Positions 1 to 64,000 of a DNA stretch of 64,000 bases are shown in pieces. Numbering within the stretch: position 1 is the stretch's first letter; every line of letters starts with the position of its first letter. The translations under genes were made by a program, and so were the position numbers. The stretch covers positions 284 to 64,283 of the forward strand of contig DASPXX010000293.1 in assembly GCA_035637095.1 (NCBI GenBank), written 5' to 3'. The notes beneath the pieces were generated by a model, which did not search any database, had not been told where the DNA came from, and worked only from the letters and a program-made list of their open reading frames with translations. This DNA comes from Thermoanaerobaculia bacterium. GTDB lineage: Bacteria > Acidobacteriota > Thermoanaerobaculia > Multivoradales > UBA5704.

Positions 1-42
1 GGGCCGGATGGGAAGTCAGTGCGCCTAGGTTATTTCGGGACG
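1..42. repeat. Left copy of a 42-bp imperfect direct repeat (inside the oxidoreductase gene 3' end)
   Basis: gggccggatgggaaGtcagtgcgcctaGgttatttcgggacG at 1-42 versus gggccggatgggaaTtcagtgcgcctaCgttatttcgggacA at 2789-2830, 39/42 identical. Flanking sequence is unrelated beyond the repeat. Confidence 0.7.
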
Positions 43-179
43 AAGCGATGACCCGGGCGATCGCGCAGCACGGCATGCGCCCGGTGGTCGACCGCACCTT
101 CGCCTTCGAGGAAGCCCCGGCCGCCTGCGAGCTGATGGCGGCGAGCGGACATTTCGGGAAGATCTGCGTGCGGGTGTAG
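1..179 (+). CDS. C-terminal end of a zinc-type alcohol dehydrogenase / NADPH:quinone oxidoreductase (MDR family) protein; 5' part lies outside the window
   Basis: Frame 3 reads ...RDEAMTRAIAQHGMRPVVDRTFAFEEAPAACELMAASGHFGKICVRV* with stop TAG at 177-179. The tail matches MDR-family oxidoreductase C-termini (..P.ID..F.LEEA..A...L.SG.H.GKI.L.V). No start codon is present in the window. Confidence 0.5.
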   Translation, partial: AGWEVSAPRLFRDEAMTRAIAQHGMRPVVDRTFAFEEAPAACELMAASGHFGKICVRV

Positions 180-220
180 GCCCCGTTGACCGTACATAGG
201 GTTTGTGCGACGCTCTATGC

Positions 221-427
221 ATGAGAACGACGCTCGAGATCGACCGTGATCTTCTCGAAGAAGCGGTGCGGGTCACCGGTGCACCCACAAAATCGGTCGC
301 CGTTCGGCTGGGCCTGAAAGCGCTCGTGGATGAGGCTGCCCGCCAGCGGTTGGCGGCGCTCCGTGGAAAGGTGCCCGAGGTCGAGGTCGCTTCGCGGCGG
401 CGCCCGATTCGGGATGACGCCCAGTGA
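221..427 (+). CDS. vapB: VapB-type (type II TA) antitoxin
   Basis: ORF 203..427 (TTG). The likely ATG at 221 gives MRTTLEIDRDLLEEAVRVTGAPTKSVAVRLGLKALVDEAARQRLAALRGK..., the typical N-terminus of VapB-family antitoxins paired with PIN toxins. Its stop TGA overlaps the GTG start of the downstream PIN gene (caGTGAtc). Confidence 0.65.
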   Translation: MRTTLEIDRDLLEEAVRVTGAPTKSVAVRLGLKALVDEAARQRLAALRGKVPEVEVASRRRPIRDDAQ

Positions 428-798
428 TCCTGGTCGACACGTCGGTCTAGGTCGATTTCTTTCGCGGTACAGAACGCGCGGCGGATCTCGCCGAGCATCT
501 CGAATCCAATCTGGTCTTGCTTCATCCCTGGGTTCTCGGGGAGCTTGTCTTGGGCGGCCTCGGCCCGCGACGGAAATCGGTGATCGCGGACCTGAAGCGG
601 CTTCCTGCCGCGCCACTTGTCCCAGATGAAGAGGTGCTGGAGCTGATTCTGGTGCGCCAGCTCAGCGGACGGGGTGTCGGCTGGGTCGACGTTCACCTGC
701 TGGCGACTGCACTGGTGGCTGAATGCGGGCTCTGGACGTTCGATGGAGACCTTGGAGCAGTGGCTCGAGATCTCGGTGTGGTCTCGGTGCAGGGGTAG
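424..798 (+). pseudogene. vapC: VapC (PIN-domain) toxin gene interrupted by an in-frame amber codon at codon 9
   Basis: GTG at 424 overlaps the vapB stop. Translation is V-I-L-V-D-T-S-V-TAG(448-450)-VDFFRGTERAADLAEHLESNLVLLHPWVLGELVLGG... in the same frame as ORF 517..798 (...VDVHLLATALVAECGLWTFDGDL). The canonical PIN N-terminus is ILVDTSVWIDFFRG, so TGG (Trp) appears to have mutated to TAG. Confidence 0.6.
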
Positions 799-966
799 CC
801 GTGGCTCTCGGGTGATCTCGCGGTAACCAGTGAGACCTGATGCCTTGGAAGTGCAAAGCGGCAAGGTTCGGTGGCACAGCAAAGACCACGTGAACACGCT
901 GCTGGGGCTGTTCGTCCCTGCATTGACTACGCCCGTAGAGCTACTGCATTGGGAAGGAGATATACA

Positions 967-1149
967 ATGAAACCCGATCCCGCAATCGAGGAGATCCGCG
1001 CCGTACGCCACCGGATCTCAGAGGAGTTCGGTCACGACACCAAAGCCCTCCTCGACCACTATCGCGAGTTGGAGAAGCTCCATCCCAACAGAGTCCTGCG
1101 ACCGCACGCCTCGGGTCCGTCCAAGGCTCCAACTACAGCCGGAAAGTGA
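967..1149 (+). CDS. Small hypothetical protein (60 aa)
   Basis: Internal ATG of ORF 871..1149 preceded by a strong SD (ggaaGGAGAtatacaATG). Product is MKPDPAIEEIRAVRHRISEEFGHDTKALLDHYRELEKLHPNRV..., helical and protein-like. No confident family assignment. Confidence 0.45.
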   Translation: MKPDPAIEEIRAVRHRISEEFGHDTKALLDHYRELEKLHPNRVLRPHASGPSKAPTTAGK

Positions 1150-1212
1150 CGCAGGCCGAAGAACTGGCGCCTCCGAGCTGCCGTTCCCCGATTCCCCTGG
1201 GAGCCAACAGCC

Positions 1213-1581
1213 TCAGACAACCGATACAGATACGACTCCCGACGCGTGCCCCTCGGCCTTCGGCCGGATGATGATCTCGACGTCGCGATCGAGGAGAGTG
1301 ACGAAACGCAGCAGCCGTTCGGAGGAGAACCGGTTCAGCTTGTAGTGCTTGAGCTCCGAGACATGGGGCTGCGGAATGCCGAACAGCTCTGCCGCGCGAG
1401 CCTGCGTCAAATGGCGGTCCGCAACCAGCTCGTTGAGCCGCATCGCGAGCTGCACGCGCAGCTTCCGCTCGTCGGCATCCGGGAAGCCAAGATCTACCAG
1501 CACGTCACCGCTTCCCGGGTCGACCGTCTCCGTCCGGCCGAAAAGCTTGCGCCTCTGGAGGTCGCCTGGTCGGCCGACCAT
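1213..1581 (-). CDS. HigA-like XRE-family HTH antitoxin
   Basis: Contains ...DVLVDLGFPDADERKLRVQLAMRLNELVADRHLTQARAAELFGIPQPHVSELKHYKLNRFSSERLLRFVTLLDRDVEIIIRP. The HTH followed by a ..RLLRF..L..DVEI.IRP tail is characteristic of HigA-type antitoxins found with RelE/ParE-superfamily toxins. Confidence 0.6.
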   Translation of the reverse strand: MVGRPGDLQRRKLFGRTETVDPGSGDVLVDLGFPDADERKLRVQLAMRLNELVADRHLTQARAAELFGIPQPHVSELKHYKLNRFSSERLLRFVTLLDRDVEIIIRPKAEGHASGVVSVSVV

Positions 1582-1589
1582 GCCGCTCG

Positions 1590-1844
1590 TCAGGATAGAA
1601 CCTCTCTCCTCATCTCTTCGAGGGTCAAGCTCTTGCCCATCTCAATCTCCGCCCGCGCTTTTTCGATGAGCTCTTGAAACACGCCGCTGGTACTCAAGGC
1701 CCAGGACTCAGGATCAACATCCTTCAGCGACACGATGGCAGCAACAGGCTTGCCGGCTGCTGTAAGCACCAGGATCTCATCGTCCAACTCGTCGGCATAT
1801 GACGACAGCGGGCGGGAGGCTGTCGCAAGCTCGATCTTTTTCAT
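1590..1844 (-). CDS. Phd/YefM-family antitoxin
   Basis: MKKIELATASRPLSSYADELDDEILVLTAAGKPVAAIVSLKDVDPESWALSTSGVFQELIEKARAEIEMGKSLTLEEM. The ..vvvtr.GkPvAvlvs.. core is typical of Phd/YefM antitoxins. Its start ATG sits in ttATGAaaaag, which overlaps the reconstructed stop of the upstream relE-like gene. Confidence 0.6.
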   Translation of the reverse strand: MKKIELATASRPLSSYADELDDEILVLTAAGKPVAAIVSLKDVDPESWALSTSGVFQELIEKARAEIEMGKSLTLEEMRREVLS

Positions 1845-2136
1845 AACTGTACCTCCTCGCCGTCAATCCACACGCTGTTCCCTTCTTCTGCCCGACAGCC
1901 AAGACGCGGACTTCCTTCTCTTGCGTCTCGACATCATAGAATACTCTCAGATCACCAACGCGCAGCTCCCACGGTGCGAGAGGGTTGGGCCGCAGGAGCT
2001 TGCGGTTCCTCGTTTCGACCGTAGGCTCATGCGATAACTGCTGCTCGATCGTGTCGAGAAGCAGTGCACGCTGCCGAGCCTCGAGCTGGCGGAGTTGCCT
2101 CTTCACAGACTCGGCAAAGCGAATTCTGAAGGCCAT
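1777..2136 (-). pseudogene. RelE/ParE-family toxin gene with a -1 frameshift near its 3' end
   Basis: MAFRIRFAESVKRQLRQL...LRPNPLAPWELRVGDLRVFYDVETQEKEVRVLAVGQKKG is a RelE/ParE toxin fold. The listed ORF then runs on as TACGLTARRYSYEK.. into the phd gene. Restoring one A in the run ggaa(a)cagc gives ..KKGNSVWIDGEEVQL* with TGA overlapping the phd ATG (ATGA), the expected ancestral arrangement. Confidence 0.5.
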
Positions 2137-2239
2137 AGCGTTTTCAAAGAGTATCTAGTCGTCTCTCGCCATGGCCCCGGAGCTCAAGTAGGCGACCGCC
2201 GCAGGACGGTCAATCATGGAGCACGGCGCGGCCTTCTCA

Positions 2240-2317
2240 CCTGGATCAAAGCCATCTTCCATGTCCCATCCGCCCGCCGGGGGAGTCCAAGATCGCCCCC
2301 TTCCCCGTCGCCGGCAT
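2240..2317. repeat. About 78-bp segment duplicated at 2865..2935 (about 90% identity)
   Basis: cacctggatcaaagccatcttccatgtcccatccgcccgccgggggagtccaagatcgcccccttccccgtcgcc versus aacctggaccaaggccaccttccacgtcccggtccgtccgccgggggagtccaagatcgtccccttccccgtcgcc. Both translate to ..LDQ(S/G)HLP...RPPGESKI(A/V)PFPVA.., so they are fragments of one decayed gene family. Confidence 0.6.
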
Positions 2318-2512
2318 CGCTTCGGGTCCCTCGGCATCTTCCGGGGGGATACCAAAGGACCGGACCGTGGGCTGAGCCAGCCTCGCCTCTCCCTGGTCCT
2401 CCTCGCCTGCGGTCGGTTCCTGAACACCTCTGCGCGCCGCATCGACTGCCAAGTCCTGGCCGAAGAGCTGGCGCCTCTGGAGGTCCCACCTGCCACGAGC
2501 CCACCGGCTCAC
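2246..2512 (-). pseudogene. Degenerate partial copy of the HigA-like antitoxin gene 5' region
   Basis: ORF 2246..2512 (-) begins ..GRWDLQRRQLFGQ.. and contains ..SFGIPPEDAE... This parallels GRPGDLQRRKLFGR and DLGFPDADE of the intact gene at 1213..1581. Nucleotide similarity of about 25 bp (gagctggcgcctctggaggtc) between 1544-1565 and 2464-2490. Confidence 0.3.
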
Positions 2513-2538
2513 TCGCCTTGTCGTAGTAGACTTAGGGC

Positions 2539-2739
2539 ATGAGCCAGATCCTCCTCGACATCTCGGAAGACTCCCTTCTCGCCCTCAGGGTCTCCGCCGA
2601 GGAGGCTGGAGAGCAACTGCGCATGGCCGCCGCGATCAAGCTTTTCGAGCTCGGCCGGCTCTCCTCAGGAGCCGCGGCAGAGCCGGCTCGAAAAGACCTC
2701 TCGCGGCCCTTCAGGCCGCGGGGTAGATCGGACTCCTAG
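2539..2739 (+). CDS. UPF0175-family antitoxin-like protein, apparently 3'-truncated
   Basis: MSQILLDISEDSLLALRVSAEEAGEQLRMAAAIKLFELGRLSSGAAAEP.. is the typical start of UPF0175 proteins (partners of PIN-like DUF3368 toxins). The usual C-terminal part and a downstream toxin are missing. The ORF ends just before the repeated oxidoreductase-gene fragment at 2789. Confidence 0.45.
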   Translation: MSQILLDISEDSLLALRVSAEEAGEQLRMAAAIKLFELGRLSSGAAAEPARKDLSRPFRPRGRSDS

Positions 2740-2788
2740 GACCCAGGGCGTCGGCCTTCGGCCTCGGCCCTGGGCTATGTTCTCCCGG

Positions 2789-2830
2789 CCCCTTGGGCCG
2801 GATGGGAATTCAGTGCGCCTACGTTATTTC
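2789..2830. repeat. Right copy of the 42-bp imperfect direct repeat
   Basis: See the left copy. Lies between the truncated UPF0175 gene and a decayed ORF remnant. Confidence 0.7.
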
Positions 2831-2839
2831 GGGACAGGC

Positions 2840-3230
2840 CCTTACGGGAGCGTGATGGTCGAGAACCTGGACCAAGGCCACCTTCCACGTCCCGGTCCGT
2901 CCGCCGGGGGAGTCCAAGATCGTCCCCTTCCCCGTCGCCATCTACAAGCATCCCCACGCCAACGGGTTCGTCCTCATCCAACCTGCCCTCGCAGGCCAAG
3001 ATCATCGACCTGGACATGCAGAACGCCTGTAAGGACGCGGCGGAGAAGTTCGCCGCCCTGGACCTCAACTGGTGGACCTGCATCCCCGTAGAGGTCATCG
3101 GCCCGGACCTCCAAGAGATGCGGAACATCCACCTCCGCCTGAAGCCAACTCCCTGGATCGCCAGCGATTGGGGGAGGGGGGACCGGTGAACCGGCTCCTC
3201 CAGTTTTGTCAGCGCGGGTACGAGCTTTGA
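2840..3230 (+). pseudogene. Decayed remnant of an unknown gene (needs at least 2 frameshifts); second copy of the 78-bp duplicated segment
   Basis: Protein-like stretches in shifting frames: MVENLDQ.., then ATFHVPVRPPGESKIVPFPVAIYKHPHANGFVLIQPALAGQ, then AKIIDLDMQNACKDAAEKFAALDLNWWTCIPVEVIGPDLQEMRNIHLRLKPTPWIASDWGRG. No single intact ORF. Confidence 0.25.
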
Positions 3231-3315
3231 ACCCTTGGGGGCCGGCGTCCTGCCGGCCCCTTCACCCTTCACCAAGCGTTCAACCGCATTTGACGCAAAC
3301 CGTCCTCAACCGCCA

Positions 3316-4080
3316 TCAGTAAGGATCTGGGTCATAATCCCCCGGGTCGTAGTCAGCGTTAGCCCATTCCTCTTGCTGGGCCTCATACGCGGCTTGCCAC
3401 CGTCCCTGCATCACCTCGCGTAAACACTCGGGGCGGACGATCAGCAAAGGTAGTATGCGATCCATAATCTCGGCAAATTTGAACAGGTCGAACTCAAAAC
3501 CCTCTTCGAGACTATGAGTGGTGCCGTCTTTTTTCACGGAGTACCGGAACGTATACGACCCTGGGTCAACAGCATCGAACTCGCGGACAATTTGTTCAAA
3601 GTCAGATTGCGTCCGAAGCTCGGGTTCGTCAAAATTCCAAACCTCAGGATCACCCGCTGCCCATGTGTTGAAGATTCGAGAGACTTCTTTGAAGAGGGGC
3701 TTCAGATCGTGCTTCATCAACTCCTTGACAGAGATGGGCACCTCACCTTCATCGCGCAAGAGAACCCCTCCTGCGAACACGATTGCCTTGAGACTTAGCT
3801 CAAATGCTTGGCGATACATAAAAACAATAGGGTATGCCTGGAATTCATTGCCGGGATACAGGCCGCGAGTGGCCTTTAGAACTTCGATCCGCTCCTGTGC
3901 GACCAAATGATAACTTCTGGCAATTCGCTCCAGATCTTGGATAGGGTCTCTGTCCCAATTGAGCATGACACGCCCAGGATTCCTCCAACCTCCTTCCGGA
4001 CGCTGAAAGAGAACGCGCTTTGGTTTCGCCTTCACGCTGCTTGGCGCCGAGTTGAGTCCGCCTAGCCCTCTTTTAACCAT
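3316..4080 (-). CDS. Hypothetical protein (255 aa) with an acidic Tyr/Asp/Pro-rich tail
   Basis: Internal ATG of ORF 3316..4470 with SD (GGAGGtcggcattgcATG). MVKRGLGGLNSAPSSVKAKPKRVLFQRPEGGW...YPIVFMYRQAFELSLKAIVFAGGVLL...SYTFRYSVKKDGTTHSLEEGFEFDLFKFAEIMDRILPLL... ending DYDPGDYDPDPY. The upstream 390 nt of the listed ORF is Gly/Arg-rich low complexity and probably not translated. No family recognised. Confidence 0.45.
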   Translation of the reverse strand: MVKRGLGGLNSAPSSVKAKPKRVLFQRPEGGWRNPGRVMLNWDRDPIQDLERIARSYHLVAQERIEVLKATRGLYPGNEFQAYPIVFMYRQAFELSLKAIVFAGGVLLRDEGEVPISVKELMKHDLKPLFKEVSRIFNTWAAGDPEVWNFDEPELRTQSDFEQIVREFDAVDPGSYTFRYSVKKDGTTHSLEEGFEFDLFKFAEIMDRILPLLIVRPECLREVMQGRWQAAYEAQQEEWANADYDPGDYDPDPY

Positions 4081-4519
4081 GCAATGCCGACCTCCTCCCT
4101 GTATCGATGCCTTACTGATCTGGTGATCGGAACGACTGCCACCGTTCCGTCGCCACTCTGGCGCGCCCTGGCATTTTAGCAGGCGCCGGCTCTCCTGATC
4201 TTCTTCCCCCGCCCCGAACCACCAAAAAAGGACAGCCGGCCAGTCGGACATCTCCGGCCCCCTCTCGTCGCCGGCTCGCCTCGTCCCCCGCCTATCGACG
4301 TTCGTCCCTGCCACCCCGCCCCCACCCGCCCCGTGAGGCCCCTGTGCGGCCCCAGGTCGTGGCGCCGTGGCTACGGCCAGCCAACGGCCGCCTCTAAGTT
4401 TCTTTGCTGGAGTGCTTTGCATGCTTTCCAGGGGCGGCACCGCCCCACCGACACCGTGATTTTCAGTCAAATGCCCTGCTGTGGTCCGCGGGGTGACGGC
4501 GCTTCGAGTCGTTGAAACG

Positions 4520-4550
4520 CCCCGGGGGCGAGAGAGCCTCGCCCCCGGGG
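4520..4550 (-). terminator. GC-rich hairpin downstream of the small minus-strand ORF (terminator-like)
   Basis: Perfect 13-bp inverted repeat cccgggggcgag-agagc-ctcgcccccggg. On the minus strand it follows the ORF stop (about 4569) within 20 nt and is followed by CGUUUC. Confidence 0.35.
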
Positions 4551-4568
4551 AAGAGAGCTACAGGGACG

Positions 4569-4868
4569 TCAACCCTTCTTCTTTTCTGCCGCAGCCTTCG
4601 CAGCCTTCAACGCCTCGAGCTCCGTTTCCAGCTTGACGATTTTCTCGTCCGGCGTCAGGCGGCGCCGCGGCTTCGGCAGGCGCGGCTTGACGCCGAAGGC
4701 CAGCAACGCCATGCTGTCGACCCCGAAGACGCTCTGCACGCCGGCGGCCAGCTTGTTGCGGAGGCTGCGCCCGCGGCGCCGGATCTCGCGGCTCCGCCGG
4801 TTCGTCTCGCGCAGCTCACTGCGTTGGACGTCCTGGATGCTCTGGATCTCCTCGCCCTCGACGATCAC
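4569..4868 (-). CDS. Small basic hypothetical protein (99 aa from GTG, or 47 aa from the internal ATG near 4712)
   Basis: ..RRRLTPDEKIVKLETELEALKAAKAAAEKKKG has a coiled-coil/lysine-rich C-terminus and is Arg-rich upstream. Flanked downstream by a hairpin and upstream by the iteron-like array. No clear SD. Family unknown. Confidence 0.3.
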   Translation of the reverse strand: MIVEGEEIQSIQDVQRSELRETNRRSREIRRRGRSLRNKLAAGVQSVFGVDSMALLAFGVKPRLPKPRRRLTPDEKIVKLETELEALKAAKAAAEKKKG

Positions 4869-4919
4869 CTCTTCGAGCTCTCATGGGGGAGGCCCGGCAA
4901 CCGCGGCAGCTCGGCGTGC

Positions 4920-5107
4920 ACGGTCCGAGATAGCGGCAAACCGGCCGAGATAGCCGCTAACGGGACGAGTTAGCCACTAACTCGACGAGTTAACGGCTAT
5001 CTCGGCCGAGATAACGGTTAACCGGGCCGGTTAGCGGTAAACCGGACGAGTTAACGGCTATTCGCGGCCGTTTAGCCGTTAGCGGGCCGGGATAGCGGTT
5101 GAAAACG
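4920..5107. repeat. Iteron-like array: 9 tandem degenerate units of about 20 bp
   Basis: ccgagatagcggcaaaccgg / ccgagatagccgctaacggg / acgagttagccactaactcg / acgagttaacggctatctcgg / ccgagataacggttaaccggg / ccggttagcggtaaaccgg / acgagttaacggctattcgcgg / ccgtttagccgttagcggg / ccgggatagcggttgaaaacgg. Consensus about cCGAGtTArCGGyTAaCCGG. Several units are internally palindromic, for example GAGTTAGccaCTAACTC and GGTTAACC. Confidence 0.7.
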
Positions 5108-5162
5108 GCGCCCCCTCCCCCGTGGAGCGGGAGGGGCACCACCGCCCGCTCCCCGGAGCTCC
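5106..5162 (-). terminator. Two overlapping GC hairpins downstream of the BNR-protein gene; the first is followed by a U-tract on the minus strand
   Basis: Plus-strand cccctccc-ccgtggagc-gggagggg and ggagcggg-aggggcaccaccg-cccgctcc are mutually exclusive stems. On the minus strand the first hairpin is followed by gcgccGUUUUC and lies about 45-100 nt after the stop of the 1110-aa gene. Confidence 0.45.
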
Positions 5163-5207
5163 TTCCAGACAAGGCACCCCTGATTGGGAGGGACGGGGCG
5201 GGGGGTT

Positions 5208-8200
5208 TCAGGGTGTGGGGCCTAACAGCTCGATCTTCGCCCCTTCCACCAGCTTGCGGAACGCCGGCACGTCCTCGGCCCAGACGCGGTCGACGCCGGC
5301 CAGGGCGGTTTTGGCCGTGGCCTCGGCGCGGTCGAGCTGGGAGAGCTGGGTGGCGTTCGGCGGGTCCCAGGAGGATTCGAGGGAGCGGCCGGCGTCCTGG
5401 ATCTGGGTGAAGGCGGTTCCGCTGTCGTCCACGATGCCCTTGGTGCCGGGGGGCACGAAGAGCGTCTTCTCCGCGGCGTCGAGCTTCGCCCTCAGACCCT
5501 TCGCGGCCTTCTTCAGATCGCGGTTGGGGTCTTCGCCTTCCTCGCTCTTGTCTTTCCGCGCCTTGTCCGCGGCGTCGAGCTTCTTCTGGACCAGGTCGAG
5601 GTCGGCGCGGGCTGCCGCGATCCGGTCGGTCGCCGCGCCCAGAGAGTCCTGGACGGTGCGGATACGCTCGAAGGCGGCCTCGCGCGCCTGCCAGTCCCCG
5701 GCGGTGTTCTTGGTGAGCGGAGACGGCACCACCTGGGCGGTCCCCTCCGCCACGTGGTCCTTGTACTTCACCTTCACCCGGTAGGTGCCGGGCGGCACCT
5801 TCGGACCGCTCCGTGGCTCACGCTGCCGCCCCCGGCTGTCGGTGGGCGGCGCCACGAAGGCGTCGCGGCCGAGGTCCCAGGTGGCGCGGTTGAAGCCGAG
5901 CTGCGCCGGACCGTCCATCTTGCGGACCAGCTTGCCGGAGGCGTCCTCGATCCGGATCTCCACGCGTGGGCCTTTGTCCTTGTCCTTCCCCTTCGCTCCG
6001 GTGTCCGCCGTGGCCTCGGGGTCCTCCTTGAGCGTCTCGCCCGGCTTGGCGGGTCCCTTCGCGGCGGTGGCCCGCGCCGCAGCCCGCTCCTCCTCCTTGC
6101 GCGCGCGCTCCGCCTCCTCCTCGGGGAGCGGCAGGCCGGGGAGATTCAAGGAATAGGTGAGCTCGACGCCGTACGGCCGGTTCTCGCCGTGGAAGTCGCC
6201 GGCGCCGGCCCGCGTGTTGCCGTTCCCGATCTCGCGGCGGTCGAGGCGGCCGGCCGTCGACGGGTACAGGTGGAGCGGCTCGCGCAGCACCTCCGGCGTC
6301 AGATGGCGGAGCGGCGTGATGTCGTCCACGATGTAGAGGCCCCGACCGTGGGTGGCGATCACCAGGTCGTTCTCGCGCGGATGGATCGCCAGGTCGGCCA
6401 CAGCCGTGGTGGGCAGGCCGTGCTTCCAGCGCATCCACCGCCTGCCGCCGTCGGTCGACACGTAGAGGCCGAATTCCGTGCCCAGGAAGAGGAGGTCGCG
6501 GTCCACCGGGTCCTGCTCGATGGACAGGGCCCAGCCGTCGACGTCCCTGGTCGCCAGGCTCTTCCAGGTCTTCCCCCAGTCGTCGGTGCGGAAGACGTAG
6601 GGCGCCCAGTCCTCGCGCCGGTGGTTGTCCATCACCAGGAAGGCGCTCGCGGCGTCGAAGCGCGACGGGCGGATGTGCGGCACCCAGGTGTTCGCCGGCA
6701 CGCCCGGGATGTTCTTCTCGACGCTCGTCCAGGTCTTGCCGCCGTCCCGCGTCACGTGCACGCGCCCGTCGTCCGTGCCCACCCAGATCACGCCTCGCTC
6801 GATGGGACTCGGGGCGATGGCGAGGATGGTGGTGTAGCTCTCGGCCGCGGTGACGTCCGGCGTCAGGCCGCCGCTCTCCGACTGCTTCTGCCAGTCGGAG
6901 TTGTCGGTGGTCAGGTCCGGGCTCGCGATCGTCCATGTGTCGCCGCGGTCGGTGGACTTGTGGACGTACTGGCTGCCGTAGTAGAGGGTGCCCGGCTCGA
7001 ACGGATCGAGGGCGAGCCCCGAGCTCCAGTTGAAGCGGAGCGGCTCGTGCCCGTCGCCCGGCTTCGGCTCCGGCGGCTGGATCTCCTTGATCTCGCCGGT
7101 GTGCAGGTTCCAGCGCAAGAGCGCGCCCCCCTGGGACATCGAATACCCGATCTGGGAGTCCTGCGGATCGGGAGCCGCGTCGAAGCCGTCGCCGCCGCCG
7201 ATCCGCATCCAGTGCTGGTTGCGGATGCCACCCTCGTCGTCCTGGACCTCCGAAGGGCCGCGCCAGGTGCCGTTGTCCTGCAGGCCGCCGTAGAGGTTGT
7301 AGGGGACCTCCATGTCGACGTTCACGTGGTAGTACTGGCCGAGCGGCAGGTTCGGCGGGAAGTACCAGGTCCTGCCGCGGTCGCGGGTGATCGCCAGGCC
7401 GCCGTCGTCGCCCGCGATCAGATGGCTCGGATCGCGCGGATCGATCCACATCGTGTGGAAGTCGCCGTGAGTCTTCGTGTCGATCTCGTCGAAGCTCTTG
7501 CCGCTGTCGTTCGAGACCGAGAGGCGCGTCGCGATGTTGTAGACCCGGTTGGGCCAGGCGGGATCGACCCGGATCTCCGAATAGTAGAAGGGGCGGTTCG
7601 ACGTCCGCGGATCGTCGTTGGCGGTCTTCCAGGTGCGCCCGCCGTCCTCGGAGCGCACCAGCGCGCTCTTCGTGGCCTCGACGAGGGCGTAGACGATCTC
7701 CGGGTTGGAGCGCGAGATGGCGAGACCGATCCGGCCGAGGTCGCCGGAGGGCAGCCCGTCGTCCTCGGTCAGCCGCTTCCAGGTCTCCCCGCCGTCATCG
7801 GTCACGTGGAGACCGGAGCCGGGGCCGCCCGAGCGGAAGACCCAGGGCCGGCGGCGGTGCTCCCAGAGCGCGGCAAAGAGCTTGTTCGGATTGGCGGGGT
7901 CCATCGCCAGGTCGGCCGCGCCGGTCCGCTCGTCGACGTAGAGAACCTTGCGCCAGGTGCGTCCGCCGTCGGTCGTCTTGAACACGCCGCGGTCGGCGTT
8001 CTCCCCCCACAGCTGGCCGAGGGCCGCCACCCAGGCGACGTCCGGGTTGGTGGGATGGAGGATGATGCGCGAGATGCGCTCGGTCTTTTCGAGGCCCAGG
8101 TGCTTCCAGGTGCGCCCGCCGTCGAGCGAGCGGTAGACGCCCCAGCCGACCGAGACGCTGTTGCGCGGGTTGTCCTCGCCGGTGCCCACCCAGACGACGT

Positions 8201-8540
8201 CCGGATTGGCCTGGAAGACGGCGATCGCGCCGACCGACGCCACCTTCTGGCTGTCGAAGACCGGATCCCAGGTGAGCCCGCCGTTGACCGTCTTCCAGAC
8301 GCCGCCGTTGGCCGAGCCGACGTAGAGCACGTCGGGATTCGATTCGACGCCCACGACGTCGGAGACGCGGCCGCTCATCGCGGCCGGACCGATGGAGCGC
8401 GCCTTCAAGCCGGCGAAAAGGGACGGATCGATCGGGTCCGCCGCGAGCGGAGCGGTCGGGAGGAGGGGCAGGGCGAGCGCGAGCACGGATGCGGAGAGGA
8501 TGGCGGTTCGACGCATGCACCGTTTGATATCCCGGCGCAT
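5208..8540 (-). CDS. Secreted BNR/Asp-box repeat protein (sortilin/VPS10-like, glycosyl-hydrolase-like beta-propeller), 1110 aa
   Basis: N-terminal signal peptide (MRRDIKRCMRRTAILSASVLALALPLLPTAPLAA). At least 9 Asp-box motifs S/T-x-D-x-G-x-T-W (SLDGGRTW, TTDGGRTW, TDDGGETW, SEDGGRTW, TRDRGRTW, STDRGDTW, TRDGGKTW, TDDWGKTW, STDGGRRW). The long uninterrupted ORF is antisense to the spurious ORF 5754..9239. Confidence 0.85.
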   Translation of the reverse strand: MRRDIKRCMRRTAILSASVLALALPLLPTAPLAADPIDPSLFAGLKARSIGPAAMSGRVSDVVGVESNPDVLYVGSANGGVWKTVNGGLTWDPVFDSQKVASVGAIAVFQANPDVVWVGTGEDNPRNSVSVGWGVYRSLDGGRTWKHLGLEKTERISRIILHPTNPDVAWVAALGQLWGENADRGVFKTTDGGRTWRKVLYVDERTGAADLAMDPANPNKLFAALWEHRRRPWVFRSGGPGSGLHVTDDGGETWKRLTEDDGLPSGDLGRIGLAISRSNPEIVYALVEATKSALVRSEDGGRTWKTANDDPRTSNRPFYYSEIRVDPAWPNRVYNIATRLSVSNDSGKSFDEIDTKTHGDFHTMWIDPRDPSHLIAGDDGGLAITRDRGRTWYFPPNLPLGQYYHVNVDMEVPYNLYGGLQDNGTWRGPSEVQDDEGGIRNQHWMRIGGGDGFDAAPDPQDSQIGYSMSQGGALLRWNLHTGEIKEIQPPEPKPGDGHEPLRFNWSSGLALDPFEPGTLYYGSQYVHKSTDRGDTWTIASPDLTTDNSDWQKQSESGGLTPDVTAAESYTTILAIAPSPIERGVIWVGTDDGRVHVTRDGGKTWTSVEKNIPGVPANTWVPHIRPSRFDAASAFLVMDNHRREDWAPYVFRTDDWGKTWKSLATRDVDGWALSIEQDPVDRDLLFLGTEFGLYVSTDGGRRWMRWKHGLPTTAVADLAIHPRENDLVIATHGRGLYIVDDITPLRHLTPEVLREPLHLYPSTAGRLDRREIGNGNTRAGAGDFHGENRPYGVELTYSLNLPGLPLPEEEAERARKEEERAAARATAAKGPAKPGETLKEDPEATADTGAKGKDKDKGPRVEIRIEDASGKLVRKMDGPAQLGFNRATWDLGRDAFVAPPTDSRGRQREPRSGPKVPPGTYRVKVKYKDHVAEGTAQVVPSPLTKNTAGDWQAREAAFERIRTVQDSLGAATDRIAAARADLDLVQKKLDAADKARKDKSEEGEDPNRDLKKAAKGLRAKLDAAEKTLFVPPGTKGIVDDSGTAFTQIQDAGRSLESSWDPPNATQLSQLDRAEATAKTALAGVDRVWAEDVPAFRKLVEGAKIELLGPTP

Positions 8541-8593
8541 CGCCGGGTGTCAACTTGGGTCTTTGCGCTATCCTTCCGCGAGGAGGTCCGCAA

Positions 8594-9349
8594 ATGCGCC
8601 TGCACGTCCTCGGCAGCTCCGGGGGGTATTCCGTCCCCGACAACCCCTGTACCGGCTTCCTCCTCGAGCACGGGGAGGCGCGGCTGTGGATCGATGCGGG
8701 CACCGGCACGCTGGCCGCCGTGCAGCGAATTCTCCCCCTGGAGAGGATCGACGCGCTCGTCGTCTCGCACGTCCACGCCGACCACTGCGCCGACCTCTTC
8801 ACCGCCTACGTGGCCTTCCGCTTCCAGCTCGACGGCAAGCCGCTACGCAAGCCGCTCTGGGCGCCGCGCGAGGTCTGGGAGGTCGTGCCGCGCTTCCTCG
8901 ACCCCTCGGGCGCCGGAGTCCTCAAGCTGGAGGAGGCCTTCGAGTTCCATCCGCTGGAGGACGGCGCCGAGGCCGAGATCGCCGGAATCCGCTTCCGCTG
9001 TGAGCGCACCGATCATCCGGTCGAGACCCTGGCCTTGCGCGCCGAGGCGGACGGCGCCGTCCTCGCCTTCTCGGCCGACACGGGACCGGCGGCGGACCTC
9101 ACCGGGCTCGCCCGCGACGCCGACCTCTTCGTCTGCGAAGCCTGCTACCAGAACGCCGCCATGGGAGGCCCGGTCCACCTCTCCGCCCGGCAGGCCGCCG
9201 GCCTCGCCCGCCGCGCCGGAGTCCGCAAGCTCGCCCTGACCCACATCTGGCCGACCCTCGACCCCGAGGTCTCGCTCGACGAGGCCCGCGAAGCGGCGGG
9301 GGAGGTGCCGGTCGAGCTGGCGCGGCCGGGCGGGGTGTTCGAGATCTGA
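8594..9349 (+). CDS. MBL-fold metallo-hydrolase (RNase Z / ElaC-like)
   Basis: MRLHVLGSSGGYSVPDNPCTGFLLEHGEARLWIDAGTG...IDALVVSHVHADHCADL.. carries the HxHxDH metallo-beta-lactamase motif. SD gcGAGGAGGtccgcaaATG. The listed ORF starts 39 nt upstream at TTG. Confidence 0.8.
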   Translation: MRLHVLGSSGGYSVPDNPCTGFLLEHGEARLWIDAGTGTLAAVQRILPLERIDALVVSHVHADHCADLFTAYVAFRFQLDGKPLRKPLWAPREVWEVVPRFLDPSGAGVLKLEEAFEFHPLEDGAEAEIAGIRFRCERTDHPVETLALRAEADGAVLAFSADTGPAADLTGLARDADLFVCEACYQNAAMGGPVHLSARQAAGLARRAGVRKLALTHIWPTLDPEVSLDEAREAAGEVPVELARPGGVFEI

Positions 9350-9414
9350 GCCGCAACCCGGGCCGCGTTTCTCCGTATCAACACCGCTGACCCTGTCGTC
9401 GTGGAGGAACCCGT

Positions 9415-10983
9415 ATGCCCGAGAGATCCCGCTTCTGGCTTTCCCTGTACCTGATGTGCTTTGCCCTGCTCGCGGCCCCACTGACCGCTCAGCAGCCGCC
9501 CGCCTCTCCACCGGACGCCAAGACCGCCGAGGCCGCCAAAGGTCAAGACAAGGGTCAGGACAAGAAGCCGGCGCCGGAAGAGAAGTCTTCGCGGACCCAG
9601 CACTCGATCACCCTGGACGGCCAGAAGATCCCGTACACCGCCACCGCCGGCACCATCCTCTTGAAAGACGAGGACGGCACGCCCAAGGCCTCGGTCTTCT
9701 CCATCGCCTACACCCGCGACGGGGTGAAGGACCCGGGGACCCGGCCGGTGACCTTCGCGTTCAACGGCGGCCCGGGCTCGGCCTCCCTCTGGGTCCACAT
9801 GGGAGCTTTCGGACCGAAGCGGGTCGAGCGCGATCCGGAGGGCATGGCCCTGAAGCCCCCGGGCCGCATGGTGGACAACGAGTTCTCCCTCCTCGACACG
9901 ACCGACCTGGTGTTCATCGATCCGGTCGACACCGGCTACAGCCGCACCGTTCCGGGGCAGGACCCCAAGCAGTTCCACGGCGTGCTGCAGGACGTGCAAT
10001 CGGTCGGCGAGTTCATCCGCCTCTGGGTGACGCGCAACCAGCGCTGGGCCTCGCCCAAGTTCATCGCCGGCGAGAGCTACGGCACCACCCGCGCCGCCGG
10101 TCTCGCCCGCTACCTGGACGAACGCTACGGCATGCAGCTCAACGGTGTCGTCCTGGTCTCCTCGGTCCTCAACTGGCAGAACCAGGAGTTCCACACGGGC
10201 AACGACATGCCCTACATCGTCCATCTCCCCACCTACGCGGCCACCGCCTGGTACCACAAGAAGCTGGCGCCCGAGCTCGAGCAGCGCGACCTGCGCTCGG
10301 TGCTCGAGGAGGTGGAGGAGTTCTCCCGCACCGAGTACGCGCAGGCGCTTTTGGAAGGCGACCGCCTCTCTGCCGACCGCCGCAAGGAGATCGCGGCGAA
10401 GGTGGCCCACTACTCAGGCCTGTCGCCCGACTACGTCGAGCGCACCAACCTGCGGATCGACATCTACCGCTTCGTCAAGGAGCTGCTGCGCGACGAGGGG
10501 AAGACCGTGGGGCGCCTGGACACCCGCTTCACCGGCCGCGACCTCGACTCCGCGGGCGAAAACTTCGAGTACGACCCGGCCTCGGCCTCCGTGGGGGGGC
10601 CGTACGTGGCGGCGGCGAACGACTACATCCGCCGGGAGCTCAACTTCCAGGAAGACCTGCCCTACGAGTTCCTGAGCGATAAAGTCTTTCCCTGGAGCTT
10701 CGAGGACTACCAGAACCAGTACCTGAACATGGCCGAGTACCTGCGGCAGGCCATGGTGCGCAATCCGGACCTGAAGGTGCTCATCACCGCCGGCTATTAC
10801 GACCTGGCGACCCCGTATTACGACGCCTTCTTCACGGTCGACCACCTGAACCTGCCGCCCGAGCTGCGCGACCACATCCGGATCACTACCTATGAAGCCG
10901 GCCACATGATGTACATCCGCGCCTCCGAGCACCGCAGGCTCAAGCAGGAGATCGTGAAGTTCATCGGAGAGGCGACGCGGTGA
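9415..10983 (+). CDS. Secreted serine carboxypeptidase, peptidase family S10
   Basis: Signal peptide MPERSRFWLSLYLMCFALLAAPLTAQ. Then ..TFAFNGGPGSASLWVHMGAFGP.. and FIAGESYGTTRAAGLARYL (GESYxG serine motif of S10). SD GGAGGaacccgtATG. Confidence 0.85.
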   Translation: MPERSRFWLSLYLMCFALLAAPLTAQQPPASPPDAKTAEAAKGQDKGQDKKPAPEEKSSRTQHSITLDGQKIPYTATAGTILLKDEDGTPKASVFSIAYTRDGVKDPGTRPVTFAFNGGPGSASLWVHMGAFGPKRVERDPEGMALKPPGRMVDNEFSLLDTTDLVFIDPVDTGYSRTVPGQDPKQFHGVLQDVQSVGEFIRLWVTRNQRWASPKFIAGESYGTTRAAGLARYLDERYGMQLNGVVLVSSVLNWQNQEFHTGNDMPYIVHLPTYAATAWYHKKLAPELEQRDLRSVLEEVEEFSRTEYAQALLEGDRLSADRRKEIAAKVAHYSGLSPDYVERTNLRIDIYRFVKELLRDEGKTVGRLDTRFTGRDLDSAGENFEYDPASASVGGPYVAAANDYIRRELNFQEDLPYEFLSDKVFPWSFEDYQNQYLNMAEYLRQAMVRNPDLKVLITAGYYDLATPYYDAFFTVDHLNLPPELRDHIRITTYEAGHMMYIRASEHRRLKQEIVKFIGEATR

Positions 10984-11026
10984 GGGAGGCCTTGCGCCGG
11001 CCGGCCGCCTGTGCTTCCATGGCTCC

Positions 11027-11290
11027 ATGAGTGGCCGGCTGTCCGACACACCACCCGAGATCGAGGAGATCCTGCTCGCGGGATATCGCCGGATGACGCC
11101 CGCGCAGAAGCTGGAGCGGGTCATGGATCTCAACCGCGCCGCGCGCGAGATGGCGCTGGCGCGCATCCGGGCGACCTACGGGCCGGATCTCTCCGAAGGG
11201 GAGGAACGCCTGCGCCTGGCCGCGCTCTGGCTGGACCGCGAGACGATGATCCGGGTCTTCGGCTGGGATCCGGAGGTCCAGGGCTACTGA
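11027..11290 (+). CDS. Small hypothetical protein (87 aa), partner of the downstream nucleotidyltransferase
   Basis: MSGRLSDTPPEIEEILLAGYRRMTPAQKLERVMDLNRAAREMALARIRATYGPDLSEGEERLRLAALWLDRETMIRVFGWDPEVQGY. Its stop is 1 nt before the next gene start (tgacATG). Confidence 0.6.
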   Translation: MSGRLSDTPPEIEEILLAGYRRMTPAQKLERVMDLNRAAREMALARIRATYGPDLSEGEERLRLAALWLDRETMIRVFGWDPEVQGY

Positions 11291-11291
11291 C

Positions 11292-11876
11292 ATGCCTCTC
11301 GCCGAGGCGCTCCAGGTCACTCTGGAGGTGGTTCGAGTGCTGGAAACCCTCGAAATCCCCTATCTCCTTGGTGGTTCCCTGACCAGCTCCCTCCACGGGA
11401 TTCCCCGCACCACCCAGGATGCCGACCTGGTCGCCGACCTCCAACTCTCGCATGTGGCGCCTCTGGTGGAGCGCCTGAGCGGCGCCTTCTACATCGATGA
11501 CAAGCGCGCCCGGGATGCCATCCGGCGGCGCGCCTCCTTCAACCTCATTCATCTCGCCACCATGACCAAGGTGGACATTTTTATTCTGAAGGACGACCCG
11601 CTCGCGCGGCGCGAGATGGAGCGCCGCCAGTGGATTGCGCTTCCCGGTGGCGAGGGCGCTTCCCTGTGGGTCGCCACCGCCGAGGACATCGTCATCCAGA
11701 AGCTCGCCTGGTTCGTTCTGGGCGGGGAGGAGTCGGAGCGGCAGTGGAACGACGTTCAGGGCGTCTTGAAGGTTCAGCGGGGCAAGTTGGACCTCGAAGA
11801 CCTCCGGCGATCGGCAGCCGAGGCAGGGGTGGAAGACCTGTTGGAGAGGGCTCTGTCCGAAGCCGGCGGAAGCTGA
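11292..11876 (+). CDS. Minimal nucleotidyltransferase-fold protein (194 aa)
   Basis: ..IPYLLGGSLTSSLHGIPRTTQDADLVADL.. carries the GS-x(9-13)-DxD signature of the Pol-beta-like nucleotidyltransferase superfamily. Tightly coupled to the upstream 87-aa gene. Confidence 0.7.
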   Translation: MPLAEALQVTLEVVRVLETLEIPYLLGGSLTSSLHGIPRTTQDADLVADLQLSHVAPLVERLSGAFYIDDKRARDAIRRRASFNLIHLATMTKVDIFILKDDPLARREMERRQWIALPGGEGASLWVATAEDIVIQKLAWFVLGGEESERQWNDVQGVLKVQRGKLDLEDLRRSAAEAGVEDLLERALSEAGGS

Positions 11877-11897
11877 GCCCGAGCGAGCGGGTCGGAA

Positions 11898-12316
11898 GCC
11901 CTCTCGGGTGCCTCATCCGACCTCTCGGACGCGCCATCCGACGTCTCGGGTGGACCATCCGACCCCTCGGATGAGGCATCCGACCTTTCGGGTGCACCAC
12001 CCGAGGCCTCGAACGCGCCATCCGACCCCTCGAATGCGCCATCCGACGCCTCGTCTGTGACATTCGAGGCCTCGGATGCGACATCCGACCTCTCGAGCGT
12101 GACATCCGACCTCTCGGATGTGACATCCGAACCCTCGGATGCGCCATCCGACCTCTCGGATACGCCATCCGACGCCTCGGATGAGCCATCCGACGCCTCG
12201 AACGCGCCATCCGACGCCTCGAACGCGCCATCCGACCTCTCGGACGGGCCATCCGACGCCTCGGATGAGGCAACCGACGTCTCGGATGAGCCGTTCGACC
12301 TCTCGCCTGGCGGGAC
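11898..12316. repeat. Minisatellite: about 20 tandem copies of a degenerate 21-bp (7-codon) unit
   Basis: Unit is about gacgcctcggatgcgccatcc (gacctctcggacgcgccatcc, gacgtctcgggtggaccatcc, gacccctcggatgaggcatcc ...). It starts 22 nt after the nucleotidyltransferase stop. One frame is open from 11877 to 12386 encoding (A/G)PSD(L/A/P)S(D/N) heptads. Other frames give HPTPRTR or RSDGAFEAS repeats. Confidence 0.8.
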
Positions 12317-12359
12317 CAAGGGCACGGTTGCACCTCGCTCGGGGGAGCGCCCGCATCCT

Positions 12360-12939
12360 GCGGGCGGCCGAGGACCTCTTCGGTGACCAGCCGCCGGCGG
12401 CGATCGTCCTGACGCACGGCCATTTCGATCATCGCAGCTCGGCCCGGCAGCTGGCGGAGCACTGGGACGTGCCGGTCTATGCCCACCGTCGATCGTGGGA
12501 GATGCCTTCATACTTCTTCACGGCGTTCGTGAAGGAGCGGCGGCTCGGTGTCGTTCTGGTTGCTCCCTTTGACATCCGCCTTCCGGAGAGGATTGCAGAT
12601 CCCGTTGAGCCGGACGTCCTCTTCATCCGTCGCGAGCACCAGCCGCGGGCGGGTGATCTGCGGTTCGACGGCGTTCCGGACCTGGCGATCGAGGTCCTCT
12701 CTCCAGGGAACTGGCGGTTCGACCGGAACACCAAGCTCCCTGCCTACCGCGATGCCGGCACCCCCGAGACCTGGCTGGTCGATCCGATTGCGAGGACGGT
12801 CGAGGTCTACGCGTTGGACCCCAAGCGGGCGGAGTACGCTCTACGGGAACGGCGGGAGGAGGGCGAAACCGTGAGCTCCGCCATTCTCCCGGGCCTCCGG
12901 ATCACCGTGGCCGAGCTGTTCCCCTCTGCCGATTCTTGA
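12360..12939 (+). pseudogene. Mosaic remnant: MBL-fold fragment fused in-frame to the C-terminal half of a Uma2-family (DUF820) endonuclease
   Basis: Within ORF 12139..12939: ..AAIVLTHGHFDHRSSARQLAEHWDVPVYAH.. (MBL HxHxDH region only). It is followed directly by ..RLGVVLVAPFDIRLPE...PDVLFIRREHQ...GVPDLAIEVLSPGNWRFDRNTKLPAYRDAGTPETWLVDPIARTVEVYAL, which is the Uma2 central and C-terminal part. The N-terminus of the same ORF is the minisatellite read in the HPTPRTR frame. Confidence 0.4.
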
Positions 12940-12987
12940 AGGGACATCCCCCCCGGGGCGGACCAGCAATCGGGGTAGACTAAGGCG

Positions 12988-15900
12988 TTGGCGGTCACAC
13001 CCTTCGTCATGCAGACACCTCTCCCCGAGATCCTCGAGCTCGCTCGTGAGCACCAGGTCGAGCAGGAGGCGTTTTCCGGTTTCGTCGAGCGGTTGAGCAC
13101 GCTGCTCGTTCGCTGGGAGATCCCGACTGGCGGCCGACGAGCGGCGCTCGCCGACTACCTCGACCAGCGGGCAGCAGCCGGTATCACGGCAGCGGACGAG
13201 CAACCGGTGGTCGACGCACTCACCCGCCAGATCCTCGAGGCCCTCGGTTACCGCGACGGCGACTACACCTATAACCAGATGCTCACGGACGGTCCTGATC
13301 GGCCGGATTTCACGATCCGGGTCGACGAGTTTCTAGGACCGTTGCCCGTGTTTCTGGTCGAGGACAAGTCCACTTCGGTGCGCGACTTCGAGCGCCGGCA
13401 GCGCAAGGGCGCTGAAGAAGAATCCCCCGTTGAGCAGCTCCGCCGCTATGTCCTTGCGGGCGCGGTGCACGGCCGCGCCGGCCTCCTCTGCAACGGCTGG
13501 CGGCTCGAGGCCTGGGAGTTTGGCGCCGAGGGAGCGATCCGGCTGGTCCAGATCGACCTCCATGGGCTCGCGCGGGCCGCGCTGGCAGGGGCCGAGCTCG
13601 GCCAACGGCCCGCGCTCCGCGCCCTCTGGAAGAGATTTTCACGTTTCGCCTTCACCCACGCCCGCGAGCTCACCGAGCGGTCGCTCACCACCCCGCCTCT
13701 CGGCGTCGAGGGAATCGAGCGCGTCCAGAAGGCCCTCTCCCGGCGGGGCAGGACCCAGGACTTGGAAGCGGAGTTGCTCGCCCACCATGAGCGGGTCTGG
13801 CGCGAACAAGCCGCCGATGTGCGGCAAACGCCGGAGAGCCTGGTTGCGGCCCTCCGCGACCTGATCGAACAGTTCGCGGAGGACGTGCTCCACCAGCTCG
13901 ACGAAGTGCTCGCCCGCCATCGCACGTACGAGGCGGCGCGGGCGGAGCTGGCTCCGGCCGAGGCCGCGGCACGCCTGCGCCAGGACGTGGTGTTGCGCCA
14001 GACCAGCTTCGACTTGACGAAGGAGGACTTCGAGCTCCGCCTCCTCGCACCACTGGACGAGTGGTGCCGGCGCCCACGCCTGGAGGATCTCGACGAGAAG
14101 GTGGCCGCCTGGCTGGCTGCCCTCGAGCCCCTCGTCAAGCTCTCGAACGGCCCGGCGGCCCACCCGGCCGCCCAACTCGCCCTCGCGCCGGCGACCGAGC
14201 CCCCGCAAGGTCCGCGAATGGGCGTACCCAAGAATGGTGCGGCGAATGGGAAGCGCAAGATCCTTCAGGGTATGGAAGCGGCGCTGCGCAAGGTGGGCCA
14301 GCGGGCGATCGAGGACTATGCGGCGATCCAGCAGCTCGAAGAGGAATACCGCGCGACATTGCGTGCGGCGGATGCCTACCAGACCTGGGCGCGGCGGGTC
14401 TCGTCGAGCGCTCTCGTCGGTTTGCCGGAGGCCGAGTTCCGGCGCGAGTTCGCGCGCCAGACTGCCTACGTTTACATCATCCGCCTGCTGCTCGTGCGTA
14501 TCTGCGAGGACAAGGGGCTGTTCCGGCGCAAGCTCTCCGATGGTGGACTGATCCTCTGGAAGGAGCGGGTGCCGCAGTACCTCGACTACGCCTCGGGACG
14601 GTCCTACGAGTACCTGACCCGCATGGCCTATGAGTGCGCGCAGAACGTCTACGTTCACTTCTACGGCGCCTCCGAGCTGTTCGACTGGTACCGGATGGAC
14701 GACAAGATGCTGCTGCGCGCTCTGCTCGTCCTCAATGCGTTCAACCTCGAAGGGATCGACACCGACATCATCGGTGCCGTCTACGGCCGGTACCTCGAAG
14801 AGGGCAAACACGAGCAGGGGCGCTATTACACGCCGAAGGCGCTGGTGACCCACATGCTGGATCTCGCCGGCTGGCGCGGCGAGGAGATCGTCGGCCGCCG
14901 GCTCGCCGATCTCGCCTGCGGCTCCGGCAGCTTTCTGGTCGAGGCCTGCCGGCGATTGCTCGACACGTTCCGCAATCGTGAGGGCCGGATCCCGAAAGCG
15001 AAGCTCCGGCCCGCGCTCGAGGAGGTGCAGCGCTCGCTCCACGGCCTCGAGATCAACCCGTTCGCCTGCTATCTCGCAGAGACGAACCTGCTGATTCAGG
15101 TGCTCGACCTCCTCAAACAGGCCAAGGACGAGGGCATCACGCTGGTCGTCGACCGGTTCCGGATCTACTGTGAGGACTCTCTGATCGTCGCGCAGAAGCT
15201 CGGCGAGGTGTCGGAAACATCCCTCTTCCTCCTCGGCAAGGACCGGGCGGCAGCCGAGCAGATCAAGGCACGGACGGGCCCGTTCGCCGCCGGCTTCGAC
15301 GTTCTGGTCGGGAACCCACCCTACGTGCGCGCCGACGAAGACGCTCCCGCCTGGGCCGCCTACCGGCGCCGGCTCGAGAATCAGGAGTGGTTCTCGACCC
15401 GTCACCAGAAGTGGGACCTCTACGTCCCGTTCGTCGAGCAGTATCACCGGCTGCTCGCCGACCGGCCGGACGCCCGCTGTTGCCTGGTGACGATCGAATC
15501 CCTGGCCACCGCCCCGTATGCCGAGAAGCTCCGCGAGCTCCTGCTCCGGAAGTCCACTCTCCATGACGTCCTGGTGACCCGCGGGCTCAAGCTGTTCGAG
15601 GACGCGAAGTGGCAGGACAACTTGATCTTTTCGTTCTCGCGAGGCGCGCCGGCGCCAGAGCATCGCATCCGGCGATCGATTGCAGAGAACAGAGACGAGC
15701 GAGGAGAGATTCTCACCGAGCCCCTCGATGAGATCGTCCAGGCAGAAGCCGATCCCGACCGGCTCTTCCGTGCGCGCGAGCAGGTCGAGCTCGACCTCGA
15801 GAAGACCGTGCGGCTCGAAGAGATCTGCTACGTCTCGAAGGGTATGGTGCTGCATTCGAACGAAAAGCTGAGAGACGGCCAGATCGTGCTCGTGCCTCCG

Positions 15901-17013
15901 AGCTACGACCCTGGCCGCTTCGGAGAAGAGCTCGTCGAAGATCTGGGTGAGCAAGGAAAGCGTATCCGGCACCGTGTTTTCTACCGCGACGATCTGGTCG
16001 CCGAACGGCCCGACGAAATTCACACGCAACCCTACCTGGATTCTCGCGAAGTGAAGCGGGGAGGGTTGGGCCGCATCCAATGGCTCGAATACGGCGAGCA
16101 CACGCGCTGTCCGGCCCGGGTCAGCCGGCCCACGTTTCCGGAGCTCTTCGCTGTCCCGAAAATGATGTTCGGCAGCTTTACCGGCGTTGCCGTCGACGAC
16201 GGCTCCCAGGACGGCTTTCTGATGGTGGCTCACACGGTTCGGATCGCCGTCCGTTGGGCCGCCCTTGCCGGGGTCGAGAACCGCTCACTCACCAAGGCGA
16301 GATCCTCTTTGAGCATTGATCACGACCTGAAGCCTTCTCGAAATTATTCGGATTGGTATCTCTGCGCTCTGGCGCTCAGTGAGCCGATCCAGCGCTGGCT
16401 TCACGCCGAGAAGCGGTCGATGAAAGAAGATGTCTACCCTGACGACATCAAGGCGATCCCGGTGAAGCGGATCTCCGCGGCGAAGCAGGAGCCGTTCGTG
16501 CGACTGGAGAAGGAGCGGCACGGGTTGTGGCGGGAGCTGGTGGTTCTCGAAGAAGAAGGTTTTCGGATCGGGGCCCGGATCGAAATTCCGGTGCGCGCGC
16601 TCGCCGAGCGGTTTCGGCGCGAGCATCCGGAGATCGAACACCTCTCCCTTCTCAAGCTTCCCTCATCTCTTGTAGAGCTCAAGGAAACGGCATTAGAACA
16701 GGACCTCAATGGGGCCAAGGCCATCGGCTCAGAGGTCCGGGTACGACGAGAGACCGTGGCACGGGTGGGCGAGGCGGTGAGGCAGAAGGAGGAGGTCGCC
16801 TCGCTCCTGGCCCGCCTCTTGGGCACTCTGCCTGGGTCGCTCGCAGAAATCTCCATAGAGCTGCCGCGGAGCGAACGAGGCCTGCTCGCCCTCGCGCACT
16901 TCCTCGATGAGCAGGAAGAGGGCGGCCGGCGCCGGCAGACGCGCATCGCCGAGATCCAGGGCGAGATCGATCGTCTCGCCTGGGCGCTCTATCGGCCGGC
17001 CTCAACCGGCTGA
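12988..17013 (+). CDS. Type IIG restriction-modification enzyme: N-terminal PD-(D/E)xK nuclease, gamma-class N6-adenine DNA methyltransferase, C-terminal specificity region (1341 aa)
   Basis: N-terminus ..RPDFTIRVDEFLGPLPVFLVEDKST.. (PD..EDK). Methyltransferase motifs GRYYTPKALVTHMLDLAGW (motif X), LADLACGSGSFLVEA (motif I, SAM binding), FDVLVGNPPYV (motif IV NPPY). Architecture resembles the MmeI/Eco57I group. No brx/pgl neighbours. Confidence 0.8.
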   Translation: MAVTPFVMQTPLPEILELAREHQVEQEAFSGFVERLSTLLVRWEIPTGGRRAALADYLDQRAAAGITAADEQPVVDALTRQILEALGYRDGDYTYNQMLTDGPDRPDFTIRVDEFLGPLPVFLVEDKSTSVRDFERRQRKGAEEESPVEQLRRYVLAGAVHGRAGLLCNGWRLEAWEFGAEGAIRLVQIDLHGLARAALAGAELGQRPALRALWKRFSRFAFTHARELTERSLTTPPLGVEGIERVQKALSRRGRTQDLEAELLAHHERVWREQAADVRQTPESLVAALRDLIEQFAEDVLHQLDEVLARHRTYEAARAELAPAEAAARLRQDVVLRQTSFDLTKEDFELRLLAPLDEWCRRPRLEDLDEKVAAWLAALEPLVKLSNGPAAHPAAQLALAPATEPPQGPRMGVPKNGAANGKRKILQGMEAALRKVGQRAIEDYAAIQQLEEEYRATLRAADAYQTWARRVSSSALVGLPEAEFRREFARQTAYVYIIRLLLVRICEDKGLFRRKLSDGGLILWKERVPQYLDYASGRSYEYLTRMAYECAQNVYVHFYGASELFDWYRMDDKMLLRALLVLNAFNLEGIDTDIIGAVYGRYLEEGKHEQGRYYTPKALVTHMLDLAGWRGEEIVGRRLADLACGSGSFLVEACRRLLDTFRNREGRIPKAKLRPALEEVQRSLHGLEINPFACYLAETNLLIQVLDLLKQAKDEGITLVVDRFRIYCEDSLIVAQKLGEVSETSLFLLGKDRAAAEQIKARTGPFAAGFDVLVGNPPYVRADEDAPAWAAYRRRLENQEWFSTRHQKWDLYVPFVEQYHRLLADRPDARCCLVTIESLATAPYAEKLRELLLRKSTLHDVLVTRGLKLFEDAKWQDNLIFSFSRGAPAPEHRIRRSIAENRDERGEILTEPLDEIVQAEADPDRLFRAREQVELDLEKTVRLEEICYVSKGMVLHSNEKLRDGQIVLVPPSYDPGRFGEELVEDLGEQGKRIRHRVFYRDDLVAERPDEIHTQPYLDSREVKRGGLGRIQWLEYGEHTRCPARVSRPTFPELFAVPKMMFGSFTGVAVDDGSQDGFLMVAHTVRIAVRWAALAGVENRSLTKARSSLSIDHDLKPSRNYSDWYLCALALSEPIQRWLHAEKRSMKEDVYPDDIKAIPVKRISAAKQEPFVRLEKERHGLWRELVVLEEEGFRIGARIEIPVRALAERFRREHPEIEHLSLLKLPSSLVELKETALEQDLNGAKAIGSEVRVRRETVARVGEAVRQKEEVASLLARLLGTLPGSLAEISIELPRSERGLLALAHFLDEQEEGGRRRQTRIAEIQGEIDRLAWALYRPASTG

Positions 17014-17014
17014 T

Positions 17015-17563
17015 TTAGACGCCCCGCCCCGCGCCCGGCCACGGCCCCGGCGATTCCTCGGGCATCTCGCGCGCGGCGGTTTCGGTCTTGAAGATCTTGA
17101 AGCCCCGCGCCTGGTAGGCGGGGAGGGCCGCGGGATGGTCGAGCGAGCAGGTGTGCAGCCAGACGCGGCGGGCACCTCCCTCCCAGGCGCGCTCGACGGC
17201 TGCGCTGAGGAGCGCGCCGCCGAGGCCCCGGCCGCCGAAGCGCGGTAGCAGGCCGAAGTAGGCGATCTCGACGCTCCCCTCCGCCTGCCGCTCCAGCTCG
17301 AAGTAGCCGGCCGGCGTGCCCGATACCGAGCCGATCCAGGTCTCGAGCTCCGGCCGGTCCAGCCAGGCCATCCACCGGTCCCAGGTCCAGGCGAGACGGT
17401 CCACCCAGAAGAGGTCTCCGCCGACGGCGGAATAGAAGAAGCGGTTGAGCTCGGGGCAGGGGATCTCCGCCCGCTCGATCCGCAGCTCCGGCCGCGGCCG
17501 GGCCGGCCGGAAGTCCTTGCGGTCGGTCAGCTCCAGATGCCAGGTGGTGATCTCGCAGTGCAT
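17015..17563 (-). CDS. GNAT-family N-acetyltransferase
   Basis: ..VEIAYFGLLPRFGGRGLGGALLSAAVERAWEGGARRVWLHTCSLDHPAALPAYQARGFKIF has GNAT motif A (R/Q-x-x-G-x-G/A) and motif B. Confidence 0.8.
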   Translation of the reverse strand: MHCEITTWHLELTDRKDFRPARPRPELRIERAEIPCPELNRFFYSAVGGDLFWVDRLAWTWDRWMAWLDRPELETWIGSVSGTPAGYFELERQAEGSVEIAYFGLLPRFGGRGLGGALLSAAVERAWEGGARRVWLHTCSLDHPAALPAYQARGFKIFKTETAAREMPEESPGPWPGAGRGV

Positions 17564-17582
17564 TGCGGAAATTGTATAGGGG

Positions 17583-17604
17583 CCCCGGATCTCTCCGGGG
17601 CCCC
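17583..17604 (-). terminator. Perfect GC hairpin between the cysteine-rich peptide gene and the GNAT gene
   Basis: ggccccgga-tctc-tccggggcc, 9-bp stem. On the minus strand it lies about 30 nt after the peptide gene stop and is followed by UAUACAAUUUCC. It ends 15-20 nt before the GNAT start codon. Confidence 0.35.
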
Positions 17605-17635
17605 GAGAACCGCCTTGTGCCGGCGGGTGTTTTGG

Positions 17636-17812
17636 TTATTCGCAGGGTTGGCTTTCAGGGATGCAGGTCGGCGAGCCTTGCTCCACGCAGCAGTGATACC
17701 CCTGAATACAGAGCAGGTTGCAGACCTGAGCGGCTTCTGTGCGGGGGACCGTACTCACGGTCGCCGCGAGAACCAGGAAGAGACTACCGAGCCGCAAGAT
17801 GAGTTTACGCAT
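17636..17812 (-). CDS. Small secreted cysteine-rich peptide precursor (58 aa; predicted 31-aa mature peptide with 6 Cys)
   Basis: Internal ATG of ORF 17636..17917 with strong SD (GGAGGtttcatcATG). MRKLILRLGSLFLVLAATVSTVPRTEA / AQVCNLLCIQGYHCCVEQGSPTCIPESQPCE*. Signal peptide followed by a Cys-rich core (C-x3-C-x6-CC-x7-C-x6-C). Confidence 0.55.
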   Translation of the reverse strand: MRKLILRLGSLFLVLAATVSTVPRTEAAQVCNLLCIQGYHCCVEQGSPTCIPESQPCE

Positions 17813-18005
17813 GATGAAACCTCCAGTTTCCGTGTTTGTTCTTTCTTTGGGCTGTCTGCCCTCCAGAAGGAGCTCTCCGGGTTTGGAGAAGCTCCGCTGT
17901 CGATGATCTCTTCGCAATATGCGTGCCCGCGTATTTGTTGGGTGTCATCGAAAATGCGGTCTCTCGGGATGGGCGCCCTGGAGCTGTTGGGCTGGGCGTA
18001 TCGCG

Positions 18006-18034
18006 TTGACAGCCTCCGGCCTGCAAGGTAGAGT
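18006..18034 (+). promoter_or_regulatory. Sigma70-like promoter upstream of the OPT transporter gene
   Basis: TTGACA - 17 bp (gcctccggcctgcaagg) - TAGAGT, about 35 nt upstream of the start codon at 18068, with a GAGGG SD before the ATG. Confidence 0.45.
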
Positions 18035-18067
18035 CGCCCGGCCAAATAAACAGCCGACCTGAGGGCT

Positions 18068-20113
18068 TTGATGAACGCGAATCCAGAGTCCAAGCCACCC
18101 GCCGGACCGCCTCGCCATCAGCCTTTCGTCCCCGAAACCGCCGAGATGCCGGAGTTCACGCTCCGCGCCGTGCTCCTGGGCCTCGTGATGACGCTCGTGC
18201 TCGGAGCCGCCAACGCCTACCTGGGCCTGCGCGCCGGGGTGACGATCGCGGCGACCTATCCAGCCGCCGTGATCGGCATGGCGGTGCTCCGCCTGTGGAA
18301 GGGATCGATCCTCGAAGAGAACATCGCGCGAACGGCGGGCTCGATCGGCGAGTCGGTCGCGGCCGGCGCGATCTTCACGCTCCCGGCCTTCGTCATCGCC
18401 GGAGCGTGGCCGTCCTTCTCCGCGAAGGACGCGTATTGGAAGTCCACGGCCCTGATGCTGGTCGGGGGCGTGCTCGGCGTTCTCTTCGTCTCGCTCGTGC
18501 GGCGGGTCATGGTCGAGGACCGCGAGCTTCCGTTCCCCGAGTCGGTGGCCGCGGCCGAGATCCACAAGGCGGGCCAGAGGGGCGCCCAGGCGGCCAAGTA
18601 CCTCTTCTACAGCATGGGCGTCGGCGGGCTGGTCTACATCCTCGGCGTCATCAAGCTGTTCGCGCCGGACCGGGACTTCCTCCTCAAGATCGGTTCCCTC
18701 GGGCTGAGCAAGATCCGCCTGGGCTCCGCCGCCGAGGCTCCCGCGCTGAGCACGGGCGGCGTCACCACTTTCGCGGCTCCCACGGTGAGCCCCGCCTACC
18801 TGGGCGTCGGCTACATCATCGGTCCCGAGCTCGCGGCGCTCAACTTCTCGGGCGGCGTGCTCGCGTGGGGCTTCATGGTCCCGCTCCTCATGTTCCTGCT
18901 CGGCCCCCAGATCCAGACCTTCCTGCCGGCGGGCGCTGCGCCCGACGACTGGGCCGGCCAGGTCGGCCTCGTCTGGCGGTTCGTCGTGCGGCCGATCGCG
19001 GTCGGCGGCATGCTCGTGGGCGCGGCGTTCACGCTCTACAAGATGCGGAAGAACCTGTTCGGCGGGCTCGCCCGGGCCTTCTCCGAGCTCAAGGGCAAGG
19101 CCGGCCACGAGCAGGCGGCCGGGCGGACCGAGCGCTACATGAGCTCCCGCACGGTCTTCGCGCTGATCGCCCTCGTGTTCGTCCTGATGGTCTTCCTCTA
19201 TGTCTACATGTCGGGCCTGGTGATGGGCGCCATTGTGGCCGGCATCGTGATGCTCCTGGCGGGCTTCTTCTTCGCCACCGTGTCCGGCTATCTCGTCGGA
19301 TTGATCGGCTCCTCGAACAACCCGATCTCCGGCCTGACGCTCTCGACCCTGATCATCGCCGCCCTGCTGATGGTCTCGCTCGGCGTGTCCGGCAAGAGCG
19401 GCATCGTGGCGGTCCTCGGAGTGGCGGCCGTGGTCTGCGTCTCGTCGGCGGTGGCCGGTGAGCTGCTCCAGGACTTCAAGGTCGGCTACATCCTCGGCGG
19501 CACGCCACGCACCATCCAGATCGTCGAGCTGATCGCCGTGGTCTGCGCGAGCCTCGTCATGTACTTCCCGCTGATGATCCTCCATCAGGGCATGGGAGGC
19601 TTCGGCTCCCCGCAGCTCCCCGCACCGCAGGCCGGGCTGATGGCGGCGCTCGCGCAGGGGATCGTGGGCGGGAACATGCCCTGGACCCTGGTGGTGGTCG
19701 GCATCTTCATGGGGATCGCGATGATCCTGTTCCGCGTGCGCAGCCCCATGCTCGTCGCGGTCGGCATGTACCTGCCGCTCTCCACGACCTTCGCGATCTT
19801 CGTCGGTGGCATGATCCGTGGGCTGACCGACAGGATGAGCGAGCGCAAGGGCTTCAACGAGGCACAGAAGGCGCGCGTGGAGAACGTCGGCGTGCTGGTC
19901 GCCTCCGGCCTGATCGCCGGCGAGGCGCTCATGGGGCTGGCGAATGCGACCTACATCTTCTTCGCGAAAAAGGAGCTGCCCGGGATCCTCCAGAACCCGT
20001 CGTATCTCGTTGGGCTCGTCGTGATGGCGATCCTCGCCTTCATCCTGGTCCGCGTGCCCCTGGCAAACGCGGGGAGCCCGGACGAGCCGGCGCCGCCGGT
20101 CGCGATGATGTGA
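18068..20113 (+). CDS. OPT-family oligopeptide transporter (681 aa)
   Basis: Polytopic membrane protein. ..FTLRAVLLGLVMTLVLGAANAYLGLRAGVTIAATYPAAVIGMAVLR.. ..GSIGESVAAGAIFTLPAF.. and the length (about 650-700 aa) and repeated structure are typical of bacterial OPT transporters. Confidence 0.85.
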   Translation: MMNANPESKPPAGPPRHQPFVPETAEMPEFTLRAVLLGLVMTLVLGAANAYLGLRAGVTIAATYPAAVIGMAVLRLWKGSILEENIARTAGSIGESVAAGAIFTLPAFVIAGAWPSFSAKDAYWKSTALMLVGGVLGVLFVSLVRRVMVEDRELPFPESVAAAEIHKAGQRGAQAAKYLFYSMGVGGLVYILGVIKLFAPDRDFLLKIGSLGLSKIRLGSAAEAPALSTGGVTTFAAPTVSPAYLGVGYIIGPELAALNFSGGVLAWGFMVPLLMFLLGPQIQTFLPAGAAPDDWAGQVGLVWRFVVRPIAVGGMLVGAAFTLYKMRKNLFGGLARAFSELKGKAGHEQAAGRTERYMSSRTVFALIALVFVLMVFLYVYMSGLVMGAIVAGIVMLLAGFFFATVSGYLVGLIGSSNNPISGLTLSTLIIAALLMVSLGVSGKSGIVAVLGVAAVVCVSSAVAGELLQDFKVGYILGGTPRTIQIVELIAVVCASLVMYFPLMILHQGMGGFGSPQLPAPQAGLMAALAQGIVGGNMPWTLVVVGIFMGIAMILFRVRSPMLVAVGMYLPLSTTFAIFVGGMIRGLTDRMSERKGFNEAQKARVENVGVLVASGLIAGEALMGLANATYIFFAKKELPGILQNPSYLVGLVVMAILAFILVRVPLANAGSPDEPAPPVAMM

Positions 20114-20119
20114 GCTTTG

Positions 20120-20251
20120 GCCCTCACCCCCGGCCCCTCTCCCACAAGTGGGAGAGGGGAGAGGGTTAGAAGGCTCCGCGGGCTCCGGAAAAGCTTTTGA
20201 TCAAACCTACACCCCTCTCCCGCTTGCGGGAGAGGGGCCGGGGGTGAGGGC
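20120..20251. mobile_element. MITE-like palindromic element, copy a (132 bp) between convergent OPT and ligase genes, overlapping the ligase 3' end
   Basis: gccctcacccccggcccctctccc-acaagt-gggagagggg ... cccctctccc-gcttgc-gggagaggggccgggggtgagggc. 24-bp terminal inverted repeats, each containing a cccctctccc/gggagagggg hairpin, with a 52-bp spacer. Confidence 0.7.
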
Positions 20252-21350
20252 TCTCGACCTGCTCGAAGGTGCAGGCCTCGGGGTCCTTGTCCGGCCGCCA
20301 GCGCAGGAGCTTGGTGCCGTGGCGGAAACGGCCGCCGGAGAAGTGGTCGTAGCGCACCTCGCAGACCAGGACGGGATCGAGCGGGATCCATTCGGTCGAG
20401 CGACCCTGCGACCAGCGGCTCGGCCCTCCCGGCGCCTTGCCGGAGAAGCCGCTCCCGCCCTGGTACGGCTTCACGATCTTCTCGACCTCCTTCCGCTCCG
20501 CCGCGGTGAAGCTCGACGAGAAGCCCACGTGGTCGAGCTCCCCCTCGTCGTTGTAGAGGCCGAGGAGGAGCGAGCCGAGCCCCTCGCCCTTCTGCGCCTT
20601 GCGGATGCCGCCGACCACGCAGTCGGCGGTCCGCATCCGCTTCACCTTCACCATGCCGCTGCGGTCTCCCGAGAGGTAGCCGGCCTCCAGCCGCTTGGCG
20701 ACGACGCCGTCGAGCCCGGAGGCGCCGAGCTGGCTGATCCATCTCTCGGCGAGCTTCCTGTCCTCGGTCGCCGGGGAGAGGACGGCGGAGGCCTCCCCCT
20801 CCGGCCGCGCGGGGATCTTCGCGAAGAGCGCTTCGAGGCGCCGCCGCCGCTCGGACAGGGGCTCGTCCACCAGGGATTTGCCTCTGGAGTCGACCAGCAG
20901 GTCGAAGGCGTAGAGGCTCGCCGGGGTCTCGCGGGCCAGCTTGCGGACGCGGCTCTCGGCGGGGTGGATGCGCTGCAGCAGGTCGTCGAACGCGAGCACG
21001 CCGTCGCGCGCGATCACGATCTCGCCGTCGAGGACGAAGGTGGAGACCGGAAGCGCGGCGAGCGCCTCCACCAGCTCGGGAAAGTAGCGCCCCAGCGGCT
21101 GGCAGGCCTTCGACTGGAGAAGCACCTGCTTCCCCTTGCGAAACGCCAGGCACCGGAAGCCGTCCCACTTTGGCTCATAGAGCCAGCCGCCGCCCCCGGG
21201 GATGCGCTCGGCCGACCGCGCCTCCATCGGGGGGAACGGCGGCCGGACCGGCAGGTCGATGGCGGGAAAGTCGCCTTCGAGAGCCTCGGCAGGCACCGCC
21301 CCGGCCGTCACTCGGGTCTCGGAGGGCTTTTTCTTGCTGCGAGTCGCCAT
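20166..21350 (-). CDS. ATP-dependent DNA ligase (LigD ligase-domain-like, 394 aa)
   Basis: Start MATRSKKKPSETRV.. (internal ATG of ORF 20166..22016). ..GGWLYEPKWDGFRCLAFRKG.. is the KxDG adenylation motif I. ..LDGEIVI.., ..VDGVVAKRL.., ..KVKR.. are downstream ligase motifs. The last about 30 codons (..[28 protein letters not shown]) are encoded by MITE copy a. Confidence 0.8.
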   Translation of the reverse strand: MATRSKKKPSETRVTAGAVPAEALEGDFPAIDLPVRPPFPPMEARSAERIPGGGGWLYEPKWDGFRCLAFRKGKQVLLQSKACQPLGRYFPELVEALAALPVSTFVLDGEIVIARDGVLAFDDLLQRIHPAESRVRKLARETPASLYAFDLLVDSRGKSLVDEPLSERRRRLEALFAKIPARPEGEASAVLSPATEDRKLAERWISQLGASGLDGVVAKRLEAGYLSGDRSGMVKVKRMRTADCVVGGIRKAQKGEGLGSLLLGLYNDEGELDHVGFSSSFTAAERKEVEKIVKPYQGGSGFSGKAPGGPSRWSQGRSTEWIPLDPVLVCEVRYDHFSGGRFRHGTKLLRWRPDKDPEACTFEQVESPHPRPLSRKRERGVGLIKSFSGARGAF

Positions 21351-21379
21351 GCCCACAGAAAGTTGCAAGGGCGGTGCCT

Positions 21380-21934
21380 CTAGCGCAGCCGGGCCCGTGG
21401 CCCGAGCACCCGGCCGAGGAGGCTCGCGAGAAGCTTCTCGTCCACCGAGGTCAAGAAGCGCTTGGGGAGCACCTGCAGGGCGCCCGGGGTGGTGAGGACG
21501 AAGAAGTGGCGGGACTCGTACGCCCGCGCGACCTGGTTCCAGCCGAAGCGGGCGGTCACCGTGGGCGACTCGAAGAGGAACCCCTCCTCGGAGAGCTCGT
21601 AGCGCAGCGGCACGAGCAGAGCCCGGATGGCTTCGCTGTTGATCCCCGCGAACGCCACCGCGCAGGGGACGACCAGCAGGGCCACGATCGCCGGGAACCA
21701 GGGCGGGATCCGCGAGGCCGTCTCCACCTCGGGCTGCGCGGCGAGGTAGAGGTTCACCGCCGAAAAGAGGAGGCCGGCGGCGGTGATCACGACTCCGAAG
21801 CCGCTCCGGAAGTAGACCAGGAGCCGGGCGCGGGCGATGTCCTGCTTGGTCAGGGTCACCCGGATCTCGATCGGCGCATCCACGCCCAGAGGATAGACGA
21901 AAAATGGAGACGCGCCGCCCGGGTCGTGTAACAT
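21380..21934 (-). CDS. YcxB-like membrane protein
   Basis: ..LVYFRSGFGVVITAAGLLFSAVNLYLAAQPE...IPPWFPAIVALLVVPCAVAFAGINSEAIRALLVPLRYELSEEGFLFESPTVTARFGWNQVARAYESRHFFVLTTPGALQVLPKRFL. Two TM helices plus a YcxB-type C-terminal module. Sits directly upstream of the ligase on the same strand. Confidence 0.6.
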   Translation of the reverse strand: MLHDPGGASPFFVYPLGVDAPIEIRVTLTKQDIARARLLVYFRSGFGVVITAAGLLFSAVNLYLAAQPEVETASRIPPWFPAIVALLVVPCAVAFAGINSEAIRALLVPLRYELSEEGFLFESPTVTARFGWNQVARAYESRHFFVLTTPGALQVLPKRFLTSVDEKLLASLLGRVLGPRARLR

Positions 21935-21991
21935 AGTGGCTCCGGACTTCCAGACGAGATCTCGGCCCCTTTTTTCCCTGGGAGGACAGCC

Positions 21992-22276
21992 ATGAGCGGA
22001 CAGGACGGGCGGCCACCGAGAGGAACCGTCGAAGAGCTGCTACGGCGGATCGAGGCCTTGGCGCGCCCCGGAGACGCCGGTCCTCCGGGAGGCTTCGAGC
22101 TCTGGGTCCCCCAGCGCCTCACCCTGCGCGGCCAGACGATCCCGTTCGACGTGGCGCTCATGGTCGTGCTCGACGCGCTCCTGGAGAAGAGCTTCGTCCC
22201 GGCCGGCTTCACCGAAGAGGACGGCGGCCGTCTCTACCTCTACGAGCGCGCCGACGCCGCACAGCCCCAGGTGTGA
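21992..22276 (+). CDS. Small hypothetical protein (94 aa)
   Basis: SD GGGAGGacagccATG. MSGQDGRPPRGTVEELLRRIEALARPG...FDVALMVVLDALLEKSFVPAGFTEEDGGRLYLYERAD. Upstream of and co-oriented with the lipoprotein gene. Confidence 0.45.
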   Translation: MSGQDGRPPRGTVEELLRRIEALARPGDAGPPGGFELWVPQRLTLRGQTIPFDVALMVVLDALLEKSFVPAGFTEEDGGRLYLYERADAAQPQV

Positions 22277-22341
22277 CCCTCGCGCCCTCCGAGCCTGGCC
22301 GCGATCTTGCGTAAGCGAGATCCTGGAAAGGGGGCGACGCG

Positions 22342-23352
22342 ATGAGGAATGCAGCGAGGATCGTCTGTCTGTTTGTCCTGGCGCTGCCGGCGCTGACCAC
22401 CCTCACAGGATGCGGCCGCAGCACGGCGAAGGCGGAGGCGAGCGCGCGCCCCGCCTCGCCGGCCGGGGAGCGGACCGCGTCCTCTCCGTCCCACCGCGGC
22501 GGGTATCCGCGCACCGAGATGCGGAACGTCCAGCTCCAGGCGCTGCCCGGAGTGATCCTCGAGATCCGGCGCCTGCGCGGCCAGCTCCAGCCGACCTCGG
22601 GGAACGACATCCCCTTCTTCGACGACCCGTCGACCTTCGAGATCCGCATCGACAGCGCGGAGATCGCCGCCACCCCAAAGAGCCTCGAGACTCTGATGAA
22701 CCAGGTCACGTTCAACTATCCCGGGGCGCCGCTCAAGGACCTCCACATCACGATCGAGGACGGCAAGGTGCGGCAGTCGGGACGTATGGAGAAGAAGATC
22801 CCCATCCATTTCGAGACGCTGTCGGAGGTCTCGGTGACCCAGGACGGGAAGATCCGGCTCCATCCGGTCCAGATCAAGGCCGGCGGCCTGCCGGTCAAGA
22901 AGCTGCTCGACGTGCTGGGCGTCGAGATGGACGAGATGATCAAGACGCAGGCGTCGCGCGGGGTGGCGGTCGACGGCGACGACATCCTCCTCGATCCGGA
23001 GCGCCTGGTGCCGCCGCCGCGCATCAAGGGCCAGCTGACCGCCGTGCGGGTCGAGAAGGACCGCATCGTCCAGATCTTCGGAGGGAAGGGGAAGGATCTC
23101 GCGCCGCCCGACCCGGACGCGAAGAACTACATGTACTACAAGGGCGGCACGCTCCGCTTCGGCAAGCTGACCATGAACGGGGCCGACCTGCAGATCGTCG
23201 ACGCCGACCCCAAAGATCCCTTCTACTTCTACCTGAAGGAGTACAAGAAGCAGCTCGTCGCCGGCTACTCGCAGAACACGCCGAGCCTCGGGCTGGTCGT
23301 CCACATGCCCGACTTCGACCAGTCGGGCAGGCGGCTCAAGGGGCCGGCCTGA
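22342..23352 (+). CDS. Lipoprotein of unknown function (336 aa)
   Basis: MRNAARIVCLFVLALPALTTLTGC has a signal peptide with an L-T-G-C lipobox. Long protein-like ORF. The antisense ORF 22240..23304 is an artefact. Confidence 0.75.
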   Translation: MRNAARIVCLFVLALPALTTLTGCGRSTAKAEASARPASPAGERTASSPSHRGGYPRTEMRNVQLQALPGVILEIRRLRGQLQPTSGNDIPFFDDPSTFEIRIDSAEIAATPKSLETLMNQVTFNYPGAPLKDLHITIEDGKVRQSGRMEKKIPIHFETLSEVSVTQDGKIRLHPVQIKAGGLPVKKLLDVLGVEMDEMIKTQASRGVAVDGDDILLDPERLVPPPRIKGQLTAVRVEKDRIVQIFGGKGKDLAPPDPDAKNYMYYKGGTLRFGKLTMNGADLQIVDADPKDPFYFYLKEYKKQLVAGYSQNTPSLGLVVHMPDFDQSGRRLKGPA

Positions 23353-23355
23353 TCC

Positions 23356-25047
23356 TCATTCCTGCGTGGAGAGGATCGCGCGGATGGTCTCCAGCGCGGG
23401 GTCCCGATTGGAGAAATAGTCCTTCGCGCAAAGCGGCACCGGGATGTCCGGCGCGATCCAGGAGCGGAAGTCCGTGGGCTCCGACTGGTGGTACCGCGAG
23501 GAGATGCTGCCGGCCAGGCCGCTCGCGGGGAGGACGAAGACCGTGTCCTCGCCGATGAAGTTCGGGCTCGAGCTGCTCGGCTCGCCGACGAAGACCGCGT
23601 TGGTGAGCCGGTCGACCTCGTTGATGAAGATCTGCGCGGCGGAGAAGGTCGAGCGGCCGGTGATCACGAAGAGCCTGGCGTCCTTCCGCGTCGTCTCGAA
23701 GTGGATGAGCGTGCGCAGCAACGGCGTGAGCAGCATGGCGTTGCCGCCGAAGTTGTGGCGGACGTCCACGATCAGGTTCTGCGTCCCCTGCTCGTCGACG
23801 GCACGCCGGAGGCGCCCCGCGAACGCCGCGAGCGTTTCGCCCGGCGCATCCGCCACCTGGTTGAATTGAGCATAGAGCGTCTTCGGCTCGGGCAGGGCTT
23901 CGAACCAGTGCGCCTCCTCCGCGCGGCGCAGGTAGAGCGGCACCGGTGGCGCGCCGGGCAGGGCGGACGGCGTCAACGTCTTGGGGAGCGGACCGGCGGG
24001 GCCGGGCTGGAGCTCGATCGTCTCGCGGCTCTCGCCGGGTCCGAGCACGGTCAGAGGGACGTGCAGCGGGTCCGCCACGGCGCCGATCGCGCGGAGAAAG
24101 TCGGGGCGCGTCAGGAGGACGGCCCCCATGGCCCGCACGAACATCGGGTTGTCCCTGCTCACGTAGGAGGCGATGCGGTCGAGCGCCGGACCCGGATCGA
24201 GCGATCCGATCGCCGCCACCCGCGATCCGATGAGCCGTTCGAGGCCGCTGGAAGCGCCGACGACGTACAGGCCGTCGCAGAAATCGTAGAAGCGCACCGG
24301 GAGCTGCCGGAGGGCGTGCGGGCCGAAGAAATAGAGCATGCTGTGCCCGTCGCCGAGCCGCGCCAGCAATCCCTGGAGGCCGACGGCGATCTCCTCGTCG
24401 CCCAGGCTCGGAAGGCGCTCGCGCAGCGCCGCCGCGGCTGGTTCGAATCCTTCCGGCAGAGGCTGCACGCGGTAGGCGGCGTGGACGCGCCGGATCTCGG
24501 CGAGGAGATAGTCGAGATCGGATTGCCAGGCCGCACCGCGGTCGAGCCGGCCCGGGGGAGCCTGTCCCGCGGCCTTCGCGAAGTCCGGATTGTCGCGCAG
24601 TGCCGCGAAGGCCGGATCTCCCGCGATGTCTGCCCGCCGCTCGAAGCCCGCGGCGAGCGCTCCCGCGAGGGCATCGAGGGCGCTCTGGCGATCGCCGGCG
24701 AGCGCGTAGGCCCGCGCGGCGTTGTAGCGGTCGTTCGGATCGGGCTCCCGTTCGAGCCCGAGCGTCCGCTCGAAGGCCTGCGCCGCCTCGCGGTAGCGTT
24801 TTTCGCCGAGGCGGCAGAAGCCCAGCTGGCGCCAGATGCGGACATCGTCCGGGGAGGTGGCGACGAGCTGCTCGTAGAGCGCGGCCGCGCGGGAGAAATC
24901 GCCGCTCTGGGCGAGGTCGTCCGCGCGCGCCGTTGTCCGGTAGTAGTCGGCGGGCGCGAGCCGTGTGGGCTCCTCGGCCCGCGCCGGCCCCGCGGCGATG
25001 CACACCGCCACCAGGGCGGCCCGTCTCCAGGTCGCAAGACACGACAT
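23356..25047 (-). CDS. Secreted TPR-repeat protein fused to an S41-family (tail-specific/C-terminal processing) peptidase domain
   Basis: Signal peptide MSCLATWRRAALVAVCIAAGPARA. N-terminal TPR-like region. C-terminal ..ARLFVITGRSTFSAAQIFINEVDRLTNAVFVGEPSSSSPN.. matches the S41 catalytic region. Confidence 0.75.
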   Translation of the reverse strand: MSCLATWRRAALVAVCIAAGPARAEEPTRLAPADYYRTTARADDLAQSGDFSRAAALYEQLVATSPDDVRIWRQLGFCRLGEKRYREAAQAFERTLGLEREPDPNDRYNAARAYALAGDRQSALDALAGALAAGFERRADIAGDPAFAALRDNPDFAKAAGQAPPGRLDRGAAWQSDLDYLLAEIRRVHAAYRVQPLPEGFEPAAAALRERLPSLGDEEIAVGLQGLLARLGDGHSMLYFFGPHALRQLPVRFYDFCDGLYVVGASSGLERLIGSRVAAIGSLDPGPALDRIASYVSRDNPMFVRAMGAVLLTRPDFLRAIGAVADPLHVPLTVLGPGESRETIELQPGPAGPLPKTLTPSALPGAPPVPLYLRRAEEAHWFEALPEPKTLYAQFNQVADAPGETLAAFAGRLRRAVDEQGTQNLIVDVRHNFGGNAMLLTPLLRTLIHFETTRKDARLFVITGRSTFSAAQIFINEVDRLTNAVFVGEPSSSSPNFIGEDTVFVLPASGLAGSISSRYHQSEPTDFRSWIAPDIPVPLCAKDYFSNRDPALETIRAILSTQE

Positions 25048-25069
25048 GTTCGTCCTCCTTTTGTGTGGG

Positions 25070-26407
25070 TCAGCCTGCTCGGAGCTTCGCGCGATGCGGC
25101 TTCCGCAGGCGTTCGAGCGCCCAGGCCGCGGTCTGCCGCACCGGGCCGGACGGATCGCCGAGCGCGGCGGTCAGGGGATCGAAGCCGCGGGGGTCTCCCA
25201 GCTCTCCGAGCGTCCAGGCCATCTTTTCGCGGACGCGCCCGCTCGGATCGCCCAGGGTGGCGATCACCGCCTCGACGCCGCCGTCCGACCGGAGCCGCTC
25301 CAGCTCTGCCGCGACGTCCTTGGCGCGCCAGTCGCGTCCCGGCAGGCGCGCGATGAGCGCGTCGACCGCGTCGGCCGCCTGCCGTGCCGGCTCGCCGTGC
25401 AGCCGCTCCTCGATCGTCTGCCGACGCGCCGCGGCCTCGACCGCGAGATCCGGCGGAGGTGGCGCGAGCGGCAGCAGGGCGCAGATGGCCAGACCGGCCA
25501 GGGCCGCCGCGCACGCTCCGGCACGGCGCGCTCCCGAGAGCGGCTCGCCGGGCTCGAACAGGCGGCGGACGCGCTGCTCGAGCATCCCGGGATGCGCTGC
25601 CGATGAAGCGACGAGGTCGAGCCCGGCCGACCCGCGGCGGCTCTGCCGCCAGCGCACGACCGCGACGAGCGCCGAGGCGAAATCGACCGGCGCGAGCGAT
25701 TCGACGGCGCGGCGGTCTGCGGCAGCCTCGCTCTCGGCGCGGACGATGCGCTCGAGGAGCCAGAGAGCGGGGCTCACCCAGAGCGCGCAGCGCACGATGC
25801 GGAGGAGGGCGGTGGCGAGGGGGTCCCGCCAGCGCGCGTGATCGAGCTCGTGACGCGCCAGGGCCGCGACCGTGCGGGCCTCGCAGCCGGCGAGCAGAGG
25901 CTCCGGGAGCACGACGGCGCGGGTGCGAACGCCGGCCGCGAACGGGCCGTCGCGGGAGTCGAGGTAGAGAGCGACGCCTTCCGGCCAGCCGAGCGACCGC
26001 CGGAGCGCGGCGGGAGCGGGGCGCCACCGCCGCCGCGCCCGCGCGAGGGCCAGATGGCCGAGCGCCTCCCGCGCGAGGAGCAGGGCCGCCACGCCGGCCC
26101 AACCGGCCGCAGCAAATCGCCCGGCGCGGCTGGACTCCGCGAGGTCGATCACCTCGCCGGGGTGAGTCGCGGGAGAGGACGGGCCGGCCGCGGTCCGCCG
26201 CGGCTCCTGCCGGGGGAGAAGCGTCGCGGCGAGCGGTAGACAAGCGGCCGCCGCAAACGCGACGAGGGCGACCAGGTAGCGCGCCCGCGGCAGCGCCGGA
26301 CGGGCGATCCGGAAGGCGAGCGCCACTCCAAGAGCGATGGGCAACCCGATCGCGATCAGATTGAACCCGAGGCGGAGGACCCACTGCACCGGCTCGAAAG
26401 CGTTCAT
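25070..26407 (-). CDS. BlaR1/MecR1-like M56 membrane metalloprotease sensor with C-terminal HEAT-like repeats
   Basis: Start MNAFEPVQWVLRLGFNLIAIGLPIALGVAL.. overlaps the blaI-like stop (ATGA). TM helices. ..ALARHELDHARWRD.. is the HExxH zinc motif of M56. C-terminus ..LGDPSGRVREKMAWTLGELGDPRGFDPLTAALGDPSGPVRQTAAWALERL has PBS-lyase/HEAT repeats. Confidence 0.8.
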   Translation of the reverse strand: MNAFEPVQWVLRLGFNLIAIGLPIALGVALAFRIARPALPRARYLVALVAFAAAACLPLAATLLPRQEPRRTAAGPSSPATHPGEVIDLAESSRAGRFAAAGWAGVAALLLAREALGHLALARARRRWRPAPAALRRSLGWPEGVALYLDSRDGPFAAGVRTRAVVLPEPLLAGCEARTVAALARHELDHARWRDPLATALLRIVRCALWVSPALWLLERIVRAESEAAADRRAVESLAPVDFASALVAVVRWRQSRRGSAGLDLVASSAAHPGMLEQRVRRLFEPGEPLSGARRAGACAAALAGLAICALLPLAPPPPDLAVEAAARRQTIEERLHGEPARQAADAVDALIARLPGRDWRAKDVAAELERLRSDGGVEAVIATLGDPSGRVREKMAWTLGELGDPRGFDPLTAALGDPSGPVRQTAAWALERLRKPHRAKLRAG

Positions 26408-26802
26408 CGGCGGTCCTCCCGGCGGCGCTGCGCATCGATCAGCGCCTGGATGCGGTCGAGTTGCTCGGAGTCGAGGTCCCTCTCGACGAGATGCGCCGCC
26501 AGCGCCTCGACCGAGCCCTCGAAGAAGCGCTCGGTCAGCCGCCGGATCGCGCCGCCGACCTCGGCGGGCTCCTTGACGAGAGGGCGGTACGCGTGCGCCT
26601 TCCCCGCAGTCTCCCGCGCGACCAGCCCCTTGACCTCCAGGCGGTTGAGCATCGTCTGGATCGTGGTGTAGGCGATCTCGACGCCCTGCTCGCGCAGATG
26701 CCCCTGGACGTCGCTCACCGTCGCGCGGCCGAGCCGCCACAGCGCCTGCATGATGTCCAGCTCGCGATCCCCGAGCGACCTGTCCCCTCGCGGTGCCGTC
26801 AT
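26404..26802 (-). CDS. BlaI/MecI/CopY-family transcriptional repressor
   Basis: From the internal ATG: MTAPRGDRSLGDRELDIMQALWRLGRATVSDVQGHLREQGVEIAYTTIQTMLNRLEVKGLVARE.. The winged-helix region is typical of BlaI. Translationally coupled to the M56 gene. Confidence 0.8.
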   Translation of the reverse strand: MTAPRGDRSLGDRELDIMQALWRLGRATVSDVQGHLREQGVEIAYTTIQTMLNRLEVKGLVARETAGKAHAYRPLVKEPAEVGGAIRRLTERFFEGSVEALAAHLVERDLDSEQLDRIQALIDAQRRREDRR

Positions 26803-26943
26803 TGCCCCGATCTCCTTTCCTACTCGTGTAGGACATGAGCATCGTACCGCCGCGGCGGCGTGCGTGTCAACTACAGGAGTAGGAGGAGGGGAGCAGGGTC
26901 CCGTCAAAGTCGGGCGGAGGCGGAGTTTTCCCCCGCCCAAAGA

Positions 26944-27000
26944 CCCTCACCCCCCTGGTCCCCTCTCCCACCCGCACTCCCACCCTCCGGGAGAGGGGGA
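26944..27000. repeat. Degenerate single-arm copy (c) of the MITE-like element
   Basis: ccctcacccccctggtcccctctccc-acccgcactcccaccctcc-gggagaggggg resembles the outer arm plus hairpin of copies a and b. Confidence 0.5.
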
Positions 27001-27009
27001 ACCCCCAAC

Positions 27010-27210
27010 GCTCGCTTTTTCAAGCTCCCCTTCGTCCATTTCGTCCCCCTCGACAACCGCATCGCGCTCCGCTCCAACCACCTTCCGGGGGAGATCCACG
27101 AGGACCCCGCGGACCGGATCATCATCGCCACGGCGCTGACTCTGGGAGCTCCCCTGGTTTCGAAGGACACGAGGATTCGTGACTATCCTCACGTCGAGAC
27201 CATCTGGTGA
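27010..27210 (+). pseudogene. 3' fragment of a vapC (PIN-domain) toxin gene lacking its 5' half
   Basis: ORF 26860..27210 ends ..FKLPFVHFVPLDNRIALRSNHLPGEIHEDPADRIIIATALTLGAPLVSKDTRIRDYPHVETIW*. The ..DP.DR.IIATAL..g..LVT.D..I..Y.. tail is the C-terminal third of PIN toxins. The N-terminal region is replaced by MITE copy c and unrelated sequence. Confidence 0.45.
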
Positions 27211-27404
27211 GGTCCTGCCCCCAGAGCTTACGAAGACCTTAGGAGCGCACAGAGAACCTCGGCGAAGAGAGCGGCGGTCGCTGCCGGCCCCCTATAGCCC
27301 AGTGCTAAAGCCCAGCCTATGGCCCGACCTGACCTTCCCTGGGCCATAGAAGTCATTGAAAACAAATCGCTCCATCCAAGTATGCGATCGGCGTCTGCTC
27401 TCGG

Positions 27405-29045
27405 CTAAGAGCTCTGGGCCTTAGACTCCGCAATCACCCAGCGTGCCCAGCGCCGTCGGCCCCGCAACGCAACCCGAGCCTCTTTGCGCATTTCTTCCAG
27501 AAGCCGCTGAATACCGCTCTCTGATTCGGAAGGCAGCACTTGGCGAAGCTCGGACAGCGGCGAGCCGGCTTCCCCCTGATCGCGAAGGTGCTGGAGCAGC
27601 AACGCCTTGTTCGTCTCGCGATCCAACCCCTTCTTGCGAGTGTAGACGCCCTTGGCCCCGAGAGCCGCATAGAGCCGCCGCGAAAGCAGATAGCGGGTCC
27701 CCTTGCCGCGCCCAAGAGATTCCACCGCTCCTGCAGCAATCAATCCCGGCAGCCGCGCCTTCAGGTGCTCTGGCAATGGCTGTTCCCGGTACAGGCAATG
27801 CAAGGCAAGGAAGTCGTAGGTGGAAAAGAAACTGGTCATCTCTTCGGTCAGCCTCTCCAGATAGCGCACGAAGGCGGGGTCGCGAACCATGCCCTCAAGG
27901 GTCAGGCGCACTTCGTGACTGGACGTGCCTGCGAGGCTGGGCAACAGCTTTCCTTGCCGGAGAGCGCTCTCGAACATCAAGTTCATGCCCTGTCCAGAGC
28001 GCTCGATCAGCCCGCACTTGGCCAAGGCCTCGGCCAGGCGACGATTGCGGGGATTCTGCTGGTCGAGGATGTTTTCGGGGGTGATGCCCGGCGGCAGGCC
28101 GCCCGGGCTCACGATTTCCAGGCGCTGGGGGAACTGGCGGACGAACACCGAGCCACCCAGCCTGTAGTCCCGATGCGCTACCGCATTCAGCAAGGCTTCG
28201 CGCACCGCGACCTCGTCGAAAGTGGGCAACTCCAGACGGAACAGTCCCTCCTGATAGCTCTGGCGGTTATTGCGCAAATTGATCTTCTGCCACAGCATGT
28301 CCTGGCAGAGCAAGAATCCTTCGCGGAGCTCTATGCGATCCGCCGCCGGCCCCGATGCCTCGGACGAGCGATATTCAAAGACGATCTCGGCTTGAGCCAA
28401 CCGCCGTCCGAGGGCGGCATGCGTGCCGAAGAGAATCAGCGCTGCGTATGTAGGCTGGCCATCCAGGAGCAATTCGGCATTGGCCAGCGTGTCCGCGTCG
28501 CTCCAGGACAGCCGCCGCTGGTCGTGCATTTTCGTGGCCCAGCGGGTGCGGAACGCGGAGATCGCTTCCATCGACAGATCGGCCAGGGTCGCCTGGGGGC
28601 ATGGTTCGGCGGAAAAGTCCGGCCCCACTTCGGCAAAGATCGTCCGCAAGTCGGCAGCGGTCATGACTGCGAGATCATCGCCCGCCCGTTTGAGATAGCG
28701 GCCTCCGATCTGCCATGCCGTGCCCGGCAAGCGGCCGGGTACCTTCACCACCAGCACGCGCCCTTCGGGCGTCCGCACCTCTTCGATCGGGATGCGATGC
28801 GACAGACGCTCGTGCAAGCCTGCCTCGGTACGACCCGGTTCGGCAAAGGCGGAGGTGCCGACGATACGCCGAGGCCGCTTATCGGTCACGCCGAGGATGA
28901 TCGTGCCGCCCCCCTCATTGGCGAGTGCGACACAGTATTCAACCAGTTTCTCGAATTGATAGCTCTGTTTGGCCTCTTTAAATTCGAGGTTCCTGCCCTC
29001 GGGCTCGTCGAGCCACTGTTGGAGTTGGTCGTGGGTCGTCGGCAT
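27405..29045 (-). CDS. AlbA_2 (Schlafen-like) + HATPase_c-type ATP-binding protein, putative transcriptional regulator/defense-associated ATPase
   Basis: From the internal ATG: MPTTHDQLQQWLDEPEGRNLEFKEAKQSYQFEKLVEYCVALANEGGGTIILGVTDKRPRRIVGT.. (AlbA_2/Schlafen divergent AAA-like domain). C-terminal half ..LNAVAHRDYRLGGSVFVRQFPQRLEIVSPGGLPPGIT.. (ATPase-like). Divergently transcribed from jetA. Confidence 0.7.
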   Translation of the reverse strand: MPTTHDQLQQWLDEPEGRNLEFKEAKQSYQFEKLVEYCVALANEGGGTIILGVTDKRPRRIVGTSAFAEPGRTEAGLHERLSHRIPIEEVRTPEGRVLVVKVPGRLPGTAWQIGGRYLKRAGDDLAVMTAADLRTIFAEVGPDFSAEPCPQATLADLSMEAISAFRTRWATKMHDQRRLSWSDADTLANAELLLDGQPTYAALILFGTHAALGRRLAQAEIVFEYRSSEASGPAADRIELREGFLLCQDMLWQKINLRNNRQSYQEGLFRLELPTFDEVAVREALLNAVAHRDYRLGGSVFVRQFPQRLEIVSPGGLPPGITPENILDQQNPRNRRLAEALAKCGLIERSGQGMNLMFESALRQGKLLPSLAGTSSHEVRLTLEGMVRDPAFVRYLERLTEEMTSFFSTYDFLALHCLYREQPLPEHLKARLPGLIAAGAVESLGRGKGTRYLLSRRLYAALGAKGVYTRKKGLDRETNKALLLQHLRDQGEAGSPLSELRQVLPSESESGIQRLLEEMRKEARVALRGRRRWARWVIAESKAQSS

Positions 29046-29118
29046 GACGGCGATCTCTTCTCTGAGGTACCACCGCCGATGATACGATACCTCGCGCGAA
29101 CGACGCGAGGTTGCCGCA

Positions 29119-30717
29119 TTGCAAGAAAGAACCACCCCACGCGAACCTGATGCCGTTTCGACGGCCCGGACCGCCGACACCGGTGGCCGGCTGACGCTGT
29201 TCTCTTACACGGTCGAGTCGCTCGCCCCGCTCTACCGTGCGGTCATGCGCCTGTTCCTGGAGGCCAAGGGGCGCTACCGGATCCAGCTGCGGCCGGATGA
29301 GGTCGCCGCCGAGCTCCGCCGCGCGAGCCTCCTGGGGGACCTCCCCGAGGGGAGCGTCGACCGCGCCCTGGACCAGCTCGTCGACTGGGGGAACCTGCGG
29401 CGCAGCCACGACACCGGGCGGGTCGCCACCCTGGAGGACTTCCGCCGCCGTCACTTCATCTATCAGCTGACCGCCGCGGGCGAGGCCGCCGAGCGGGCGG
29501 TCGGCGAGGTCCTGGCCGCCCTGGAGAGGAGCGGCTCGCTGCAGCGGGTGATGCTGGGGACCATTCTGCGCAACCTCCTGGAGATCCGCGGCGAGCTGGA
29601 GAGCGGCGAGCCGAAGCCGGAGCGGTTGTTCGAGCTGCTGTTCAACGTGACGGAGCAGTTCCGCGCCCTGACCGAGAACGCGAGCACCTTCCTCGCCCGG
29701 CTCCACGAGGCGATCGACCAGGGGGAGGTGCGGACCGAGACATTCCTTATCTATAAGCAGGCGGTCCTGGAGTACCTGGAGCAGTTCCTCGGCGAGCTGT
29801 CGGAGATCTCTCCCCGTATCACCCGGGAGGTGCAGGAGATCGAGGCGGCCGGCAGCGAGCGGCTGGTGACCCTGGCGGCCCGCGCCGATGCGGCCCCGAC
29901 GCCGCTCGGCCTCCAGGACCCGGCCGAGGGGCTGCGCCGCAAGTGGCGGGGGATCGCCGCCTGGTTCGTGGGCGACGGCCGGGAGCGCGCCACCGTGGAG
30001 CATCTGCGCTCCGCGGCGCGCGGCGCGATCAACCGCATCCTCCTGGTGCTCGAACGGCTGCACGAGAAACGCTTCCGCCGCTTCAGCCGCGCCGCCGACC
30101 TGCTGCGCTTGGCCGGCTGGTTCGACGGTCTCGACCGGGAGCCCGGGGGTGGGGAGCGCGCCCACCGCCTCTTCCAGGCCCTCTTCGGCCTCTTCGGCGC
30201 CCGGCACCTCGGTGGGCTCGAGGAGGATCCGGATCTGGTGCGGCCCGGCATGAGCTGGTGGGAGGCCCCGCCGGTGCCGATCGCTCCCGTCCTGCGCAAC
30301 ACCGGCCGCGGCAATTTCACCGGCCGGGCGGCGCAGATCGTCGACCACTCGCGGGTGAAGCAGCTCCTCGCCGAGCGCCATCGCCGCGACTGGGAGGCGC
30401 AAGCGGCGGCGCTGGCCCGTTTCGCCGGCCGCGGTCCCCTGGCGCTCGCCGGTCTGCCGCCGCTCTCGCCGGATGAGTTCGCTCTCCTCCTCTCGCTCCT
30501 CGACCAGCTGCTCGCGGCTCCGCCGGCGCCGGACGGCCGGCGCGCGACCCGCAGCCGCGACGGCCGCCTGCGCCTCGCGCTCGGTCCGGCGGCTCCCGGG
30601 GCGCTCGCCAGGATCGAGACAGCGGCCGGCCGGCTCGTCCTCCCGGCGTTCACCCTGGAGGTCGAGACCGCCGGGGAGACGGGGGCGCGGCTCCTCGCCC
30701 GCGGAGGTGCGGCTTGA
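29119..30717 (+). CDS. jetA: JetA-like protein of the TIGR02677/DUF2397 type (first gene of the four-gene SMC-Toprim cassette)
   Basis: 532 aa. ..TLFSYTVESLAPLYRAVMRLFLEAKGRYRIQLRPDEV.. Stop overlaps the next gene start (gcTTGAcc). Size, position and composition match the first gene of the TIGR02677-02678-02680-02679 cassette. Confidence 0.6.
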   Translation: MQERTTPREPDAVSTARTADTGGRLTLFSYTVESLAPLYRAVMRLFLEAKGRYRIQLRPDEVAAELRRASLLGDLPEGSVDRALDQLVDWGNLRRSHDTGRVATLEDFRRRHFIYQLTAAGEAAERAVGEVLAALERSGSLQRVMLGTILRNLLEIRGELESGEPKPERLFELLFNVTEQFRALTENASTFLARLHEAIDQGEVRTETFLIYKQAVLEYLEQFLGELSEISPRITREVQEIEAAGSERLVTLAARADAAPTPLGLQDPAEGLRRKWRGIAAWFVGDGRERATVEHLRSAARGAINRILLVLERLHEKRFRRFSRAADLLRLAGWFDGLDREPGGGERAHRLFQALFGLFGARHLGGLEEDPDLVRPGMSWWEAPPVPIAPVLRNTGRGNFTGRAAQIVDHSRVKQLLAERHRRDWEAQAAALARFAGRGPLALAGLPPLSPDEFALLLSLLDQLLAAPPAPDGRRATRSRDGRLRLALGPAAPGALARIETAAGRLVLPAFTLEVETAGETGARLLARGGAA

Positions 30718-31880
30718 CCACCCTCCTCGACGAAGAGCAGCGCCGGGCCGTCCGTCTCCTCCTCGCCCACCCGTTCGTCAGCGACGCGCGGCCCGATCCC
30801 GAGACCTTCGCTCTCGTCCGCCGCCACGCCCGGGAGCTCCAGCGCTGGTTTGCCGAGCAGCTCGGCTACCGCCTGGTGGTGGACACCGAATTCGCCCGCC
30901 TCCACAAACGGCCGGCTCCCGGTGCGCGCCTCCGCCCGCTCCGCACGCAGAGCAACCTGCCGTTCGATCCGCGCCGCTACGCGCTCCTCTGCCTGGTGCT
31001 CGCCGCCCTGGAGCGCGTCGAGGTGCAGACGGTCCTCTCCGAGCTGGCGGGGCAGGTGGCTCTCCTCGCCGCCTCGGAGGAGGCGGTGCGGGGCTTCGAC
31101 CTGGAGAGCTTCGCCGAGCGGCAGGCGTTCGTCGACGTGATCCGCTGGCTGGTGGAGCAGGGGGTCCTCAGCCTGGCGGACGGCGAGGACACTGCCTTCG
31201 TCGAGGGCCGCGGCGACGCCCTGTACGACCTCCACAGCCGTCGCCTCTCGCAGCTTCTCTCGGCGCCGGTCCCGGCCGCGGCGCCGGAGTCTCTGGAATC
31301 AACGGGCCTCGACGTCTATCCGGAGACCGAGGAGGGGGCGAACCGGCGGGTGCGGCACCGCTTGATGCGCCGGCTGGTCGAAGAGCCTGTCCTTTATATA
31401 GAGGACCTGGAGGAGGCGGAGCGCAGCTACCTCACCTCCCAGCGCCACTATCTGCTCGGCCAGGTCTCCGGCCAGACCGGCCTCGCCGTCGAGGTGCGGC
31501 GGGAGGGGCTCGCGGCGGTCGATCCGGCGGGCCGGTTGAGCGACCTCGCCTTTCCCGCCACCGGGACGCTCTCCCACGCCTCCCTCCTGCTCGCCGGGTA
31601 CCTGGCGGAGACGGCCCGCGCGGCTCCCGATCCCGCCGCCCCGGTCTCCCACGAGGACCTCCGCACCTGCATGGAGGGTCTCCTGGAGCGCTACGGCCAC
31701 CTGTGGAGCAAGCGCTACCGGGACGATCCGGCCGGCGTGGGCAGGCTCCTGGCCGATTCCCTGGAGCTGCTGGAGCAGATGGGGTTGCTTTCCCGCGGGG
31801 GTGGCGGAGTCGTGGCATTGCCGGCAATCGCGCGATTCGGTGTGACGGAGCCGGCCAGCAAGGACGAGACCGATGGATGA
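30714..31880 (+). CDS. jetB: JetB-like protein of the TIGR02678/DUF2398 type
   Basis: 388 aa, TTG start overlapping the jetA stop. Its stop is 8 nt inside the jetC start (ccgATGgATGAgg). Second gene of the cassette. Confidence 0.55.
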   Translation: MTTLLDEEQRRAVRLLLAHPFVSDARPDPETFALVRRHARELQRWFAEQLGYRLVVDTEFARLHKRPAPGARLRPLRTQSNLPFDPRRYALLCLVLAALERVEVQTVLSELAGQVALLAASEEAVRGFDLESFAERQAFVDVIRWLVEQGVLSLADGEDTAFVEGRGDALYDLHSRRLSQLLSAPVPAAAPESLESTGLDVYPETEEGANRRVRHRLMRRLVEEPVLYIEDLEEAERSYLTSQRHYLLGQVSGQTGLAVEVRREGLAAVDPAGRLSDLAFPATGTLSHASLLLAGYLAETARAAPDPAAPVSHEDLRTCMEGLLERYGHLWSKRYRDDPAGVGRLLADSLELLEQMGLLSRGGGGVVALPAIARFGVTEPASKDETDG

Positions 31881-34800
31881 GGGGCTGGTGCAGGGTGGCA
31901 CTCTGGAGATCTTCCCGGGTGGGGCGGCGGCCGCCGCCGCGCTTCCCGCTCCGGGACGCGAGCGCTTCCAGCCGCTGCGCGCCGGCATCCTCAACATCTG
32001 GCAGTACGACGAGCAGGAGCTGCGCTTCCACCAGGGGCGGCTCATCCTGCGCGGCGAGAACGGGAGCGGCAAGTCGAAGGCGCTGGAGGTGCTCCTCCCC
32101 TTCCTCTTCGATGCGGACCTCTCGCCGCAGCGCCTCGATCCGTTCGGCGGCACCTCGCGCTCCATGGAGTGGAACCTGCTCCAGGACGGCCGCTTCGAGA
32201 GCCGCGTCGGCTACGTCTGGCTGGAGCTGGGACGGTGCGGCGACGGCGCGGAGGTCTGCTGGACTCTCGGCTGCGGGCTGCGCGCCACGCAGCGGACCCG
32301 CCGGGTCGAGGCCTGGTACTTCCTCACCCGCCGCCGGGTGGGCCGCGATCTCTTCCTCCTCTCCGCGCAGCGGACCCCCCTCCTCAAGGACCAGCTCCGG
32401 CAGCAGATCGGCGAGGAGGGCTGGGTCTTCGACACCGGCCGCGACTACCGCGAGAAGCTCGACATCCAGATCTTCGGCCTGGGCGAGGACCGTTTCGCGA
32501 CGCTGCGCCACCTCCTGCTGCAGCTCCGGCGGCCGCATCTGTCCGAGCGGCTCGATCCTGCCACGCTCGCGGAGATCCTCAAGGAGAGCCTGCCGCCCCT
32601 CGATACCGATCTCATCGGCCAGCTTTCGGAGAGCTTCGAGCGGCTGGACAACGAGCAGAAGGAGCTGGCCCGGGTCGAGGCCGCGGTGGCCGGCGTGGCC
32701 GCGTTCCTGGAGACCTACCGGGAGTACGGCCGCGGGATCGCGCGCGCCCGCTCCGCCGAGGTGCGCCAGACCGACAGCCGCTATCACAAGACCGCCGCCG
32801 AGGTCCGCGAAGCCGAGGAGGAGCGCGAGCGGCTGGACGGCGGTCTCGCCGATCTGGGAGAGCGCGAGAGCGACCTGGAGGCGGAGACCGCGGCGGTCCG
32901 CGGCAAGCTCCAGGGTCTGGAGAAGTCGGACCTCATGCGCTCGGCCGAGGCGCTCCAGGCCCAGCGCGAGCACGCCGAGGTCCTGGCGCAGCGGGCCTCC
33001 CAGGAGCGGGAGGACGCCAACCGGGAAGCGCAGCGGCAGGAGGACCGCCGGCGGGACTTCGACAGCGCGGAAGCGGAGGCGCGGCGGTCGACGGCCGAGC
33101 GGGAGGCGGCGGCCGCCCTGGCGCTCGCCGCGGCCCGGGAAGCCGGTCTCGAGGCATTGGCCGCGGCCGCCCTGGCCGCGCTGTCCGAGCGGGCCGCGGC
33201 GGCCGAGGCCCTGGTGCGCGCCGCGGTCCACCGCCAGGAGGAGGGGATCGCCGAGCTGCGCCGGCTGGCCCAGGATCGCGATCGGGCGGAGCGGCAGGAG
33301 GAGCGCAGCGAGGAGAAGCTGCGCGAGGCGGATGCCCGGCTGCGCCAGGCCGTGGCACGCAGCCTGGCCGCCCGCGCCGAGGTGGAGCGCCAGCGGCAGC
33401 AGCTCGAGGAGGCGTTGGCCGGCTGGCAGGCGGGTCTGGTCGAGATGGATCTCGACGCGGCAGCTCTGGAGCCTCTGCTCGACCGCATCCAGGCGATCGC
33501 CGGCGGCGAGGAGGTCGACCTGGCAGGAGCGGTTGCCGCGCTGGCGGCGCCGCGGCGGGACGCCCTGGTCCGCGAGCGGGCCGCGCTGGAGGAGGAGGTC
33601 GCACGGGTCGCCGCCGAGCGGCGTGCTGTAGACGAGGAGCGGCGGCGTGTGGAATCTGCCCGCGAGCTCGGCCCGGAGCCGCCGCGGACCCGGGAGAGCG
33701 ACCGGACGGAGAGGCCCGGGGCGCCCCTCTATCTGCTCTGCGAATTCACCGAAAGGCTCGGCGCGGAGGAGCGGGCGGGCCTCGAAGCCGCCCTGGAGGC
33801 CTCGGGGCTCCTCGACGCGTGGGTCCTGCCCGACGGCGGCGTGCTCTCGCCCGGCACCCTCGACACGTTCCTGGTTCCGGCCGATCTCGTCACCGAGACG
33901 AGCCTGGCCAATCTCCTGCGGCCGGCGCCGGATCATGGCGTGGAGCGTGAGGTGATCGAGGCGGTCCTCCGCTCGATCGAGGTCGGACCTGCCGGGGCCG
34001 GTTTTTCCTCGGTCGGAAAGGACGGCGCGTTCCGGCTCGGACCGCTCTCCGGCGCCTGGGCCAAGCCGGTGGCCGAGCACGTGGGCGCCGGTGCCCGCGA
34101 GGCGGCCCGCGCCCGGCGCCTGGCCGAGATCGCCGCACAGCTGGAGGAGCTCAATCGGCGGCTCGCCGGGCTGGCAGCCCAGGGAGAAACCCTGGACGCC
34201 CGGCTCGCGCGCCTGGATCACGAAGCCCTTGCCGCGCCCTCCGCGTCCCCGCTGACCCGGGCGGTCCATCAGGCGGCGGCAGCGACGAGCGAAGAGATCC
34301 GCCAGCGGACCGAGCGGGACGCCGCCGAACAGGAGACCGCCGCGGCGCGGGCTGCCCGGCAGGCCGCCGAGCGGCGGCTCGCAGCCCGGGCGCGCGAGCT
34401 CGACTTGGCGGGCTGGCTCGACGATCTGGAAGGCGCGCGCCTGAGCCTCCTCCGTTTCGAGACCGGCTTCCGCGAGCTGGTCCGTGCCGCGGCGTCCGCG
34501 GTCGCCGCAACGGAGCGCAGCGAGCGGGCGCGCCAGCTCCTGGACGAGGCGGCCTCCCGCGCGGCGGAGCTGCGGTCGCGGGCCCAGGAGAGCGCCGCGG
34601 CGGCACAGTCCGCGGCGGCGGAATACGCGACGCTCGAAGCCACGGTGGGGGTCGAGGCGCGGGAGGTCCTGGAGCTCCATCGCGCGGAGAGCCGCCGGCT
34701 CGGCGATCTCGAGCATCGGGAGAAACGGCTGGGCGAGGAGATCCAGACGGCCCGCGAGCAGCGGGCCCGCATCCGCGAGCGTCTGGAGCTCCGGCAGGTC

Positions 34801-35949
34801 GAGCTGGCGGAGCGCGAAGCCGAGCGCGCCGGGGCGGTGGCGCGGCTGGGGAGATGGGTGGATGCCGGCCTGCTTCCCCTGGTGCTCGGCGAGAGCGCGG
34901 AGCCGCCGCCGGCCTGGTCGCTCACCCGCGCCCTCGACCTCGCCCGCGAGATCGAGAAGGCGACCGCCAACGTGGACCTGGGGCCGGAGGCCGCGAACCG
35001 CCGGGTCAACCGGCTGCACGAGCAGTTCCGTCTCCTCGCCGCCGATCTGGGCGCCGACTACCAGCCGAGCCTCGACCAGGACGAGGACCTGGTCCGGGCC
35101 CGGGTGGGCTACAACGGCCGCGAGTACGACGTCCCCGGCCTCCTCGCCACCCTCCGCGAAAACCTGGAGGTCCGCCGCAACCTGCTCGCCGAGCACGAGC
35201 GAGAAGTCCTCCGGCGCTATCTGTTGGGCGAGGTGGGCGACCACCTGCGCCACCGCCTCCGCGAGGCCCGCGCCCTGGTGGAGGAGATGAACCGGCTGCT
35301 GGAGGAGTGCCGGACGGCCTCGGGGCTGACCTTGAAGCTCGCCTGGGAGCCGACGCCTGAGGCCGCTCCCGAGATCCGCGATGCGGTGCAGCTGATCCGC
35401 CAGGACCTCGCCCTCCTCGCCGACCACGACCGCCGCCGGCTGGAGGCCTTCTTCCAGGCGAGGATCTCGGAAGCCCGCCAGCAGTGGGAGGCCGTGCCGT
35501 GGCGCGAGCACCTGATGGCGGCCCTCGACTACCGTGCCTGGCACCGCTTCCGGATCCTCCGCCGCACCGGCGACGACAGCGGCTGGATCGAGCTCACCCG
35601 CCGCGGCCATGGCGCCAGCTCCGGGGGCGAGAAGGCGGTGGCTCTCCACCTTCCCCTGTTCGCCGCGGCCGCGGCCCACTACCGCTCGGCGCTCCCCACC
35701 GCGCCGCGCGTCATCCTGCTCGACGAGGCGTTCGCCGGCATCGACCAGCGGATGCGGGGGCGCTGCATGGGCCTGCTGGTCGATTTCGATCTCGACTTCA
35801 TGATGACCAGCCATGAGGAATGGGGCTGCTACGAAGAGCTGCCCGGGGTGGCGACCTACCAGCTCTACCGCGATCCGGCTCTCGACGGCGTGGCGGCCGT
35901 GCGCTTCGTCTGGTCGGGCCACTCTCTCCGGGAGGACCCGGCGGGGTGA
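31873..35949 (+). CDS. jetC: JetC-like SMC-family ATPase (TIGR02680 type, 1358 aa)
   Basis: N-terminal Walker A ..LILRGENGSGKSKALEVLLPFLFDADLSPQRLDPFG... Very long Ala/Glu/Arg-rich coiled-coil middle. C-terminal ..SSGGEKAVALHLPLFAAAAAHY...RVILLDEAFAGIDQRMR... (ABC signature-like SGGEK plus Walker B LLDEAF). This SMC/RecN-like architecture matches TIGR02680. Confidence 0.8.
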   Translation: MDEGLVQGGTLEIFPGGAAAAAALPAPGRERFQPLRAGILNIWQYDEQELRFHQGRLILRGENGSGKSKALEVLLPFLFDADLSPQRLDPFGGTSRSMEWNLLQDGRFESRVGYVWLELGRCGDGAEVCWTLGCGLRATQRTRRVEAWYFLTRRRVGRDLFLLSAQRTPLLKDQLRQQIGEEGWVFDTGRDYREKLDIQIFGLGEDRFATLRHLLLQLRRPHLSERLDPATLAEILKESLPPLDTDLIGQLSESFERLDNEQKELARVEAAVAGVAAFLETYREYGRGIARARSAEVRQTDSRYHKTAAEVREAEEERERLDGGLADLGERESDLEAETAAVRGKLQGLEKSDLMRSAEALQAQREHAEVLAQRASQEREDANREAQRQEDRRRDFDSAEAEARRSTAEREAAAALALAAAREAGLEALAAAALAALSERAAAAEALVRAAVHRQEEGIAELRRLAQDRDRAERQEERSEEKLREADARLRQAVARSLAARAEVERQRQQLEEALAGWQAGLVEMDLDAAALEPLLDRIQAIAGGEEVDLAGAVAALAAPRRDALVRERAALEEEVARVAAERRAVDEERRRVESARELGPEPPRTRESDRTERPGAPLYLLCEFTERLGAEERAGLEAALEASGLLDAWVLPDGGVLSPGTLDTFLVPADLVTETSLANLLRPAPDHGVEREVIEAVLRSIEVGPAGAGFSSVGKDGAFRLGPLSGAWAKPVAEHVGAGAREAARARRLAEIAAQLEELNRRLAGLAAQGETLDARLARLDHEALAAPSASPLTRAVHQAAAATSEEIRQRTERDAAEQETAAARAARQAAERRLAARARELDLAGWLDDLEGARLSLLRFETGFRELVRAAASAVAATERSERARQLLDEAASRAAELRSRAQESAAAAQSAAAEYATLEATVGVEAREVLELHRAESRRLGDLEHREKRLGEEIQTAREQRARIRERLELRQVELAEREAERAGAVARLGRWVDAGLLPLVLGESAEPPPAWSLTRALDLAREIEKATANVDLGPEAANRRVNRLHEQFRLLAADLGADYQPSLDQDEDLVRARVGYNGREYDVPGLLATLRENLEVRRNLLAEHEREVLRRYLLGEVGDHLRHRLREARALVEEMNRLLEECRTASGLTLKLAWEPTPEAAPEIRDAVQLIRQDLALLADHDRRRLEAFFQARISEARQQWEAVPWREHLMAALDYRAWHRFRILRRTGDDSGWIELTRRGHGASSGGEKAVALHLPLFAAAAAHYRSALPTAPRVILLDEAFAGIDQRMRGRCMGLLVDFDLDFMMTSHEEWGCYEELPGVATYQLYRDPALDGVAAVRFVWSGHSLREDPAG

Positions 35950-37214
35950 GCGCGGAGGCCGGGGAGCTCCTCCGTTTCCTGGGCCGGCGGGAGCTGCGGC
36001 GGCTCTGGATGGAGGTCCGCGACCGGCTGGAGCGCTTGGGCGGCCTCCGCGGAACGGTGCTCCTCGCCGATGCCGGGGAGGAGGAGAGGCGGATGGTGGC
36101 GGACCTCCTCGGTCTGGCGACCGTCCCAGGGGGCGAGCTCCGCATCCGGCTCGACCGCCTCGACCGAGTCCTCCGGGAGTCCCGGTTCGCGGTCGACCTG
36201 CGCACGGCCGTGGAGCTTCTGGGCGGACCGCTGCGCGACCGGCCGGGCGAGCGGGCCGAGGAACGCGAACGCCGCCAGAAGCTCTGGGAAGACGCCGCCC
36301 GCCATCCGGTCGTCGCCGCCCGCCCCGCCCTCCAGCTCTGGCTCGACGCTCTGCGATCGGGCGGGCTGTTGCGGCGGCTGGCCGGCCACGGTGGCGAGCG
36401 GCTTCTCCTGGAGCAGGCGCTCGCCGTCCTCGCCGCGCTCTCCCGCCGCCCGGACGCGGTCCGTCTGCCCGTCCTCGCCAGCGAGGTGCTCGGCGACAGC
36501 CATGCTCTGGACGCCGGCCGCCCGGTGACCACCCTGGTCCTCAAGGCGCTCGCCCGCGAGGCCGATCTTCAGCCGCCGCGGGGCGCCGCCGAGCGCCGCC
36601 AGCTGTGGGAGCAGGCCGGAGTGGTGGCGGACGACCTGAGCTGCCAGGTGCTGGTCCTGGGCCTTGCGCCCGTCGGGGGCGGACCTGTCGGTGAAAGCCT
36701 CCGCGCCCTGGCGGCGGCGGGAGAGCCGGCGCGCATCACCTTGCGCCAGCTCCTCAACGGAGATCTCGCGTTCCCTCCCGGTCTCGAGGTCCGCATCTGC
36801 GAAAACCCGGTCGTGGTCGCCGCCGCGGCGGACCGTTGGGGTCCTGCCTGCCCGCCGCTCCTCTGCCTCGAAGGCTTCGCGAGCTATGCCGCCCACACAC
36901 TCCTGGCGCGGCTCGCGCGACACGGCGCCGTCTTCCGCTATCACGGAGATTTCGACTGGGATGGGTTGCGGATCGCCAACAAGCTGCGCGAGGTCGTGCC
37001 GTTCCAGCCCTGGCGCTTCACGACGGCCGACTACCGAGCGGCTCTCACCGCCGGGGGTGAGCGGCCCTCGCTCCACGGGTACCCCGCGGTGGCTTCATGG
37101 GATACGGAGCTCGGCGGCGCCCTCGCGGAGGCCGGCTTGGCGGTGGAAGAGGAGACGGTCCTCGGCGGTCTGCTCGGTGACCTGGCAAAAGTCCCTCTCA
37201 GGGAAAGATCGTGA
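35946..37214 (+). CDS. jetD: JetD-like protein with C-terminal Toprim-type domain (TIGR02679/DUF2399 type)
   Basis: GTG start overlapping the jetC stop (gGTGAgc). C-terminal ..LCLEGFASYAAHTLLARLARHGAVFRYHGDFDWDGLRIANKLREVVPFQPW.. has a Toprim-like acidic motif (E...GDFDWDG). Size and position are consistent with the fourth gene of the cassette. Confidence 0.6.
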   Translation: MSAEAGELLRFLGRRELRRLWMEVRDRLERLGGLRGTVLLADAGEEERRMVADLLGLATVPGGELRIRLDRLDRVLRESRFAVDLRTAVELLGGPLRDRPGERAEERERRQKLWEDAARHPVVAARPALQLWLDALRSGGLLRRLAGHGGERLLLEQALAVLAALSRRPDAVRLPVLASEVLGDSHALDAGRPVTTLVLKALAREADLQPPRGAAERRQLWEQAGVVADDLSCQVLVLGLAPVGGGPVGESLRALAAAGEPARITLRQLLNGDLAFPPGLEVRICENPVVVAAAADRWGPACPPLLCLEGFASYAAHTLLARLARHGAVFRYHGDFDWDGLRIANKLREVVPFQPWRFTTADYRAALTAGGERPSLHGYPAVASWDTELGGALAEAGLAVEEETVLGGLLGDLAKVPLRERS

Positions 37215-37261
37215 CCGGCGTGCCGACCGGTACCGGTCGAACAGCTCTCTCATGCCCGGAT

Positions 37262-37500
37262 CGGACGGGCCATCTGTTCCGAGATATGGGCCACCTGCTC
37301 CGCGGAACGAGACCCCGTTCCGCGGTACGGGTCACCTGCTCCGAGGTACAGGCCATCTGTTCCGCGGAGCGAGCCGCCTGTTCCGTGGAGCGAGCTGTCC
37401 ATTCCGCGGAGCGAGCCTCCTGTTCCACCGGGCGAAGCCCCGCTCCGAGGAACGAGCCTCCCGTTCCGCGGAACGGATCACCCGCTCCATGGAACGGGAA
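37262..37500. repeat. Field of about 11 degenerate tandem repeats with a palindromic TCCGCGGA core
   Basis: ctgttccgagatatgg / ctgctccgcggaacgag / cgttccgcggtacggg / ctgctccgaggtacagg / ctgttccgcggagcgag / ctgttccgtggagcgag / cattccgcggagcgag / ctgttccaccgggcgaag / cgctccgaggaacgag / ccgttccgcggaacgg / cgctccatggaacggg. Period about 21-24 bp. Lies immediately downstream of jetD. A perfect 16-bp palindrome CGACCGGTACCGGTCG precedes it at about 37226. Confidence 0.65.
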
Positions 37501-37644
37501 GCCCACATCCTGGACCTCGCCGCGGACGTCATGGGGCGGACCGCCTCCAGCGCAGGGTGTGGGGGGTGGTGGATGGGATTTGTACGGGAAGGCAGGATGG
37601 GACGGGAGAGGCCGTATACTAGAGCCTACTGGAGGGGAGGAACC

Positions 37645-37953
37645 ATGCCGCGTCCGCACATTTTCCATGTGGTGTTCTTCAAGGACAGAGATTGGTGGGT
37701 CGCCCAGTGTCTTGAGCGAAATCTCGCAACGGCTTCTCAAGACCCGAAAGACCTGCCGAGCAAGCTTGAGACTGTACTGAAGGTCCAGATCGAGGCCGAT
37801 CAGGAGGCGGGCATCGAGCCCTTCAGTGCCTTGCCGCAGGCACCACGCCGCTTTTGGCAGATGTTCCAACGCGCCGAGCTCTGGCAGCTCGATGAGGGCA
37901 TGGCAGAGCCGCCCGTCAATACTCCGGCGTGGACCGAGCTGGCGGTAGCCTAG
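37645..37953 (+). CDS. HicB-like (UPF0150) antitoxin-family protein
   Basis: SD GGAGGggaGGaaccATG. MPRPHIFHVVFFKDRDWWVAQCLERNLATASQDPKDLPSKLETVLKVQIEADQEAGIEPFSALPQAP.. follows the UPF0150/HicB pattern (..viek.edg.wva.vpelpg..tqG.t.eEal.n.keaie..le...e.g.p.P). Confidence 0.5.
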   Translation: MPRPHIFHVVFFKDRDWWVAQCLERNLATASQDPKDLPSKLETVLKVQIEADQEAGIEPFSALPQAPRRFWQMFQRAELWQLDEGMAEPPVNTPAWTELAVA

Positions 37954-38207
37954 TCGTCCGGTAACGGATTCAGCCCAAGCAGGGTTGCATCGAAACCCAG
38001 ATTTTCGCAGTGAGCCTCTTGTTCTCTTGGTGACAGAAGGGCGTTCGGCCCCTTGTCACCCAGGGAAGTCCTTTCTCCCGCCGGGCCTTCCAGAAAGAAT
38101 CCGCTCTTGTTTTGCCTCAGCACCACCTTGAAACCGCTGATGTGGTCCAGCTCGTTCATGAACTGTCTCACAGTTCGCTCGTGACTCAACGACCTCCCTC
38201 CATCCAT
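37950..38207 (-). CDS. Divergent HicA/YcfA-like small protein (lacks the canonical GSH motif)
   Basis: Internal start of ORF 37950..38339, whose N-terminal part overlaps the tRNA and is spurious. MDGGRSLSHERTVRQFMNELDHISGFKVVLRQNKSGFFLEGPAGERTSLGDKGPNALLSPREQEAHCENLGFDATLLGL resembles HicA (..LeknGfelvRqkGSHhif.hP..gr.vTvP....l...tl.sIlkqaGl) but has KSG instead of GSH. Convergent with the hicB-like gene and overlapping it by 4 nt. Confidence 0.3.
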   Translation of the reverse strand: MDGGRSLSHERTVRQFMNELDHISGFKVVLRQNKSGFFLEGPAGERTSLGDKGPNALLSPREQEAHCENLGFDATLLGLNPLPDD

Positions 38208-38255
38208 GAGCGGCGTCTGAACAGCATTACCCCTGGGCCAGGCGCTTTCAACAAA

Positions 38256-38345
38256 TGGCGGAGGGGGTGGGATTCGAACCCACGGGCCGCGTGAACGACC
38301 GGCGGTTTTCAAGACCGCTGCTTTAGACCGCTCAGCCACCCCTCC
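38256..38345 (-). tRNA. tRNA-Ser (anticodon UGA), 90 nt with a long variable arm and encoded CCA
   Basis: Reverse complement GGAGGGGTGGCTGAGCGGTCTAAAGCAGCGGTCTTGAAAACCGCCGGTCGTTCACGCGGCCCGTGGGTTCGAATCCCACCCCCTCCGCCA. 7-bp acceptor stem GGAGGGG/CCCCTCC, anticodon loop CTTGAAA (TGA), T-arm GTGGG-TTCGAAT-CCCAC, long variable arm, discriminator G plus CCA. Confidence 0.85.
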
Positions 38346-38358
38346 GTGATCTGGAAGC

Positions 38359-39642
38359 TTACTTGGTGGGCTCGATCCTCTCCAAACCGCCCATCCAGGG
38401 ACGCAGCGCCTCGGGGATCAACACCGTGCCGTCCTCCTGCTGGTAGTTCTCCAGGATCGCCACCAGCGTCCGCCCCACGGCGAGGCCCGAGCCGTTCAGG
38501 GTGTGCAGGAGCTTCGCCTTGCCGCCGCCGGCCGGCCGGTAGCGCAGGTTCGCCCGCCTCGCCTGGAAATCCTCGCAGTTGCTGCAGGAGGAGATCTCCC
38601 GGTAGGCGTCCTGGGCGGGCAGCCAGACCTCGATGTCGTGCGTCTTCGCCGCGCCGAAGCCCATGTCCCCGGTCGAGAGCGTGACCACCCGGTAGGGGAG
38701 CCCCAGGCGCTCGAGGACCTTCTCGGCGTTGCCGGTCAGCTCGGCGAGGGCGTCGTAGCTCGTCTCCTGGGTGGTCAGGTGCACCAGCTCGACCTTGTTG
38801 AACTGGTGCTGGCGGATCAGGCCGCGGACGTCCTTGCCGTAGGAGCCGGCCTCACTGCGGAAGCAGGGGGTCCAGGCGGTGAAGCGGACGGGCAGACGCT
38901 CTTCGTCCAGGGTCTCGTCGCGGTAGAGATTGGTCAGCGGCACTTCGGCCGTGGGAACCAGGAAGTAGTTGGTCCCTTCCAGATGGAAGAGGTCCTGCTC
39001 GAACTTGGGGAGCTGGCCGGTGCCGGTCAGGCTCTCGCGGCTGACGATGAACGGCGGCAGGACCTCGGTGTAGCCGTGCTCGCGGGTGTGGAGGTCGAGC
39101 ATGAAGTTGATCAGCGCCCTTTCGAGGCGGGCGCCGGCGCCGAAGTAGGCGGTGAAGCGGGCGCCGGCCACCTTGGCGCCGCGCTCGAAATCGAGGATGC
39201 CGAGCGCCGGGCCGAGGTCCCAGTGGGCCTTGGGCGTGAAATCGAAACGGCGCGGCTCGCCGACCACCCGCTCGACGCGGTTGGCCGACTCGTCGGGGCC
39301 GACCGGCACGCTCTCGTGCGGCAGGTTGGGGAGCGAGAGCTCGACGGCGGCCATCTCGGGATCGAGAGCGGCGAGACGGGCCTCCAACTCCTCGATGCGC
39401 TCCTTCATCCGGCCGACGGCGGCGATCTCGGCCGAGGCGTCGCCTCCCTGCTGCTTGACCTTGCCGATGGCGCGGCTCGCCTCGTTGCGCTGCCGCTTCA
39501 AGTCTTCGACCTCGACGAGGTCGGTCCGCCGCTCGGCGTCGAGGCGCAGCCACTCGTCGAGCAGGGCCGGGTCGGTGTTCCGGGTCGCCAGGGCCTGGCG
39601 GACCTTGTCGGGGTTGTCGCGCAAAAGGTCTCGGGAAAGCAT
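38359..39642 (-). CDS. serS: Seryl-tRNA synthetase
   Basis: From the internal ATG: [39 protein letters not shown].. (N-terminal coiled-coil arm). Class II catalytic core with ..[34 protein letters not shown].. and ..[20 protein letters not shown]... The extra 107 N-terminal codons of the listed ORF are Ala/Ser-rich and unlikely to be translated. Confidence 0.9.
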
Positions 39643-39694
39643 GATGGCGAAGTCTATATCAGGCCCCGGGCGACGCTCAGCCCCTCGTTTCCGT

Positions 39695-42600
39695 ATGATC
39701 CGCACCACGCCGGCTGAAGCTCGCCGCCGATTTCCGATCGTGAACGCAGACCGCATCTCCTTTCGTGACGCGCTGGCGCGCGCCGCGGTCCCGCTCGCCG
39801 CCCTGGCGGCGATGGCCGCGCTCGCCTCGCGCGAGGTCGATCCCGTGGGGGCCGCCGAGACGGCGTATCTGGCGGTGCTGGCCACGGCGGGGCTGCTGGC
39901 CGTCGCCTTTCTGGCGCCGGCGCCGGCCTGGGAAGCGGGCGTGGGCGCCACCCTGGCTACCACGATCGTCTGGGCGCTCCCGCCCGGGCCGGGGCGGGGG
40001 GCGGCGGTTGTGTTGCTTCTTGTGGCGGCTCTGGCGGTTGCGGCGGGGCGGAGGTTCCCTCACCCCCGGCCCCTCTCCCGCGAGCGGGAGAGGGGTGAAC
40101 AGCAAGAGAATGTCTTTGCTTTGCTCCCCTCTCCCGCTCGCGGGAGAGGGGCCGGGGGTGAGGGCTTCTTGCTCCCGCTCTCCTTCGGCCTCCAGGTTCT
40201 CCTGCGCGGGAGCGAGCTGCTGTTTCAACCCCAGGTGAATCTGCGGACTCTGGTGGCACTTCTGGGACTCCCGGTGGCCGGGGCGGCCGCCACGGCGGTG
40301 CTGGCCCGGCGCTATGGGCCGGCCGCCCTGGCCGCGGCGGGTGCGGCCCTGTTGCTTGCACCAGGGTGGAACGTGGCGGCCACGGCCGGGCTGGTGGCTC
40401 TGGCTGCCGGCGACCTGATCGCCCGGTGGAGAGGGGCCATCCTGGCCACCGCCGTCCTGGCCGGCGCCTTCCTGCTGAGGCCAGGAGTGCCGGATCTCTC
40501 GATGGCGGCGGGTCTGCTGGCACTGGCGGTGCTGTACCTGGGGCGGAAGATCCTCGCCGTCACGGCGGTCGCCATCGCCGCCCTCCTCTTGACGACCGCC
40601 CTGCTCGCCTCCTATCCCTGGCTGCGCAGCGAGCCCCTCCAGGAAGCCCTCGGCCTCTTCGTTCACATCCCCACTCCCGGCACCTCCCTCCTCCCCCCTG
40701 CTACGGCGGTCGTCGTCGACGCGGCGCATCCATCCTGGAGAGTTGCGGTCACGGGGAAGAGCGTGGACACGGTGGTCCTCGACTCCAGCCTCTCGAACGG
40801 CGCCGGCTTGCCGAACGGCACGCCGGTCGCGACGGTGCACCTCCGCGGCGGGGACGGCAGGATCTACGGATGGGTCGTGCGGGCGGGGCAGGATACCGGC
40901 GAGTGGGCGGCGCGGCGGCCGGATGTGGCGGCGGCGAGCGTCCTCAAGTCGCCGCCGCCCTGGCTCTCCTGGGTGGCCGGCGGCTTCTTCGGCCAGCGGT
41001 ACCGGTCCCTCTGGAACGTCGACTCCCCCGGGTCCTTCACCGAGCTGTCCATCGAGCGCAATCCGGCCCTGCCGCCGCAGGTCAGCCTGGCGCTCCACGC
41101 GGTGGAGATCCGGAAGCCGTTTGCCGCCCGGCTGCTGCCCGCGGGCGATCCTTTCCGCGGCACGCTGGCGGTCCTGCCGCTGGTCCTCGCAGCGCTCTGG
41201 GCCATCGCGCGGTGGAGCGTACGCCGCGGCGCCGAGCCGCTCTCCCGCGCCGGCTCGGCCGGAGAGCTCGCGGCGCTGGCCGTCCTCGTCCTCTGCATCC
41301 TGGCCCGGCCGGGCCTCGGGCTCGCGTGGTCCGCGGAGGTCCTGGCCGCAGGGCTCGTCCTGGTGCTCGGGTTTCGCGCCGTCCGGCAGGTCCGGGCTCT
41401 GCGGCCTCTCCTCGGCGACCGGCTGCCGCGCCGCCCGTCGCTCGTCTTCTTCCTCCTGCCGCTCACCGTCTACGTGGCGATCCTCCCCTGGTCGACGGTC
41501 CACCGCCAACCGGACGGCGACGAGCCGTTCTATCTGCTGATCACCCACAGCCTGGCCTACGACTTCGACGCCGAGCTGACCAACAACTATGCGCACGGGG
41601 ACTGGCGGCACTTCATGGAGCGGCCGATCGAGCCGCAGGCCGGGGACCCGGTCGGACCGCACGGCGAGCTCTATTCGCGCCACAACGAGCTGCTCCCCCT
41701 GGCGCTGGTCCCGGCCTACCGCGTGGGGGGACGGATCGGCGCCCTCGGCATGATGGCGGCCTTCACGGCCCTCCTCGCCTGGCTGATGCTGCGCCTCGGC
41801 CGCCACTACGTTCCGGACCGGCCGGGCGAGGTCCTCTCCGCCTGGGCGCTGGCGGTGCTCGCTCCGCCGCTTCTCCTCTACTCCTACCAGGTCTGGGTGG
41901 AGGTGCCGGCGGCTCTCCTGATGCTGTTCGCCCTCGACCGCATCCTCGATCTCGACGGCCAGCGGCAGTGGACGGTCCGCCAATGGCTGGGGATCGGCCT
42001 GTCGATCCTGCTCCTGCCGCTCCTCAAGATGCGGTTCGTGCTCATCTCCGGGCCGCTCCTTGCGCTCGCCTGGTGGTATTCGGGACGGCCGCGCCGGCCG
42101 GTGTTCTTGCTGACCGCGGCGCTCGCCCTGCTCGGCGTGGGCATGCTCGCGTACAACCAGGCGGTCTACGGGAACCCGCTCAAGATCCACACCTGGGAAG
42201 AGGTGGACCCGCACCGCCACGACCTGCTCTCGTATTGGAAGGGCGGGCTCGGGCTGCTCTGGGATTCGGCGTTCGGCCTGTTCGGCTGCGCACCCATCTG
42301 GCTGATCGTCCTCCCTGCCGTGCTCCTCCTCCTCGCCCGCCGCCACCGGCTCCTGATCCACCTGGCAGTGCTGACCCTTCCTTATCTCCTGGTCGTGGTG
42401 CCGCGGATCGAGTGGTACGGCGGCTGGTCTCCCCCGTTCCGCTATGCGCTGATCGGGCTGCCGTTCCTCAGCCTGGCGCTGGCGCCTCTCCTGGAGCGGC
42501 GGGACGGTCCCGGGGCGCGGGCGCTCCTCGCCGGTCTCGGCACCTTGACCCTGGCCCTGGCGCTGCTCTGGCTGGTCATGCCGGGCTGGACCTACAACTT

Positions 42601-43258
42601 CGCGGACGGCCGGACCTACCTGCTCGACGCTCTCGGGCAGCGGCTGGGTCTGGACGTCGCCCGCTTCTTCCCCAGCTCCATCCGTCCCCGGCCCGCCACC
42701 TGGCTCTGGCCGCCACTCACCATCCTCTTCACCACGGTTCTCTGGTGGTTCCCCTTCCGGAGAGGGGGCCAGGGGGTAAGGGTCGCCGGGCTCGCCGGAG
42801 TCGCCGCCGTCCTGCTCCTCGCCGCGGCGGTCCCCCCGGCCGCCGCACGCCTGCCCACCACGGTCGCCGAGATCGAGGACCCGCAGGTGGCGAAGAGCGG
42901 TGGGCATCTCTATCCCGACCGCTGGATCATCGAGCGGGCTCGCCATCGCGGCGGCTGGGTGCTGCGGGTCGGCGAGCGGGTGAAGGTGCCGGTGAAGGCC
43001 GGGGGACGGCGGGTCTGCCTGGTGCTCCGGGGAGAGCTCGTCCAGAACCAGCTGGTGCCGTTCCGGCTCGACATACAGGCAGGCGACCGACTGCTGGCCG
43101 TCTGGGCTCCGGGCCGCGACCGCGCCTGGGATGCAGTGACGCTCGGCCCCTTCGACTGGCCGGCGGGCAAGCCCCTGGTGCTCTCCGCCTTCGGGCCGCA
43201 CCCGCCGGGAGAGCCCAACGGCATCGTGCTCGACCGGGTGGATTTCGCATGGGAGTGA
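39695..43258 (+). CDS. Large polytopic membrane protein, probable GT-C-type glycosyltransferase/EPS assembly protein (about 1187 aa); contains in-frame MITE copy b
   Basis: Start placed after the divergent serS start ([24 protein letters not shown].. or GTG about 39740). Many hydrophobic helices. Region ..[35 protein letters not shown].. resembles the first loop of GT-C (ArnT/PMT/YfhO-like) glycosyltransferases. Followed by five glycosyltransferase genes with overlapping junctions. The antisense ORF 39677..43201 is an artefact. Confidence 0.6.
40057..40164. mobile_element. MITE-like palindromic element, copy b (108 bp = 36 codons), inserted in-frame inside the membrane protein gene
   Basis: ccctcacccccggcccctctccc-gcgagc-gggagagggg-tgaacagcaagagaatgtctttgctttgct-cccctctccc-gctcgc-gggagaggggccgggggtgaggg. 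Same architecture as copy a with a shorter spacer. Translated as ..[41 protein letters not shown].. without a stop. Confidence 0.7.
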
Positions 43259-44118
43259 CCGTCTCCGCGGTCGTCCCCACCCTCGGCCGCAGCCCGTGGC
43301 TCGTCCCCTGCCTCGAAGCCCTGCGGCGAGACGGGGGGAAAAGCATCGAGGTGATCGTCGTCGATCAGGGGGAGTCGCCCGTGGAGCTGCCGGCCGGGCT
43401 GGCCGACCGGGTCCTGCGGCCGGAGCGGAACCTCGGCTTCGCCGGAGGGACGAACCTGGGGATCACGGCTGCGACGGCCGGGATGGTGGCCACGGTCAAC
43501 GACGACGCCCTGATCGAGCCGGGCTGGATCGCGGCGCTCACGGCGGCCCTGGAGAGCGATCCGCGCGCCGCGGCAGCCCAGGGAGTCACTCTTCTGATGG
43601 ATGATGAGGAACGGGCGGACGGCTGCGGCATCGCCTGGAACCGCTGGTGGCAGGCGGTCCAGATCGGCCACGGCCTGCCGGCGCCCTCGGAGTCAGAGCC
43701 GCCGCGGGAGATCTTCGGCGTCTCGGCCACGGCCGCCCTTTTCCGCCGCGCCGCCCTGGACGCCGTGGCGGTGGGCGGCAACGCCTTCGATCCGCGTCTG
43801 ATCTCCTACTATGAAGACGTCGAGCTGGCCGGGCGGCTGCGGGCGGCGGGCTGGCGTGCCCTGCTGGTGCCGGCCGCGCGCGCCCGCCATGCCGGCTCGA
43901 CCACGGGTGGAACGATGAGTCACGAGCGCTGGCGCCTGATCTACGGCAACCGTTGGCTGGTGGCCTCGCGCTTCCTGGGCGGAGGGTTCTGGCCGCGGGT
44001 GCCCTGGATGCTCTTGCGGGATGTCGTCGATCTGGCCCGGTCGGGCGGTCGGGGGGACTGGGCGCGGGCCTCCGGGATCGCGGCCGGCTGGGCGCGGGCG
44101 GTCCGCGGTCTCTCATGA
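43249..44118 (+). CDS. Family 2 glycosyltransferase
   Basis: [43 protein letters not shown]...NLGFAGGTNLGI.. is the GT2 (GT-A) N-terminal signature. Start overlaps the upstream stop by 10 nt. Stop overlaps the next start (ATGA). Confidence 0.8.
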   Translation: MGVTVSAVVPTLGRSPWLVPCLEALRRDGGKSIEVIVVDQGESPVELPAGLADRVLRPERNLGFAGGTNLGITAATAGMVATVNDDALIEPGWIAALTAALESDPRAAAAQGVTLLMDDEERADGCGIAWNRWWQAVQIGHGLPAPSESEPPREIFGVSATAALFRRAALDAVAVGGNAFDPRLISYYEDVELAGRLRAAGWRALLVPAARARHAGSTTGGTMSHERWRLIYGNRWLVASRFLGGGFWPRVPWMLLRDVVDLARSGGRGDWARASGIAAGWARAVRGLS

Positions 44119-45002
44119 ATCCCCTCCTCACCGGCATCGTCGTGCACTGGCACAACGAAGAGGCCCTCGCGGCGCTGACCGCGGCCTGGCCGAGCGACCC
44201 GCGTTTCGAGCTGTTGGTGGTGGACAACGGCTCGTCCCTCCAGCCCGGCCGCAATCTGGGGTTCGCAGGAGGGGCGAACGCCGGGATCGCGAAGGCGAAG
44301 GCGCCGATCGTCCTGCTGCTGAACCCCGATGCGGCCCCCGAGGAGGGAGCCCTGGAGCGGCTCCTCGAAGGGTTCGCGACCTTCCCCGACGCCGCGGGGC
44401 TCGCACCGCGGTTGACCGGGCCGGAGGGAGAGCCGCAGTTCGCCTGGCAGCTCCGGCGGCTGCCCTCGCCGCTGGAGCTCCTCCTCCACACCCTGCCGCT
44501 CGGCGGCTCCCGGGGCGGACTGCGGACCGAGCCGCCTCCCGGCAGCCCGGTGGAGCAGCCGGCCGCCGCAGCCCTGGCGCTCCGGCGCTCGGCCGTCGAG
44601 CAGATCGGCGGGCTCGACGCCGGATTCTGGCCGGCCTGGTTCGAGGACGTGGATCTGGCGCGCCGGCTGGCGGCAGCCGGGCAGGTGTTGCGCTACTGGC
44701 CGGCGGCCTGCTTCCGCCACGGCCTGGGCAGCACGGTGCCTCACCTCGGCTATGGACCATTCCTCTGGATCTACGACCGCAACCTGGTGCGCTACCTGCG
44801 GAAGCACCACGGAGCGGGCTGGGCGCTCCTGGCGCAGGCGCTCCTCGTCCTCGGGATCGCGGTCCGCCTCCTGCTCCTGCCGCTCCGCCGGCCGCAGCGG
44901 GCCGCTTCGCGGCGCGAGGCGTTGAAGGGATTGTTGATGGTGCTGGGCGGAGTGTTGACGGGGTGGCGATGGCCGCGGCGGATGCTGGAGGCGGCGGCAT
45001 GA
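44115..45002 (+). CDS. Family 2 glycosyltransferase
   Basis: MNPLLTGIVVHWHNEEALAALTAAWPSDPRFELLVVDNGSS...NLGFAGGANAGI... ATGA overlaps at both ends. Confidence 0.8.
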   Translation: MNPLLTGIVVHWHNEEALAALTAAWPSDPRFELLVVDNGSSLQPGRNLGFAGGANAGIAKAKAPIVLLLNPDAAPEEGALERLLEGFATFPDAAGLAPRLTGPEGEPQFAWQLRRLPSPLELLLHTLPLGGSRGGLRTEPPPGSPVEQPAAAALALRRSAVEQIGGLDAGFWPAWFEDVDLARRLAAAGQVLRYWPAACFRHGLGSTVPHLGYGPFLWIYDRNLVRYLRKHHGAGWALLAQALLVLGIAVRLLLLPLRRPQRAASRREALKGLLMVLGGVLTGWRWPRRMLEAAA

Positions 45003-45964
45003 ACGTGGCCGTCTGCATCGTCACCCACAACTCCGCCGCCGACCTCCCTGGCTGTCTGGAGGCGGTGGGGCGGTTGGAGCACCGGCCGCTGGAGGTCGTG
45101 GTGGTGGACTGCGCCAGCGCGGACGGCAGCCTCGACGTGGCGCGGCGCCATGCCCCGCCGGGCCTCCCCTTCCAGGCCGTCGATCTCGGCGAGAACCGCG
45201 GCTTCACGGGCGGGATGAACGCTGCCCTGGCCACTTCGAGCTCCGACTGGGTGCTGACCCTCAACGCCGACGCCCGGCCCGCTCCGGACTACGTCACCCG
45301 CCTCCTCGCCCGCGCGGAGGCCCATCCGGACCTGCGGACCGGCGCCGTCACCGGCCGGCTCGTCCGTCCCGACGGGCGCCTCGACGCCTGCGGCATGCGC
45401 CTGACACGCACCTGGCGCCACCTGGACCGCGGCTCGGGGGAGCCGGACCACGGCCAGTACATGATCCCCGAGCGGGTCTTCGGCGCCTCGGGTGCGGCCT
45501 CGCTCTTCCGCCGCGCAGCCCTGGAGGACGCCGCCGTGGACGGCGAGGTGTTCGATGCCCGGTTCCACTCGTTCCGCGAGGACGCCGAGCTCTGCTTCCG
45601 CCTGCGCGAGCGCGGCTGGGAGATCCTTTACGAGCCCGCGGCGGTCGCCGAGCACCGCCGGTTCAACCTGCCGGAGCGGCGGTCCTCGATGCCTGCGATC
45701 GTCAACTATCACTCCCTGAAGAACCGCTACCTCCTGCGGCTCTACCACCAGACCGCCGGCAACTTCGTCCGCACCCTGCTGCCGGCGCTCCTCCGCGACC
45801 TGATGGCCCTCGCCTGGGTGCTGCTCTTCGAGCGCAGCTCGCTCCCCGCCTATACCTGGCTCTGGAAGCACCGCCGCGAGATCCTGCGCCGCCGCCGCCT
45901 TATCCAGGGGCGCCGCACAGCCACCCTCGACCGCTGGTTCTCCTCCGCGGGAGACCCCCTGTGA
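44999..45964 (+). CDS. Family 2 glycosyltransferase
   Basis: MNVAVCIVTHNSAADLPGCLEAVGRLEHRPLEVVVVDCASADGS...NRGFTGGMNAAL.. DxD-type GT2 core. Stop overlaps the GT4 start (GTGA). Confidence 0.8.
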   Translation: MNVAVCIVTHNSAADLPGCLEAVGRLEHRPLEVVVVDCASADGSLDVARRHAPPGLPFQAVDLGENRGFTGGMNAALATSSSDWVLTLNADARPAPDYVTRLLARAEAHPDLRTGAVTGRLVRPDGRLDACGMRLTRTWRHLDRGSGEPDHGQYMIPERVFGASGAASLFRRAALEDAAVDGEVFDARFHSFREDAELCFRLRERGWEILYEPAAVAEHRRFNLPERRSSMPAIVNYHSLKNRYLLRLYHQTAGNFVRTLLPALLRDLMALAWVLLFERSSLPAYTWLWKHRREILRRRRLIQGRRTATLDRWFSSAGDPL

Positions 45965-47079
45965 CCCGGTCCTTGCACGTCGCCCTGATGGGCAGCCGCG
46001 GCATCCCCGGCCGCTATGGCGGCTACGAGACCCTGATGGAGGAGCTGGCGCCCCGGCTGATCGCGCGCGGCTTTCGGGTGACCGTCTACTGCCGGTCCCA
46101 CGTCACGCCGCCGGGGCTCACGCGATGGCGGGGCGCCGAGCTGATCGTGCTGCCGACGATCCGCACCAAGTACCTGGACACGCCGGTCCACACCTTCCTC
46201 TCCTGCCTGCGCGCCCTGCGCGAGCCGTACGACGCCGCGCTGGTGGTCAACTCGGCGAACGCCCTGTTCGTGCCGATCCTGCGCCTCTCGGGTGTGCCGG
46301 TGGCGCTCCACGTGGACGGGATCGAGAAGCGGCGCGCGAAGTGGGGTCCGGTGGGGCGCGGCGTCTACGCCGCCTCGGAACGGCTCGCCTGCGTCGTCCC
46401 CGACGCCCTGGTGACCGACGCCGAGGTCATCCGCCGTCATTACCTGGAGCGCTACGGCGCCGAGTCGGTGCCCATCGCCTACGGGGTCGACCCGCGTCCG
46501 CCGCGCGAGACCGGGGTGCTGGCGCGGCTGGGCCTCAGTCCCAGGTGCTACTTCCTCTACGTCAGCCGCTTCGAGCCGGAGAACAACCCGCACCGGGTGG
46601 CGGCGGCGTACCGGTCGGTCGGCGGCGACCTGCCGCTGGTCATGGTGGGCGGCGCGCCCTATGCGAGCGCCTTCATCGCCGGCTTCACGCGCGGCGCCGA
46701 CCCGCGCATCCTCCTCCCCGGGCCGATCTACGGGGAGGGGTACCGGGAGCTCCTCTCCCACGCCCTGGCCTATGTCCATGCCACGGACGTAGGCGGTACG
46801 CACCCGGCGCTCGTAGAAGCTATGGGCTACGGAAACTGCGTGCTGGTCAACGAGACGCCCGAGAACCGCGAGGTGGCTGGAGAGGCGGCGCTGTATTTCG
46901 ACGCCGCGGCTCCGGAGACCCTGGCGGAGCGATTGGAGGAGGTGCGGCGGGAGCCGGAGCAGGCCGCGGACATCGGCCGGCTCATGGCCCGGCGGGCCGC
47001 CCTCCTCTATGACTGGGAACACGTCGCCGACCGGTACGCCCGGCTGTTCCAGCGCCTCGCCGGCCGCAGCCCTGGCTGA
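45961..47079 (+). CDS. Family 4 (GT-B) glycosyltransferase
   Basis: MTRSLHVALMGSRGIPGRYGGYETLMEELAPRLIARGFRVTVYCR.. C-terminal ..HATDVGGTHPALVEAMGYGNCVLVNETPENREV.. is the GT4 E-x7-E region. Confidence 0.85.
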   Translation: MTRSLHVALMGSRGIPGRYGGYETLMEELAPRLIARGFRVTVYCRSHVTPPGLTRWRGAELIVLPTIRTKYLDTPVHTFLSCLRALREPYDAALVVNSANALFVPILRLSGVPVALHVDGIEKRRAKWGPVGRGVYAASERLACVVPDALVTDAEVIRRHYLERYGAESVPIAYGVDPRPPRETGVLARLGLSPRCYFLYVSRFEPENNPHRVAAAYRSVGGDLPLVMVGGAPYASAFIAGFTRGADPRILLPGPIYGEGYRELLSHALAYVHATDVGGTHPALVEAMGYGNCVLVNETPENREVAGEAALYFDAAAPETLAERLEEVRREPEQAADIGRLMARRAALLYDWEHVADRYARLFQRLAGRSPG

Positions 47080-47149
47080 AAAAGTGTGGGATTCGCGATA
47101 GAATCATCACGTTGCGACGAGGCGGAATTTAGACGATCGAACCGCATCC

Positions 47150-48604
47150 ATGCTGAAAGAACGAGCCCGTACCCTTGCCGTCTCCATCTTCCTGCTCGAT
47201 CTGACTCTGGTGGCCGCGGCGTTTCTGGCCGCCTACGGAGTCCGCGATTTCCTGCTTCCCCGCGTCGCTTCGGGGACCTTCCCCAGCCGGCTCTATGCGC
47301 TGGGCGACTATCTGCCGCTCTTGCCGCTCGCGCTGGTGATCTGGGGGACGCTGCTCCTCCTCTCCGGCCGCTACCGGTCGCACCGCACGGTGCCGCTGCT
47401 CGACGAGGCCTGGGCGATCATCCGCGTCTGCTTCATCGGCGCCGCGGTCTTCACGCTCCTCCTCTACGCGGCGCGCATCGACGAGCAGCTCCTGGGCGAC
47501 GATCGCATCAGCCGGTTCTGGATCCTGCTGTTCGCCATCTTCTCGTGCGTCTTCCTGCTCTCCGAGAAGATCGGCCTGCGCGTCACCTCCCGCTGGGTGC
47601 GGATGCGCGGCTTCAACTACCGCACGGTGCTGATCGTGGGCACGGGCCCCACCGCCCTCGCGATCGCCGACTCGATCCAGAGCCACCGCTTCTGGGGCTA
47701 CCGCATCCTCGGCTTCATCGCCAACGGCCAGGGGATCTCGCCGGGTTTCCCGAGGAGCTGGCCGGTCCTCGGCGAGGTGGACGACATCCCGCGGATCGTC
47801 GAGAGCAACGTGGTGGACGACGTGATCTTCGCCGTCCACCGCCGCGAGCTCGACCGCCTGGAGGACCTCTTCTTGAGCCTCCAGGAGCAGGGGATCCGCA
47901 CCCGGCTCGCGCTCGACCTCTTCCCTCACACGCGGGCCCAGGTGCAGCTGGAGGAACTGGACGGCATGCCGCTCCTCTCCTTCGCCACGGCTCCCTCCAG
48001 CCACATCCAGCTCCTGGCCAAGCGCACCGTGGACGTCGCGGTGGCCTCGTTCCTGCTCCTCCTCGGCCTGCCGGTGGTGCTGATGGTCGCCGTGGCGGTC
48101 AAGCTGAGCTCGGGGGGGAGCGTCCTCTTCCGCCAGACCCGCTGCGGCCTGAACGGGCGCTCCTTCACCCTCTACAAGTTCCGCACGATGGTCGAGGACG
48201 CCGAGGAGCGCCGCCGCGAGCTGCTGCATCTCAACGAGATGAACGGGCCGGTGTTCAAGCTGAAGGCCGATCCGCGGGTGACCTCGCTGGGCCGGTTCCT
48301 GCGCCGCTTCAGCCTCGACGAGCTGCCGCAGCTCTGGAACGTGCTGCGCGGCGACATGAGCCTGGTGGGGCCGCGCCCGCCGATCCCGGAAGAGGTGGCC
48401 AAGTACGAGCGCTGGCAGCGGCGCCGCCTGGCGATGAAGCCCGGCCTGACCTGCCTCTGGCAGATCAGCGGCAGGAACGAGCTCGACTTCCACCGCTGGA
48501 TGGAGCTGGATCTGGAGTACATCGACTCCTGGACTCCGCTGCTCGATTTCAAGATCCTGCTGAAGACGATCCCCGCGGTGCTCTCCGGGCGCGGGGCGAG
48601 CTGA
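47150..48604 (+). CDS. Polyprenyl-phosphate hexose-1-phosphate transferase (WbaP/EpsB-type priming glycosyltransferase)
   Basis: Four N-terminal TM helices. C-terminal sugar-transferase domain ..LKRTVDVAVASFLLLLGLPVVLMVAVAVKLSSGGSVLFRQTRCGLNGRSFTLYKFRTM...LDELPQLWNVLRGDMSLVGPRP.. (bacterial sugar transferase signature). Confidence 0.9.
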   Translation: MLKERARTLAVSIFLLDLTLVAAAFLAAYGVRDFLLPRVASGTFPSRLYALGDYLPLLPLALVIWGTLLLLSGRYRSHRTVPLLDEAWAIIRVCFIGAAVFTLLLYAARIDEQLLGDDRISRFWILLFAIFSCVFLLSEKIGLRVTSRWVRMRGFNYRTVLIVGTGPTALAIADSIQSHRFWGYRILGFIANGQGISPGFPRSWPVLGEVDDIPRIVESNVVDDVIFAVHRRELDRLEDLFLSLQEQGIRTRLALDLFPHTRAQVQLEELDGMPLLSFATAPSSHIQLLAKRTVDVAVASFLLLLGLPVVLMVAVAVKLSSGGSVLFRQTRCGLNGRSFTLYKFRTMVEDAEERRRELLHLNEMNGPVFKLKADPRVTSLGRFLRRFSLDELPQLWNVLRGDMSLVGPRPPIPEEVAKYERWQRRRLAMKPGLTCLWQISGRNELDFHRWMELDLEYIDSWTPLLDFKILLKTIPAVLSGRGAS

Positions 48605-48633
48605 GGAGAGGGGAGAGGGTTAGCTTCTCCGGC
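48604..48633. repeat. Partial copy (d) of the MITE-like element between convergent wbaP and peptidase genes
   Basis: gaggagaggggagagggttagcttctccgg matches the inner part of copy a (gggagaggggagagggttagaaggctccg). Confidence 0.45.
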
Positions 48634-49366
48634 CGCCCAGCAGACCGGAGCGGAACAGGAAGTAGAGCAGGGTCGTCAGGGTCGAGATCACCGCCGCCAC
48701 GTAGGTCAAGGCCGCGGCGTTCAGCACCCGGTCGATGCCTTCGCGCTCCTGCGCCATCACGATCCCGTTCTCCAGGACGAGGCGCTTGGCGCGCGCCGAG
48801 GCGTCGAGCTCCACCGGCAGCGTGACGATCTGGAACATCAGCACCAGCGAGAAGAGGGCCGCTCCGAAGAGCACGATCTGGGGCCCCATCGCGCTCCGCA
48901 TGTAGACCAGGAACAGGCCGAGCATCATCACCAGGTAGCCCACCGACGAGCCGATGTTGGCGGTGGGGACGAGCAGCGAGCGGAGCCACAGCGGTTTGTA
49001 GCCTTCCGCATGCTGGATCGCATGCCCCGCCTCGTGGCAGGCCACGCCCACCGCGGCCACCGAATTGGACGCATAGACCCCCTCGGACAGGGCGAGAGTC
49101 TTGTTCGCCGGGTTGTAGTGGTCGGTCAACTTCCCGTGCGTGGGGACGACCTGCACGTCGTAGATCCCCGCCCGGTCCAGCATGGCCTTGGCGGCCTGGG
49201 CGCCGGTCAGACCGCGCATGGTGCGCACCTGCGAATATTTGTTGAACGCCGACCGGGTCCGGAAGCTCGCCCAGAGGGAGAGCAGAAAGGCCGGCAGGAT
49301 GAACACGAAATATATCGGATCGAAGTGATAGAGCACGATCGAGCCTCCTTCGCTCTCTCGAAACAA
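48620..49366 (-). CDS. Membrane zinc metallopeptidase (YugP-like, HExxH)
   Basis: ..LALSEGVYASNSVAAVGVACHEAGHAIQHAEGYKPLWLRS.. has an HEaGH zinc motif in a membrane-embedded YugP-like protein. Multiple TM segments. Confidence 0.75.
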   Translation of the reverse strand: MFRESEGGSIVLYHFDPIYFVFILPAFLLSLWASFRTRSAFNKYSQVRTMRGLTGAQAAKAMLDRAGIYDVQVVPTHGKLTDHYNPANKTLALSEGVYASNSVAAVGVACHEAGHAIQHAEGYKPLWLRSLLVPTANIGSSVGYLVMMLGLFLVYMRSAMGPQIVLFGAALFSLVLMFQIVTLPVELDASARAKRLVLENGIVMAQEREGIDRVLNAAALTYVAAVISTLTTLLYFLFRSGLLGGRRS

Positions 49367-49446
49367 GCCACCCTATTGTACTCATTCCGGACGCCGGACC
49401 GCGGACGGTCCTGATACAGTCGCTCCCGCGGGAAGGAGAACGGGGC

Positions 49447-50175
49447 ATGACCGACACCCAGGGCAGAATCGCCATCGTCACCGGCGGGAGCCGCGGCATC
49501 GGACGCGGGATCGCCGAAGCGCTCCTCACGGACGGCTGGCGGGTGCATCTCTGCAGCCGGAGCCCGGCCTCGGTCGAGCAGGCGCTCGGCGAGCTCCGTG
49601 AACGCTTCGCGGACCGGGGCGATCCGGTGGCGGGCCGGGCGGTCGACGTCCGCCGCCAGGACGAGGTGGACTCCTTCGTCAAGGACGTGCTGGACCGCGA
49701 GGCGCGGATCGACTGTCTGGTCAACAACGCCGGCCTCGGCCGCTTCGCGCCGGTGGACGAGCTGACCGGCGACGAGTGGCGGGAAGTCCTCCAGACCAAC
49801 CTGGACGGCTGCTTCTACTTCCTCCACGCCGTGGCACCGGCGATGAAACGCCAGGGGAGCGGCTGGATCTTCAACGTCGCCTCGCTCGCGGGCAAGAGCT
49901 CCTTTGCCGGCGGCGGCGCCTACAACGCCAGCAAGTTCGGGCTGATCGGCCTGTCGGAGGCCGCCATGCTCGACCTGCGGCCGCATGGGGTGCGCGTCTC
50001 CGCGCTCCTCCCGGGGAGCGTCGACACCGGCTTCGGGCAGCGCAGCGGCGGCCAGGACCGGAGCTGGATGCTGCGGCCGGACGACATCGCCGCCATGGTC
50101 CTCCACCTGCTGAGCTACCCGCAGCATGCCCTGCCCAGCCTGGTGGAGATGCGGCCCAGCCGCCCGCCGAAATAG
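49447..50175 (+). CDS. SDR-family short-chain dehydrogenase/reductase
   Basis: ..RIAIVTGGSRGIGRGIAEALL.. (TGxxxGxG cofactor motif), ..NNAG.., ..ASLAGKSSFAGGGAYNASKFGL.. (S...YxxxK catalytic motif). Confidence 0.9.
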   Translation: MTDTQGRIAIVTGGSRGIGRGIAEALLTDGWRVHLCSRSPASVEQALGELRERFADRGDPVAGRAVDVRRQDEVDSFVKDVLDREARIDCLVNNAGLGRFAPVDELTGDEWREVLQTNLDGCFYFLHAVAPAMKRQGSGWIFNVASLAGKSSFAGGGAYNASKFGLIGLSEAAMLDLRPHGVRVSALLPGSVDTGFGQRSGGQDRSWMLRPDDIAAMVLHLLSYPQHALPSLVEMRPSRPPK

Positions 50176-50182
50176 GGGCGCG

Positions 50183-51499
50183 TCAGGAAACCACCATCGC
50201 CCGGGCGATGATGCGCGCGATCCCGGCCAGCTGCTCGGGCCGGACCTCTCCCTCTTCGAGAGCGCGGACGAGATCGTCGACCGCGGCGCGCACCCCTCCG
50301 GCCAGATCGCGGCTCTGGAAGGCGATGCGAATCTCGCCGCCGAGCGCGCGCAGATTGGCACCTCGCCCCTGGCGGAGGAAGAGCGCCGCCAGGTCGAGGC
50401 CGACGAGGATCGCATAGCCGGCGGCCCCGGAACGGTGGAAAGCGTTCCAGGCTTCGCGGAGGAGGACCTCGGCCTGGTGCTCGTGCCGGCTCAACGCGGC
50501 GAGCAACCCCTCGATGCGGACCAGCACGGCCCGGTCCACCGCGGTCCGCCGCCGGGCCGGCCGCTCGGCCAAGAGCGCAAGGATGCGGCGCCCCCGGAGG
50601 GGATCGCCCAGGGCGGCGAGACAGCCGGCGATCCCCCATCCGCCGCCGAGGGCGAGCCCGGCATCGACCGCCGCCGCTCCCAGGGCCAGAACGCGGTCGA
50701 ATACCGTCACCGCGGCGTCCCAGTCCTCCTGGTCCAGGAAGACGGCGGCGAGGTCGATGAGGGCCAGGGCCTGATCCCGCGTCTGGCCGGCGCCGCCGAA
50801 CAGGGCGGCGGCGCGCTCCAGGAGAGCCTTGGCCTCGTCGAAGCGCCGCTGATCGCGGCGCACCCGGGCAAGTGTGTGGCAATACTCGGCGCTCTCGAGC
50901 GGATCGATGCTCTTCTCGAGATGGGGGACCGCGCGCACCAGGGCCTCGTCGGCATCCTCCAGACGGCCCGCCCTTCGGCACGCCTCGCCGGCGGCACACC
51001 AGGCGCCGATGGCCAGCCCCGTCTCGACTCCCGTTCCGGACTCCCGCGCGGCGAGCTTCTGCGCGATGGAAGCAGCCAGGCGCGCCAGCGACTCGGCCTC
51101 GGTTGCGTCCGCCACCTGCCAGCTCCGCTCGAGCAGCTTCCAGGCGACGAAGACGGTGCGGAAGCGGTGACCCGCCGCGAGATGTGCATGCCGCTCCCCC
51201 AGCGGCAGAGCGAGCAGCTCGGCGACCAGGGGCTCGGCCCGCCGGCGGCCTTTCTCCACCTGTGCGGCGGTATGGCTCATCTTCTCGGCCATGCGGGCGA
51301 AAGCCCTCTCGTACCGTTCCGGCTCCGGCGCCGGCGACCGAGGCTCGCCCGGACGCCGGCGCACCGGCCGCGGGCTCAGCAGACCCCACCCCTGCCGGGA
51401 GCAGCGCGGGCATTCCAGCAGATGGAGCACCAGGCCCGCATCGGCGACGGTCAGGGTCTGCAGGAAGATGCGCAGAATCGATGGTTTCGGGTGGTTCAT
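50183..51499 (-). CDS. TPR-like regulatory protein with N-terminal Cys-x2-Cys motif (438 aa), paralog of 52560..53699
   Basis: From the internal ATG: MNHPKPSILRIFLQTLTVADAGLVLHLLECPRCSRQGW.. then helical-repeat body (..LEKSIDPLESAEYCHTLARVRRDQRRFDEAKALLERAAALF..). Its ATG overlaps the stop of the upstream XRE gene (ATGA). Confidence 0.55.
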   Translation of the reverse strand: MNHPKPSILRIFLQTLTVADAGLVLHLLECPRCSRQGWGLLSPRPVRRRPGEPRSPAPEPERYERAFARMAEKMSHTAAQVEKGRRRAEPLVAELLALPLGERHAHLAAGHRFRTVFVAWKLLERSWQVADATEAESLARLAASIAQKLAARESGTGVETGLAIGAWCAAGEACRRAGRLEDADEALVRAVPHLEKSIDPLESAEYCHTLARVRRDQRRFDEAKALLERAAALFGGAGQTRDQALALIDLAAVFLDQEDWDAAVTVFDRVLALGAAAVDAGLALGGGWGIAGCLAALGDPLRGRRILALLAERPARRRTAVDRAVLVRIEGLLAALSRHEHQAEVLLREAWNAFHRSGAAGYAILVGLDLAALFLRQGRGANLRALGGEIRIAFQSRDLAGGVRAAVDDLVRALEEGEVRPEQLAGIARIIARAMVVS

Positions 51500-51909
51500 T
51501 GGCGGGGCCCTCCTTCCCCTTCTTCTCCGGCCGGCAGCGACCTGCCGGCGTAACGGTGCGCCATGATCAGCCCGTCGAGAAACAGGACGAGCGAGTCGCG
51601 CTGGGGCTCGGGCAGCTGCTCCAGAGCCGGCAGGCGCTCCCGCAGGCGCAGATCGACGCCGGGGTTGCGCGGTCCGCGTCCGGTCAGGAGATAGTCGGCT
51701 GTGACGTTGAACGTCTCGGCGACCCGCACGAGCACGGACACTCGCGGCATCCAGCACCCCCTTTCCAGCTTGCTGACCTGTTGCAGGCTGCACCCGATCC
51801 GCGACGCGAGCTCTCTCTGCTTCCACCCCCGGCCGCGCCGCAGGCGGGCGATCCGCTCTCCGACCTGTTTGACGACTGGTTTCTCATTGTCCTGGTCATT
51901 GTCCTGCAC
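51496..51909 (-). CDS. XRE-family helix-turn-helix transcriptional regulator
   Basis: ..VGERIARLRRGRGWKQRELASRIGCSLQQVSKLERGCWMPRVSVLVRVAETFNVTADYLL.. is a classic Cro/C1-type HTH. Translationally coupled to the TPR-like gene. Confidence 0.75.
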   Translation of the reverse strand: MQDNDQDNEKPVVKQVGERIARLRRGRGWKQRELASRIGCSLQQVSKLERGCWMPRVSVLVRVAETFNVTADYLLTGRGPRNPGVDLRLRERLPALEQLPEPQRDSLVLFLDGLIMAHRYAGRSLPAGEEGEGGPRQ

Positions 51910-52205
51910 GCCCGTCCTCCTTTGTCATAACGAGGATCATTGTTCGCAACCGGAGGACATATGTCAACGTTCCGCCTCATTTCTCCCGATGAAGTTGTGG
52001 CTTCCGGGCTGCCGGAGCGGGGCGTGAGGACAATCGTCCTATGTCACCGCCGGCGCGGCGACGCCGCAGAAGGAGCCGGAGGGCCGTCCGATTGACATGT
52101 TCAGGCGATAAGTTGCGACAATAGGTCTCCTCGACCCTGATCGGGTTGCGCCGCGAGCTCCGGGGCCATGGAGGCTCCGGTCGTCCCGCGGCCGGGAGGA
52201 CAGAC

Positions 52206-52445
52206 ATGTTCCGCACTTTGTTCCGCCGTGGCATCCCCATCCTCGCCCTGGCCCTCCTTCTCGTCGGATCGGCCCCCGCCGCCGCCCAGTCGTCGGGCCC
52301 AGAGCGCTGGGATGGGCTCTGGGGATGGCTGGTGAGCCTCTGGAGTGACGGTGAGATCACCACAGGAGACCGGGGGCTCGGGGCCGATCCGGACGGCGAG
52401 ACGAGCGAGGGGGATCGCGGCCTCGAGCTCGACCCGAACGGTTGA
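52206..52445 (+). CDS. Small secreted protein with internal tandem repeat (79 aa)
   Basis: From the internal ATG: MFRTLFRRGIPILALALLLVGSAPAAAQSSGPERWDGLWGWLVSLWSDGEI-TTGDRGLGADPDGE-TSEGDRGLELDPNG*. Signal peptide plus two copies of a (T/S)x(G)DRGL(G/E)xDP(D/N)G unit. Confidence 0.45.
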   Translation: MFRTLFRRGIPILALALLLVGSAPAAAQSSGPERWDGLWGWLVSLWSDGEITTGDRGLGADPDGETSEGDRGLELDPNG

Positions 52446-52559
52446 TCCGCCGCGGCAAAGCAGGGGCGGGAGCTCGCTGCCCCTGCTTTTTCATGGCTCG
52501 ACATCCCGCGGAGTGTGAGAGAATATACCCACTTTCCTTTCCGAGGGAACACGAGAGCC

Positions 52560-53699
52560 ATGGACGAGCACCCGACACCACGGATTCTGAAGGACTTGCT
52601 TCTTCTGGAACGCGAGCGCGCCGAGGCGGACGCCAGGATCGACAAGCTCCTCAGCGGCGGAAAGATGGGGGACGAAGCCGAGCTCTGGACCTGGGGTCTG
52701 TGCGAAAGGCTCCAGGAGAGGAGCTGGGAGCTTCGGCAGAAGGACCCTGCGAAGATGGTCGACCTGGCGCAGCGTGCCGTCGAGGTCGCGAAAAGCATCG
52801 ATCCCCAAAAGTATGGACCCGAGCACGTGGAGGACCTGTCGGCCCGTGCCTGGGCAGGGCTTGCCAACGCCTACCGCATCGCCGACCAGCTCTCTCGCGC
52901 GGAGACGGCCTTCAGCAAGGCGTTCGAAGCCCGCCGGCGGGGGACCGGCTCACCGCTCCTCCAGGCTCGTTTGGCTGAGATCTCGGCTTCCCTTCTCTGC
53001 GATCAACGCCATTTCCCTGAGGCCTTCCGGCTCCTCGACTTCGCTCATCAGACCTATCTACGGCACCATGCTCTTCATGAGGCTGGACGTGCACTCATTC
53101 AGAAAGGCATCCACGCGGGACGAAGCGGCGATCCAGAAGATGGCATCCAGCTGATCGCCCGGGGGCTCCGCCTCATCGACCGAGCCCGCGATTCCAAGCT
53201 GGTCTTTCAATCTCTCCACAACATTCTTCTCTTTCGGGTCGAGCTCGGAGACTTCAAGTCCGCCCGGCGGCTGATTTTCGAGATGCGTCCCCTCTACGAA
53301 TTCCAGGGTGACCAAATCGCAAAGGTGAAGCTGCGCGGGATCGAGGGGAAGGTCTTCTTGGGCCTGGGCGAGATCGACCGCGCCATCCGGGCCTTCCAGC
53401 AGGCCAAGGACGGGTTCCTGGGATTGGGCCTGGACTACGATGCGGCCCTCGTCTCCTTCGACCTCGCGGTGGTCTGGCTCGAGCAGGGCAAGAAGGAGGA
53501 GGTGCGCCGGCTCCTGCACGAGATGCTGGAGACCTTCCGTACCCGCTACATCGCCCGCGAAGCGATCGCCGCCCTCATCATGCTGCGCGATTCGGCCGAC
53601 GAAGGCGAGCTGACGACCGAAACCGTAGAGATGATCGGCGGGCTCTTCCGGGCCTTCAAGAAAAGGCCGAAGGAGCCCGACATCGGGGAGCCGGACTGA
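52560..53699 (+). CDS. TPR-like regulatory protein, paralog of 50183..51499
   Basis: MDEHPTPRILKDLLLLERERAEADARID...LQERSWELRQ...AKSIDPQKYGPEHVEDLSARAW.. parallels ..LLERSWQ.. and ..EKSIDPLESAEYCHTLARV.. of the other copy. All-helical repeat protein. Confidence 0.55.
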   Translation: MDEHPTPRILKDLLLLERERAEADARIDKLLSGGKMGDEAELWTWGLCERLQERSWELRQKDPAKMVDLAQRAVEVAKSIDPQKYGPEHVEDLSARAWAGLANAYRIADQLSRAETAFSKAFEARRRGTGSPLLQARLAEISASLLCDQRHFPEAFRLLDFAHQTYLRHHALHEAGRALIQKGIHAGRSGDPEDGIQLIARGLRLIDRARDSKLVFQSLHNILLFRVELGDFKSARRLIFEMRPLYEFQGDQIAKVKLRGIEGKVFLGLGEIDRAIRAFQQAKDGFLGLGLDYDAALVSFDLAVVWLEQGKKEEVRRLLHEMLETFRTRYIAREAIAALIMLRDSADEGELTTETVEMIGGLFRAFKKRPKEPDIGEPD

Positions 53700-53702
53700 T
53701 CC

Positions 53703-54158
53703 CTACCCGCTCTTCGGCGTCTCCGGCCCCGCGGTCTCGTCCGGATCGGACAGCCCCCGCCGCTTCAGCTCCTGGCGGACCGCCCGCAGCACGATCTCCT
53801 CGACCTGCTCGGCGGTGAGCGACACGGGCTCCTTCTTCTCGTCTTCCGCCTTCGGGGCTTCGGCCGCCTCCTTCAGCACCTTGTCCGGGTCGAGCCCGAG
53901 CGCCTTCAGGACCCAGCGCGAATCCTGCGGCGGTGAGACCTCGAAGAAGAAGCTCAGCGGATCGCGGTTCAGCTCCCGCGCCAGCCGGTAGACGTGCCAG
54001 ACTTTCAGCTCGATCCGTCCCCGGAACAGGCTCCCCAGATACCCCTGCCCCAGGCCCAGGCTCCGCTCGATGTCCCGGCGCGACCGCCGCGCGTCGTGGA
54101 TCGCCAGGTCGAGAAGGTCCAGCATTCTCTGAACCTCCATGTCTTCCAGAGGGCTCAT
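53703..54158 (-). CDS. XRE-like HTH domain protein
   Basis: ..DIERSLGLGQGYLGSLFRGRIELKVWHVYRLARELNRDPLSFF.. is an HTH-XRE-like N-terminal domain with a charged C-terminal tail. Convergent with the second TPR-like gene. Confidence 0.55.
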   Translation of the reverse strand: MSPLEDMEVQRMLDLLDLAIHDARRSRRDIERSLGLGQGYLGSLFRGRIELKVWHVYRLARELNRDPLSFFFEVSPPQDSRWVLKALGLDPDKVLKEAAEAPKAEDEKKEPVSLTAEQVEEIVLRAVRQELKRRGLSDPDETAGPETPKSG

Positions 54159-54248
54159 GACGGCAGGAAGTCTAGAACGGAATCTGCCGCTTCTCCAGGG
54201 TGGAAACGATTTCTCCCTGGGGCCTCCTTCGCGCTATATTGCGCCCCC

Positions 54249-56393
54249 ATGACCGAGACCGACGGCACCTTCCAGAAGCTGCGCGAGCTCGCCAACAACC
54301 TCTGGTGGTCCTGGCAGCCCGACATCCGGGCCATCTTCCGCGAGCTCGATCCGGAGACCTGGCGCATCGTCTATCACAACCCCGTGGCGCTCCTGCAGCG
54401 GATCAACGCCGAGGAGATCTCGCGCCGCGTGCAGGATCTGGAGATGCAGACCCGGATCAACCAGGCCCACCGCCGGCTGCGGCAATATCTGGAGGGCCGC
54501 GAGAGTTGGGGCGCGGTCCACGCCGGCCCCCTCCAGGCGTTCCCGGTCGCCTACTTCTCGGCCGAGTTCGGCCTCCACCAGTCGCTGCCGATCTACTCCG
54601 GAGGCCTCGGAGTGCTGGCCGGCGACCACTTGAAGAGCATGAGCGACCTCGGGGTGCCGGTGGTCGGCGTCGGTCTCCTCTATCACCAGGGGTACGTGCA
54701 CCAGCTCATCGACGAGAACGGCTGGCAGCAGGACCTGTACGAGCCCATCTCGGCCGCCGAGCTGCCGGTGGAGGAGGTGCTCGACAGTCAACTTGACAAT
54801 CAGGGGCTTCAGGTCCGCTTTCCGGTCGAGCTGCCGGGCCGCGAGGTCTGGGTGCGGCTCTGGGGCGTGGCGGCCGGCCGCAGCCGCCTGCTGCTGCTCG
54901 ATGCCCGCGACGAGGCCAACTCACCCGAGGACCAGGAGCTCACAGCACGCCTCTACGGCGGCGACCAGGAGACCCGCGTCCAGCAGGAGATCCTGCTCGG
55001 CGTCGGAGGCTTCCGCGCCCTCCAGAAGGTGGGGATCACGCCGTCCGTGCTCCACCTGAACGAGGGGCACTCGGCCTTCGCCCTCCTCGAGCGCGCCAGA
55101 GAGATCGTCGAGCGGCAGGGGCTCGACCCCAGCGACGCCCTGCGCGAGGTGGCGGCGGCGAGCGTCTTCACGACGCACACGCCTGTCGAGGCCGGCCACG
55201 ACCACTTCCGGGCCGACCTCGCCGGCAAGCATCTGGAGGCGCTGGCCCGCGGCCTCGGCATGCCTCTCGACCAGGTCATGAAGCTCGGCGCCGAGCGGCC
55301 GAACGATCCCAATGCGCCCTTCTGTCCGACCGTGCTCGCGCTGAACCTCACCCGGCGCAGCAACGGCGTGTCGTCGCTGCATGGCCGGGTCTCGCGCAAG
55401 ATGTGGCATCACCTCTACCCGGGACGCACCGAGGAGGAGGTGCCGATCGGGCACATCACGAACGGCGTGCACGTCCGCACCTGGCTGGCGTCCGACATGC
55501 ACGCCCTCTTCATCCAGTACCTGGGGCCGCGCTGGCTCGAATCGCTCAGCCGGCCCAAGCTGTGGAGCCGGACGGCGCGCATTCCGGACGCCGAGATCTG
55601 GGAGGTGCACCAGGTGCTCAAGGCGCGTCTGGTCACCTTCGTGCGCCGCCGCCTGGCCGACCGCCGCGAGCGTCTCGGCCTGCCGGATCCGGACCGCGAG
55701 CCGCTCGATCCCGAGGCCCTGACCCTGGGCTTCGCCCGCCGCTTCGCCACCTACAAGCGGGCCGACATCCTCTTCCAGGACCTCGACCGGCTCGACCGTC
55801 TGGTCAACGCACCCGAGCGGCCGGTGCGGATCGTCTTCGCCGGCAAGGCCCACCCGCGCGATACGGGGGGCAAGGCGCTCGCCCAGCGGGTGGCCAACCT
55901 GGAGCGCGATCCGCGCTTCGCCGGCAAGGTCGTGTTCGTGGAGAACTACTCGATGCACGTGGGCCGCCAGCTCGTCCAGGGCGTGGACGTCTGGCTCAAC
56001 ACGCCGCGCCGCCCGCTCGAGGCGTGCGGCACCAGCGGGCAGAAGTGCATCCTGAACGGTGCGCTCAACTGCTCGATCCTCGACGGCTGGTGGGCGGAGG
56101 CCTACGACGGCGCCAACGGCTTCGCCGTGGGCACGGGCGAGATCCACGCCGATCCCGACGTGCAGGATGAGCGCGACGCCGCCGCTCTCTTCGAGACCCT
56201 GGAGCGCGAGGTGGTGCCGCTCTACTACGACCGCGATGCCGCGGGGCTCCCGCACGGCTGGATCCGGCGGATCAAACGGGCCATCCGCACCCTGGCGTGG
56301 CGCTACAACGCCGACCGCATGGTGATGGACTACGTCCGCGAGTGCTACCTCCCCGCCGCCGGCGGCGACACCTGCCGGATGCCGGCAGCCTAG
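54249..56393 (+). CDS. glgP: Alpha-glucan (glycogen/maltodextrin) phosphorylase, GT35 family
   Basis: From the internal ATG: MTETDGTFQKLRELANNLWWSWQPDIRAIFRELDPETW.. (DUF3417-type N-terminus). ..GGLGVLAGDHLKSMSDLGVPVVGVGLLYHQGY.. and ..FARRFATYKRADILF.. (pyridoxal-phosphate lysine region) are typical of alpha-glucan phosphorylases. Confidence 0.9.
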   Translation: MTETDGTFQKLRELANNLWWSWQPDIRAIFRELDPETWRIVYHNPVALLQRINAEEISRRVQDLEMQTRINQAHRRLRQYLEGRESWGAVHAGPLQAFPVAYFSAEFGLHQSLPIYSGGLGVLAGDHLKSMSDLGVPVVGVGLLYHQGYVHQLIDENGWQQDLYEPISAAELPVEEVLDSQLDNQGLQVRFPVELPGREVWVRLWGVAAGRSRLLLLDARDEANSPEDQELTARLYGGDQETRVQQEILLGVGGFRALQKVGITPSVLHLNEGHSAFALLERAREIVERQGLDPSDALREVAAASVFTTHTPVEAGHDHFRADLAGKHLEALARGLGMPLDQVMKLGAERPNDPNAPFCPTVLALNLTRRSNGVSSLHGRVSRKMWHHLYPGRTEEEVPIGHITNGVHVRTWLASDMHALFIQYLGPRWLESLSRPKLWSRTARIPDAEIWEVHQVLKARLVTFVRRRLADRRERLGLPDPDREPLDPEALTLGFARRFATYKRADILFQDLDRLDRLVNAPERPVRIVFAGKAHPRDTGGKALAQRVANLERDPRFAGKVVFVENYSMHVGRQLVQGVDVWLNTPRRPLEACGTSGQKCILNGALNCSILDGWWAEAYDGANGFAVGTGEIHADPDVQDERDAAALFETLEREVVPLYYDRDAAGLPHGWIRRIKRAIRTLAWRYNADRMVMDYVRECYLPAAGGDTCRMPAA

Positions 56394-56722
56394 AGGACCG
56401 CGTCCGCCTTCGCCGCCAGGATGAGGTCGTTTTCGCTCAGGCCCCCGATCGAGTGGGTCCAGAGCGTCACCTTCACCTTGCCCCAGGTGAGAAAGATGTC
56501 GGGATGGTGCCCCTCCCGCTCGGCCACCTCACCCAGGCGGTTGACGAAAGCCAGCGCCTCGGCAAAGTCCTTGAAGCGGTACTCCTTCTCCAGATGGTGC
56601 TCGCTGACCAGCGTCCACCCTTCGAGCTGCCCATAGAGCCGGCGCAGCTCCTCGCCTTTGAGGGCCTGAGTCCCCGCCTCGCAGGGCTGGCAGGAACGAG
56701 AAGTCAGATCCTCCGTCGTCAT
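56390..56722 (-). CDS. Pterin-4-alpha-carbinolamine dehydratase (PCD/DCoH)
   Basis: MTTEDLTSRSCQPCEAGTQALKGEELRRLYGQLEGWTLVSEHHLEKEYRFKDFAEALAFVNRLGEVAEREGHHPDIFLTWGKVKVTLWTHSIGGLSENDLILAAK. The [EDKH]-x(3)-H-H-P motif and overall length match PCD. Confidence 0.85.
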   Translation of the reverse strand: MTTEDLTSRSCQPCEAGTQALKGEELRRLYGQLEGWTLVSEHHLEKEYRFKDFAEALAFVNRLGEVAEREGHHPDIFLTWGKVKVTLWTHSIGGLSENDLILAAKADAVL

Positions 56723-56916
56723 CACCACACCTCCTTCGCAAAACCGCAAACCGCGCGGCTCCTCGCCGGACAGTCTATGGCAATTCGTATCCGCAGCAAC
56801 CGGCGTGCCGCGGAGTGGCGCACATCTTGCTCCTTCCCTGTCCGGGAGCGATCGGCGCTTCCACGGAGACCCTGGACCTCGTCCTCGGCAGATCCATCCA
56901 GTGACTGGGGGAACCG

Positions 56917-59490
56917 ATGCAAACCCATTCCCGGCTCCACACCTTCCGGCGCGACCTTGCGGAGCTCCCGCCGGGCCGGCGGCGTCTCCTGGTTGCCTCC
57001 CTCGCCGTCTCGTGCCTGCTCTTCCTGGCGGGCTTCTCGTTCACCGCCTACCTCTGGCACCTGGCGCGCCAGTTCCCGGAGGCGCCCTTCGCGCAGCCGT
57101 CCCGGCTCTATGGACAGGCCACCCTGCTCGCGCCGGGAGAGCCGGCGAGCAGCGCCCAGCTGGTCGAGGAGCTGCGCCAGTCGGGGTACCGGGAGAGCGC
57201 AGACCACGGGCAGGCCCTCGCTCGCGGGACCTTCCGCCGCCGCGGCGATCTGGTGGAGGTCCACCTGCGCCCCTTCCGCACACCCGCAGGCGTGGGAGGC
57301 GGCGCGCCCGTCGCGGTGGAGATCCGCCATGGCCGGATCGCCCGGCTGCGCGTCGCCGGCCGGCCGGCGGAGGCCGCCGCCCTCGAGCCGCCGCTCCTGG
57401 CTTCCTTCTATGGCCCCGAGGTGAACGAGAGGCGGCCGGTCACTCTCGACGAGCTCCCTGACGAGGTGGTCCGCGCGGTCCTCGCGGCCGAGGACGACAA
57501 CTTCTTCGGCCATCCCGGCATCTCGCCGACCGGCACGGCCCGCGCCCTCTGGGTGAACCTGCGCGGCGGCTCGATGCAGCAGGGGGGGAGCACGATCACC
57601 CAGCAGCTGGTCAAGAACCTCTATCTGACCAGAGAGCGGACGATCCAGCGCAAGGTCAAGGAGGCGCTGATCGCGGTGATCCTCGAGATGCGCTACGGCA
57701 AGCGGGCGATCCTCGAAGCCTACCTGAACGAGGTCTACTGGGGGCGTAGCGGGCCGGCCAACATCGTCGGTCTCGGAGCCGCCGCGCACGCCTGGTTCGG
57801 CAAGGACGCCGCCGAGCTCTCCCTTCCCGAGGCGGCCACCCTCGCGGCGATGATCCGCGCTCCCAGCGACTCCTCGCCGGTCGCTGACGCCGCCAAGGTC
57901 CTCGAGCGCCGCAACTGGATCATCCGGCGCATGGCCGAGCTCGGCTGGATCACTCCGGCGCGCGCCGGCCTCGCCGTGCAGGCGCCTCTCGCTCCCGATC
58001 CGCACCCGGTCGACGCACACCCGCTCGCGCCGTACTTCGCCCGCTTCGCGGCCGAGGAGGCCCGGGAGCGCTTCGGCATCGAGGATCTGGCGGACAAGGG
58101 ATATCTCCTCTTCTCGACCGTCAGCCCTCGCGAGCAACGGAAGGCTGAAGGGTCCGTCTCCCAGGGCCTCACCGCTCTGGAGAACGGATGGGAGCGCCGC
58201 CGCCGCGCGCACGGCCCTCTCCAGGCCGCTCTCGTCTCGGCCGATCCGCGCAACGGCGCCATCCTCTCCTGGGTCGGCGGGCGGGACTTCTCGACAAGCC
58301 AGTTCGACCGCGTCTCGCAGGCGCGGCGTCAGGCCGGGAGCGCCTTCAAGCCGGTGATCTATGCCGCGGCGTTTCGCAACGCGGTGGCCAACCCGGCCAC
58401 GCTGCTGCGCGACTCCCCGATCCTGGTGCGGGTCGGGACGACCGAGTGGCGGCCGCAGAACAACGACCGCGGCTTCCGCGGCTGGGTGACGGTGCGCTCC
58501 GCCCTGGAGCAGAGCCTGAACATCCCCACCGTGCGCCTCGCGCTGCAGGTGGGTCTCCCCCAGGTGATCGAGACGGCGCGGGACTTCGGCATCCAGGAGG
58601 AGCTGGAGCCGGTCCCCTCGCTGGCCCTCGGGGCCTTCGAGGTCACTCCCCTGGAGATGACGCGGATCTATGCGACGCTCGCCGACGGCGGCGCCCGCCC
58701 GGCGCTGCACGGTCTGGCCGCGGTGAGCGACCGCTTCGGCGAGCCGGTCCTCGGCGACGACCTGGAGGCGCCGCGCCGGGTGCTCCCGCCGCAAACGGCG
58801 TGGCTGGTGACCTCGATCCTCCAGGGGGTGGTGGACCGCGGCACCGGCGCGGGAGTCCGCCGGCTCGGGATCCGCGACCCGCTGGCCGGCAAGACCGGCA
58901 CCACCAACGACCGCCGCGACAGCTGGTTCGCGGGCTACTCCCCCGACCGGGTGACGGTGGTCTGGGTGGGCTACGACGACAACTCCGAGACCCACCTCTC
59001 GGGATCGCGGGCGGCGCTGCCGATCTGGAGCCGCTTCGTGGCCGCCGTCCGGCCGTCCCGCGGCTTCCTCCCCTTCGTGCCGCCGCCGGGCATCGTGGAG
59101 GCGACGGTCGATCCGCTGACCGGAGAGCTCGCCACCCCGTTTTGCCCGTACCGGGTGACCGAGCAGTTCGCCGAGTGGCAGGCGCCGAGCGAGCCCTGCC
59201 ATCTCCACGCACCCGGAGGCACCCAGACCTGGGCGGACATCAATCTGAATGGTGTGCCGATCGATCCGGCCACCGGGCCCGCGGGGCTCGGCGCCCCGGG
59301 CCAGGCCTTCTCGCCGTATCCCGTGGAGATCGATCCGCAGGCGGCGGACACCACCGAGGCGGCGGAAGGCTCGATCCTGATCCGGCCGTCGCGGCGCGAG
59401 CCGGTCGAGCTGTCCGAGCCGCCTCCACCCACCGCGGACGGGGCGCCGATCGGAGCACCGGCGACCGATCCGGCGCCGCCTCCACCTTGA
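56917..59490 (+). CDS. Class A penicillin-binding protein (GT51 transglycosylase + transpeptidase)
   Basis: TM anchor. GT51 motifs ..AAEDDNFFGHPGISPTG.. and ..GGSTITQQLVKNLYL... Transpeptidase motifs ..QAGSAFKPVIYAAAF.. (SxxK), ..SLN.., ..KTGTTND.. (KTG). Confidence 0.9.
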   Translation: MQTHSRLHTFRRDLAELPPGRRRLLVASLAVSCLLFLAGFSFTAYLWHLARQFPEAPFAQPSRLYGQATLLAPGEPASSAQLVEELRQSGYRESADHGQALARGTFRRRGDLVEVHLRPFRTPAGVGGGAPVAVEIRHGRIARLRVAGRPAEAAALEPPLLASFYGPEVNERRPVTLDELPDEVVRAVLAAEDDNFFGHPGISPTGTARALWVNLRGGSMQQGGSTITQQLVKNLYLTRERTIQRKVKEALIAVILEMRYGKRAILEAYLNEVYWGRSGPANIVGLGAAAHAWFGKDAAELSLPEAATLAAMIRAPSDSSPVADAAKVLERRNWIIRRMAELGWITPARAGLAVQAPLAPDPHPVDAHPLAPYFARFAAEEARERFGIEDLADKGYLLFSTVSPREQRKAEGSVSQGLTALENGWERRRRAHGPLQAALVSADPRNGAILSWVGGRDFSTSQFDRVSQARRQAGSAFKPVIYAAAFRNAVANPATLLRDSPILVRVGTTEWRPQNNDRGFRGWVTVRSALEQSLNIPTVRLALQVGLPQVIETARDFGIQEELEPVPSLALGAFEVTPLEMTRIYATLADGGARPALHGLAAVSDRFGEPVLGDDLEAPRRVLPPQTAWLVTSILQGVVDRGTGAGVRRLGIRDPLAGKTGTTNDRRDSWFAGYSPDRVTVVWVGYDDNSETHLSGSRAALPIWSRFVAAVRPSRGFLPFVPPPGIVEATVDPLTGELATPFCPYRVTEQFAEWQAPSEPCHLHAPGGTQTWADINLNGVPIDPATGPAGLGAPGQAFSPYPVEIDPQAADTTEAAEGSILIRPSRREPVELSEPPPPTADGAPIGAPATDPAPPPP

Positions 59491-61269
59491 CTACGCGTCG
59501 CCGCTCCGGCCGCCGCTCCCTTTGGACACCAACCCGCCGATGCCGGAGAGGAGGCCCGCCGCGACCAGGATCAATCCGATCAAGGCGCGGGTGTGGTCGC
59601 CCTCGCTCGCCGTCGCCGCCTCGTAGAGGAGCTGACCGGGGCCGGCGTCGTGCGGGATGACGAAGAGACCGATTCCCGCCAGGGAGAACCCGAGCCCCGC
59701 CAGCCGCTGCCACAGACCCGACCGCGCGGGACGCCCGGCCTCCCGGCCCACCACGCTGTGGTTGTAGCCGTAGGAGAAGTAGATCCCCATGCCCAGCACC
59801 AGCCAGCCGATGAACCGCCACCACGAGGCGGGCGGCAGGTAGACCATCAGGAAGATGCAGGAGGCGGAGCCCAGCAGGGGGACGACCCACGGCCCGAACG
59901 GCACGCGGAATCCGCGCGGCCGGTCCGGGTCCTTGTAGCGCAGAATGGTGATCCCGACGCAGACCAGGACGAAGGCGAAGAGCGTCCCGATGTTGGTCAG
60001 CTCCACGACCTCGTTGATGTTGGCCACTCCGGAGAAGACCGCGACGGCGATGCCGGTCAGGATGGTCGTGACGTGCGGCGTACGGTACTTCGGATGCACC
60101 CGGGCCGCCCACTCGGGGAGCAGGCCGTCGCGCGCCATGGAGAAGAAGATCCGCGGCTGGCCGAGCTGGAAGACCAGGAGCACCGAGGTGGTGGCGAAGA
60201 CGGCTCCCAGGGCGATGATCAGGGTGGGCCACCGCATCCCCAGGCCGGAGAAGGCGGCCGCCAGCGGCTCGGCCGTGCCGAGCTGCGTCCAGGGGAGCAT
60301 CCCGGTCAGCACGATCGCCACCAGGATGTAGATCACCGTACAGACGATCAGGCTGGCGATGATGGCGATCGGCATGTTGCGCTTCGGATCGCGCGTCTCT
60401 TCCGCCGCCGTGGACACGGCGTCGAACCCGATGTAGGCGAAGAAGATGATGGCCGCCGCCGTCGAGATGCCCCGGAAGCCGTTCGGCGCGAACGGGGTCC
60501 AGTTCGCGGGATTGACGTACAACGAGCCGAAAATCACGAAGAAGGTGATGATCGCCAGCTTGAGCACCACCATGGCCGAGTTGAACCAGGCGCTCTCGCG
60601 GATGCCGATCACCAGGATCCAGGTGATGGCCATGACGATCAGGAAGGCCGGCACGTTGAAGACCAGGGGGACGCCGAAGATCCGCGGCGCCTGCTCCAGG
60701 GCCTGGGCGGCGCGCTGGACCACGAGCCCGAGCGCCGCGGGGTCGGTCCCGCCGGCGTGCGCCTCGGCGATCTGGGCGGCGGCCTGGACAGCGGAGCGGT
60801 AGTCGGTGCAGAGCCATTCCGGGAGAGCGAAGCCGACCGAGCGCAGCAGCTCCTGGAAGTAGCCGGACCAGGAGATGGCCACCGCCACGTTGCCCACCGC
60901 GTACTCGATGATCAGGTCCCAGCCGATGATCCAGCCGACCAGCTCGCCCAGGGTGGCGTAGGAGTAGGTGTAGGCCGACCCGGACACCGGCACCATCGAG
61001 GCGAACTCCGCGTAGCAGAGGGCCGCGAAGCCGCAGGTGATGGCGGTGAGAACGAAGGAGAGGACGAGGGCCGGGCCGGCGCCCGGACGGTCGAGGGAGC
61101 CGGCGGCGGCCGTGCCGACCGTCGAGAAGATGCCGGCGCCGATGATGGCGCCGATGCCCAGCAGGGTGAGCTGGACCGGCCCCAGGGAGCGGCGCAGCGC
61201 GTGTTGCGGCTCCTCGGCCGAGGCGAGGATCGCGTTCAATGATTTGGTGCGGAAGATGCCTCGGAGCAT
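59491..61269 (-). CDS. APC-superfamily amino acid permease with C-terminal extension
   Basis: From the internal ATG: MLRGIFRTKSLNAILASAEEPQHALRRSLGPVQLTLLGIGAIIGAGIFSTVG.. is the canonical N-terminal signature of amino-acid/polyamine (APC) permeases. 12+ TM segments. Confidence 0.85.
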   Translation of the reverse strand: MLRGIFRTKSLNAILASAEEPQHALRRSLGPVQLTLLGIGAIIGAGIFSTVGTAAAGSLDRPGAGPALVLSFVLTAITCGFAALCYAEFASMVPVSGSAYTYSYATLGELVGWIIGWDLIIEYAVGNVAVAISWSGYFQELLRSVGFALPEWLCTDYRSAVQAAAQIAEAHAGGTDPAALGLVVQRAAQALEQAPRIFGVPLVFNVPAFLIVMAITWILVIGIRESAWFNSAMVVLKLAIITFFVIFGSLYVNPANWTPFAPNGFRGISTAAAIIFFAYIGFDAVSTAAEETRDPKRNMPIAIIASLIVCTVIYILVAIVLTGMLPWTQLGTAEPLAAAFSGLGMRWPTLIIALGAVFATTSVLLVFQLGQPRIFFSMARDGLLPEWAARVHPKYRTPHVTTILTGIAVAVFSGVANINEVVELTNIGTLFAFVLVCVGITILRYKDPDRPRGFRVPFGPWVVPLLGSASCIFLMVYLPPASWWRFIGWLVLGMGIYFSYGYNHSVVGREAGRPARSGLWQRLAGLGFSLAGIGLFVIPHDAGPGQLLYEAATASEGDHTRALIGLILVAAGLLSGIGGLVSKGSGGRSGDA

Positions 61270-61362
61270 GGGCCTCCCGATCGTTGCGGTCCGTAAATGT
61301 CCGGCGGAGCATGACATGGGAGAGGCGAGAGGCGCAACGAGGACCATCCGCTCGGCAGCTCC

Positions 61363-61416
61363 CCCCTCTCCCGGTGGAAGGGGGGGCGATGGGAGAGGGG
61401 GGCCGGGGGGGTGAGG
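61363..61416. repeat. Degenerate copy (e) of the MITE-like element upstream of the permease gene
   Basis: cccctctccc-ggtggaaggggggcgat-gggagagggg-ggccgggggggtgagg is the hairpin plus outer arm of the element family. Confidence 0.5.
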
Positions 61417-61504
61417 TCGGGAGGGGGAAGGCTCGCAGGAGAAGACGGCTCACTCGGGGGGTGTTTGCATCGGCCCCGTTTTCCTCTAGGATTGGCGCCT
61501 CTCC

Positions 61505-62803
61505 ATGGCGCGGAAGAAAATTCCCCTCCACACGCGCATCCTCATCGGCGGCCTCCTGGGCGCCGTGGCGGGGATCATCGCCTATCTCACGGCGGGGGAC
61601 TCTCCGGGCCTCCAGAGCTTCATCACCTATGGGACCGGCCCGCTCGGCAGGATCTTCCTGAACCTCCTGTTCATGCTGGTCATCCCGCTGATCTTCTCGG
61701 CGCTGGTCCTGGGAGTGGCGGGTATGGGGGACCCCCGTGCCCTGGGGCGGATCGGCCTCAAGTCCCTCCTCTACACCGTCTGCGTCTCCGCCATCGCCGT
61801 CCTGCTCGGGATCACCCTGGTCAACCTCTTCCGCCCCGGCGACGTCATCTCGCCGGAGCTCAAGGCGCGCCTCGCGGCGAGCGCCGCGCAGCGGGCCGCC
61901 CAGGCGACCGTGGCGGCACCGGCGCCGCCCAAATCCGGCATCGACATGGTGGTCGACATCGTCCCGCGCAACCCGATCAAGGCGGCGGCCGAGGGGGACA
62001 TGCTGGCGGTCATGTTCTTCTCCCTGTTCGTGGGGATCGGGCTCGCCCTGGTCCGCACCCCGGCCGCCCTGCGCTTCCAGGAGGCGGTCGAGGGCCTGCT
62101 CGACATCAGCATGCGTCTCATCGACATCGTGATCGCCTTCGCCCCCGTGGGCGTCGCCGCCCTGCTGTTCAACCTCACGGCCCAGCTCGGCTACGAGGTG
62201 CTCCGGCAGCTCGCGATCTACGTGGGGGTCGTGCTGCTGGCCCTGGCGATCCACCAGTTCGTGGTGTACTCACTCGCGGTGAAGCTGCTGGGCGGGATGA
62301 GCCCCCTGACCTTCTTCAAGGGCGTCGAAGAGGCCATGATCACCGCGTTTTCGACCTCGTCGAGCAACGCGACCCTGCCGACCGCGCTGCGGGTGGCCGA
62401 GGAGGAGCTCCACCTCCCGCCGAGCGTGTCGCGTTTCGTGCTCACCATCGGCGCCACCATGAACCAGAACGGCACGGCCCTCTTCGAGGGGGTCACCGTG
62501 CTGTTCCTTGCCCAGTTCTATAACGTTCCCCTGACCTTGCCGCAGCAGGCGACGGTCGTCGGGATCTGCATCCTGGGCGGCATCGGCACGGCGGGCGTCC
62601 CTTCGGGATCGATCCCGGTGGTGGCGATGATCCTCGGCCTGGTCGGCATCCCCGTCGAGGGGATCGGCCTGATTCTCGGAGTGGATCGTTTCCTGGACAT
62701 GTGCCGCACGGTTTTGAACGTCACCGGCGACCTCGCGGCGGCGGTGGTCGTCTCGCGCGGCGAAGAGGCCCTGGCCGGACCGGCGCCGGTGGCGGAGAGC
62801 TGA
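61505..62803 (+). CDS. Dicarboxylate/amino acid:cation symporter (DAACS, GltP/DctA-like)
   Basis: ..LIGGLLGAVAGI.., ..AFSTSSSNATLPTAL.. and ..NMDGTAL.. equivalents (TIGATMNQNGTALFEG), plus ..TGDLAAAVVVS.. are the signature re-entrant loop motifs of the SDF/DAACS family. Confidence 0.9.
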   Translation: MARKKIPLHTRILIGGLLGAVAGIIAYLTAGDSPGLQSFITYGTGPLGRIFLNLLFMLVIPLIFSALVLGVAGMGDPRALGRIGLKSLLYTVCVSAIAVLLGITLVNLFRPGDVISPELKARLAASAAQRAAQATVAAPAPPKSGIDMVVDIVPRNPIKAAAEGDMLAVMFFSLFVGIGLALVRTPAALRFQEAVEGLLDISMRLIDIVIAFAPVGVAALLFNLTAQLGYEVLRQLAIYVGVVLLALAIHQFVVYSLAVKLLGGMSPLTFFKGVEEAMITAFSTSSSNATLPTALRVAEEELHLPPSVSRFVLTIGATMNQNGTALFEGVTVLFLAQFYNVPLTLPQQATVVGICILGGIGTAGVPSGSIPVVAMILGLVGIPVEGIGLILGVDRFLDMCRTVLNVTGDLAAAVVVSRGEEALAGPAPVAES

Positions 62804-62952
62804 CGAAGCGTCGCGAACAGGGGTGAGGTGTGCGATATTCCGGCACGGATTCTGCTTCATTCTATCGGTCGGCTCCCAGCCCCTCCCGGGGGCTCTCCCG
62901 GCCGGGAACCAAATTCGTTCTGCCCCCATCTAAGAGGCGGAGAGGTGACTAA

Positions 62953-63774
62953 ATGCACAGACCGACGACCTATCTTCTAGCCCTTCTGCTGCTGACGGCG
63001 CCGGTGCTCAGCGGGTGCAACAAGGTCCGCGCCCGGGTCGAGCTCAAGAAGGGCAACGCTTTCTACCAGCAGGAGTCCTATGCCAAGGCACTCCCGCAGT
63101 TCCAGAAGGGGATCGAGCTGGATCCGGCTGCGACGTTCGCCTGGCGCTCGGTCGCCCTGTCGGCGCTCGCCCTCTATCGCCCGGGCGATGCAAGCAAACA
63201 GAATCGCGAATACGAGCGGCTCGCGATCGAAGGGTTCGAGAACTACCTCAAGGACTATCCGGACGATGCCAAAGCGCATGAGTATCTGCTGACGATGTAC
63301 GTCAACTCCAAGCAGTACGACAAGGCGATGGCTTATATCGACGGGCAGATCGAGGCTCAGCCGGACAAGCGCGCGGAGCTCGAGGGGATGAAGGTCAACA
63401 TCCTCACGCAGACCGGCCAGCTCGAGCAGGCCGCCCAGCTCGCCCAGCGGGTCTCCCCCGAGAAGCGCGCCGAGATGCTGTACTCGGTCGGTGTCTCGGC
63501 CTGGGACAAGGTCAAGAACGATCCGAGCCTCGACAACGCGGCCCGCGAGAAGCTGGTCGATCTCGGTCTGACAACCATCAAGCAGGCGCTGGACATCCAG
63601 CCCGAGTACTTCGAGGCCCTGGTCTATTACGGCCTCCTCTATCGCCAGAAAGCGGACGTCACGCTCGACGAGGCCAAGAAGCAGGAATACCTCGCGCTGG
63701 CCACCGAGTGGCGTGACAAGGCGATCGCGCTGAGGAAGAAATCACAGGCGGCGCAGGCCAAGCCGGCTGCCTGA
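62953..63774 (+). CDS. TPR-repeat lipoprotein
   Basis: MHRPTTYLLALLLLTAPVLSGC has a signal peptide with an L-S-G-C lipobox. Remainder is all-helical TPR-like (..YAKALPQFQKGIELDP.., ..DDAKAHEYLLTMYVNSKQYDKAMAY..). Confidence 0.8.
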   Translation: MHRPTTYLLALLLLTAPVLSGCNKVRARVELKKGNAFYQQESYAKALPQFQKGIELDPAATFAWRSVALSALALYRPGDASKQNREYERLAIEGFENYLKDYPDDAKAHEYLLTMYVNSKQYDKAMAYIDGQIEAQPDKRAELEGMKVNILTQTGQLEQAAQLAQRVSPEKRAEMLYSVGVSAWDKVKNDPSLDNAAREKLVDLGLTTIKQALDIQPEYFEALVYYGLLYRQKADVTLDEAKKQEYLALATEWRDKAIALRKKSQAAQAKPAA

Positions 63775-63792
63775 ACAAGGTCGAGGTGCGAA

Positions 63793-64000
63793 ATGTTCGA
63801 AAATTCCCTGATCGAGCTGGACACCAAACGGAGCAGCCGCGGCATTCGCTTCTGGCTCATGCCCGTGGCCATCGGCCTCCACCTGATCGTGGGTGGCGCG
63901 TTGCTCTTCGCTCAGTACTGGAACGTCCCGGCCGTCCCCGAGCCGCCCATCAACGTCGTGTTCATGAACGCGGCCCCGCCACCGCCACCGCCGCCGCCGC
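63793..64000 (+). CDS. N-terminal part of a TonB-like energy transducer (continues beyond the window)
   Basis: MFENSLIELDTKRSSRGIRFWLMPVAIGLHLIVGGALLFAQYW.. is a single TM anchor followed by the start of a proline-rich spacer (..AAPPPPPPPP), the typical TonB N-terminal layout. Confidence 0.55.
   Translation, partial: MFENSLIELDTKRSSRGIRFWLMPVAIGLHLIVGGALLFAQYWNVPAVPEPPINVVFMNAAPPPPPPPP

Follow-up and report, generated by a model that had tools for sequence, protein, structure and literature searches.

What is a tandem array of short, internally symmetric repeats doing beside a small basic protein gene in an acidobacterial genome? The question is raised by a 64,000-nucleotide stretch of a Thermoanaerobaculia contig, hereafter the window, in which nine units of 20-21 bp occupy positions 4925-5105 (about 181 bp, minus strand) between a hairpin that follows a BNR gene and a minus-strand open reading frame (ORF). 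Each unit comprises a 13-bp dyad, GWTAR-N3-YTAWC, and a GC-rich, near-constant linker that leaves 7-8 bp between dyads, and the units are contiguous. TRF reported the array at 4925-5060, with a period of 20, 6.8 copies, 73% matches and a score of 107, and again at 4984-5099 with a period of 61. The dyad pattern GWTARNNNYTAWC, with at most one mismatch, gave seven in-register matches at 4929, 4949, 4969, 4989, 5010, 5030 and 5050, spaced by 20, 20, 20, 21, 20 and 20 bp; the degenerate eighth and ninth units were read from the sequence at 5071-5083 and 5091-5103. Units two to four, counted on the plus strand, form a 67-bp near-perfect palindrome (4942-5008, assigned to no strand; 32-nt arms, 88% complementary) centred on the perfect dyad CGAGTTAGCCACTAACTCG. 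Folded as single-stranded DNA, the array reaches -49.6 kcal/mol (z-score -6.45).

An earlier note on this DNA had described nine head-to-tail units of about 20 bp, several of them internally palindromic, and the TRF calls, the pattern search and the palindrome arms bear this description out. It had also named a common dispersed repeat as one result that would undo its interpretation. In the other ~64 kb of the window, only three matches to GWTARNNNYTAWC with at most one mismatch were detected, compared with a mean of 1.75 per window in the shuffle control, in which 0 of 100 shuffles reached 10. Within the window, then, the motif is not a dispersed repeat. Two further 21-bp arrays of a similar kind are present in the window, with no gene of the protein family described below near either, and 3' ends of genes precede all three arrays.

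Comparison with related loci revealed that the array is the upstream (left) end of a larger conserved unit, which we term the cassette. Similarity to all other copies ends at 5106-5110 (no strand assigned), and the genes beyond this limit differ from copy to copy. The hairpin 3' of the BNR gene has arms at 5120-5134 and 5142-5156 that are 87% complementary. On the other side of the array, just 3' of the ORF stop codon, a hairpin with a perfect 13-bp stem (4520-4532 and 4538-4550, minus strand) is kept in all copies with compensatory changes, and is the terminator-like hairpin of the cassette gene. Both hairpins had been reported in the earlier note and were recovered by our inverted-repeat search.

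Alignments to other copies identified a degenerate remnant of a tRNA-Phe(GAA)-like pseudogene at 4423-4494 (minus strand), in which the anticodon-loop-like CTGAAAATC is retained and the T-arm has decayed. The Rfam tRNA model aligns end to end to positions 4492-4560 of the related locus L007 with 20.2 bits, below the gathering score of 29, and ARAGORN called no tRNA at the pseudogene. The conserved non-coding 3' part of the cassette (4200-4422, minus strand) forms the right boundary and ends in the T-run TTTTTTGGTGGTTCGGGG, seen as an A-run at 4222-4227 on the plus strand; the tRNA-like element lies about 250 bp inside this boundary, not at it. RNAalifold predicted 57 pairs in the 3' conserved region, only three of them with compensatory changes, and a positive covariation term, and thus did not support RNA structure outside the tRNA-like part. 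Two other readings of this region were dropped, a sigma-54 promoter on the basis of spacing and a permuted tmRNA because neither ARAGORN nor Rfam made a call. The neighbouring gene for a 255-aa protein, previously suggested to belong to the same element, falls outside it: the gene lies beyond the conserved right boundary, in a patch of 51% GC, and is found beside no other copy.

The cassette is previously undescribed and is present in many copies in Thermoanaerobaculia (Acidobacteriota) genomes, with several copies per chromosome in Thermoanaerobaculia and related Acidobacteriota. When intact it spans about 1.45 kb. It begins with array 1 (3-16 units of 20-21 bp, mostly dyad-symmetric), followed by array 2 (five to seven CCGGTRAA direct repeats with 10-11-bp spacing), a promoter of the form TTGACA-N17-TAnnnT, and a leader of about 200 nt that often contains a short upstream ORF (uORF) with an invariant RGPP motif. 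The gene for a 138-aa protein, the hairpin, the tRNA-Phe-like pseudogene and about 250 bp ending in the T-run complete the cassette. Array 1 ends 170-515 bp upstream of the start codon, with array 2 lying between it and the promoter, and the half-site CGGYNAA is found again in the array 2 of every clade. In the majority of loci, an unrelated gene transcribed in the same direction precedes the array, which starts just past that gene's stop codon; in L001 and L004 it abuts the 5' ends of divergent genes. One MAG carries seven paralogues with differing units, the paralogues sharing 47-81% identity. The GTTCACGGTGAAC type is the unit of one paralogue's array. Comparison of 15 loci revealed no neighbouring ORF common to the copies. 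Rfam searches with both gathering and E-value cut-offs, run on the window and on 13 related loci, returned no family for the array and only generic long-hairpin (miRNA-precursor) matches on its palindrome, and our literature search found nothing on tandem repeats in Thermoanaerobaculia or Acidobacteria.

The window copy is a remnant of a cassette family member rather than an intact one. It has kept the left-end array, the terminator hairpin, the tRNA-Phe-like element and the right-end T-run, and has no full-length gene of 135-139 aa with its own promoter and leader. The ORF called at 4569-4868 (minus strand) has 99 codons, counted from a GTG at 4868, and is coding-type in composition, with GC of 0.68/0.44/0.90 at codon positions 1/2/3 (0.67/0.50/0.94 in the BNR gene). 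Its homologues are almost all 138 aa long. A purine-rich stretch directly abuts the GTG with zero spacing, and no promoter-like site was found upstream of the ORF. The segment 4569-4880 (minus strand) aligns as a 5'-truncated remnant, codons ~36-138, of the 138-aa family gene; about 490 bp comprising array 2, the promoter, the leader and codons 1-36 have been deleted. The 99-codon ORF is probably a pseudogene. The array stands directly in front of it only because of the deletion, and the ORF does not represent a complete gene.

Read from the sequence and the alignments, the deletion junction falls between 4880 and 4881, where the array-proximal flank (4881-4924, minus strand) ends in an in-frame TGA (4881-4883). 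This flank overlaps a short imperfect direct repeat, CCGAGCTGCCGCGGTTG, which recurs in the gene at about codons 22-30, and window positions 4881-4912 align to both 5587-5618 and 6076-6107 of L001. The possibility that the post-array segment is an old duplicate of the 5' part of the gene was rejected, as the similarity is only an imperfect repeat of about 17-30 nt, seen in one clade and not found in others. L001 has a right flank 93% identical to window 46-477, and in it the full gene lies 430 bp downstream of a near-identical array. Decay of this kind is found elsewhere in the family: L073 and L072 have junctions similar, not identical, to that of the window, together with frameshifts or indels, L018 and L075 have an independent, similar deletion in another paralogue, and L019 and L027 have other 5' truncations. 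No other copy of the family was found in the window.

The 138-aa protein is basic and predicted to be all-helical; its AlphaFold2 model (pLDDT 87) has helices at 3-22, 28-87, 92-97 and 112-137 and no strand. We found no match to it in Pfam, NCBIfam or the PDB, nor in PADLOC, defence families or ToxN/AbiQ-like proteins, and the best Foldseek matches of the model all had E > 1. The ribbon-helix-helix (RHH), helix-turn-helix (HTH) or ParG-like fold for which the earlier note proposed a check is thus not supported, since the predicted structure contains none of these elements and yielded no match at the level of structure or family. When 1.8 billion representative proteins were searched with a profile, the family grew to 453 members, none of which has a name or a domain, and no homologues were found in 72,556 plasmids, 50,697 phages or IMG/VR. 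RRGRSxRN, the stretch richest in basic residues, does not vary between clades with different arrays and therefore cannot alone set specificity.

Array and gene are linked and have diversified together. A 20-21-bp array adjoins the family gene in 13 of 13 genome loci and lies upstream of it in 32 of 33 full-length metagenome loci. Of five distant family members examined, four likewise carry such an array, located downstream of the gene after the terminator, and the array persists beside the gene down to about 50% protein identity. The type of unit and its period (20 vs 21 bp) track the protein clade, every clade keeps a period of 20-21 bp, equal to two helical turns, and unit sequences are strongly different between the seven paralogues of one genome. 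The proposal of a cis-acting array tied to a small protein is therefore a fair reading as far as the constant gene partner and the clade-specific unit are concerned, whereas the adjacency seen in the window copy is a deletion product.

Sequence comparisons also point to moderate constraint on the array, which is modest, absent in some pairs and of a kind that gene conversion could mimic. Unit by unit, the window array is 98.9% identical to that of L001 and 99.5% identical to that of L073, the latter despite different genomic contexts. The 98.9% array identity between the window and L001 compares with 92.3% at fourfold-degenerate sites (Fisher p = 0.02), and the 92.5% between L001 and L009 with 78.7% (p = 0.012); for the window against L007 and against L004, p = 1. 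Variable columns are fewer in the dyad core (25/117) than in the linker (22/59, p = 0.03), and units are conserved position by position and not homogenised within the array. Non-Watson-Crick dyad positions comprise 30 GT, 46 AC and 120 other combinations, without G.T bias, which, together with the lack of an Rfam family, suggests that the array acts as DNA rather than RNA. Unit number varies from about 3 to 16 even between near-identical proteins, and the arrays of L010 and L011 match only 4-5 of the 7 dyad positions and are direct rather than dyad repeats.

Given these patterns, we propose that the array is the upstream cis-element of the conserved cassette and serves as a DNA-level platform for protein assembly, with the cassette's own protein as the candidate binder and the window copy orphaned. 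We give this reading a probability of roughly 0.5. In intact cassettes, array 1 would act at the DNA level through dyad sites two helical turns apart, a spacing that would align them all along the same helical face. Protein subunits may assemble on the array into a multimeric complex that either acts on the neighbouring promoter or marks the locus. Each paralogue has its own unit sequence, and for this reason the small basic protein encoded by the cassette itself would be the most economical candidate for the binder. The window array would be an orphaned site beside a dead gene, and at most a protein made from an intact paralogue could bind it in trans. The comparisons above show the anatomy, the truncation, the array-gene linkage, the co-diversification and moderate constraint on the array; that a protein binds, which protein it is and what regulation would result are inferred from them.

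Several observations weigh against this proposal. The all-helical protein has no recognisable DNA-binding fold (Foldseek E > 1), and RRGRSxRN is invariant although arrays differ between clades. The arrays of L010 and L011 are not dyad repeats, the spread in unit number is what unconstrained slippage would give, and the modest constraint disappears in the two pairs with p = 1 and may reflect gene conversion. In distant members, the position of the array after the terminator rules out a simple operator role, and two similar arrays in the window have no family gene nearby. We speculate, with considerable reserve, that a single Thermoanaerobaculia chromosome could carry several orthogonal 'address tag' pairs, each a private phased array with a small basic helical protein of unassigned fold specific to it. 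Such pairs might act as independent nucleoprotein landmarks in a new nucleoid-organising or locus-marking system, with expression gated by a ribosome-arrest uORF (RGPP) and the orphan array of the window read in trans.

Alternatively, a host factor encoded elsewhere, ParB/KorB-like or another dimeric HTH protein, may bind the array, which would then be an activating, silencing or insulating element upstream of the cassette promoter, and the binder would be a protein other than the 138-aa one. We regard this as possible, if unlikely. The lack of a recognisable DNA-binding fold in the 138-aa protein is in its favour, and the 13-bp dyads look like classic dimer operators: the inner 11 bp of the clade-A unit, TTAGCSGCTAA, resemble the KorB operator core, TTTAGCSGCTAAA, and the clade-C unit, GTTCAC-G-GTGAAC, resembles parS. 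The placement of most arrays just past the stop codon of an unrelated gene of the same orientation would suit an insulator, and the recurrence of CGGYNAA in array 2 of all clades would fit a shared factor. However, a single factor should keep the units alike, and they differ strongly among the seven paralogues of one genome; nor is there a ParB-like gene among the Pfam-called neighbours of six copies.

It is also conceivable, though doubtful, that the array has no function: a palindromic seed may have expanded into a micro-satellite-like tandem repeat that is carried along with the cassette and owes its conservation to recent copying or gene conversion rather than to selection. The variable copy number, the arrays without a gene elsewhere in the window and the weak contrast between array and synonymous sites in several pairs would all be expected, and the 99.5% identity of the window and L073 arrays in different contexts is compatible with recent duplication or conversion. 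Such a repeat is harder to reconcile with an array kept beside the gene to about 50% protein identity and in distant members as well, with units conserved position by position rather than homogenised, with dyad cores less variable than linkers, and with the same 20-21-bp period in every clade.

Less probably, the ~1.45-kb cassette could be a small non-autonomous mobile element that is moved or integrated in trans, with the array as the end to which a recombinase or transposase binds. Both boundaries are sharp and close copies lie between unrelated flanking genes. The cassette contains a tRNA-like sequence, a 70-bp direct repeat brackets the cassette and a few genes in L001, toxin-antitoxin genes and gene fragments are abundant downstream of several copies, and a tyrosine recombinase gene adjoins one distant copy. 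Yet comparison of the cassette ends gave no convincing terminal inverted repeats or consistent target duplications, and no integrase or transposase was found within 10 kb of two copies on long contigs. The tRNA-like element is internal by about 250 bp, and paralogues within a genome are old (47-81% identity).

Action as RNA, in which a run of hairpins would soak up protein, stabilise a 3' end or work like the repeat RNA of a type III antitoxin, seems very improbable. Individual units can fold into short hairpins, the folding of the whole array is far better than that of shuffled sequences, and arrays lie after the gene's terminator in distant members and after 3' ends of genes at all three places in the window. 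But dyad mismatches show no G.U bias, whichever strand is read, and are mostly unable to pair; intact clade copies have their promoter downstream of the array; the arrays of L001 and L004 adjoin divergent genes at their 5' ends; the protein matched neither ToxN/AbiQ-like nor defence families; and Rfam has no family for the array.

The reading put forward in the earlier note, in which the array would be the iterons, or the partition centromere, of an integrated plasmid or phage and the small ORF would encode its Rep-, ParR- or ParG-like binder, had the 20-21-bp period, the adjacent gene for a small basic protein and the internal dyads to recommend it, and is largely refuted by the lack of plasmid or phage homologues, of an RHH or winged-helix fold and of any ORF common to the copies, and by the presence of up to seven diverged chromosomal copies per genome. 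No Rep, ParA, ParM or TubZ, and no ParB/KorB-type protein, was identified in the cassette or among the Pfam-called neighbours of six intact copies, and the neighbour gene tables contain no partner NTPase gene (ParM, ParA, TubZ) and no neighbour conserved across 15 loci. The DnaA-box-like TTWTNCACA has 0 matches in the window, and the lowest GC near the array is 0.615, leaving no AT-rich unwinding region. Iterons are 17-22-bp direct repeats at about 22-bp spacing, and here the period is similar but the units are dyad-symmetric; partition loci have repeats at the operon promoter, and here array 1 lies 170-515 bp upstream of the ATG with array 2 intervening, or downstream of the gene in distant members. 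We suggest annotating the array as the cis-element that a decayed cassette has kept, rather than as an origin or partition site.

If the pairing of array and protein is real, it would represent an undescribed chromosomal cassette that, in a phylum hardly studied so far, has branched into several specificities inside individual genomes. The cassette would unite a tandem binding-site array, a protein family of no known fold, an RGPP arrest-peptide leader and a tRNA-like element. It might provide naturally occurring orthogonal DNA-protein pairs and add a further case of a nucleoid or locus-marking protein. A more modest result concerns the annotation of the window, where the '99-aa gene' should be flagged as a 5'-truncated pseudogene.

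Among known repeat systems, CRISPR arrays are unlike the cassette array, whose units are contiguous with a 7-8-bp near-constant linker and no unique spacers. REP/BIME elements are also short palindromic units clustered in intergenic DNA, often after 3' ends of genes, but they represent one sequence family with many dispersed copies, whereas here each array has a private unit that is absent from the rest of the window. In type III toxin-antitoxin loci (ToxIN, CptIN, TenpIN), a tandem array adjoins a small gene, as here, and frequent 5'-inactivated copies are a further likeness. The cassette differs in its repeat length (20-21 nt vs ~34-45 nt), in having the promoter between array and gene instead of upstream of the array, and in its helical protein, which is not a ToxN-type endoribonuclease and has no PADLOC match.

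Plasmid iterons (pSC101, R6K, RK2, F oriS) share the period of about 20-22 bp, the several head-to-tail copies and the adjacent gene. Their Rep initiators are winged-helix proteins of about 30-40 kDa; the cassette has no Rep initiator, DnaA box, AT-rich unwinding element or plasmid homologues, and its units are mostly dyads. No ParB/KorB-type protein is encoded in or near the cassette to go with ParB-family sites (parS, the KorB operator OB, F sopC), and its unit is 20-21 bp rather than 43 bp. These sites are nonetheless 13-16-bp palindromes, the clade-A inner 11 bp being KorB-operator-like; sopC is likewise a tandem array of palindrome-bearing repeats, and the action at a distance of this family would tolerate a position upstream or downstream of the gene.

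Partition centromeres that work with small adaptor proteins include R1 parC with ParR, pSK41 parC, which has four 20-bp repeats, and TP228 parH with ParG. Unlike these type II and type Ib loci, the cassette has no partner NTPase gene, its protein is predicted to be all-helical without a ribbon-helix-helix strand, it is chromosomal with up to seven diverged copies per genome, and its array lies downstream of the gene in distant members. The likeness consists in helix-phased short tandem repeats upstream of the promoter for a small basic protein, in an array that is private to that protein and, in the case of pSK41, in a known unit of 20 bp.

We identified a tandem repeat array in the window, as the earlier note had described. 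TRF called it at 4925-5060 (period 20, 6.8 copies, score 107), with a second, overlapping call at 4984-5099 (period 61), and a dyad-pattern count and a palindrome search also recovered it. The unit can be read as the dyad GWTAR-N3-YTAWC plus a GC-rich linker. Allowing at most one mismatch, the dyad occurs seven times in register within 4929-5062 (spacing 20, 20, 20, 21, 20 and 20) and only three times in the rest of the 64 kb; shuffled sequences gave a mean of 1.75 matches per window, and none of the 100 had as many as ten. With two degenerate units, at 5071-5083 and 5091-5103, the array has the nine units originally counted, and the three central units build a 67-bp palindrome (4942-5008). 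The hairpin 3' of the BNR/sortilin-type gene (5120-5156), the perfect 13-bp hairpin (4520-4550) and the minus-strand ORF (4569-4868 (-)) were likewise found as reported. In codon-position GC, this ORF resembles the real genes of the 69% GC window.

Homologues of the ORF number more than 120, almost all from Thermoanaerobaculia MAGs and almost all 135-139 aa long. The ORF corresponds to residues 40-138 of the full-length proteins; upstream of it, similarity persists for four codons (ELEE) before an in-frame TGA. L001, another locus with this gene family, probably represents this locus in a related strain, as its right-hand flank is 93% identical to window 46-477. It carries the array (98.9% identical to that of the window), ~430 bp and a full 138-codon gene, in that order, and ~490 bp of its sequence is absent from the window. 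Because window 4881-4912 aligns to both L001 5587-5618 and 6076-6107, the deletion is bounded by two short, imperfectly repeated stretches (CCGrGCTGCCGCrGTTG). Deletions of the same kind, with a slightly shifted crossover point and a frameshift or indels in the residual ORF, occur in L073 and L072; the same region was deleted independently in another paralogue (L018 and L075), and the truncations of L019 and L027 fall elsewhere. No promoter-like site was found upstream of the window ORF, and its sole purine-rich stretch abuts the GTG. We conclude that the ORF is what remains of a gene that has lost its promoter and 5' end, and most likely a pseudogene. The repeated loss of promoter and 5' end may indicate that expression is costly in some backgrounds.

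Upstream regions from 13 genome loci and 54 metagenome loci share a constant order of elements. The array (array 1; period 20-21 bp, 3-16 units) comes first, followed in many loci by 5-7 CCGGTRAA direct repeats at 10-11-bp spacing (array 2); next come a promoter-like site (TTGACA-N15-19-TAnnnT, a pattern present in 33 of 50 loci), a leader of ~200 nt, a strong GGAG ribosome-binding site and the gene. Array 2 lies directly upstream of the TTGACA -35 element (L009 ~700-770, L013 ~3735-3800, L001 ~5620-5710) and, unlike array 1, is alike in all protein clades; it is missing from the window. After the gene, intact cassettes have a hairpin that is conserved, then a tRNA-Phe(GAA)-like pseudogene and, last, ~250 bp with TTTTTTGGTGGTTCGGGG at the end.

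A short uORF is present in 28 of 45 clade leaders, including those of L007 (~200 nt upstream of the ATG at 4001) and L001 (5911-5997). Its only invariant part is (A/S/V)RGPP, as in the peptides MCCASAARGPPSGE... and MKSGYVARGPP, the latter with a stop directly after. RGPP has been reported as a robust ribosome-arrest core that is not relieved by EF-P (PMC12992588). The uORF would be an arrest-peptide leader for a gene that has nothing to do with protein localisation. It is missing from the window copy, as the deletion covers it. The tRNA-Phe(GAA)-like pseudogene is conserved in several paralogues, 3' of the terminator of the cassette gene, with a remnant in the window at ~4423-4494 (-). In L007 (4492-4560) it aligns end-to-end with the Rfam tRNA model at 20.2 bits, under the gathering score, and ARAGORN called no tRNA there. 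It may be the scar of an old integration site or a tRNA-like element that still functions.

Array and gene are consistently linked: the 20-21-bp array adjoins the family gene in 13 of 13 genome loci and lies upstream of it in 32 of the 33 metagenome loci whose gene is full-length and has 700 bp or more of sequence before it. The unit varies by protein clade (GTTAGCSGCTAAC; GTGTAAGCCTTAAAAC; GTTCACGGTGAAC; GATCACCGTGATC; ATAGCCGCTATCC), with a period of 21 in one clade and 20 elsewhere, and a single MAG holds seven paralogues with different array units. A profile search expanded the family to 453 representatives, every one unnamed. Four of five distant members examined have a 20-21-bp array ~100-150 bp downstream of the gene, past the terminator; in the fifth (L020), that position is taken by larger palindromic repeats. 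As distant members also have the array, but downstream, the linkage is old and does not require the array to sit at the promoter.

The 138-aa protein is strongly basic. Its sequence includes an invariant RRGRSxRN motif, a linker (KPRLPKPRRR) and a tail rich in Lys and Ala. An AlphaFold2 model (24-sequence alignment, pLDDT 87) has helices at 3-22, 28-87, 92-97 and 112-137 and no strands. Nothing significant was found for the protein in Pfam, NCBIfam, PHROGs, PADLOC or, by sequence, the PDB, or for its model with Foldseek against PDB or BFVD. By all of these tests, the protein lacks an RHH, HTH or ParG-like fold, for which the earlier note had suggested looking.

We propose, with a probability of about 0.5, that array 1 is a row of predicted protein-binding sites, one every two helical turns, where a multimeric complex would assemble; in the window, the array would be orphaned and the gene beside it dead. 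As the unit sequence is private to each paralogue, the cassette's own protein would be the most economical binder, a tentative assignment. The main alternative, a host factor encoded elsewhere, is less probable still, and that the array is the end of a mobile element seems quite unlikely. The downstream arrays of distant members favour a nucleation or landmark role tolerant of distance, as at ParB-type sites, over a simple operator.

In clade A, the window-type copies, conservation of the array extends to its individual units. Array identity exceeds that at fourfold-degenerate sites between the window and L001 (98.9% against 92.3%, Fisher p = 0.02) and between L001 and L009 (92.5% against 78.7%, p = 0.012), with no difference in other pairs; columns vary less in the dyad core (25/117) than in the linker (22/59, p = 0.03). 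The L073 array, in another genomic context, is 99.5% identical to that of the window. Constraint is thus indicated only moderately, and part of the signal could come from gene conversion between copies. We consider it doubtful that the array is a neutral tandem repeat.

Copies become similar abruptly at the first unit of the array (~5110 in the window), and their similarity stops close to the T-run (~4200). Genes beyond these boundaries vary copy by copy, and no conserved neighbouring protein was found among cassette copies. The 255-aa ORF (3316-4083 (-)), which had been suggested to belong to the unit, lies outside the conserved cassette and beside no other copy. It occupies a 51% GC patch of the 69% GC window, and searches of Pfam, NCBIfam, PHROGs and PADLOC gave no match; this DNA seems to have been acquired separately.

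Folded as single-stranded DNA, the array gives z = -6.45. Dyad-breaking positions have no G.T bias on either strand (30 GT, 46 AC, 120 other), no RNA family matches, and in intact copies the promoter lies downstream of the array; a role at the DNA level is therefore more likely than one at the RNA level, and an RNA hairpin array is very improbable.

Repeats also occur around the cassettes. In L001, a ~70-bp direct repeat (~5283-5350 and ~7221-7290, ~97% identical), matching the 5' end of a PMT glycosyltransferase gene, flanks the cassette together with a VapB-like gene and an alcohol-dehydrogenase fragment, which suggests an insertion or duplication event. In window 1-3300, small toxin-antitoxin-like ORFs cluster with fragments of genes. 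This stretch has two dispersed short repeats, one of 41 nt (1-41 and 2795-2835, 95% identical), which L004 shares at 6618-6658, and one of 44 nt (2269-2312 and 2896-2939). Parts of the stretch are found again in L004, L008, L009, L013, L015 and L016, where they lie 1-2.5 kb downstream of the cassette.

The window contains a second array (11903-12305), of 19 21-bp units each with the dyad TCGGATG-N3-CATCCGA. It begins 26 bp past the stop of an AbiEii-like nucleotidyltransferase gene (11292-11876), has a metallo-beta-lactamase-fold gene fragment 3' of it and has no 138-aa family copy nearby. A third (37265-37497; ~11 units of 21 bp, TTCCGCGGAACG-type dyads) begins 50 bp past the last gene of a four-gene operon (29119-37214 (+); DUF2397, DUF2398, SbcC-Rad50-like ATPase, DUF3323+DUF2399) and lies ~750 bp from the sole tRNA gene in the window, tRNA-Ser (anticodon TGA; 38256-38345 (-)). 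We take the domain set of the operon to be that of the Wadjet (JetABCD) anti-plasmid system. Upstream of the operon, at 27405-29180 (-), is a Schlafen/AlbA_2-HATPase_c_4 gene. Given the third array, private-unit arrays may be a general feature of this genome's intergenic DNA.

The earlier note's reading, iterons or a partition site of an integrated element, is scarcely credible: no Rep or Par NTPase gene occurs among neighbours with Pfam calls, the window has no DnaA boxes and the array no AT-rich element, no homologue was found in plasmids, phages or IMG/VR, and the cassette is present as several diverged chromosomal copies.

We found no published description of the cassette or its protein family, and database names are all 'hypothetical'. 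Although the window's own copy is decayed, the family-level pattern of co-diversifying arrays, RGPP uORF and tRNA-like element deserves attention. Iterons are accompanied by Rep, DnaA boxes and an AT-rich element, none of which was found at the array; CRISPR arrays have spacers, which are lacking here; REP/BIME elements are dispersed, whereas in the window this unit is not; and type III toxin-antitoxin loci differ in unit length, promoter position and toxin fold. The clade-A dyad resembles what we take to be the KorB operator, a lead only. In working logic, the array and small gene come closest to type II or type Ib partition centromeres and their small adaptor proteins, as in R1 parC-ParR or pSK41, whose centromere has 20-bp repeats, but the defining RHH fold and NTPase partner were sought and neither was found. 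They are best filed as a case of a known kind, in which a small protein gene is linked to a tandem array of binding sites; binding and function are putative here.

Follow-up and report, generated by a model that had tools for sequence, protein, structure and literature searches.

What is the function of a small gene wedged between a GNAT acetyltransferase gene and an oligopeptide (OPT) transporter gene, and does this function have anything to do with its two neighbors? This question is raised by positions 17015-20113 of a 64,000-nt stretch of DNA from a Thermoanaerobaculia bacterium (hereafter, the window). Both flanking genes named in the initial annotation are confirmed by profile matches, i.e., the GNAT gene at 17015-17563 on the minus strand (PF00583, E 2.6e-13) and the OPT gene at 18068/18071-20113 on the plus strand (PF03169, E 1.3e-88; TIGR00733, 375.9 bits), which probably starts with the ATG at 18071. 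The near-consensus sigma-70 promoter attributed to the latter was located at 18006-18034 (+), as the sigma-70-like sequence TTGACA-17-TAGAGT. Between these two genes, the coding sequence of the proposed 58-aa precursor is indeed present at 17636-17812 on the minus strand, stop codon included, and is translated as MRKLILRLGSLFLVLAATVSTVPRTEAAQVCNLLCIQGYHCCVEQGSPTCIPESQPCE. It was rightly said to be missing as such from the ORF list, since this mechanical list holds only a 93-aa ORF with a TTG start (17636-17917). On public contigs, the 58-aa form is the one annotated by gene callers.

We demonstrated that the small gene is genuine, coding, and conserved. Its product has homologues in more than 100 protein clusters, which keep both the ORF and all six cysteines, the core C[NT]LLCIQG[YF]HCC..C[VI]P..C being kept in 3 close homologue clusters and in a wider set of more than 100. 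Among 45 distinct core sequences, the entropy at codon positions 1, 2, and 3 is 0.49, 0.27, and 0.93, respectively, and the high value at position 3 compared to position 2 is typical of a protein evolving under purifying selection. The organisms named for these clusters are all Thermoanaerobaculia or Acidobacteriota, and neither the peptide nor its family matches any Pfam or NCBIfam model. We are dealing with an undescribed family of three-disulfide mini-proteins of soil Thermoanaerobaculia (Acidobacteriota), presumably exported and, by prediction, EGF-like; it is class-wide, and its more than 100 sequence clusters are all labelled "hypothetical". In soils, the Acidobacteriota rank with the most abundant bacteria, yet to our knowledge hardly anything has been described regarding the regulated factors that they secrete. 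Lack of conservation of the ORF or of its cysteine pattern had been named as the finding that would speak against the gene, and the homologue search clearly gave the reverse. Hence, the gene stands, whereas the mechanism first proposed for it does not.

This mechanism relied on the two neighbors: the peptide would be a bacteriocin-like toxin or a signal, from which the producer is protected by the GNAT protein, or which is taken up by the OPT transporter. Indeed, the three genes adjoin in the window and on contigs of the identical species, in one large subclade, another GNAT gene is located upstream of the small gene in divergent orientation (which could be due to chance), some genomes carry up to 3 paralogues of the family in one region, and lanthipeptide-leader-like peptide genes adjoin family members in two loci. 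However, the OPT/small gene/GNAT order was found only on three metagenome contigs, all of which carry an identical 58-aa protein and thus belong to the same species. The nearest relatives are flanked otherwise on both sides: these next closest ones, 79-88% identical, have either RmuC upstream (L001-3) or a gene for an unannotated 600-aa HExxH protein downstream (L004/L006). At ~60 further loci, no homologue of the OPT or GNAT of the window was found, the neighbors being different and mostly class II DAHP synthase. The two GNATs belong to unrelated subfamilies, with no BLAST similarity between them; terminator-like hairpins part the small gene from the GNAT gene; no immunity, export, or modification gene is conserved around the family; and the mature peptides are neutral or acidic and not cationic (net charge −3 to +2, mean ~0). 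As far as we know, OPT substrates are short oligopeptides and a 31-aa peptide with three disulfides falls outside the known range, which counts against uptake by OPT. A functional tie to either gene, GNAT immunity to a bacteriocin-like peptide included, is not supported by these results, and we consider it as very improbable. OPT and GNAT are simply neighbors: their association with the small gene is not conserved, and its place between them is a peculiarity of one species. The locus is in this respect a cautionary case: the neighborhood that prompted the hypothesis is species-specific and the informative conserved parts are the promoter and UTRs of the gene itself.

What travels with the small gene is its own control unit, i.e., a sigma-54 box, a 5'-UTR stem-loop, and a double 3' hairpin. 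Promoter, leader, and 3' hairpins are conserved in the window, L001, and L004/6 despite different genes on either side. The sigma-54 type −24/−12 element, GGCACGCATATTGC (GG-N10-GC), is located at 17914-17927 on the minus strand; in its context, GGGCACGCATATTGCG, the GG at −24 and the GC at −12 are separated by 10 nt (consensus TGGCAC-N5-TTGC). A single GGCAY-N6-TGC box is found upstream, at a fixed distance, in 39 of the 44 distinct subfamily loci, where it precedes the first Cys codon by 155-205 nt (with a single exception at 244). In the window and in every genome locus, it occurs once, 70-76 or 112-115 nt before the ATG. It also precedes the first gene of a tandem pair. Over 321 kb of loci, 45 of the 63 box matches are upstream of a family gene, against ~0.2 expected (background, 0.028 per kb-strand); in the 64-kb window alone, the promoter pattern occurs at chance frequency (5 found vs 4.7 expected). 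The box is conserved in orthologues at a fixed position while the surrounding non-coding DNA diverges, and this points to sigma-54 dependence of the small gene in vivo. In the alignment of the window with L001, conservation begins with a block just upstream of the −24 element (GCATTTTCGAT..CCCAACAAATA, 17929-17958, minus strand) and continues through the leader, the sequences farther upstream being unrelated. This block, kept despite different upstream genes, is a possible candidate for an activator or IHF site.

The predicted 5' UTR covers ~90 nt (17813-17903, minus strand), the transcription start being placed from the −12 element; it folds with a z of −3.0 and gave no Rfam match. Its stem-loop, GGAGCUUCUCC-AAACCC-GGAGAGCUCC (17869-17895, minus strand), lies ~10 nt past the predicted transcription start. 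Each of 38 distinct leaders is predicted to form a stem-loop at this position (median z −2.0), with different stem sequences. The strong Shine-Dalgarno sequence proposed earlier corresponds to GGAGG at 17820-17824 (minus strand), 7 nt before the ATG, and GGAG before the ATG is nearly invariant across the family. On the other side of the gene, two GC-rich terminator-like hairpins (17610-17626 and 17579-17604, minus strand) occupy 17579-17626, between the small gene and the GNAT gene. This double hairpin folds at −38 kcal/mol (z −4.8), has a sub-threshold match to Rfam BjrC68, and is the only such 3' hairpin in the 64-kb window. It is kept after the small gene in L001-L006 although the downstream genes differ.

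The product itself begins with 27 signal-peptide-like residues (17732-17812, minus strand). By inspection of the sequence and of the alignments, the three parts of a Sec/signal peptidase I substrate can be read, i.e., a positively charged n-region (MRKLILR), a hydrophobic core (LGSLFLVLAATVSTV), and a cleavage region (PRTEA/A) with small residues at −3 and −1. The signal peptide of the initial annotation is in this way recovered, and cleavage after A27 would release exactly the 31-aa core that it named. In family alignments, the three-part pattern is retained together with the AxA site despite a variable signal sequence, which argues for export. AlphaFold2 gives a low-confidence helix at residues 2-19 of the precursor. 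The mature part, AQVCNLLCIQGYHCCVEQGSPTCIPESQPCE (17639-17731, minus strand), appears as a six-Cys truncated-EGF-like module on the grounds of the AlphaFold2 model, a PDB match, and the covariation of its cysteines. The 31-aa, six-cysteine core is as first described, but the spacing C-x3-C-x6-CC-x7-C-x6-C is not, as the second gap has 5 residues and not 6 (C-x3-C-x5-CC-x7-C-x6-C).

The number of cysteines is even in 104 of 104 family members. Of these, 92 have both the second Cys of the CC pair and the C-terminal one, 7 lack both, and 5 have extra Cys pairs at alternative positions. These even counts and the co-varying extra pair support disulfide pairing as such. As for the connectivity, a putative one would pair C31 with C41 and C35 with C50, as in truncated-EGF/CREMP modules, C42-C57 being specific to the family. 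AlphaFold2 models the mature peptide with a pLDDT of 87.8, and the predicted fold is a loop followed by a beta-hairpin (strands at residues 12-17 and 20-25). Large secreted proteins that have astacin, TIL, or SdrD-B domains contain the same 4-Cys unit in tandem repeats, and it is also present in giant surface proteins. Its occurrence in large secreted proteins argues for a folded extracellular module and not for the core of a modified peptide. Many of the conserved non-Cys residues (N, L, I/V, G, H) are common to repeat modules of unrelated proteins, so that they may be structural and not form a partner-binding surface.

These properties also bear on another explanation, in which the gene encodes the precursor of a ribosomally made and enzymatically modified peptide of the SCIFF/ranthipeptide type ("six cysteines in forty-five residues"), the N-terminus being a leader. 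The size and the six cysteines fit, as do the lanthipeptide-leader-like genes adjacent in two loci, and the family shares with SCIFF/ranthipeptides, and with Sec-dependent disulfide bacteriocins and defensin-like peptides, its short length and several paralogues per genome. However, conserved maturases (radical-SAM, LanB/C, or other) are missing around the ~60 loci, both among recurrent neighbor clusters and among annotated loci, and no immunity or exporter genes are associated with the small gene. The hydrophobic N-terminus with its AxA site resembles a Sec signal, the peptide is not cationic, its core module is repeated inside large secreted proteins, and AlphaFold2 confidently gives a disulfide mini-domain. 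We regard such a modified peptide as extremely improbable.

By sequence, the best solved relative is a 2-disulfide CREMP module of an avian eggshell membrane protein (PDB 9pgb), with the spacing Cx4Cx5Cx8C, which is also present in some EGF domains (10.1101/2025.09.16.676614). The spacing in the peptide (C31-x3-C35-x5-C41-x8-C50) is nearly equal, the first loop being one residue shorter; both have N after Cys1 and G before Cys3, and the peptide is likewise predicted to place an N-terminal loop over a small beta-hairpin. This likeness is weak: E is 0.0016 when summed over the repeats of 9pgb and ~3 for its single modules (profile against PDB sequences), the Foldseek top ranks are EGF, follistatin, and CREMP modules with a best E of 0.9 (TM 0.71), which is not statistically significant, and no Pfam FOLN or EGF match was obtained for the small peptide. 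There are also differences, as CREMP is a tandem repeat of eukaryotic matrix while the peptide is a single free-standing module behind a bacterial signal peptide, and its putative extra disulfide (second CC Cys to C-terminal Cys) is placed unlike the C5-C6 bond of EGF. The finding would extend to stand-alone bacterial peptides a type of disulfide module discussed so far for eukaryotic matrix proteins.

By analogy with CREMP and with Dictyostelium spore-coat proteins, which are made of modules of this kind, the peptide could have a structural role in cross-linking the envelope or the extracellular matrix, its extra Cys pair forming intermolecular disulfides. The closest solved relative is a module of a structural matrix protein (bioRxiv 10.1101/2025.09.16.676614), the module is present in giant surface proteins, and production in bulk would be favored by the strong Shine-Dalgarno sequence, by a leader that stabilises, and by a promoter under tight on/off control. 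On the contrary, a single 31-aa module has a small capacity for matrix building, the extra Cys pair co-varies within one chain, which fits an intramolecular bond at least as well, and no lipobox or sorting motif was found in the peptide sequence that could anchor it. Such a cross-linking role seems improbable to us.

The sigma-54 box directs attention to possible activators. A GAF-HisKA-HATPase kinase and a REC-Sigma54_activat-HTH_8 regulator are encoded directly downstream of the small gene in L011, L012, L050, L051, and L054, in L015 and L027 the distance to a GAF-type sigma-54 activator is 5-7 kb, and no sigma-54 activator gene was found in the 64-kb window. The L011 activator carries GAFTDA instead of the canonical GAFTGA loop. 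The promoter and these candidate pairs give a clear regulatory handle on a product that is small enough for synthesis or expression. In E. coli, zraP-zraSR and the psp operon with PspF associate sigma-54-dependent small envelope proteins with a kinase/activator. Here too, a −24/−12 promoter precedes a small, putatively exported protein, an NtrC-family two-component pair sits beside the gene in some genomes, and control would be of a tight on/off type.

By this logic, the product might be a periplasmic envelope-stress or metal/redox peptide, induced through the kinase/activator and buffering metals or thiols or protecting the envelope. The conserved box, the kinase and NtrC/ZraR-like activator adjacent in five loci, and the six cysteines with a nearly invariant His in 31 residues all agree with it, as do two single, weak observations: a family member 4-7 kb from a copper-resistance cluster (L025) and a neighboring membrane protein with faint similarity to PspB (E 0.015). 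On the other hand, the always even number of cysteines and the extra pair at alternative positions argue for structural disulfides over a fixed metal site. The adjacent kinase, whose GAF sensor is cytoplasmic, lacks a membrane segment, and most loci, including the window, have no nearby activator. The peptide shows no similarity to ZraP, Spy, CpxP, or Psp proteins, in sequence or, for ZraP and Psp, in fold. Both ZraP and Psp proteins are helical and lack the disulfide knot predicted for the small peptide. We hold a stress or metal function to be unlikely.

The reading that we favor, with moderate confidence, is that of a sigma-54-gated, Sec-exported, disulfide-knotted binding module acting outside the cytoplasm, its gene being a transcription unit of its own, with conditional expression, and not part of an OPT/GNAT system. 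An enhancer-binding protein would activate RNA polymerase-sigma54 at the −24/−12 element of 17914-17927; the ~90-nt leader would be transcribed, its 5' stem-loop probably stabilising or regulating the mRNA; and the two hairpins would end the transcript ahead of the GNAT gene. From the strong Shine-Dalgarno sequence, the 58-aa precursor would be translated, exported by Sec, and cut by signal peptidase I after A27. The 31-aa product would then be oxidised to form three disulfides, two within the truncated-EGF/CREMP-like loop and beta-hairpin and the third specific to the family. In the periplasm or outside the cell, this binding module may be compact, resist proteases, and target a protein partner as its ligand or inhibitor. 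More specifically, and tentatively, this free-standing truncated-EGF-like peptide with three disulfides could be a diffusible extracellular factor (a ligand/signal or a specific inhibitor), whose production a sigma-54 activator would turn on upon an intracellular cue, a proposal that we find rather unlikely. If true, eukaryotic EGF-type ligands made of a single module would have their counterpart in bacteria, and this would be the first sigma-54-controlled family of secreted cystine-knot peptides to be described from Acidobacteriota.

The 4-Cys unit also resembles the C-terminal hairpin of TIL/TILa domains. The small peptide matches none of the TIL/TILa Pfam models, and TIL domains differ from it by their 10 cysteines in ~55 residues. 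With 26.4 bits, a repeat protein from the wider family stays under the Pfam cutoff for TILa (27), and in P0013 and P0030, the unit is found alongside true TIL domains.

The minus-strand gene at 17636-17812, whose ATG is preceded at 7 nt by a GGAGG Shine-Dalgarno motif read from the sequence, encodes a precursor of 58 aa (MRKLILRLGSLFLVLAATVSTVPRTEAAQVCNLLCIQGYHCCVEQGSPTCIPESQPCE); a mechanical ORF list contains only a 93-aa TTG-start version of it (17636-17917). It lies, as the initial annotation had described, between a GNAT acetyltransferase gene (17015-17563, minus strand; PF00583) and an OPT transporter gene (18068-20113, plus strand; PF03169; TIGR00733, 375.9 bits). The six cysteines of that description are also found; its second gap of six residues is not, the actual pattern being C-x3-C-x5-CC-x7-C-x6-C. 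The proposal had been made to depend on the conservation of the small ORF and its cysteine pattern in relatives, and both are conserved: a word-indexed search returned three relatives with 79-88% identity, all retaining the six cysteines. Searched exhaustively with a profile, 1.84 billion representatives gave 39 matches at E ≤ 1e-3, and a profile search of a 5.8-billion-sequence collection gave 104 clusters, all annotated as 'hypothetical' and devoid of Pfam domain, among which the only taxon named is Thermoanaerobaculia. Scanning one genome per species yielded 15 loci, whose metagenome-assembled genomes are all assigned to Thermoanaerobaculia or Acidobacteriota, and a metagenome scan gave 37 more, the family core C[NT]LLCIQG[YF]HCC[VI]-x6-C[VI]P-x4-C being retained throughout. 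Among 45 distinct core DNA sequences, the entropy at codon positions 1, 2, and 3 is 0.49, 0.27, and 0.93, and thus selection acts at the protein level, which eliminates a reading of the locus as a non-coding RNA. The small gene is real, conserved, and protein-coding. Pfam and NCBIfam scans of the 58-aa peptide detected no family, tblastn gave no match to the small gene in plasmid and phage collections, and the family is absent from Pfam, NCBIfam, and Rfam.

We demonstrated that the neighboring genes do not follow the small gene. The initial annotation had suggested that it could encode a toxin or signal linked to the OPT transporter or the GNAT acetyltransferase. The promoter that it had noted for OPT is indeed present, as a promoter-like site TTGACA-17-TAGAGT read from the sequence at 18006-18034, and the start codon is probably the ATG at 18071, in agreement with a 680-aa gene call on the public contig. 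The order OPT, small gene, GNAT was also recovered on three public soil contigs, which carry the identical 58-aa protein and belong to the same species; synteny with OPT and GNAT genes is confined to these contigs. The closest non-identical relatives have other genes on both sides, among them a divergent RmuC gene upstream (loci L001-3) and an unannotated 600-aa HExxH protein downstream (L004 and L006). By BLAST, these flanking genes are not in the window, and the OPT and GNAT genes of the window are in no other locus; cross-BLAST (OPT, GNAT, DAHP synthase, subclade GNAT, M13 peptidase, RmuC, SurA, and others) found no neighbor common to the window and the other loci. Most of the distant loci lie in a context unrelated to that of the window, beside a class II DAHP synthase, which is presumably the ancestral arrangement. 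There, either a 150-aa GNAT of another subfamily is divergent upstream and the DAHP synthase convergent, or the DAHP synthase is divergent and a lipoprotein gene lies downstream. The small gene therefore has a GNAT neighbor in two independent contexts: in the window the GNAT lies downstream in the same orientation, and in subclade A (L008-L013, L017, L019, L027, and others) it is divergent and starts some 30 nt away from the -24 element. BLAST detects no similarity between these unrelated GNATs. Chance would place two such genes beside the small gene in roughly 1-2% of cases, a rough estimate for a post hoc observation; the coincidence may be meaningful or fortuitous. On gene order, we consider the proposed OPT/GNAT mechanism refuted, and a toxin or signal of that kind retains very little probability.

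As judged from the DNA comparison, what is conserved with the small gene is its own control region and not its neighbors. Between the window and L001 and L004-6, conservation starts about 35-45 nt 5' of a -24/-12 element, continues through the leader and the ORF, and stops past two 3' hairpins, the sequences being unrelated outside these limits. The element, GGGCACGCATATTGCG (17914-17927, minus strand), is a near-consensus sigma-54 promoter. The loose pattern GGCAY-N6-TGC alone is not unusual, with 5 occurrences in the window for 4.7 expected. In the window and every locus examined, the 400 nt preceding the gene contain it exactly once, and its distance to the ATG is 70-76 or 112-115 nt. A tandem pair in L014 (5740-5910 and 6001-6171) has one common box, located 73 nt before its first gene, and hence forms a two-gene operon. 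The box is present in 39 of 44 distinct CxLLC-subfamily members whose available upstream sequence is long enough, versus none of the 9 members of the CPxC paralogue type. Across 321 kb of non-redundant loci, the pattern matches 63 times; 45 of these matches stand 140-260 nt before a family core, when the background (0.028 per kb-strand) predicts about 0.2. In five loci (L011, L012, L050, L051, and L054), the small gene is directly followed by genes for a GAF-HisKA-HATPase kinase and a REC-Sigma54_activat-HTH_8 regulator, and a GAF-type activator lies 5-7 kb from it in L015 and L027; no sigma-54 activator gene is found within the 64-kb window. The NtrC-type activator of L011 (7550-8959, plus strand) carries GAFTDA in place of the usual GAFTGA contact loop.

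The transcribed region is also structured. Folding places a stem-loop about 10 nt past the predicted start in each of 38 distinct leaders, with a median z of -2.0 against dinucleotide shuffles; that of the window lies at 17869-17895 (minus strand; leader z -3.0). The stems have at least eight different sequences, with some two-sided changes (e.g., C-G, A-U, and G-U at one position). RNAalifold, run on a MAFFT alignment of the leaders, recovered only trivial pairing inside the promoter, and pair counting with a covariance model of the hairpin gave 71% pairing at slide 0 and 72% at slide +1, the stems lying in two registers. The leader stem-loop is thus modelled as a probable element. The two GC-rich 3' hairpins (17610-17626 and 17579-17604, minus strand; -38 kcal/mol, z -4.8) stand between the small gene and the GNAT gene and are kept in relatives with other downstream genes. 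They are not a genome-wide repeat: the window contains one occurrence, and those in the loci all lie past the small gene. An Rfam scan of 16900-20400 returned a sub-threshold BjrC68 match, which is due to these hairpins, and spurious miRNA matches past OPT, and nothing else. No Shine-Dalgarno motif precedes the GNAT start codon (17563); in the interval 17564-17585 (minus strand), a TACAAT lies 7 nt before it. The GNAT gene may have a separate promoter immediately beyond the terminator hairpins and a leaderless mRNA.

Residues 1-27 of the precursor show a three-part signal pattern with an A-x-A site, and this pattern is conserved in the family as the sequence drifts. Cleavage after A27 would leave a 31-aa peptide, AQVC...PCE. 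A lipoprotein is eliminated by the lack of a lipobox, and a type IV pilin by the lack of a G|F prepilin site. The number of cysteines is even in all 104 family members: 92 have the CC pair and the C-terminal cysteine (six cysteines), 7 lack both the second cysteine of CC and the C-terminal one (four cysteines), 3 have a different extra pair, and 2 have both extra pairs. Even counts are what would be expected of structural disulfides and argue against a fixed metal site. They speak likewise against the zraP/psp model of a peptide serving stress, metal, or redox functions, which seems to us unlikely. Mature peptides carry net charges between -3 and +2 that average close to 0. AlphaFold2, given the 104-sequence alignment, predicts a beta-hairpin preceded by an N-terminal loop for the mature peptide (pLDDT 87.8; score of 70 for the full precursor).

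The best solved relative by sequence is a four-module CREMP fragment (9pgb, E 0.0016). CREMP modules are truncated EGF domains, Cx4Cx5Cx8C, with bonds C1-C3 and C2-C4 (bioRxiv 10.1101/2025.09.16.676614), to be compared with Cx3Cx5Cx8C for the four invariant cysteines of the family. Foldseek searches of the PDB with the full-length and mature models gave nothing significant and no E below 0.9; modules of the EGF, follistatin, and CREMP kinds rank highest, and the best alignment covers 27 columns with a TM of 0.71, an rmsd of 1.6 Å, and E 0.9. The same four-cysteine unit, CN[LM]xC[IV]xGxHC..G.P.C[VI]P, is repeated 2-13 times in tandem in large secreted proteins (P0012, P0013, P0015, P0025, P0027, P0030, P0034, P0038, and P0041), accompanied by domains including astacin, TIL, and SdrD-B. 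Because of these repeats, we read the core of the small gene as a folded extracellular module and not as an enzymatically modified peptide; the probability that it is the precursor of one is close to nil. Pfam has no model for the unit, which may merit its own domain definition. We propose that the small gene would be an autonomous unit gated by sigma-54 and its activator, whose product would be exported by Sec, cut after A27, oxidised into a three-disulfide, truncated-EGF-like knot, and active beyond the cytoplasm as a ligand or an inhibitor that binds a partner. This is highly probable as regards the anatomy (gene, family, promoter, export signal, and disulfide module); the composite reading is somewhat favored, and the binding function specifically is tentative; that the product would be a matrix cross-linker is quite improbable. 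Neither this type of fold nor this regulatory logic is new in itself; their combination in a stand-alone bacterial peptide, truncated-EGF-like and sigma-54-controlled, appears undescribed, and literature searches pairing sigma-54 with cysteine-rich peptides of Acidobacteria or Thermoanaerobaculia brought up no relevant work and no mention of the family. The family is a solid, testable new one in an understudied phylum.

A second paralogue type (YPVCPLC.IG.HCC or AQVCPLCVIG.HCC) occurs in L009, L010, L017, L019, L027, and L044, 2-2.5 kb from the sigma-54-type copy (e.g., L027 8001-8171 and 8309-8482), after a 120-aa membrane/coiled-coil gene with a faint PspB similarity (TIGR02976, E 0.015). 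Copies of this type lack the GGCAY-N6-TGC box (0 of 9). The two checked, in L027, retain a similar 5'-UTR hairpin. Directly beside family paralogues, genes for Cys/Thr-rich peptides of 60-68 aa (L025 7757-7963, plus strand; L027 8559-8741, minus strand) match a class I lanthipeptide leader (NF038153, 23 and 28.5 bits for a cutoff of 22); no LanB/LanC-type gene is present in these 15-16-kb loci, and in L025 the 37-nt gap to the paralogue probably denotes one operon.

In the window, the surroundings of the small gene (12988-17013, plus strand; 20166-22016, minus strand; also L022) look like a variable, defence-rich region. A 1341-aa fused Eco57I/MmeI-type restriction-modification enzyme ends 2 nt from the GNAT stop, and an ATP-dependent DNA ligase, BlaI/BlaR-like genes, and a Schlafen/AlbA_2 ATPase are also found. 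Directly past the OPT stop codon, an inverted repeat (20120-20251; arms of 51 nt, 88% complementary, 30 nt between them), for which Rfam gave only spurious miRNA-model matches, is made of two GGGAGAGGGG-type palindromes. The DNA ligase gene on its other side is convergent with OPT, and the repeat resembles either a bidirectional terminator for the two genes or a REP-like element.

Follow-up and report, generated by a model that had tools for sequence, protein, structure and literature searches.

Palindromic, G/C-rich repeats in this Thermoanaerobaculia (Acidobacteriota) MAG are, with near certainty, copies of the BoxC/PIT/TMECO G/C-rich intrastrand triplex motif (TM), a family that has already been described and is neither new nor a lineage-specific MITE. 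Two of them, copies a and b, have entered or replaced coding sequence in this lineage and are absent from the orthologues. Additionally, units of the same motif are associated, in a fixed layout, with genes of the DUF559 family. The full explanation that we favour, and hold to be rather better than an even bet, is that TM units are the boundary repeats of a DUF559 cassette and that the copies described here are gene-less derivatives.

The window, by which we mean the whole 64-kb stretch of DNA analysed, has a G+C content of 69% and holds two doublets, two single units and one remnant, as follows.

20120-20251, 132 bp: copy a, a pair of TM units (20121-20159 and 20212-20250) that form an inverted doublet between the convergent OPT and ligase genes; the spacer between the units is 52 nt and partly palindromic
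40057-40164, 108 bp: copy b, an inverted doublet of TM units 40057-40095 and 40126-40164 with a 30-nt spacer
26945-26999, minus strand: copy c, a lone TM unit whose first loop is 19 nt long, located in the spacer that precedes a blaI-like gene
about 27010-27210, plus strand: C-terminal fragment of a PIN/VapC gene (translation ...LPGEIHEDPADRIIIATALTLGAPLVSKDTRIRDYPHVETIW), truncated on the side facing copy c
48605-48623, plus strand: copy d, a 19-nt remnant, GGAGAGGGGAGAGGGTTAG, made up of the R block, a TTA loop and G
61362-61416, plus strand: copy e, a lone TM unit whose first loop is 18 nt long, in the intergenic spacer between divergent genes

The arms of copy a (51 nt) are 88% complementary and those of copy b (49 nt) 94%, and the arms of the two copies are 93-98% identical to each other. 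Both are built from a unit of about 40 nt, CCCTCACCCCCGG followed by the hairpin CCCCTCTCCC-N6-GGGAGAGGGG. A sequence-only reading of the window had proposed a repeated palindromic family with complete copies a and b and degenerate, partial copies c, d and e. The family is borne out: the 23-mer CCCTCACCCCCGGCCCCTCTCCC occurs four times in the window, once per arm of copies a and b, the hairpin CCCTCTCCC-N-GGGAGAGGG also occurs four times, and neither appears in 100 shuffled sequences. A relaxed three-block pattern finds five units in the window and none in shuffles, and a fuzzy search finds six. Folded as single-stranded DNA under a model of hairpins only, copy a reaches -57.6 kcal/mol (z = -11.4) and copy b -65.6 kcal/mol (z = -16.1). 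The positions given for copies a and b were exact; as for the partial copies, c and e turn out to be single units and only d a remnant. Copy d, whose 19-mer recurs inside copy a, is a decay remnant of a TM unit. It plugs the gap between the convergent genes 47150-48604 (plus strand) and 48620-49366 (minus strand), and its TTA is the TAA stop of the latter. Copy c does abut a truncated vapC, as had been noticed, and it is the N-terminal part of the PIN/VapC protein that is missing.

The window contains other repeats. Positions 11903-12305 hold a tandem array of about 19 copies of the 21-nt unit CTCGGATGCGCCATCCGACCC, which has internal dyad symmetry and whose period would fit a 7-residue coding repeat. 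Two more arrays of 20-21-nt units lie at 37265-37472 and 4925-5099, and part of the latter (4942-5061) is a long palindrome with 59-nt arms, 73% complementary. Direct-repeat pairs of 41-44 nt at 95% identity (1-41 with 2795-2835, and 2269-2312 with 2896-2939) suggest duplicated segments. The serS gene (38359-39642, minus strand) has an 87-nt tRNA gene (38259-38345, minus strand) directly downstream, the sole Rfam match in the window at gathering thresholds; nothing matched at the elements.

The TM unit consists of three blocks: the pyrimidine block CCCCTCTCCC, its Watson-Crick partner GGGAGAGGGG and, joined by a CCG loop, the mirror-image third block GGGGTGAGGG. Aligned with type B of E. coli TMECO (CCCTCTCCCTGTGGGAGAGGGCCGGGGTGAGGGC), the window unit CCCCTCTCCCGCTCGCGGGAGAGGGGCCGGGGGTGAGGG has matching blocks and a matching CCG second loop, and it equals the E. 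coli sequence with every block longer by one base. The three-block triplex architecture is present, with CCCTCTCCC as Y block, GGGAGAGGG as R block and GGGTGAGGG as third block, the second loop being short. The literal published pattern, CCCTCNCCC-N3-6-GGGNGAGGG-N3-GGGNGAGGG, has no match in the window, because the one extra C/G per block (10 nt rather than 9 nt) shifts the register of the 3-nt loop. Compared with GGGGTGAGGG reversed (GGGAGTGGGG), GGGAGAGGGG shows a single A/T difference, at one triad, and every mirror position can form a G.G-C, A.A-T or T.A-T triad.

The BoxC repeat was later found again under the names PIT element and, finally, TMECO (Bachellier, 1990s; Hoyne, 2000; Holder et al., 2015, PMC4666352); the 2015 study defined it as an intrastrand triplex of the class II purine-motif type and described it from E. 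coli and hundreds of genomes. In E. coli K-12 there are 23 TMECO copies and five inverted pairs, with loop types TTA and CCG, and they were described as 'always intergenic', with no mobile-element link found (PMC4666352). CD and NMR showed the triplex in vitro, on the E. coli sequence alone, but it was not shown in vivo, and local instability was higher around the copies, whose sites are prone to deletion (PMC4666352). The same motif has been interpreted as a G-quadruplex/hairpin switch (Kaplan et al., 2016, PMC5100583). The window copies resemble this family in being multi-copy, in occurring singly and as inverted pairs, and in having local deletions alongside. They differ in block length (10 versus 9 nt), in host phylum (Acidobacteriota), in having the third blocks outermost in the doublets whereas they are innermost in E. 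coli pairs, and in that copies a and b lie in coding sequence, intergenic placement being a descriptive trait of the E. coli copies and not a definition. A link to a DUF559 gene is absent from both Holder 2015 and Kaplan 2016.

A scan for the unit pattern in one genome per species matched at least 120 loci. Among the matches listed are Proteobacteria, Chloroflexota, Planctomycetota, Cyanobacteria, Verrucomicrobiota, Myxococcota, Acidobacteriota and others, usually with single copies, and a copy from Salinisphaera is identical to the window unit over 37 of 37 nt. Single units are common in other loci, as are pairs with the third blocks either inside or outside. In L001-L120 the hairpin is very often trailed by AG, and in several phyla by AGCAAGAG, as at window positions 40096-40110 beside copy b; a further flank, AGCAGGCCTGAGCAAGC, carries the ORF stop in one DUF559 subfamily. 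Thus, on the evidence of these shared flanks, the conserved unit reaches past its three blocks.

Covariation suggests that the three-stranded fold may be under selection. In units beside DUF559 genes the mirror positions R4 and RH6, the fourth of the purine block and the sixth of the third block, are AA in 80 cases, GG in 21, AG in one and GA in five (Fisher p = 1.4e-16, a value inflated by the relatedness of the sequences), with G/G in 12 loci. Such a change from A.A-T to G.G-C is what a reverse-Hoogsteen triplex would predict, unlike homogenization of direct repeats or an alternative Watson-Crick pairing. Because related sequences inflate the statistic, we take this three-way block covariation as supportive of the fold, not conclusive.

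Copy b lies in the following gene.

39740-43258, plus strand: membrane protein of 1172 aa with no Pfam family, host gene of copy b

The deposited annotation has one 1172-aa protein running through the element, and GC3 supports the same reading frame on either side, in agreement with the claim that copy b is read in frame. It forms a 36-codon in-frame insertion, translated into 36 residues, in the loop after the fourth hydrophobic segment. That copy b is a true insertion, which the sequence-only reading had left to an alignment with orthologues, is upheld by 13 of them (60-64% identical to the window protein, alignment A1), which are conserved on either side and lack the element, and whose loci are syntenic, with serS upstream and glycosyltransferases downstream. 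Their loop has 14 residues versus 40 in the window protein. As just four non-element loop residues are left, the insertion of copy b cost about ten ancestral codons.

Other members of this membrane-protein family carry insertions of their own. In L121 the same loop holds one TM unit, two codons further on and in a different frame, and P0046 has a clean 44-residue doublet, in another loop, that is absent from nine homologues. A further candidate, P0015/L122, was considered as a remnant carrier (SGVRSEG) and rejected, its DNA not being convincingly TM-like. In L330, the closest relative of the 39740-43258 gene, an unrelated in-frame palindrome (L330 1422-1530) occupies the same codon as copy b. 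It consists of four copies of AAAGGACNN followed by four of GTCCTTTNN and is exactly as long as copy b, at 37 codons by this comparison; the gene is split into ORFs of 499 aa and 747 aa, versus the single 1172-aa ORF in the window, where this 9-nt-repeat palindrome was searched for and is absent. The loop is a hotspot for palindromes (copy b, L121 and L330).

Copy a lies at the end of a ligase gene, in the following setting.

18068-20113, plus strand: OPT-family transporter gene, convergent with the ligase gene, its stop 6 nt from copy a
20166-21317, minus strand: ATP-dependent DNA ligase gene, host gene of copy a
20166-20252, minus strand: element-encoded C-terminal tail of the ligase, 28 codons and a TAA stop lying in the spacer

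The Pfam domain DNA_ligase_A_C ends at residue 344 of 383. Among the 120 ligase homologues retrieved, close orthologues end ...ACTFEQVEPRRSAAALKGLGVEV*, and the window ligase ends ...ACTFEQVE followed by 28 element-encoded residues. The proposal that copy a supplies the ligase with its last codons and stop is thus confirmed by the orthologues, at 28 codons plus TAA, which replaced an ancestral 15-residue tail, PRRSAAALKGLGVEV. The convergent OPT gene is kept beside the ligase, and the orthologous neighbours carry PF03169. At the same junction a 92%-identical ligase relative has just a 14-nt remnant of the arm, CCCTCGCCCCCTGG, and its ligase gene overlaps the OPT gene by 11 nt; more distant relatives have ordinary intergenic hairpins there.

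We place the reality of both in-frame insertions beyond reasonable doubt. Because the orthologues lack them, the element-encoded peptides of copies a and b are not conserved protein sequence, and both copies displaced ancestral sequence and were not simple additions. Taken with the contexts of copies c and d, therefore, three or four of the five copies coincide with the loss of neighbouring sequence. Both element lengths are indeed multiples of three, as had been pointed out, although this is relevant for copy b only. The open frames of a TM unit encode peptides rich in Pro, Gly, Ser, Arg and Glu, and only one of the six holds a stop (GGG-TGA-GGG). Copies can persist in loops, linkers and C-termini because the five open frames encode such linker-like peptides.

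Rickettsia palindromic elements (RPE) are palindromic repeats of about 100-150 bp that lie in frame in protein-coding genes and are translated, like the window copies, and the likeness drawn to them by the sequence-only reading is fair as a functional analogy. To our knowledge RPE are unrelated in sequence to the copies described here, are restricted to Rickettsia and come without an associated gene.

A host-serving role has to be weighed against a selfish one. The motif could be structural DNA or RNA (a triplex, a G-quadruplex/hairpin switch, a terminator or an mRNA stabilizer) that regulates its neighbours, with DUF559 merely a user. Folding into triplex and G4/hairpin forms in vitro (PMC4666352, PMC5100583) and the covariation described above, which suggests selection on the fold, are consistent with this, as is the position of copies a and d at convergent gene ends. 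The sequence-only reading had put copies other than a and b at such ends and suggested that they possibly act as bidirectional terminators. Placement holds for a and d, but c and e are in divergent or promoter-side spacers, and the terminator idea finds no support: there are no T-tracts, a promoter/terminator scan around copy a gave no site of either kind, and published tests of TMECO found neither promoter nor terminator activity, nor any positional rule (PMC4666352). Moreover, copies are found in coding loops as well as in protein termini, promoters and gene ends, orthologues manage without them, and ancestral sequence was lost at the insertions. We regard a host-serving motif as improbable, if the best placed of the alternatives.

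The association with DUF559 came from an all-against-all comparison of the ORFs of 120 unit-bearing loci (among the matches listed). One small protein recurs beside units, Pfam DUF559 (E 1e-34 to 1e-45), and its gene is always directly bracketed by them; no transposase-like neighbour recurs in the 120 loci, where the only other recurrent proteins belong to large generic families. We then took 80 metagenome loci picked solely for DUF559, namely those most similar to the query (50-71% identity). A TM unit lies within 150 nt of the gene in 71 of the 80 and on both sides in 45. Unit density is 6.4 units/kb near the gene versus 0.094 elsewhere in the same loci, a 68-fold enrichment (Poisson p about 5e-209), and zero in shuffled loci. 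Orientation is also fixed, the nearest upstream unit having its third block toward the gene in 47 of 55 loci and the nearest downstream unit mirroring the upstream orientation in 55 of 61. As these loci are the nearest relatives of the query, the association is shown for that subfamily.

Larger arrangements recur as well. At least ten loci have a complete doublet of the window type on each side of the DUF559 gene, and in L143 and L153 the two flanking doublets are direct repeats of each other, spacers included. In two of the 120 unit-bearing loci whole unit-gene-unit cassettes lie in frame, one in MetRS, between the core and the tRNA-binding domain, and one in PriA, just before the Walker A motif. 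A DNA methylase ORF (L160 1634-4153) has two separate inserts in frame, one of them a TM doublet with no gene (YPHPNPSPKGRGEES...PLPLGEGGRRPGEGY) and the other a full DUF559 cassette. In the protein database the unit-encoded peptide PPHPNPLPxGERE is the C-terminal end of 89 of 119 DUF559 proteins. The E. coli gene ycjD ends ...RSPSP* within a degenerate unit that is followed by TMECO no. 9, and between the two lies a duplicated ycjD 3' fragment, ETVLENIRQGLNRPSHRHERVRG (L129, E. coli K-12 NC_000913.3 1351040-1351406); in some E. coli strains, variants of YcjD extend into the duplicated fragment. Decay intermediates, with a DUF559 3' fragment beside a unit, are seen in L028 and upstream of TMECO no. 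9. Viral contigs also hold units, and 3 of 120 such loci have a DUF559 gene, flanked once more. In a separate matter of naming, the stand-alone DUF559 proteins P0289, P0293, P0329 and P0358 are called 'lysyl-tRNA synthetase class 2' by JGI, a name that may have been transferred from a LysRS in which a DUF559 cassette lies in frame. Among unit-bearing loci, about 3-4% have a DUF559 gene, a share typical of the ratio of autonomous to non-autonomous elements.

A profile of the unit-flanked DUF559 proteins matches PDB 3HRL (E 6e-37) and, weakly, the homing endonuclease I-Bth0305I (3R3P, E 0.003). Residues D50, E61, D63 and H67 are invariant in a DUF559 alignment of five sequences, and a survey of PD-(D/E)XK enzymes puts Vsr, DUF559 and the homing enzyme I-Bth0305I together. 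DUF559 thus belongs with an endonuclease family that has proven homing members, and it is inserted in conserved genes. Like homing endonucleases and inteins of the I-Bth0305I family, it is a small Vsr-fold gene set into MetRS, PriA and a DNA methylase with the frame intact. The DUF559 cassette differs in having structured repeats at both ends and many gene-less copies. Because it is without an intron or an intein splicing domain, the insert would stay in the host protein.

We propose that a small selfish cassette encoding a putative DUF559 endonuclease, with TM units at its boundaries, may have spread across bacteria. The putative enzyme would cut or nick a structure formed by the units, possibly their intrastrand triplex fold, and so lead to the copying of cassettes and gene-less units; both this mobilizing role and the route to gene-less copies are inferred. 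Most likely, the window copies are gene-less derivatives of such cassettes. Doublets a and b could have been mobilized in trans or left after loss of the gene, for example by recombination between flanking repeats, and copies that fell in ORFs would be tolerated through their open frames, with local deletions accompanying insertion. By analogy with solo LTRs and composite elements, a DUF559 gene between directly repeated doublets, as in some loci, could on recombination leave a doublet like a or b; no intermediate of such recombination was observed.

Several observations count against this derivation. A tblastn search of the 64-kb window and of the Thermoanaerobaculia loci retrieved as relatives finds no DUF559 gene. 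The common cassette layout is 'R gene L' and the window doublets are 'L..R', with third blocks outermost, although L..R pairs flank the DUF559 gene in at least ten loci and the in-frame cassette L079 has the L..R layout. Copies a and b have neither a sharp shared element end nor a target-site duplication, and no duplication is seen at 43 cassette ends. Published work, with no mobile-element link and no in vivo triplex, also counts against the cassette reading.

Spread without any enzyme, through replication slippage, template switching or repair at non-B DNA, so that palindromes arise or are exchanged at fragile sites, is an unlikely account that we rank directly behind a host-serving motif. 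The palindrome of each doublet runs into its own unique spacer, as inverse duplication would give, TM sites are deletion-prone, and across relatives one membrane-protein loop holds a TM doublet, a single TM unit or an unrelated 9-nt-repeat palindrome of identical length. The L330 palindrome at the site of copy b could point to a site-specific or structure-driven process independent of DUF559. Such processes leave unexplained, however, both the near-identical units in distant phyla and the fixed bracket around DUF559 genes.

The label 'MITE-like' given in the sequence-only reading implies deletion derivatives of an insertion sequence, with a DDE-type transposase recognizing terminal inverted repeats of 13-24 bp and producing target-site duplications. 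Terminal inverted repeats, small size, several copies and presence or absence at orthologous sites all fit, but other hallmarks of the class are absent. The flanks of copy a (GCTTTGG/CTCTCGA) and copy b (GGAGGTT/CTTCTTG) are without duplication, like the cassette ends. Copies a and b have spacers of 52 nt and 30 nt that are not related to each other; the conserved module is the 40-nt unit, a known BoxC/PIT/TMECO motif, and not the whole element; single TM units are common; the same unit sequence is found across phyla; and DUF559 alone, no transposase family, recurs beside units in the 120 loci listed. As for a longer autonomous element that encodes the mobilizing enzyme, the candidate DUF559 cassettes end in the same units, and the window yielded no such cassette. 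A classical MITE is thus highly improbable.

Least probable of all is a REP/REPIN system, in which doublets of hairpin repeats are moved by a RAYT (an IS200/IS605-like Y1 transposase) via single-stranded DNA. The two are built much alike: short-tailed hairpin units stand alone or pair up as inverted doublets of some 100 bp, copies lacking the gene far outnumber those that carry it, and the gene lies between inverted units. Selection also seems to act on a fold of the single strand. Against this, no tag of the GTAG/CGTC type is present, the one gene that recurs between units in the sets of 120, 80 and 120 loci encodes a PD-(D/E)XK-type DUF559 protein and not a Y1 HUH transposase, and the TM unit is near-identical across phyla whereas REP families are lineage-specific and REPINs species-specific.

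To what is known of this family we add the coding-sequence habit of TM repeats, in Acidobacteriota and elsewhere, and a strong link to DUF559. Literature searches on DUF559 with repeats and on the block sequences, whose coverage was incomplete, returned no paper linking the two, which does not prove novelty. In its widest form, the idea is that a selfish element shared across phyla, with a YcjD-like, Vsr-fold DUF559 as its sole gene, has BoxC/TM repeats as its ends and leaves them behind as gene-less debris; it would be able to sit unspliced in essential genes with Pro/Gly-rich linkers and would have the triplex fold as its enzyme's substrate. In our judgement this idea stands at even odds.

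Three descriptions of this repeat family exist, as a palindrome, as a triplex and as a G-quadruplex switch, and none of them gives it an origin or a function. BoxC/TM repeats have been known since the 1990s, and the selfish-element reading would explain them if true. DUF559, in turn, is a very large family of 'unknown function', with YcjD as its member in E. coli K-12. Because the link between repeat and gene is fixed, both questions become testable by simple biochemistry and genetics in E. coli. The in-frame copies in the membrane protein, the ligase, MetRS, PriA and the methylase show that the repeats reshape proteins too; annotation pipelines translate them without comment.
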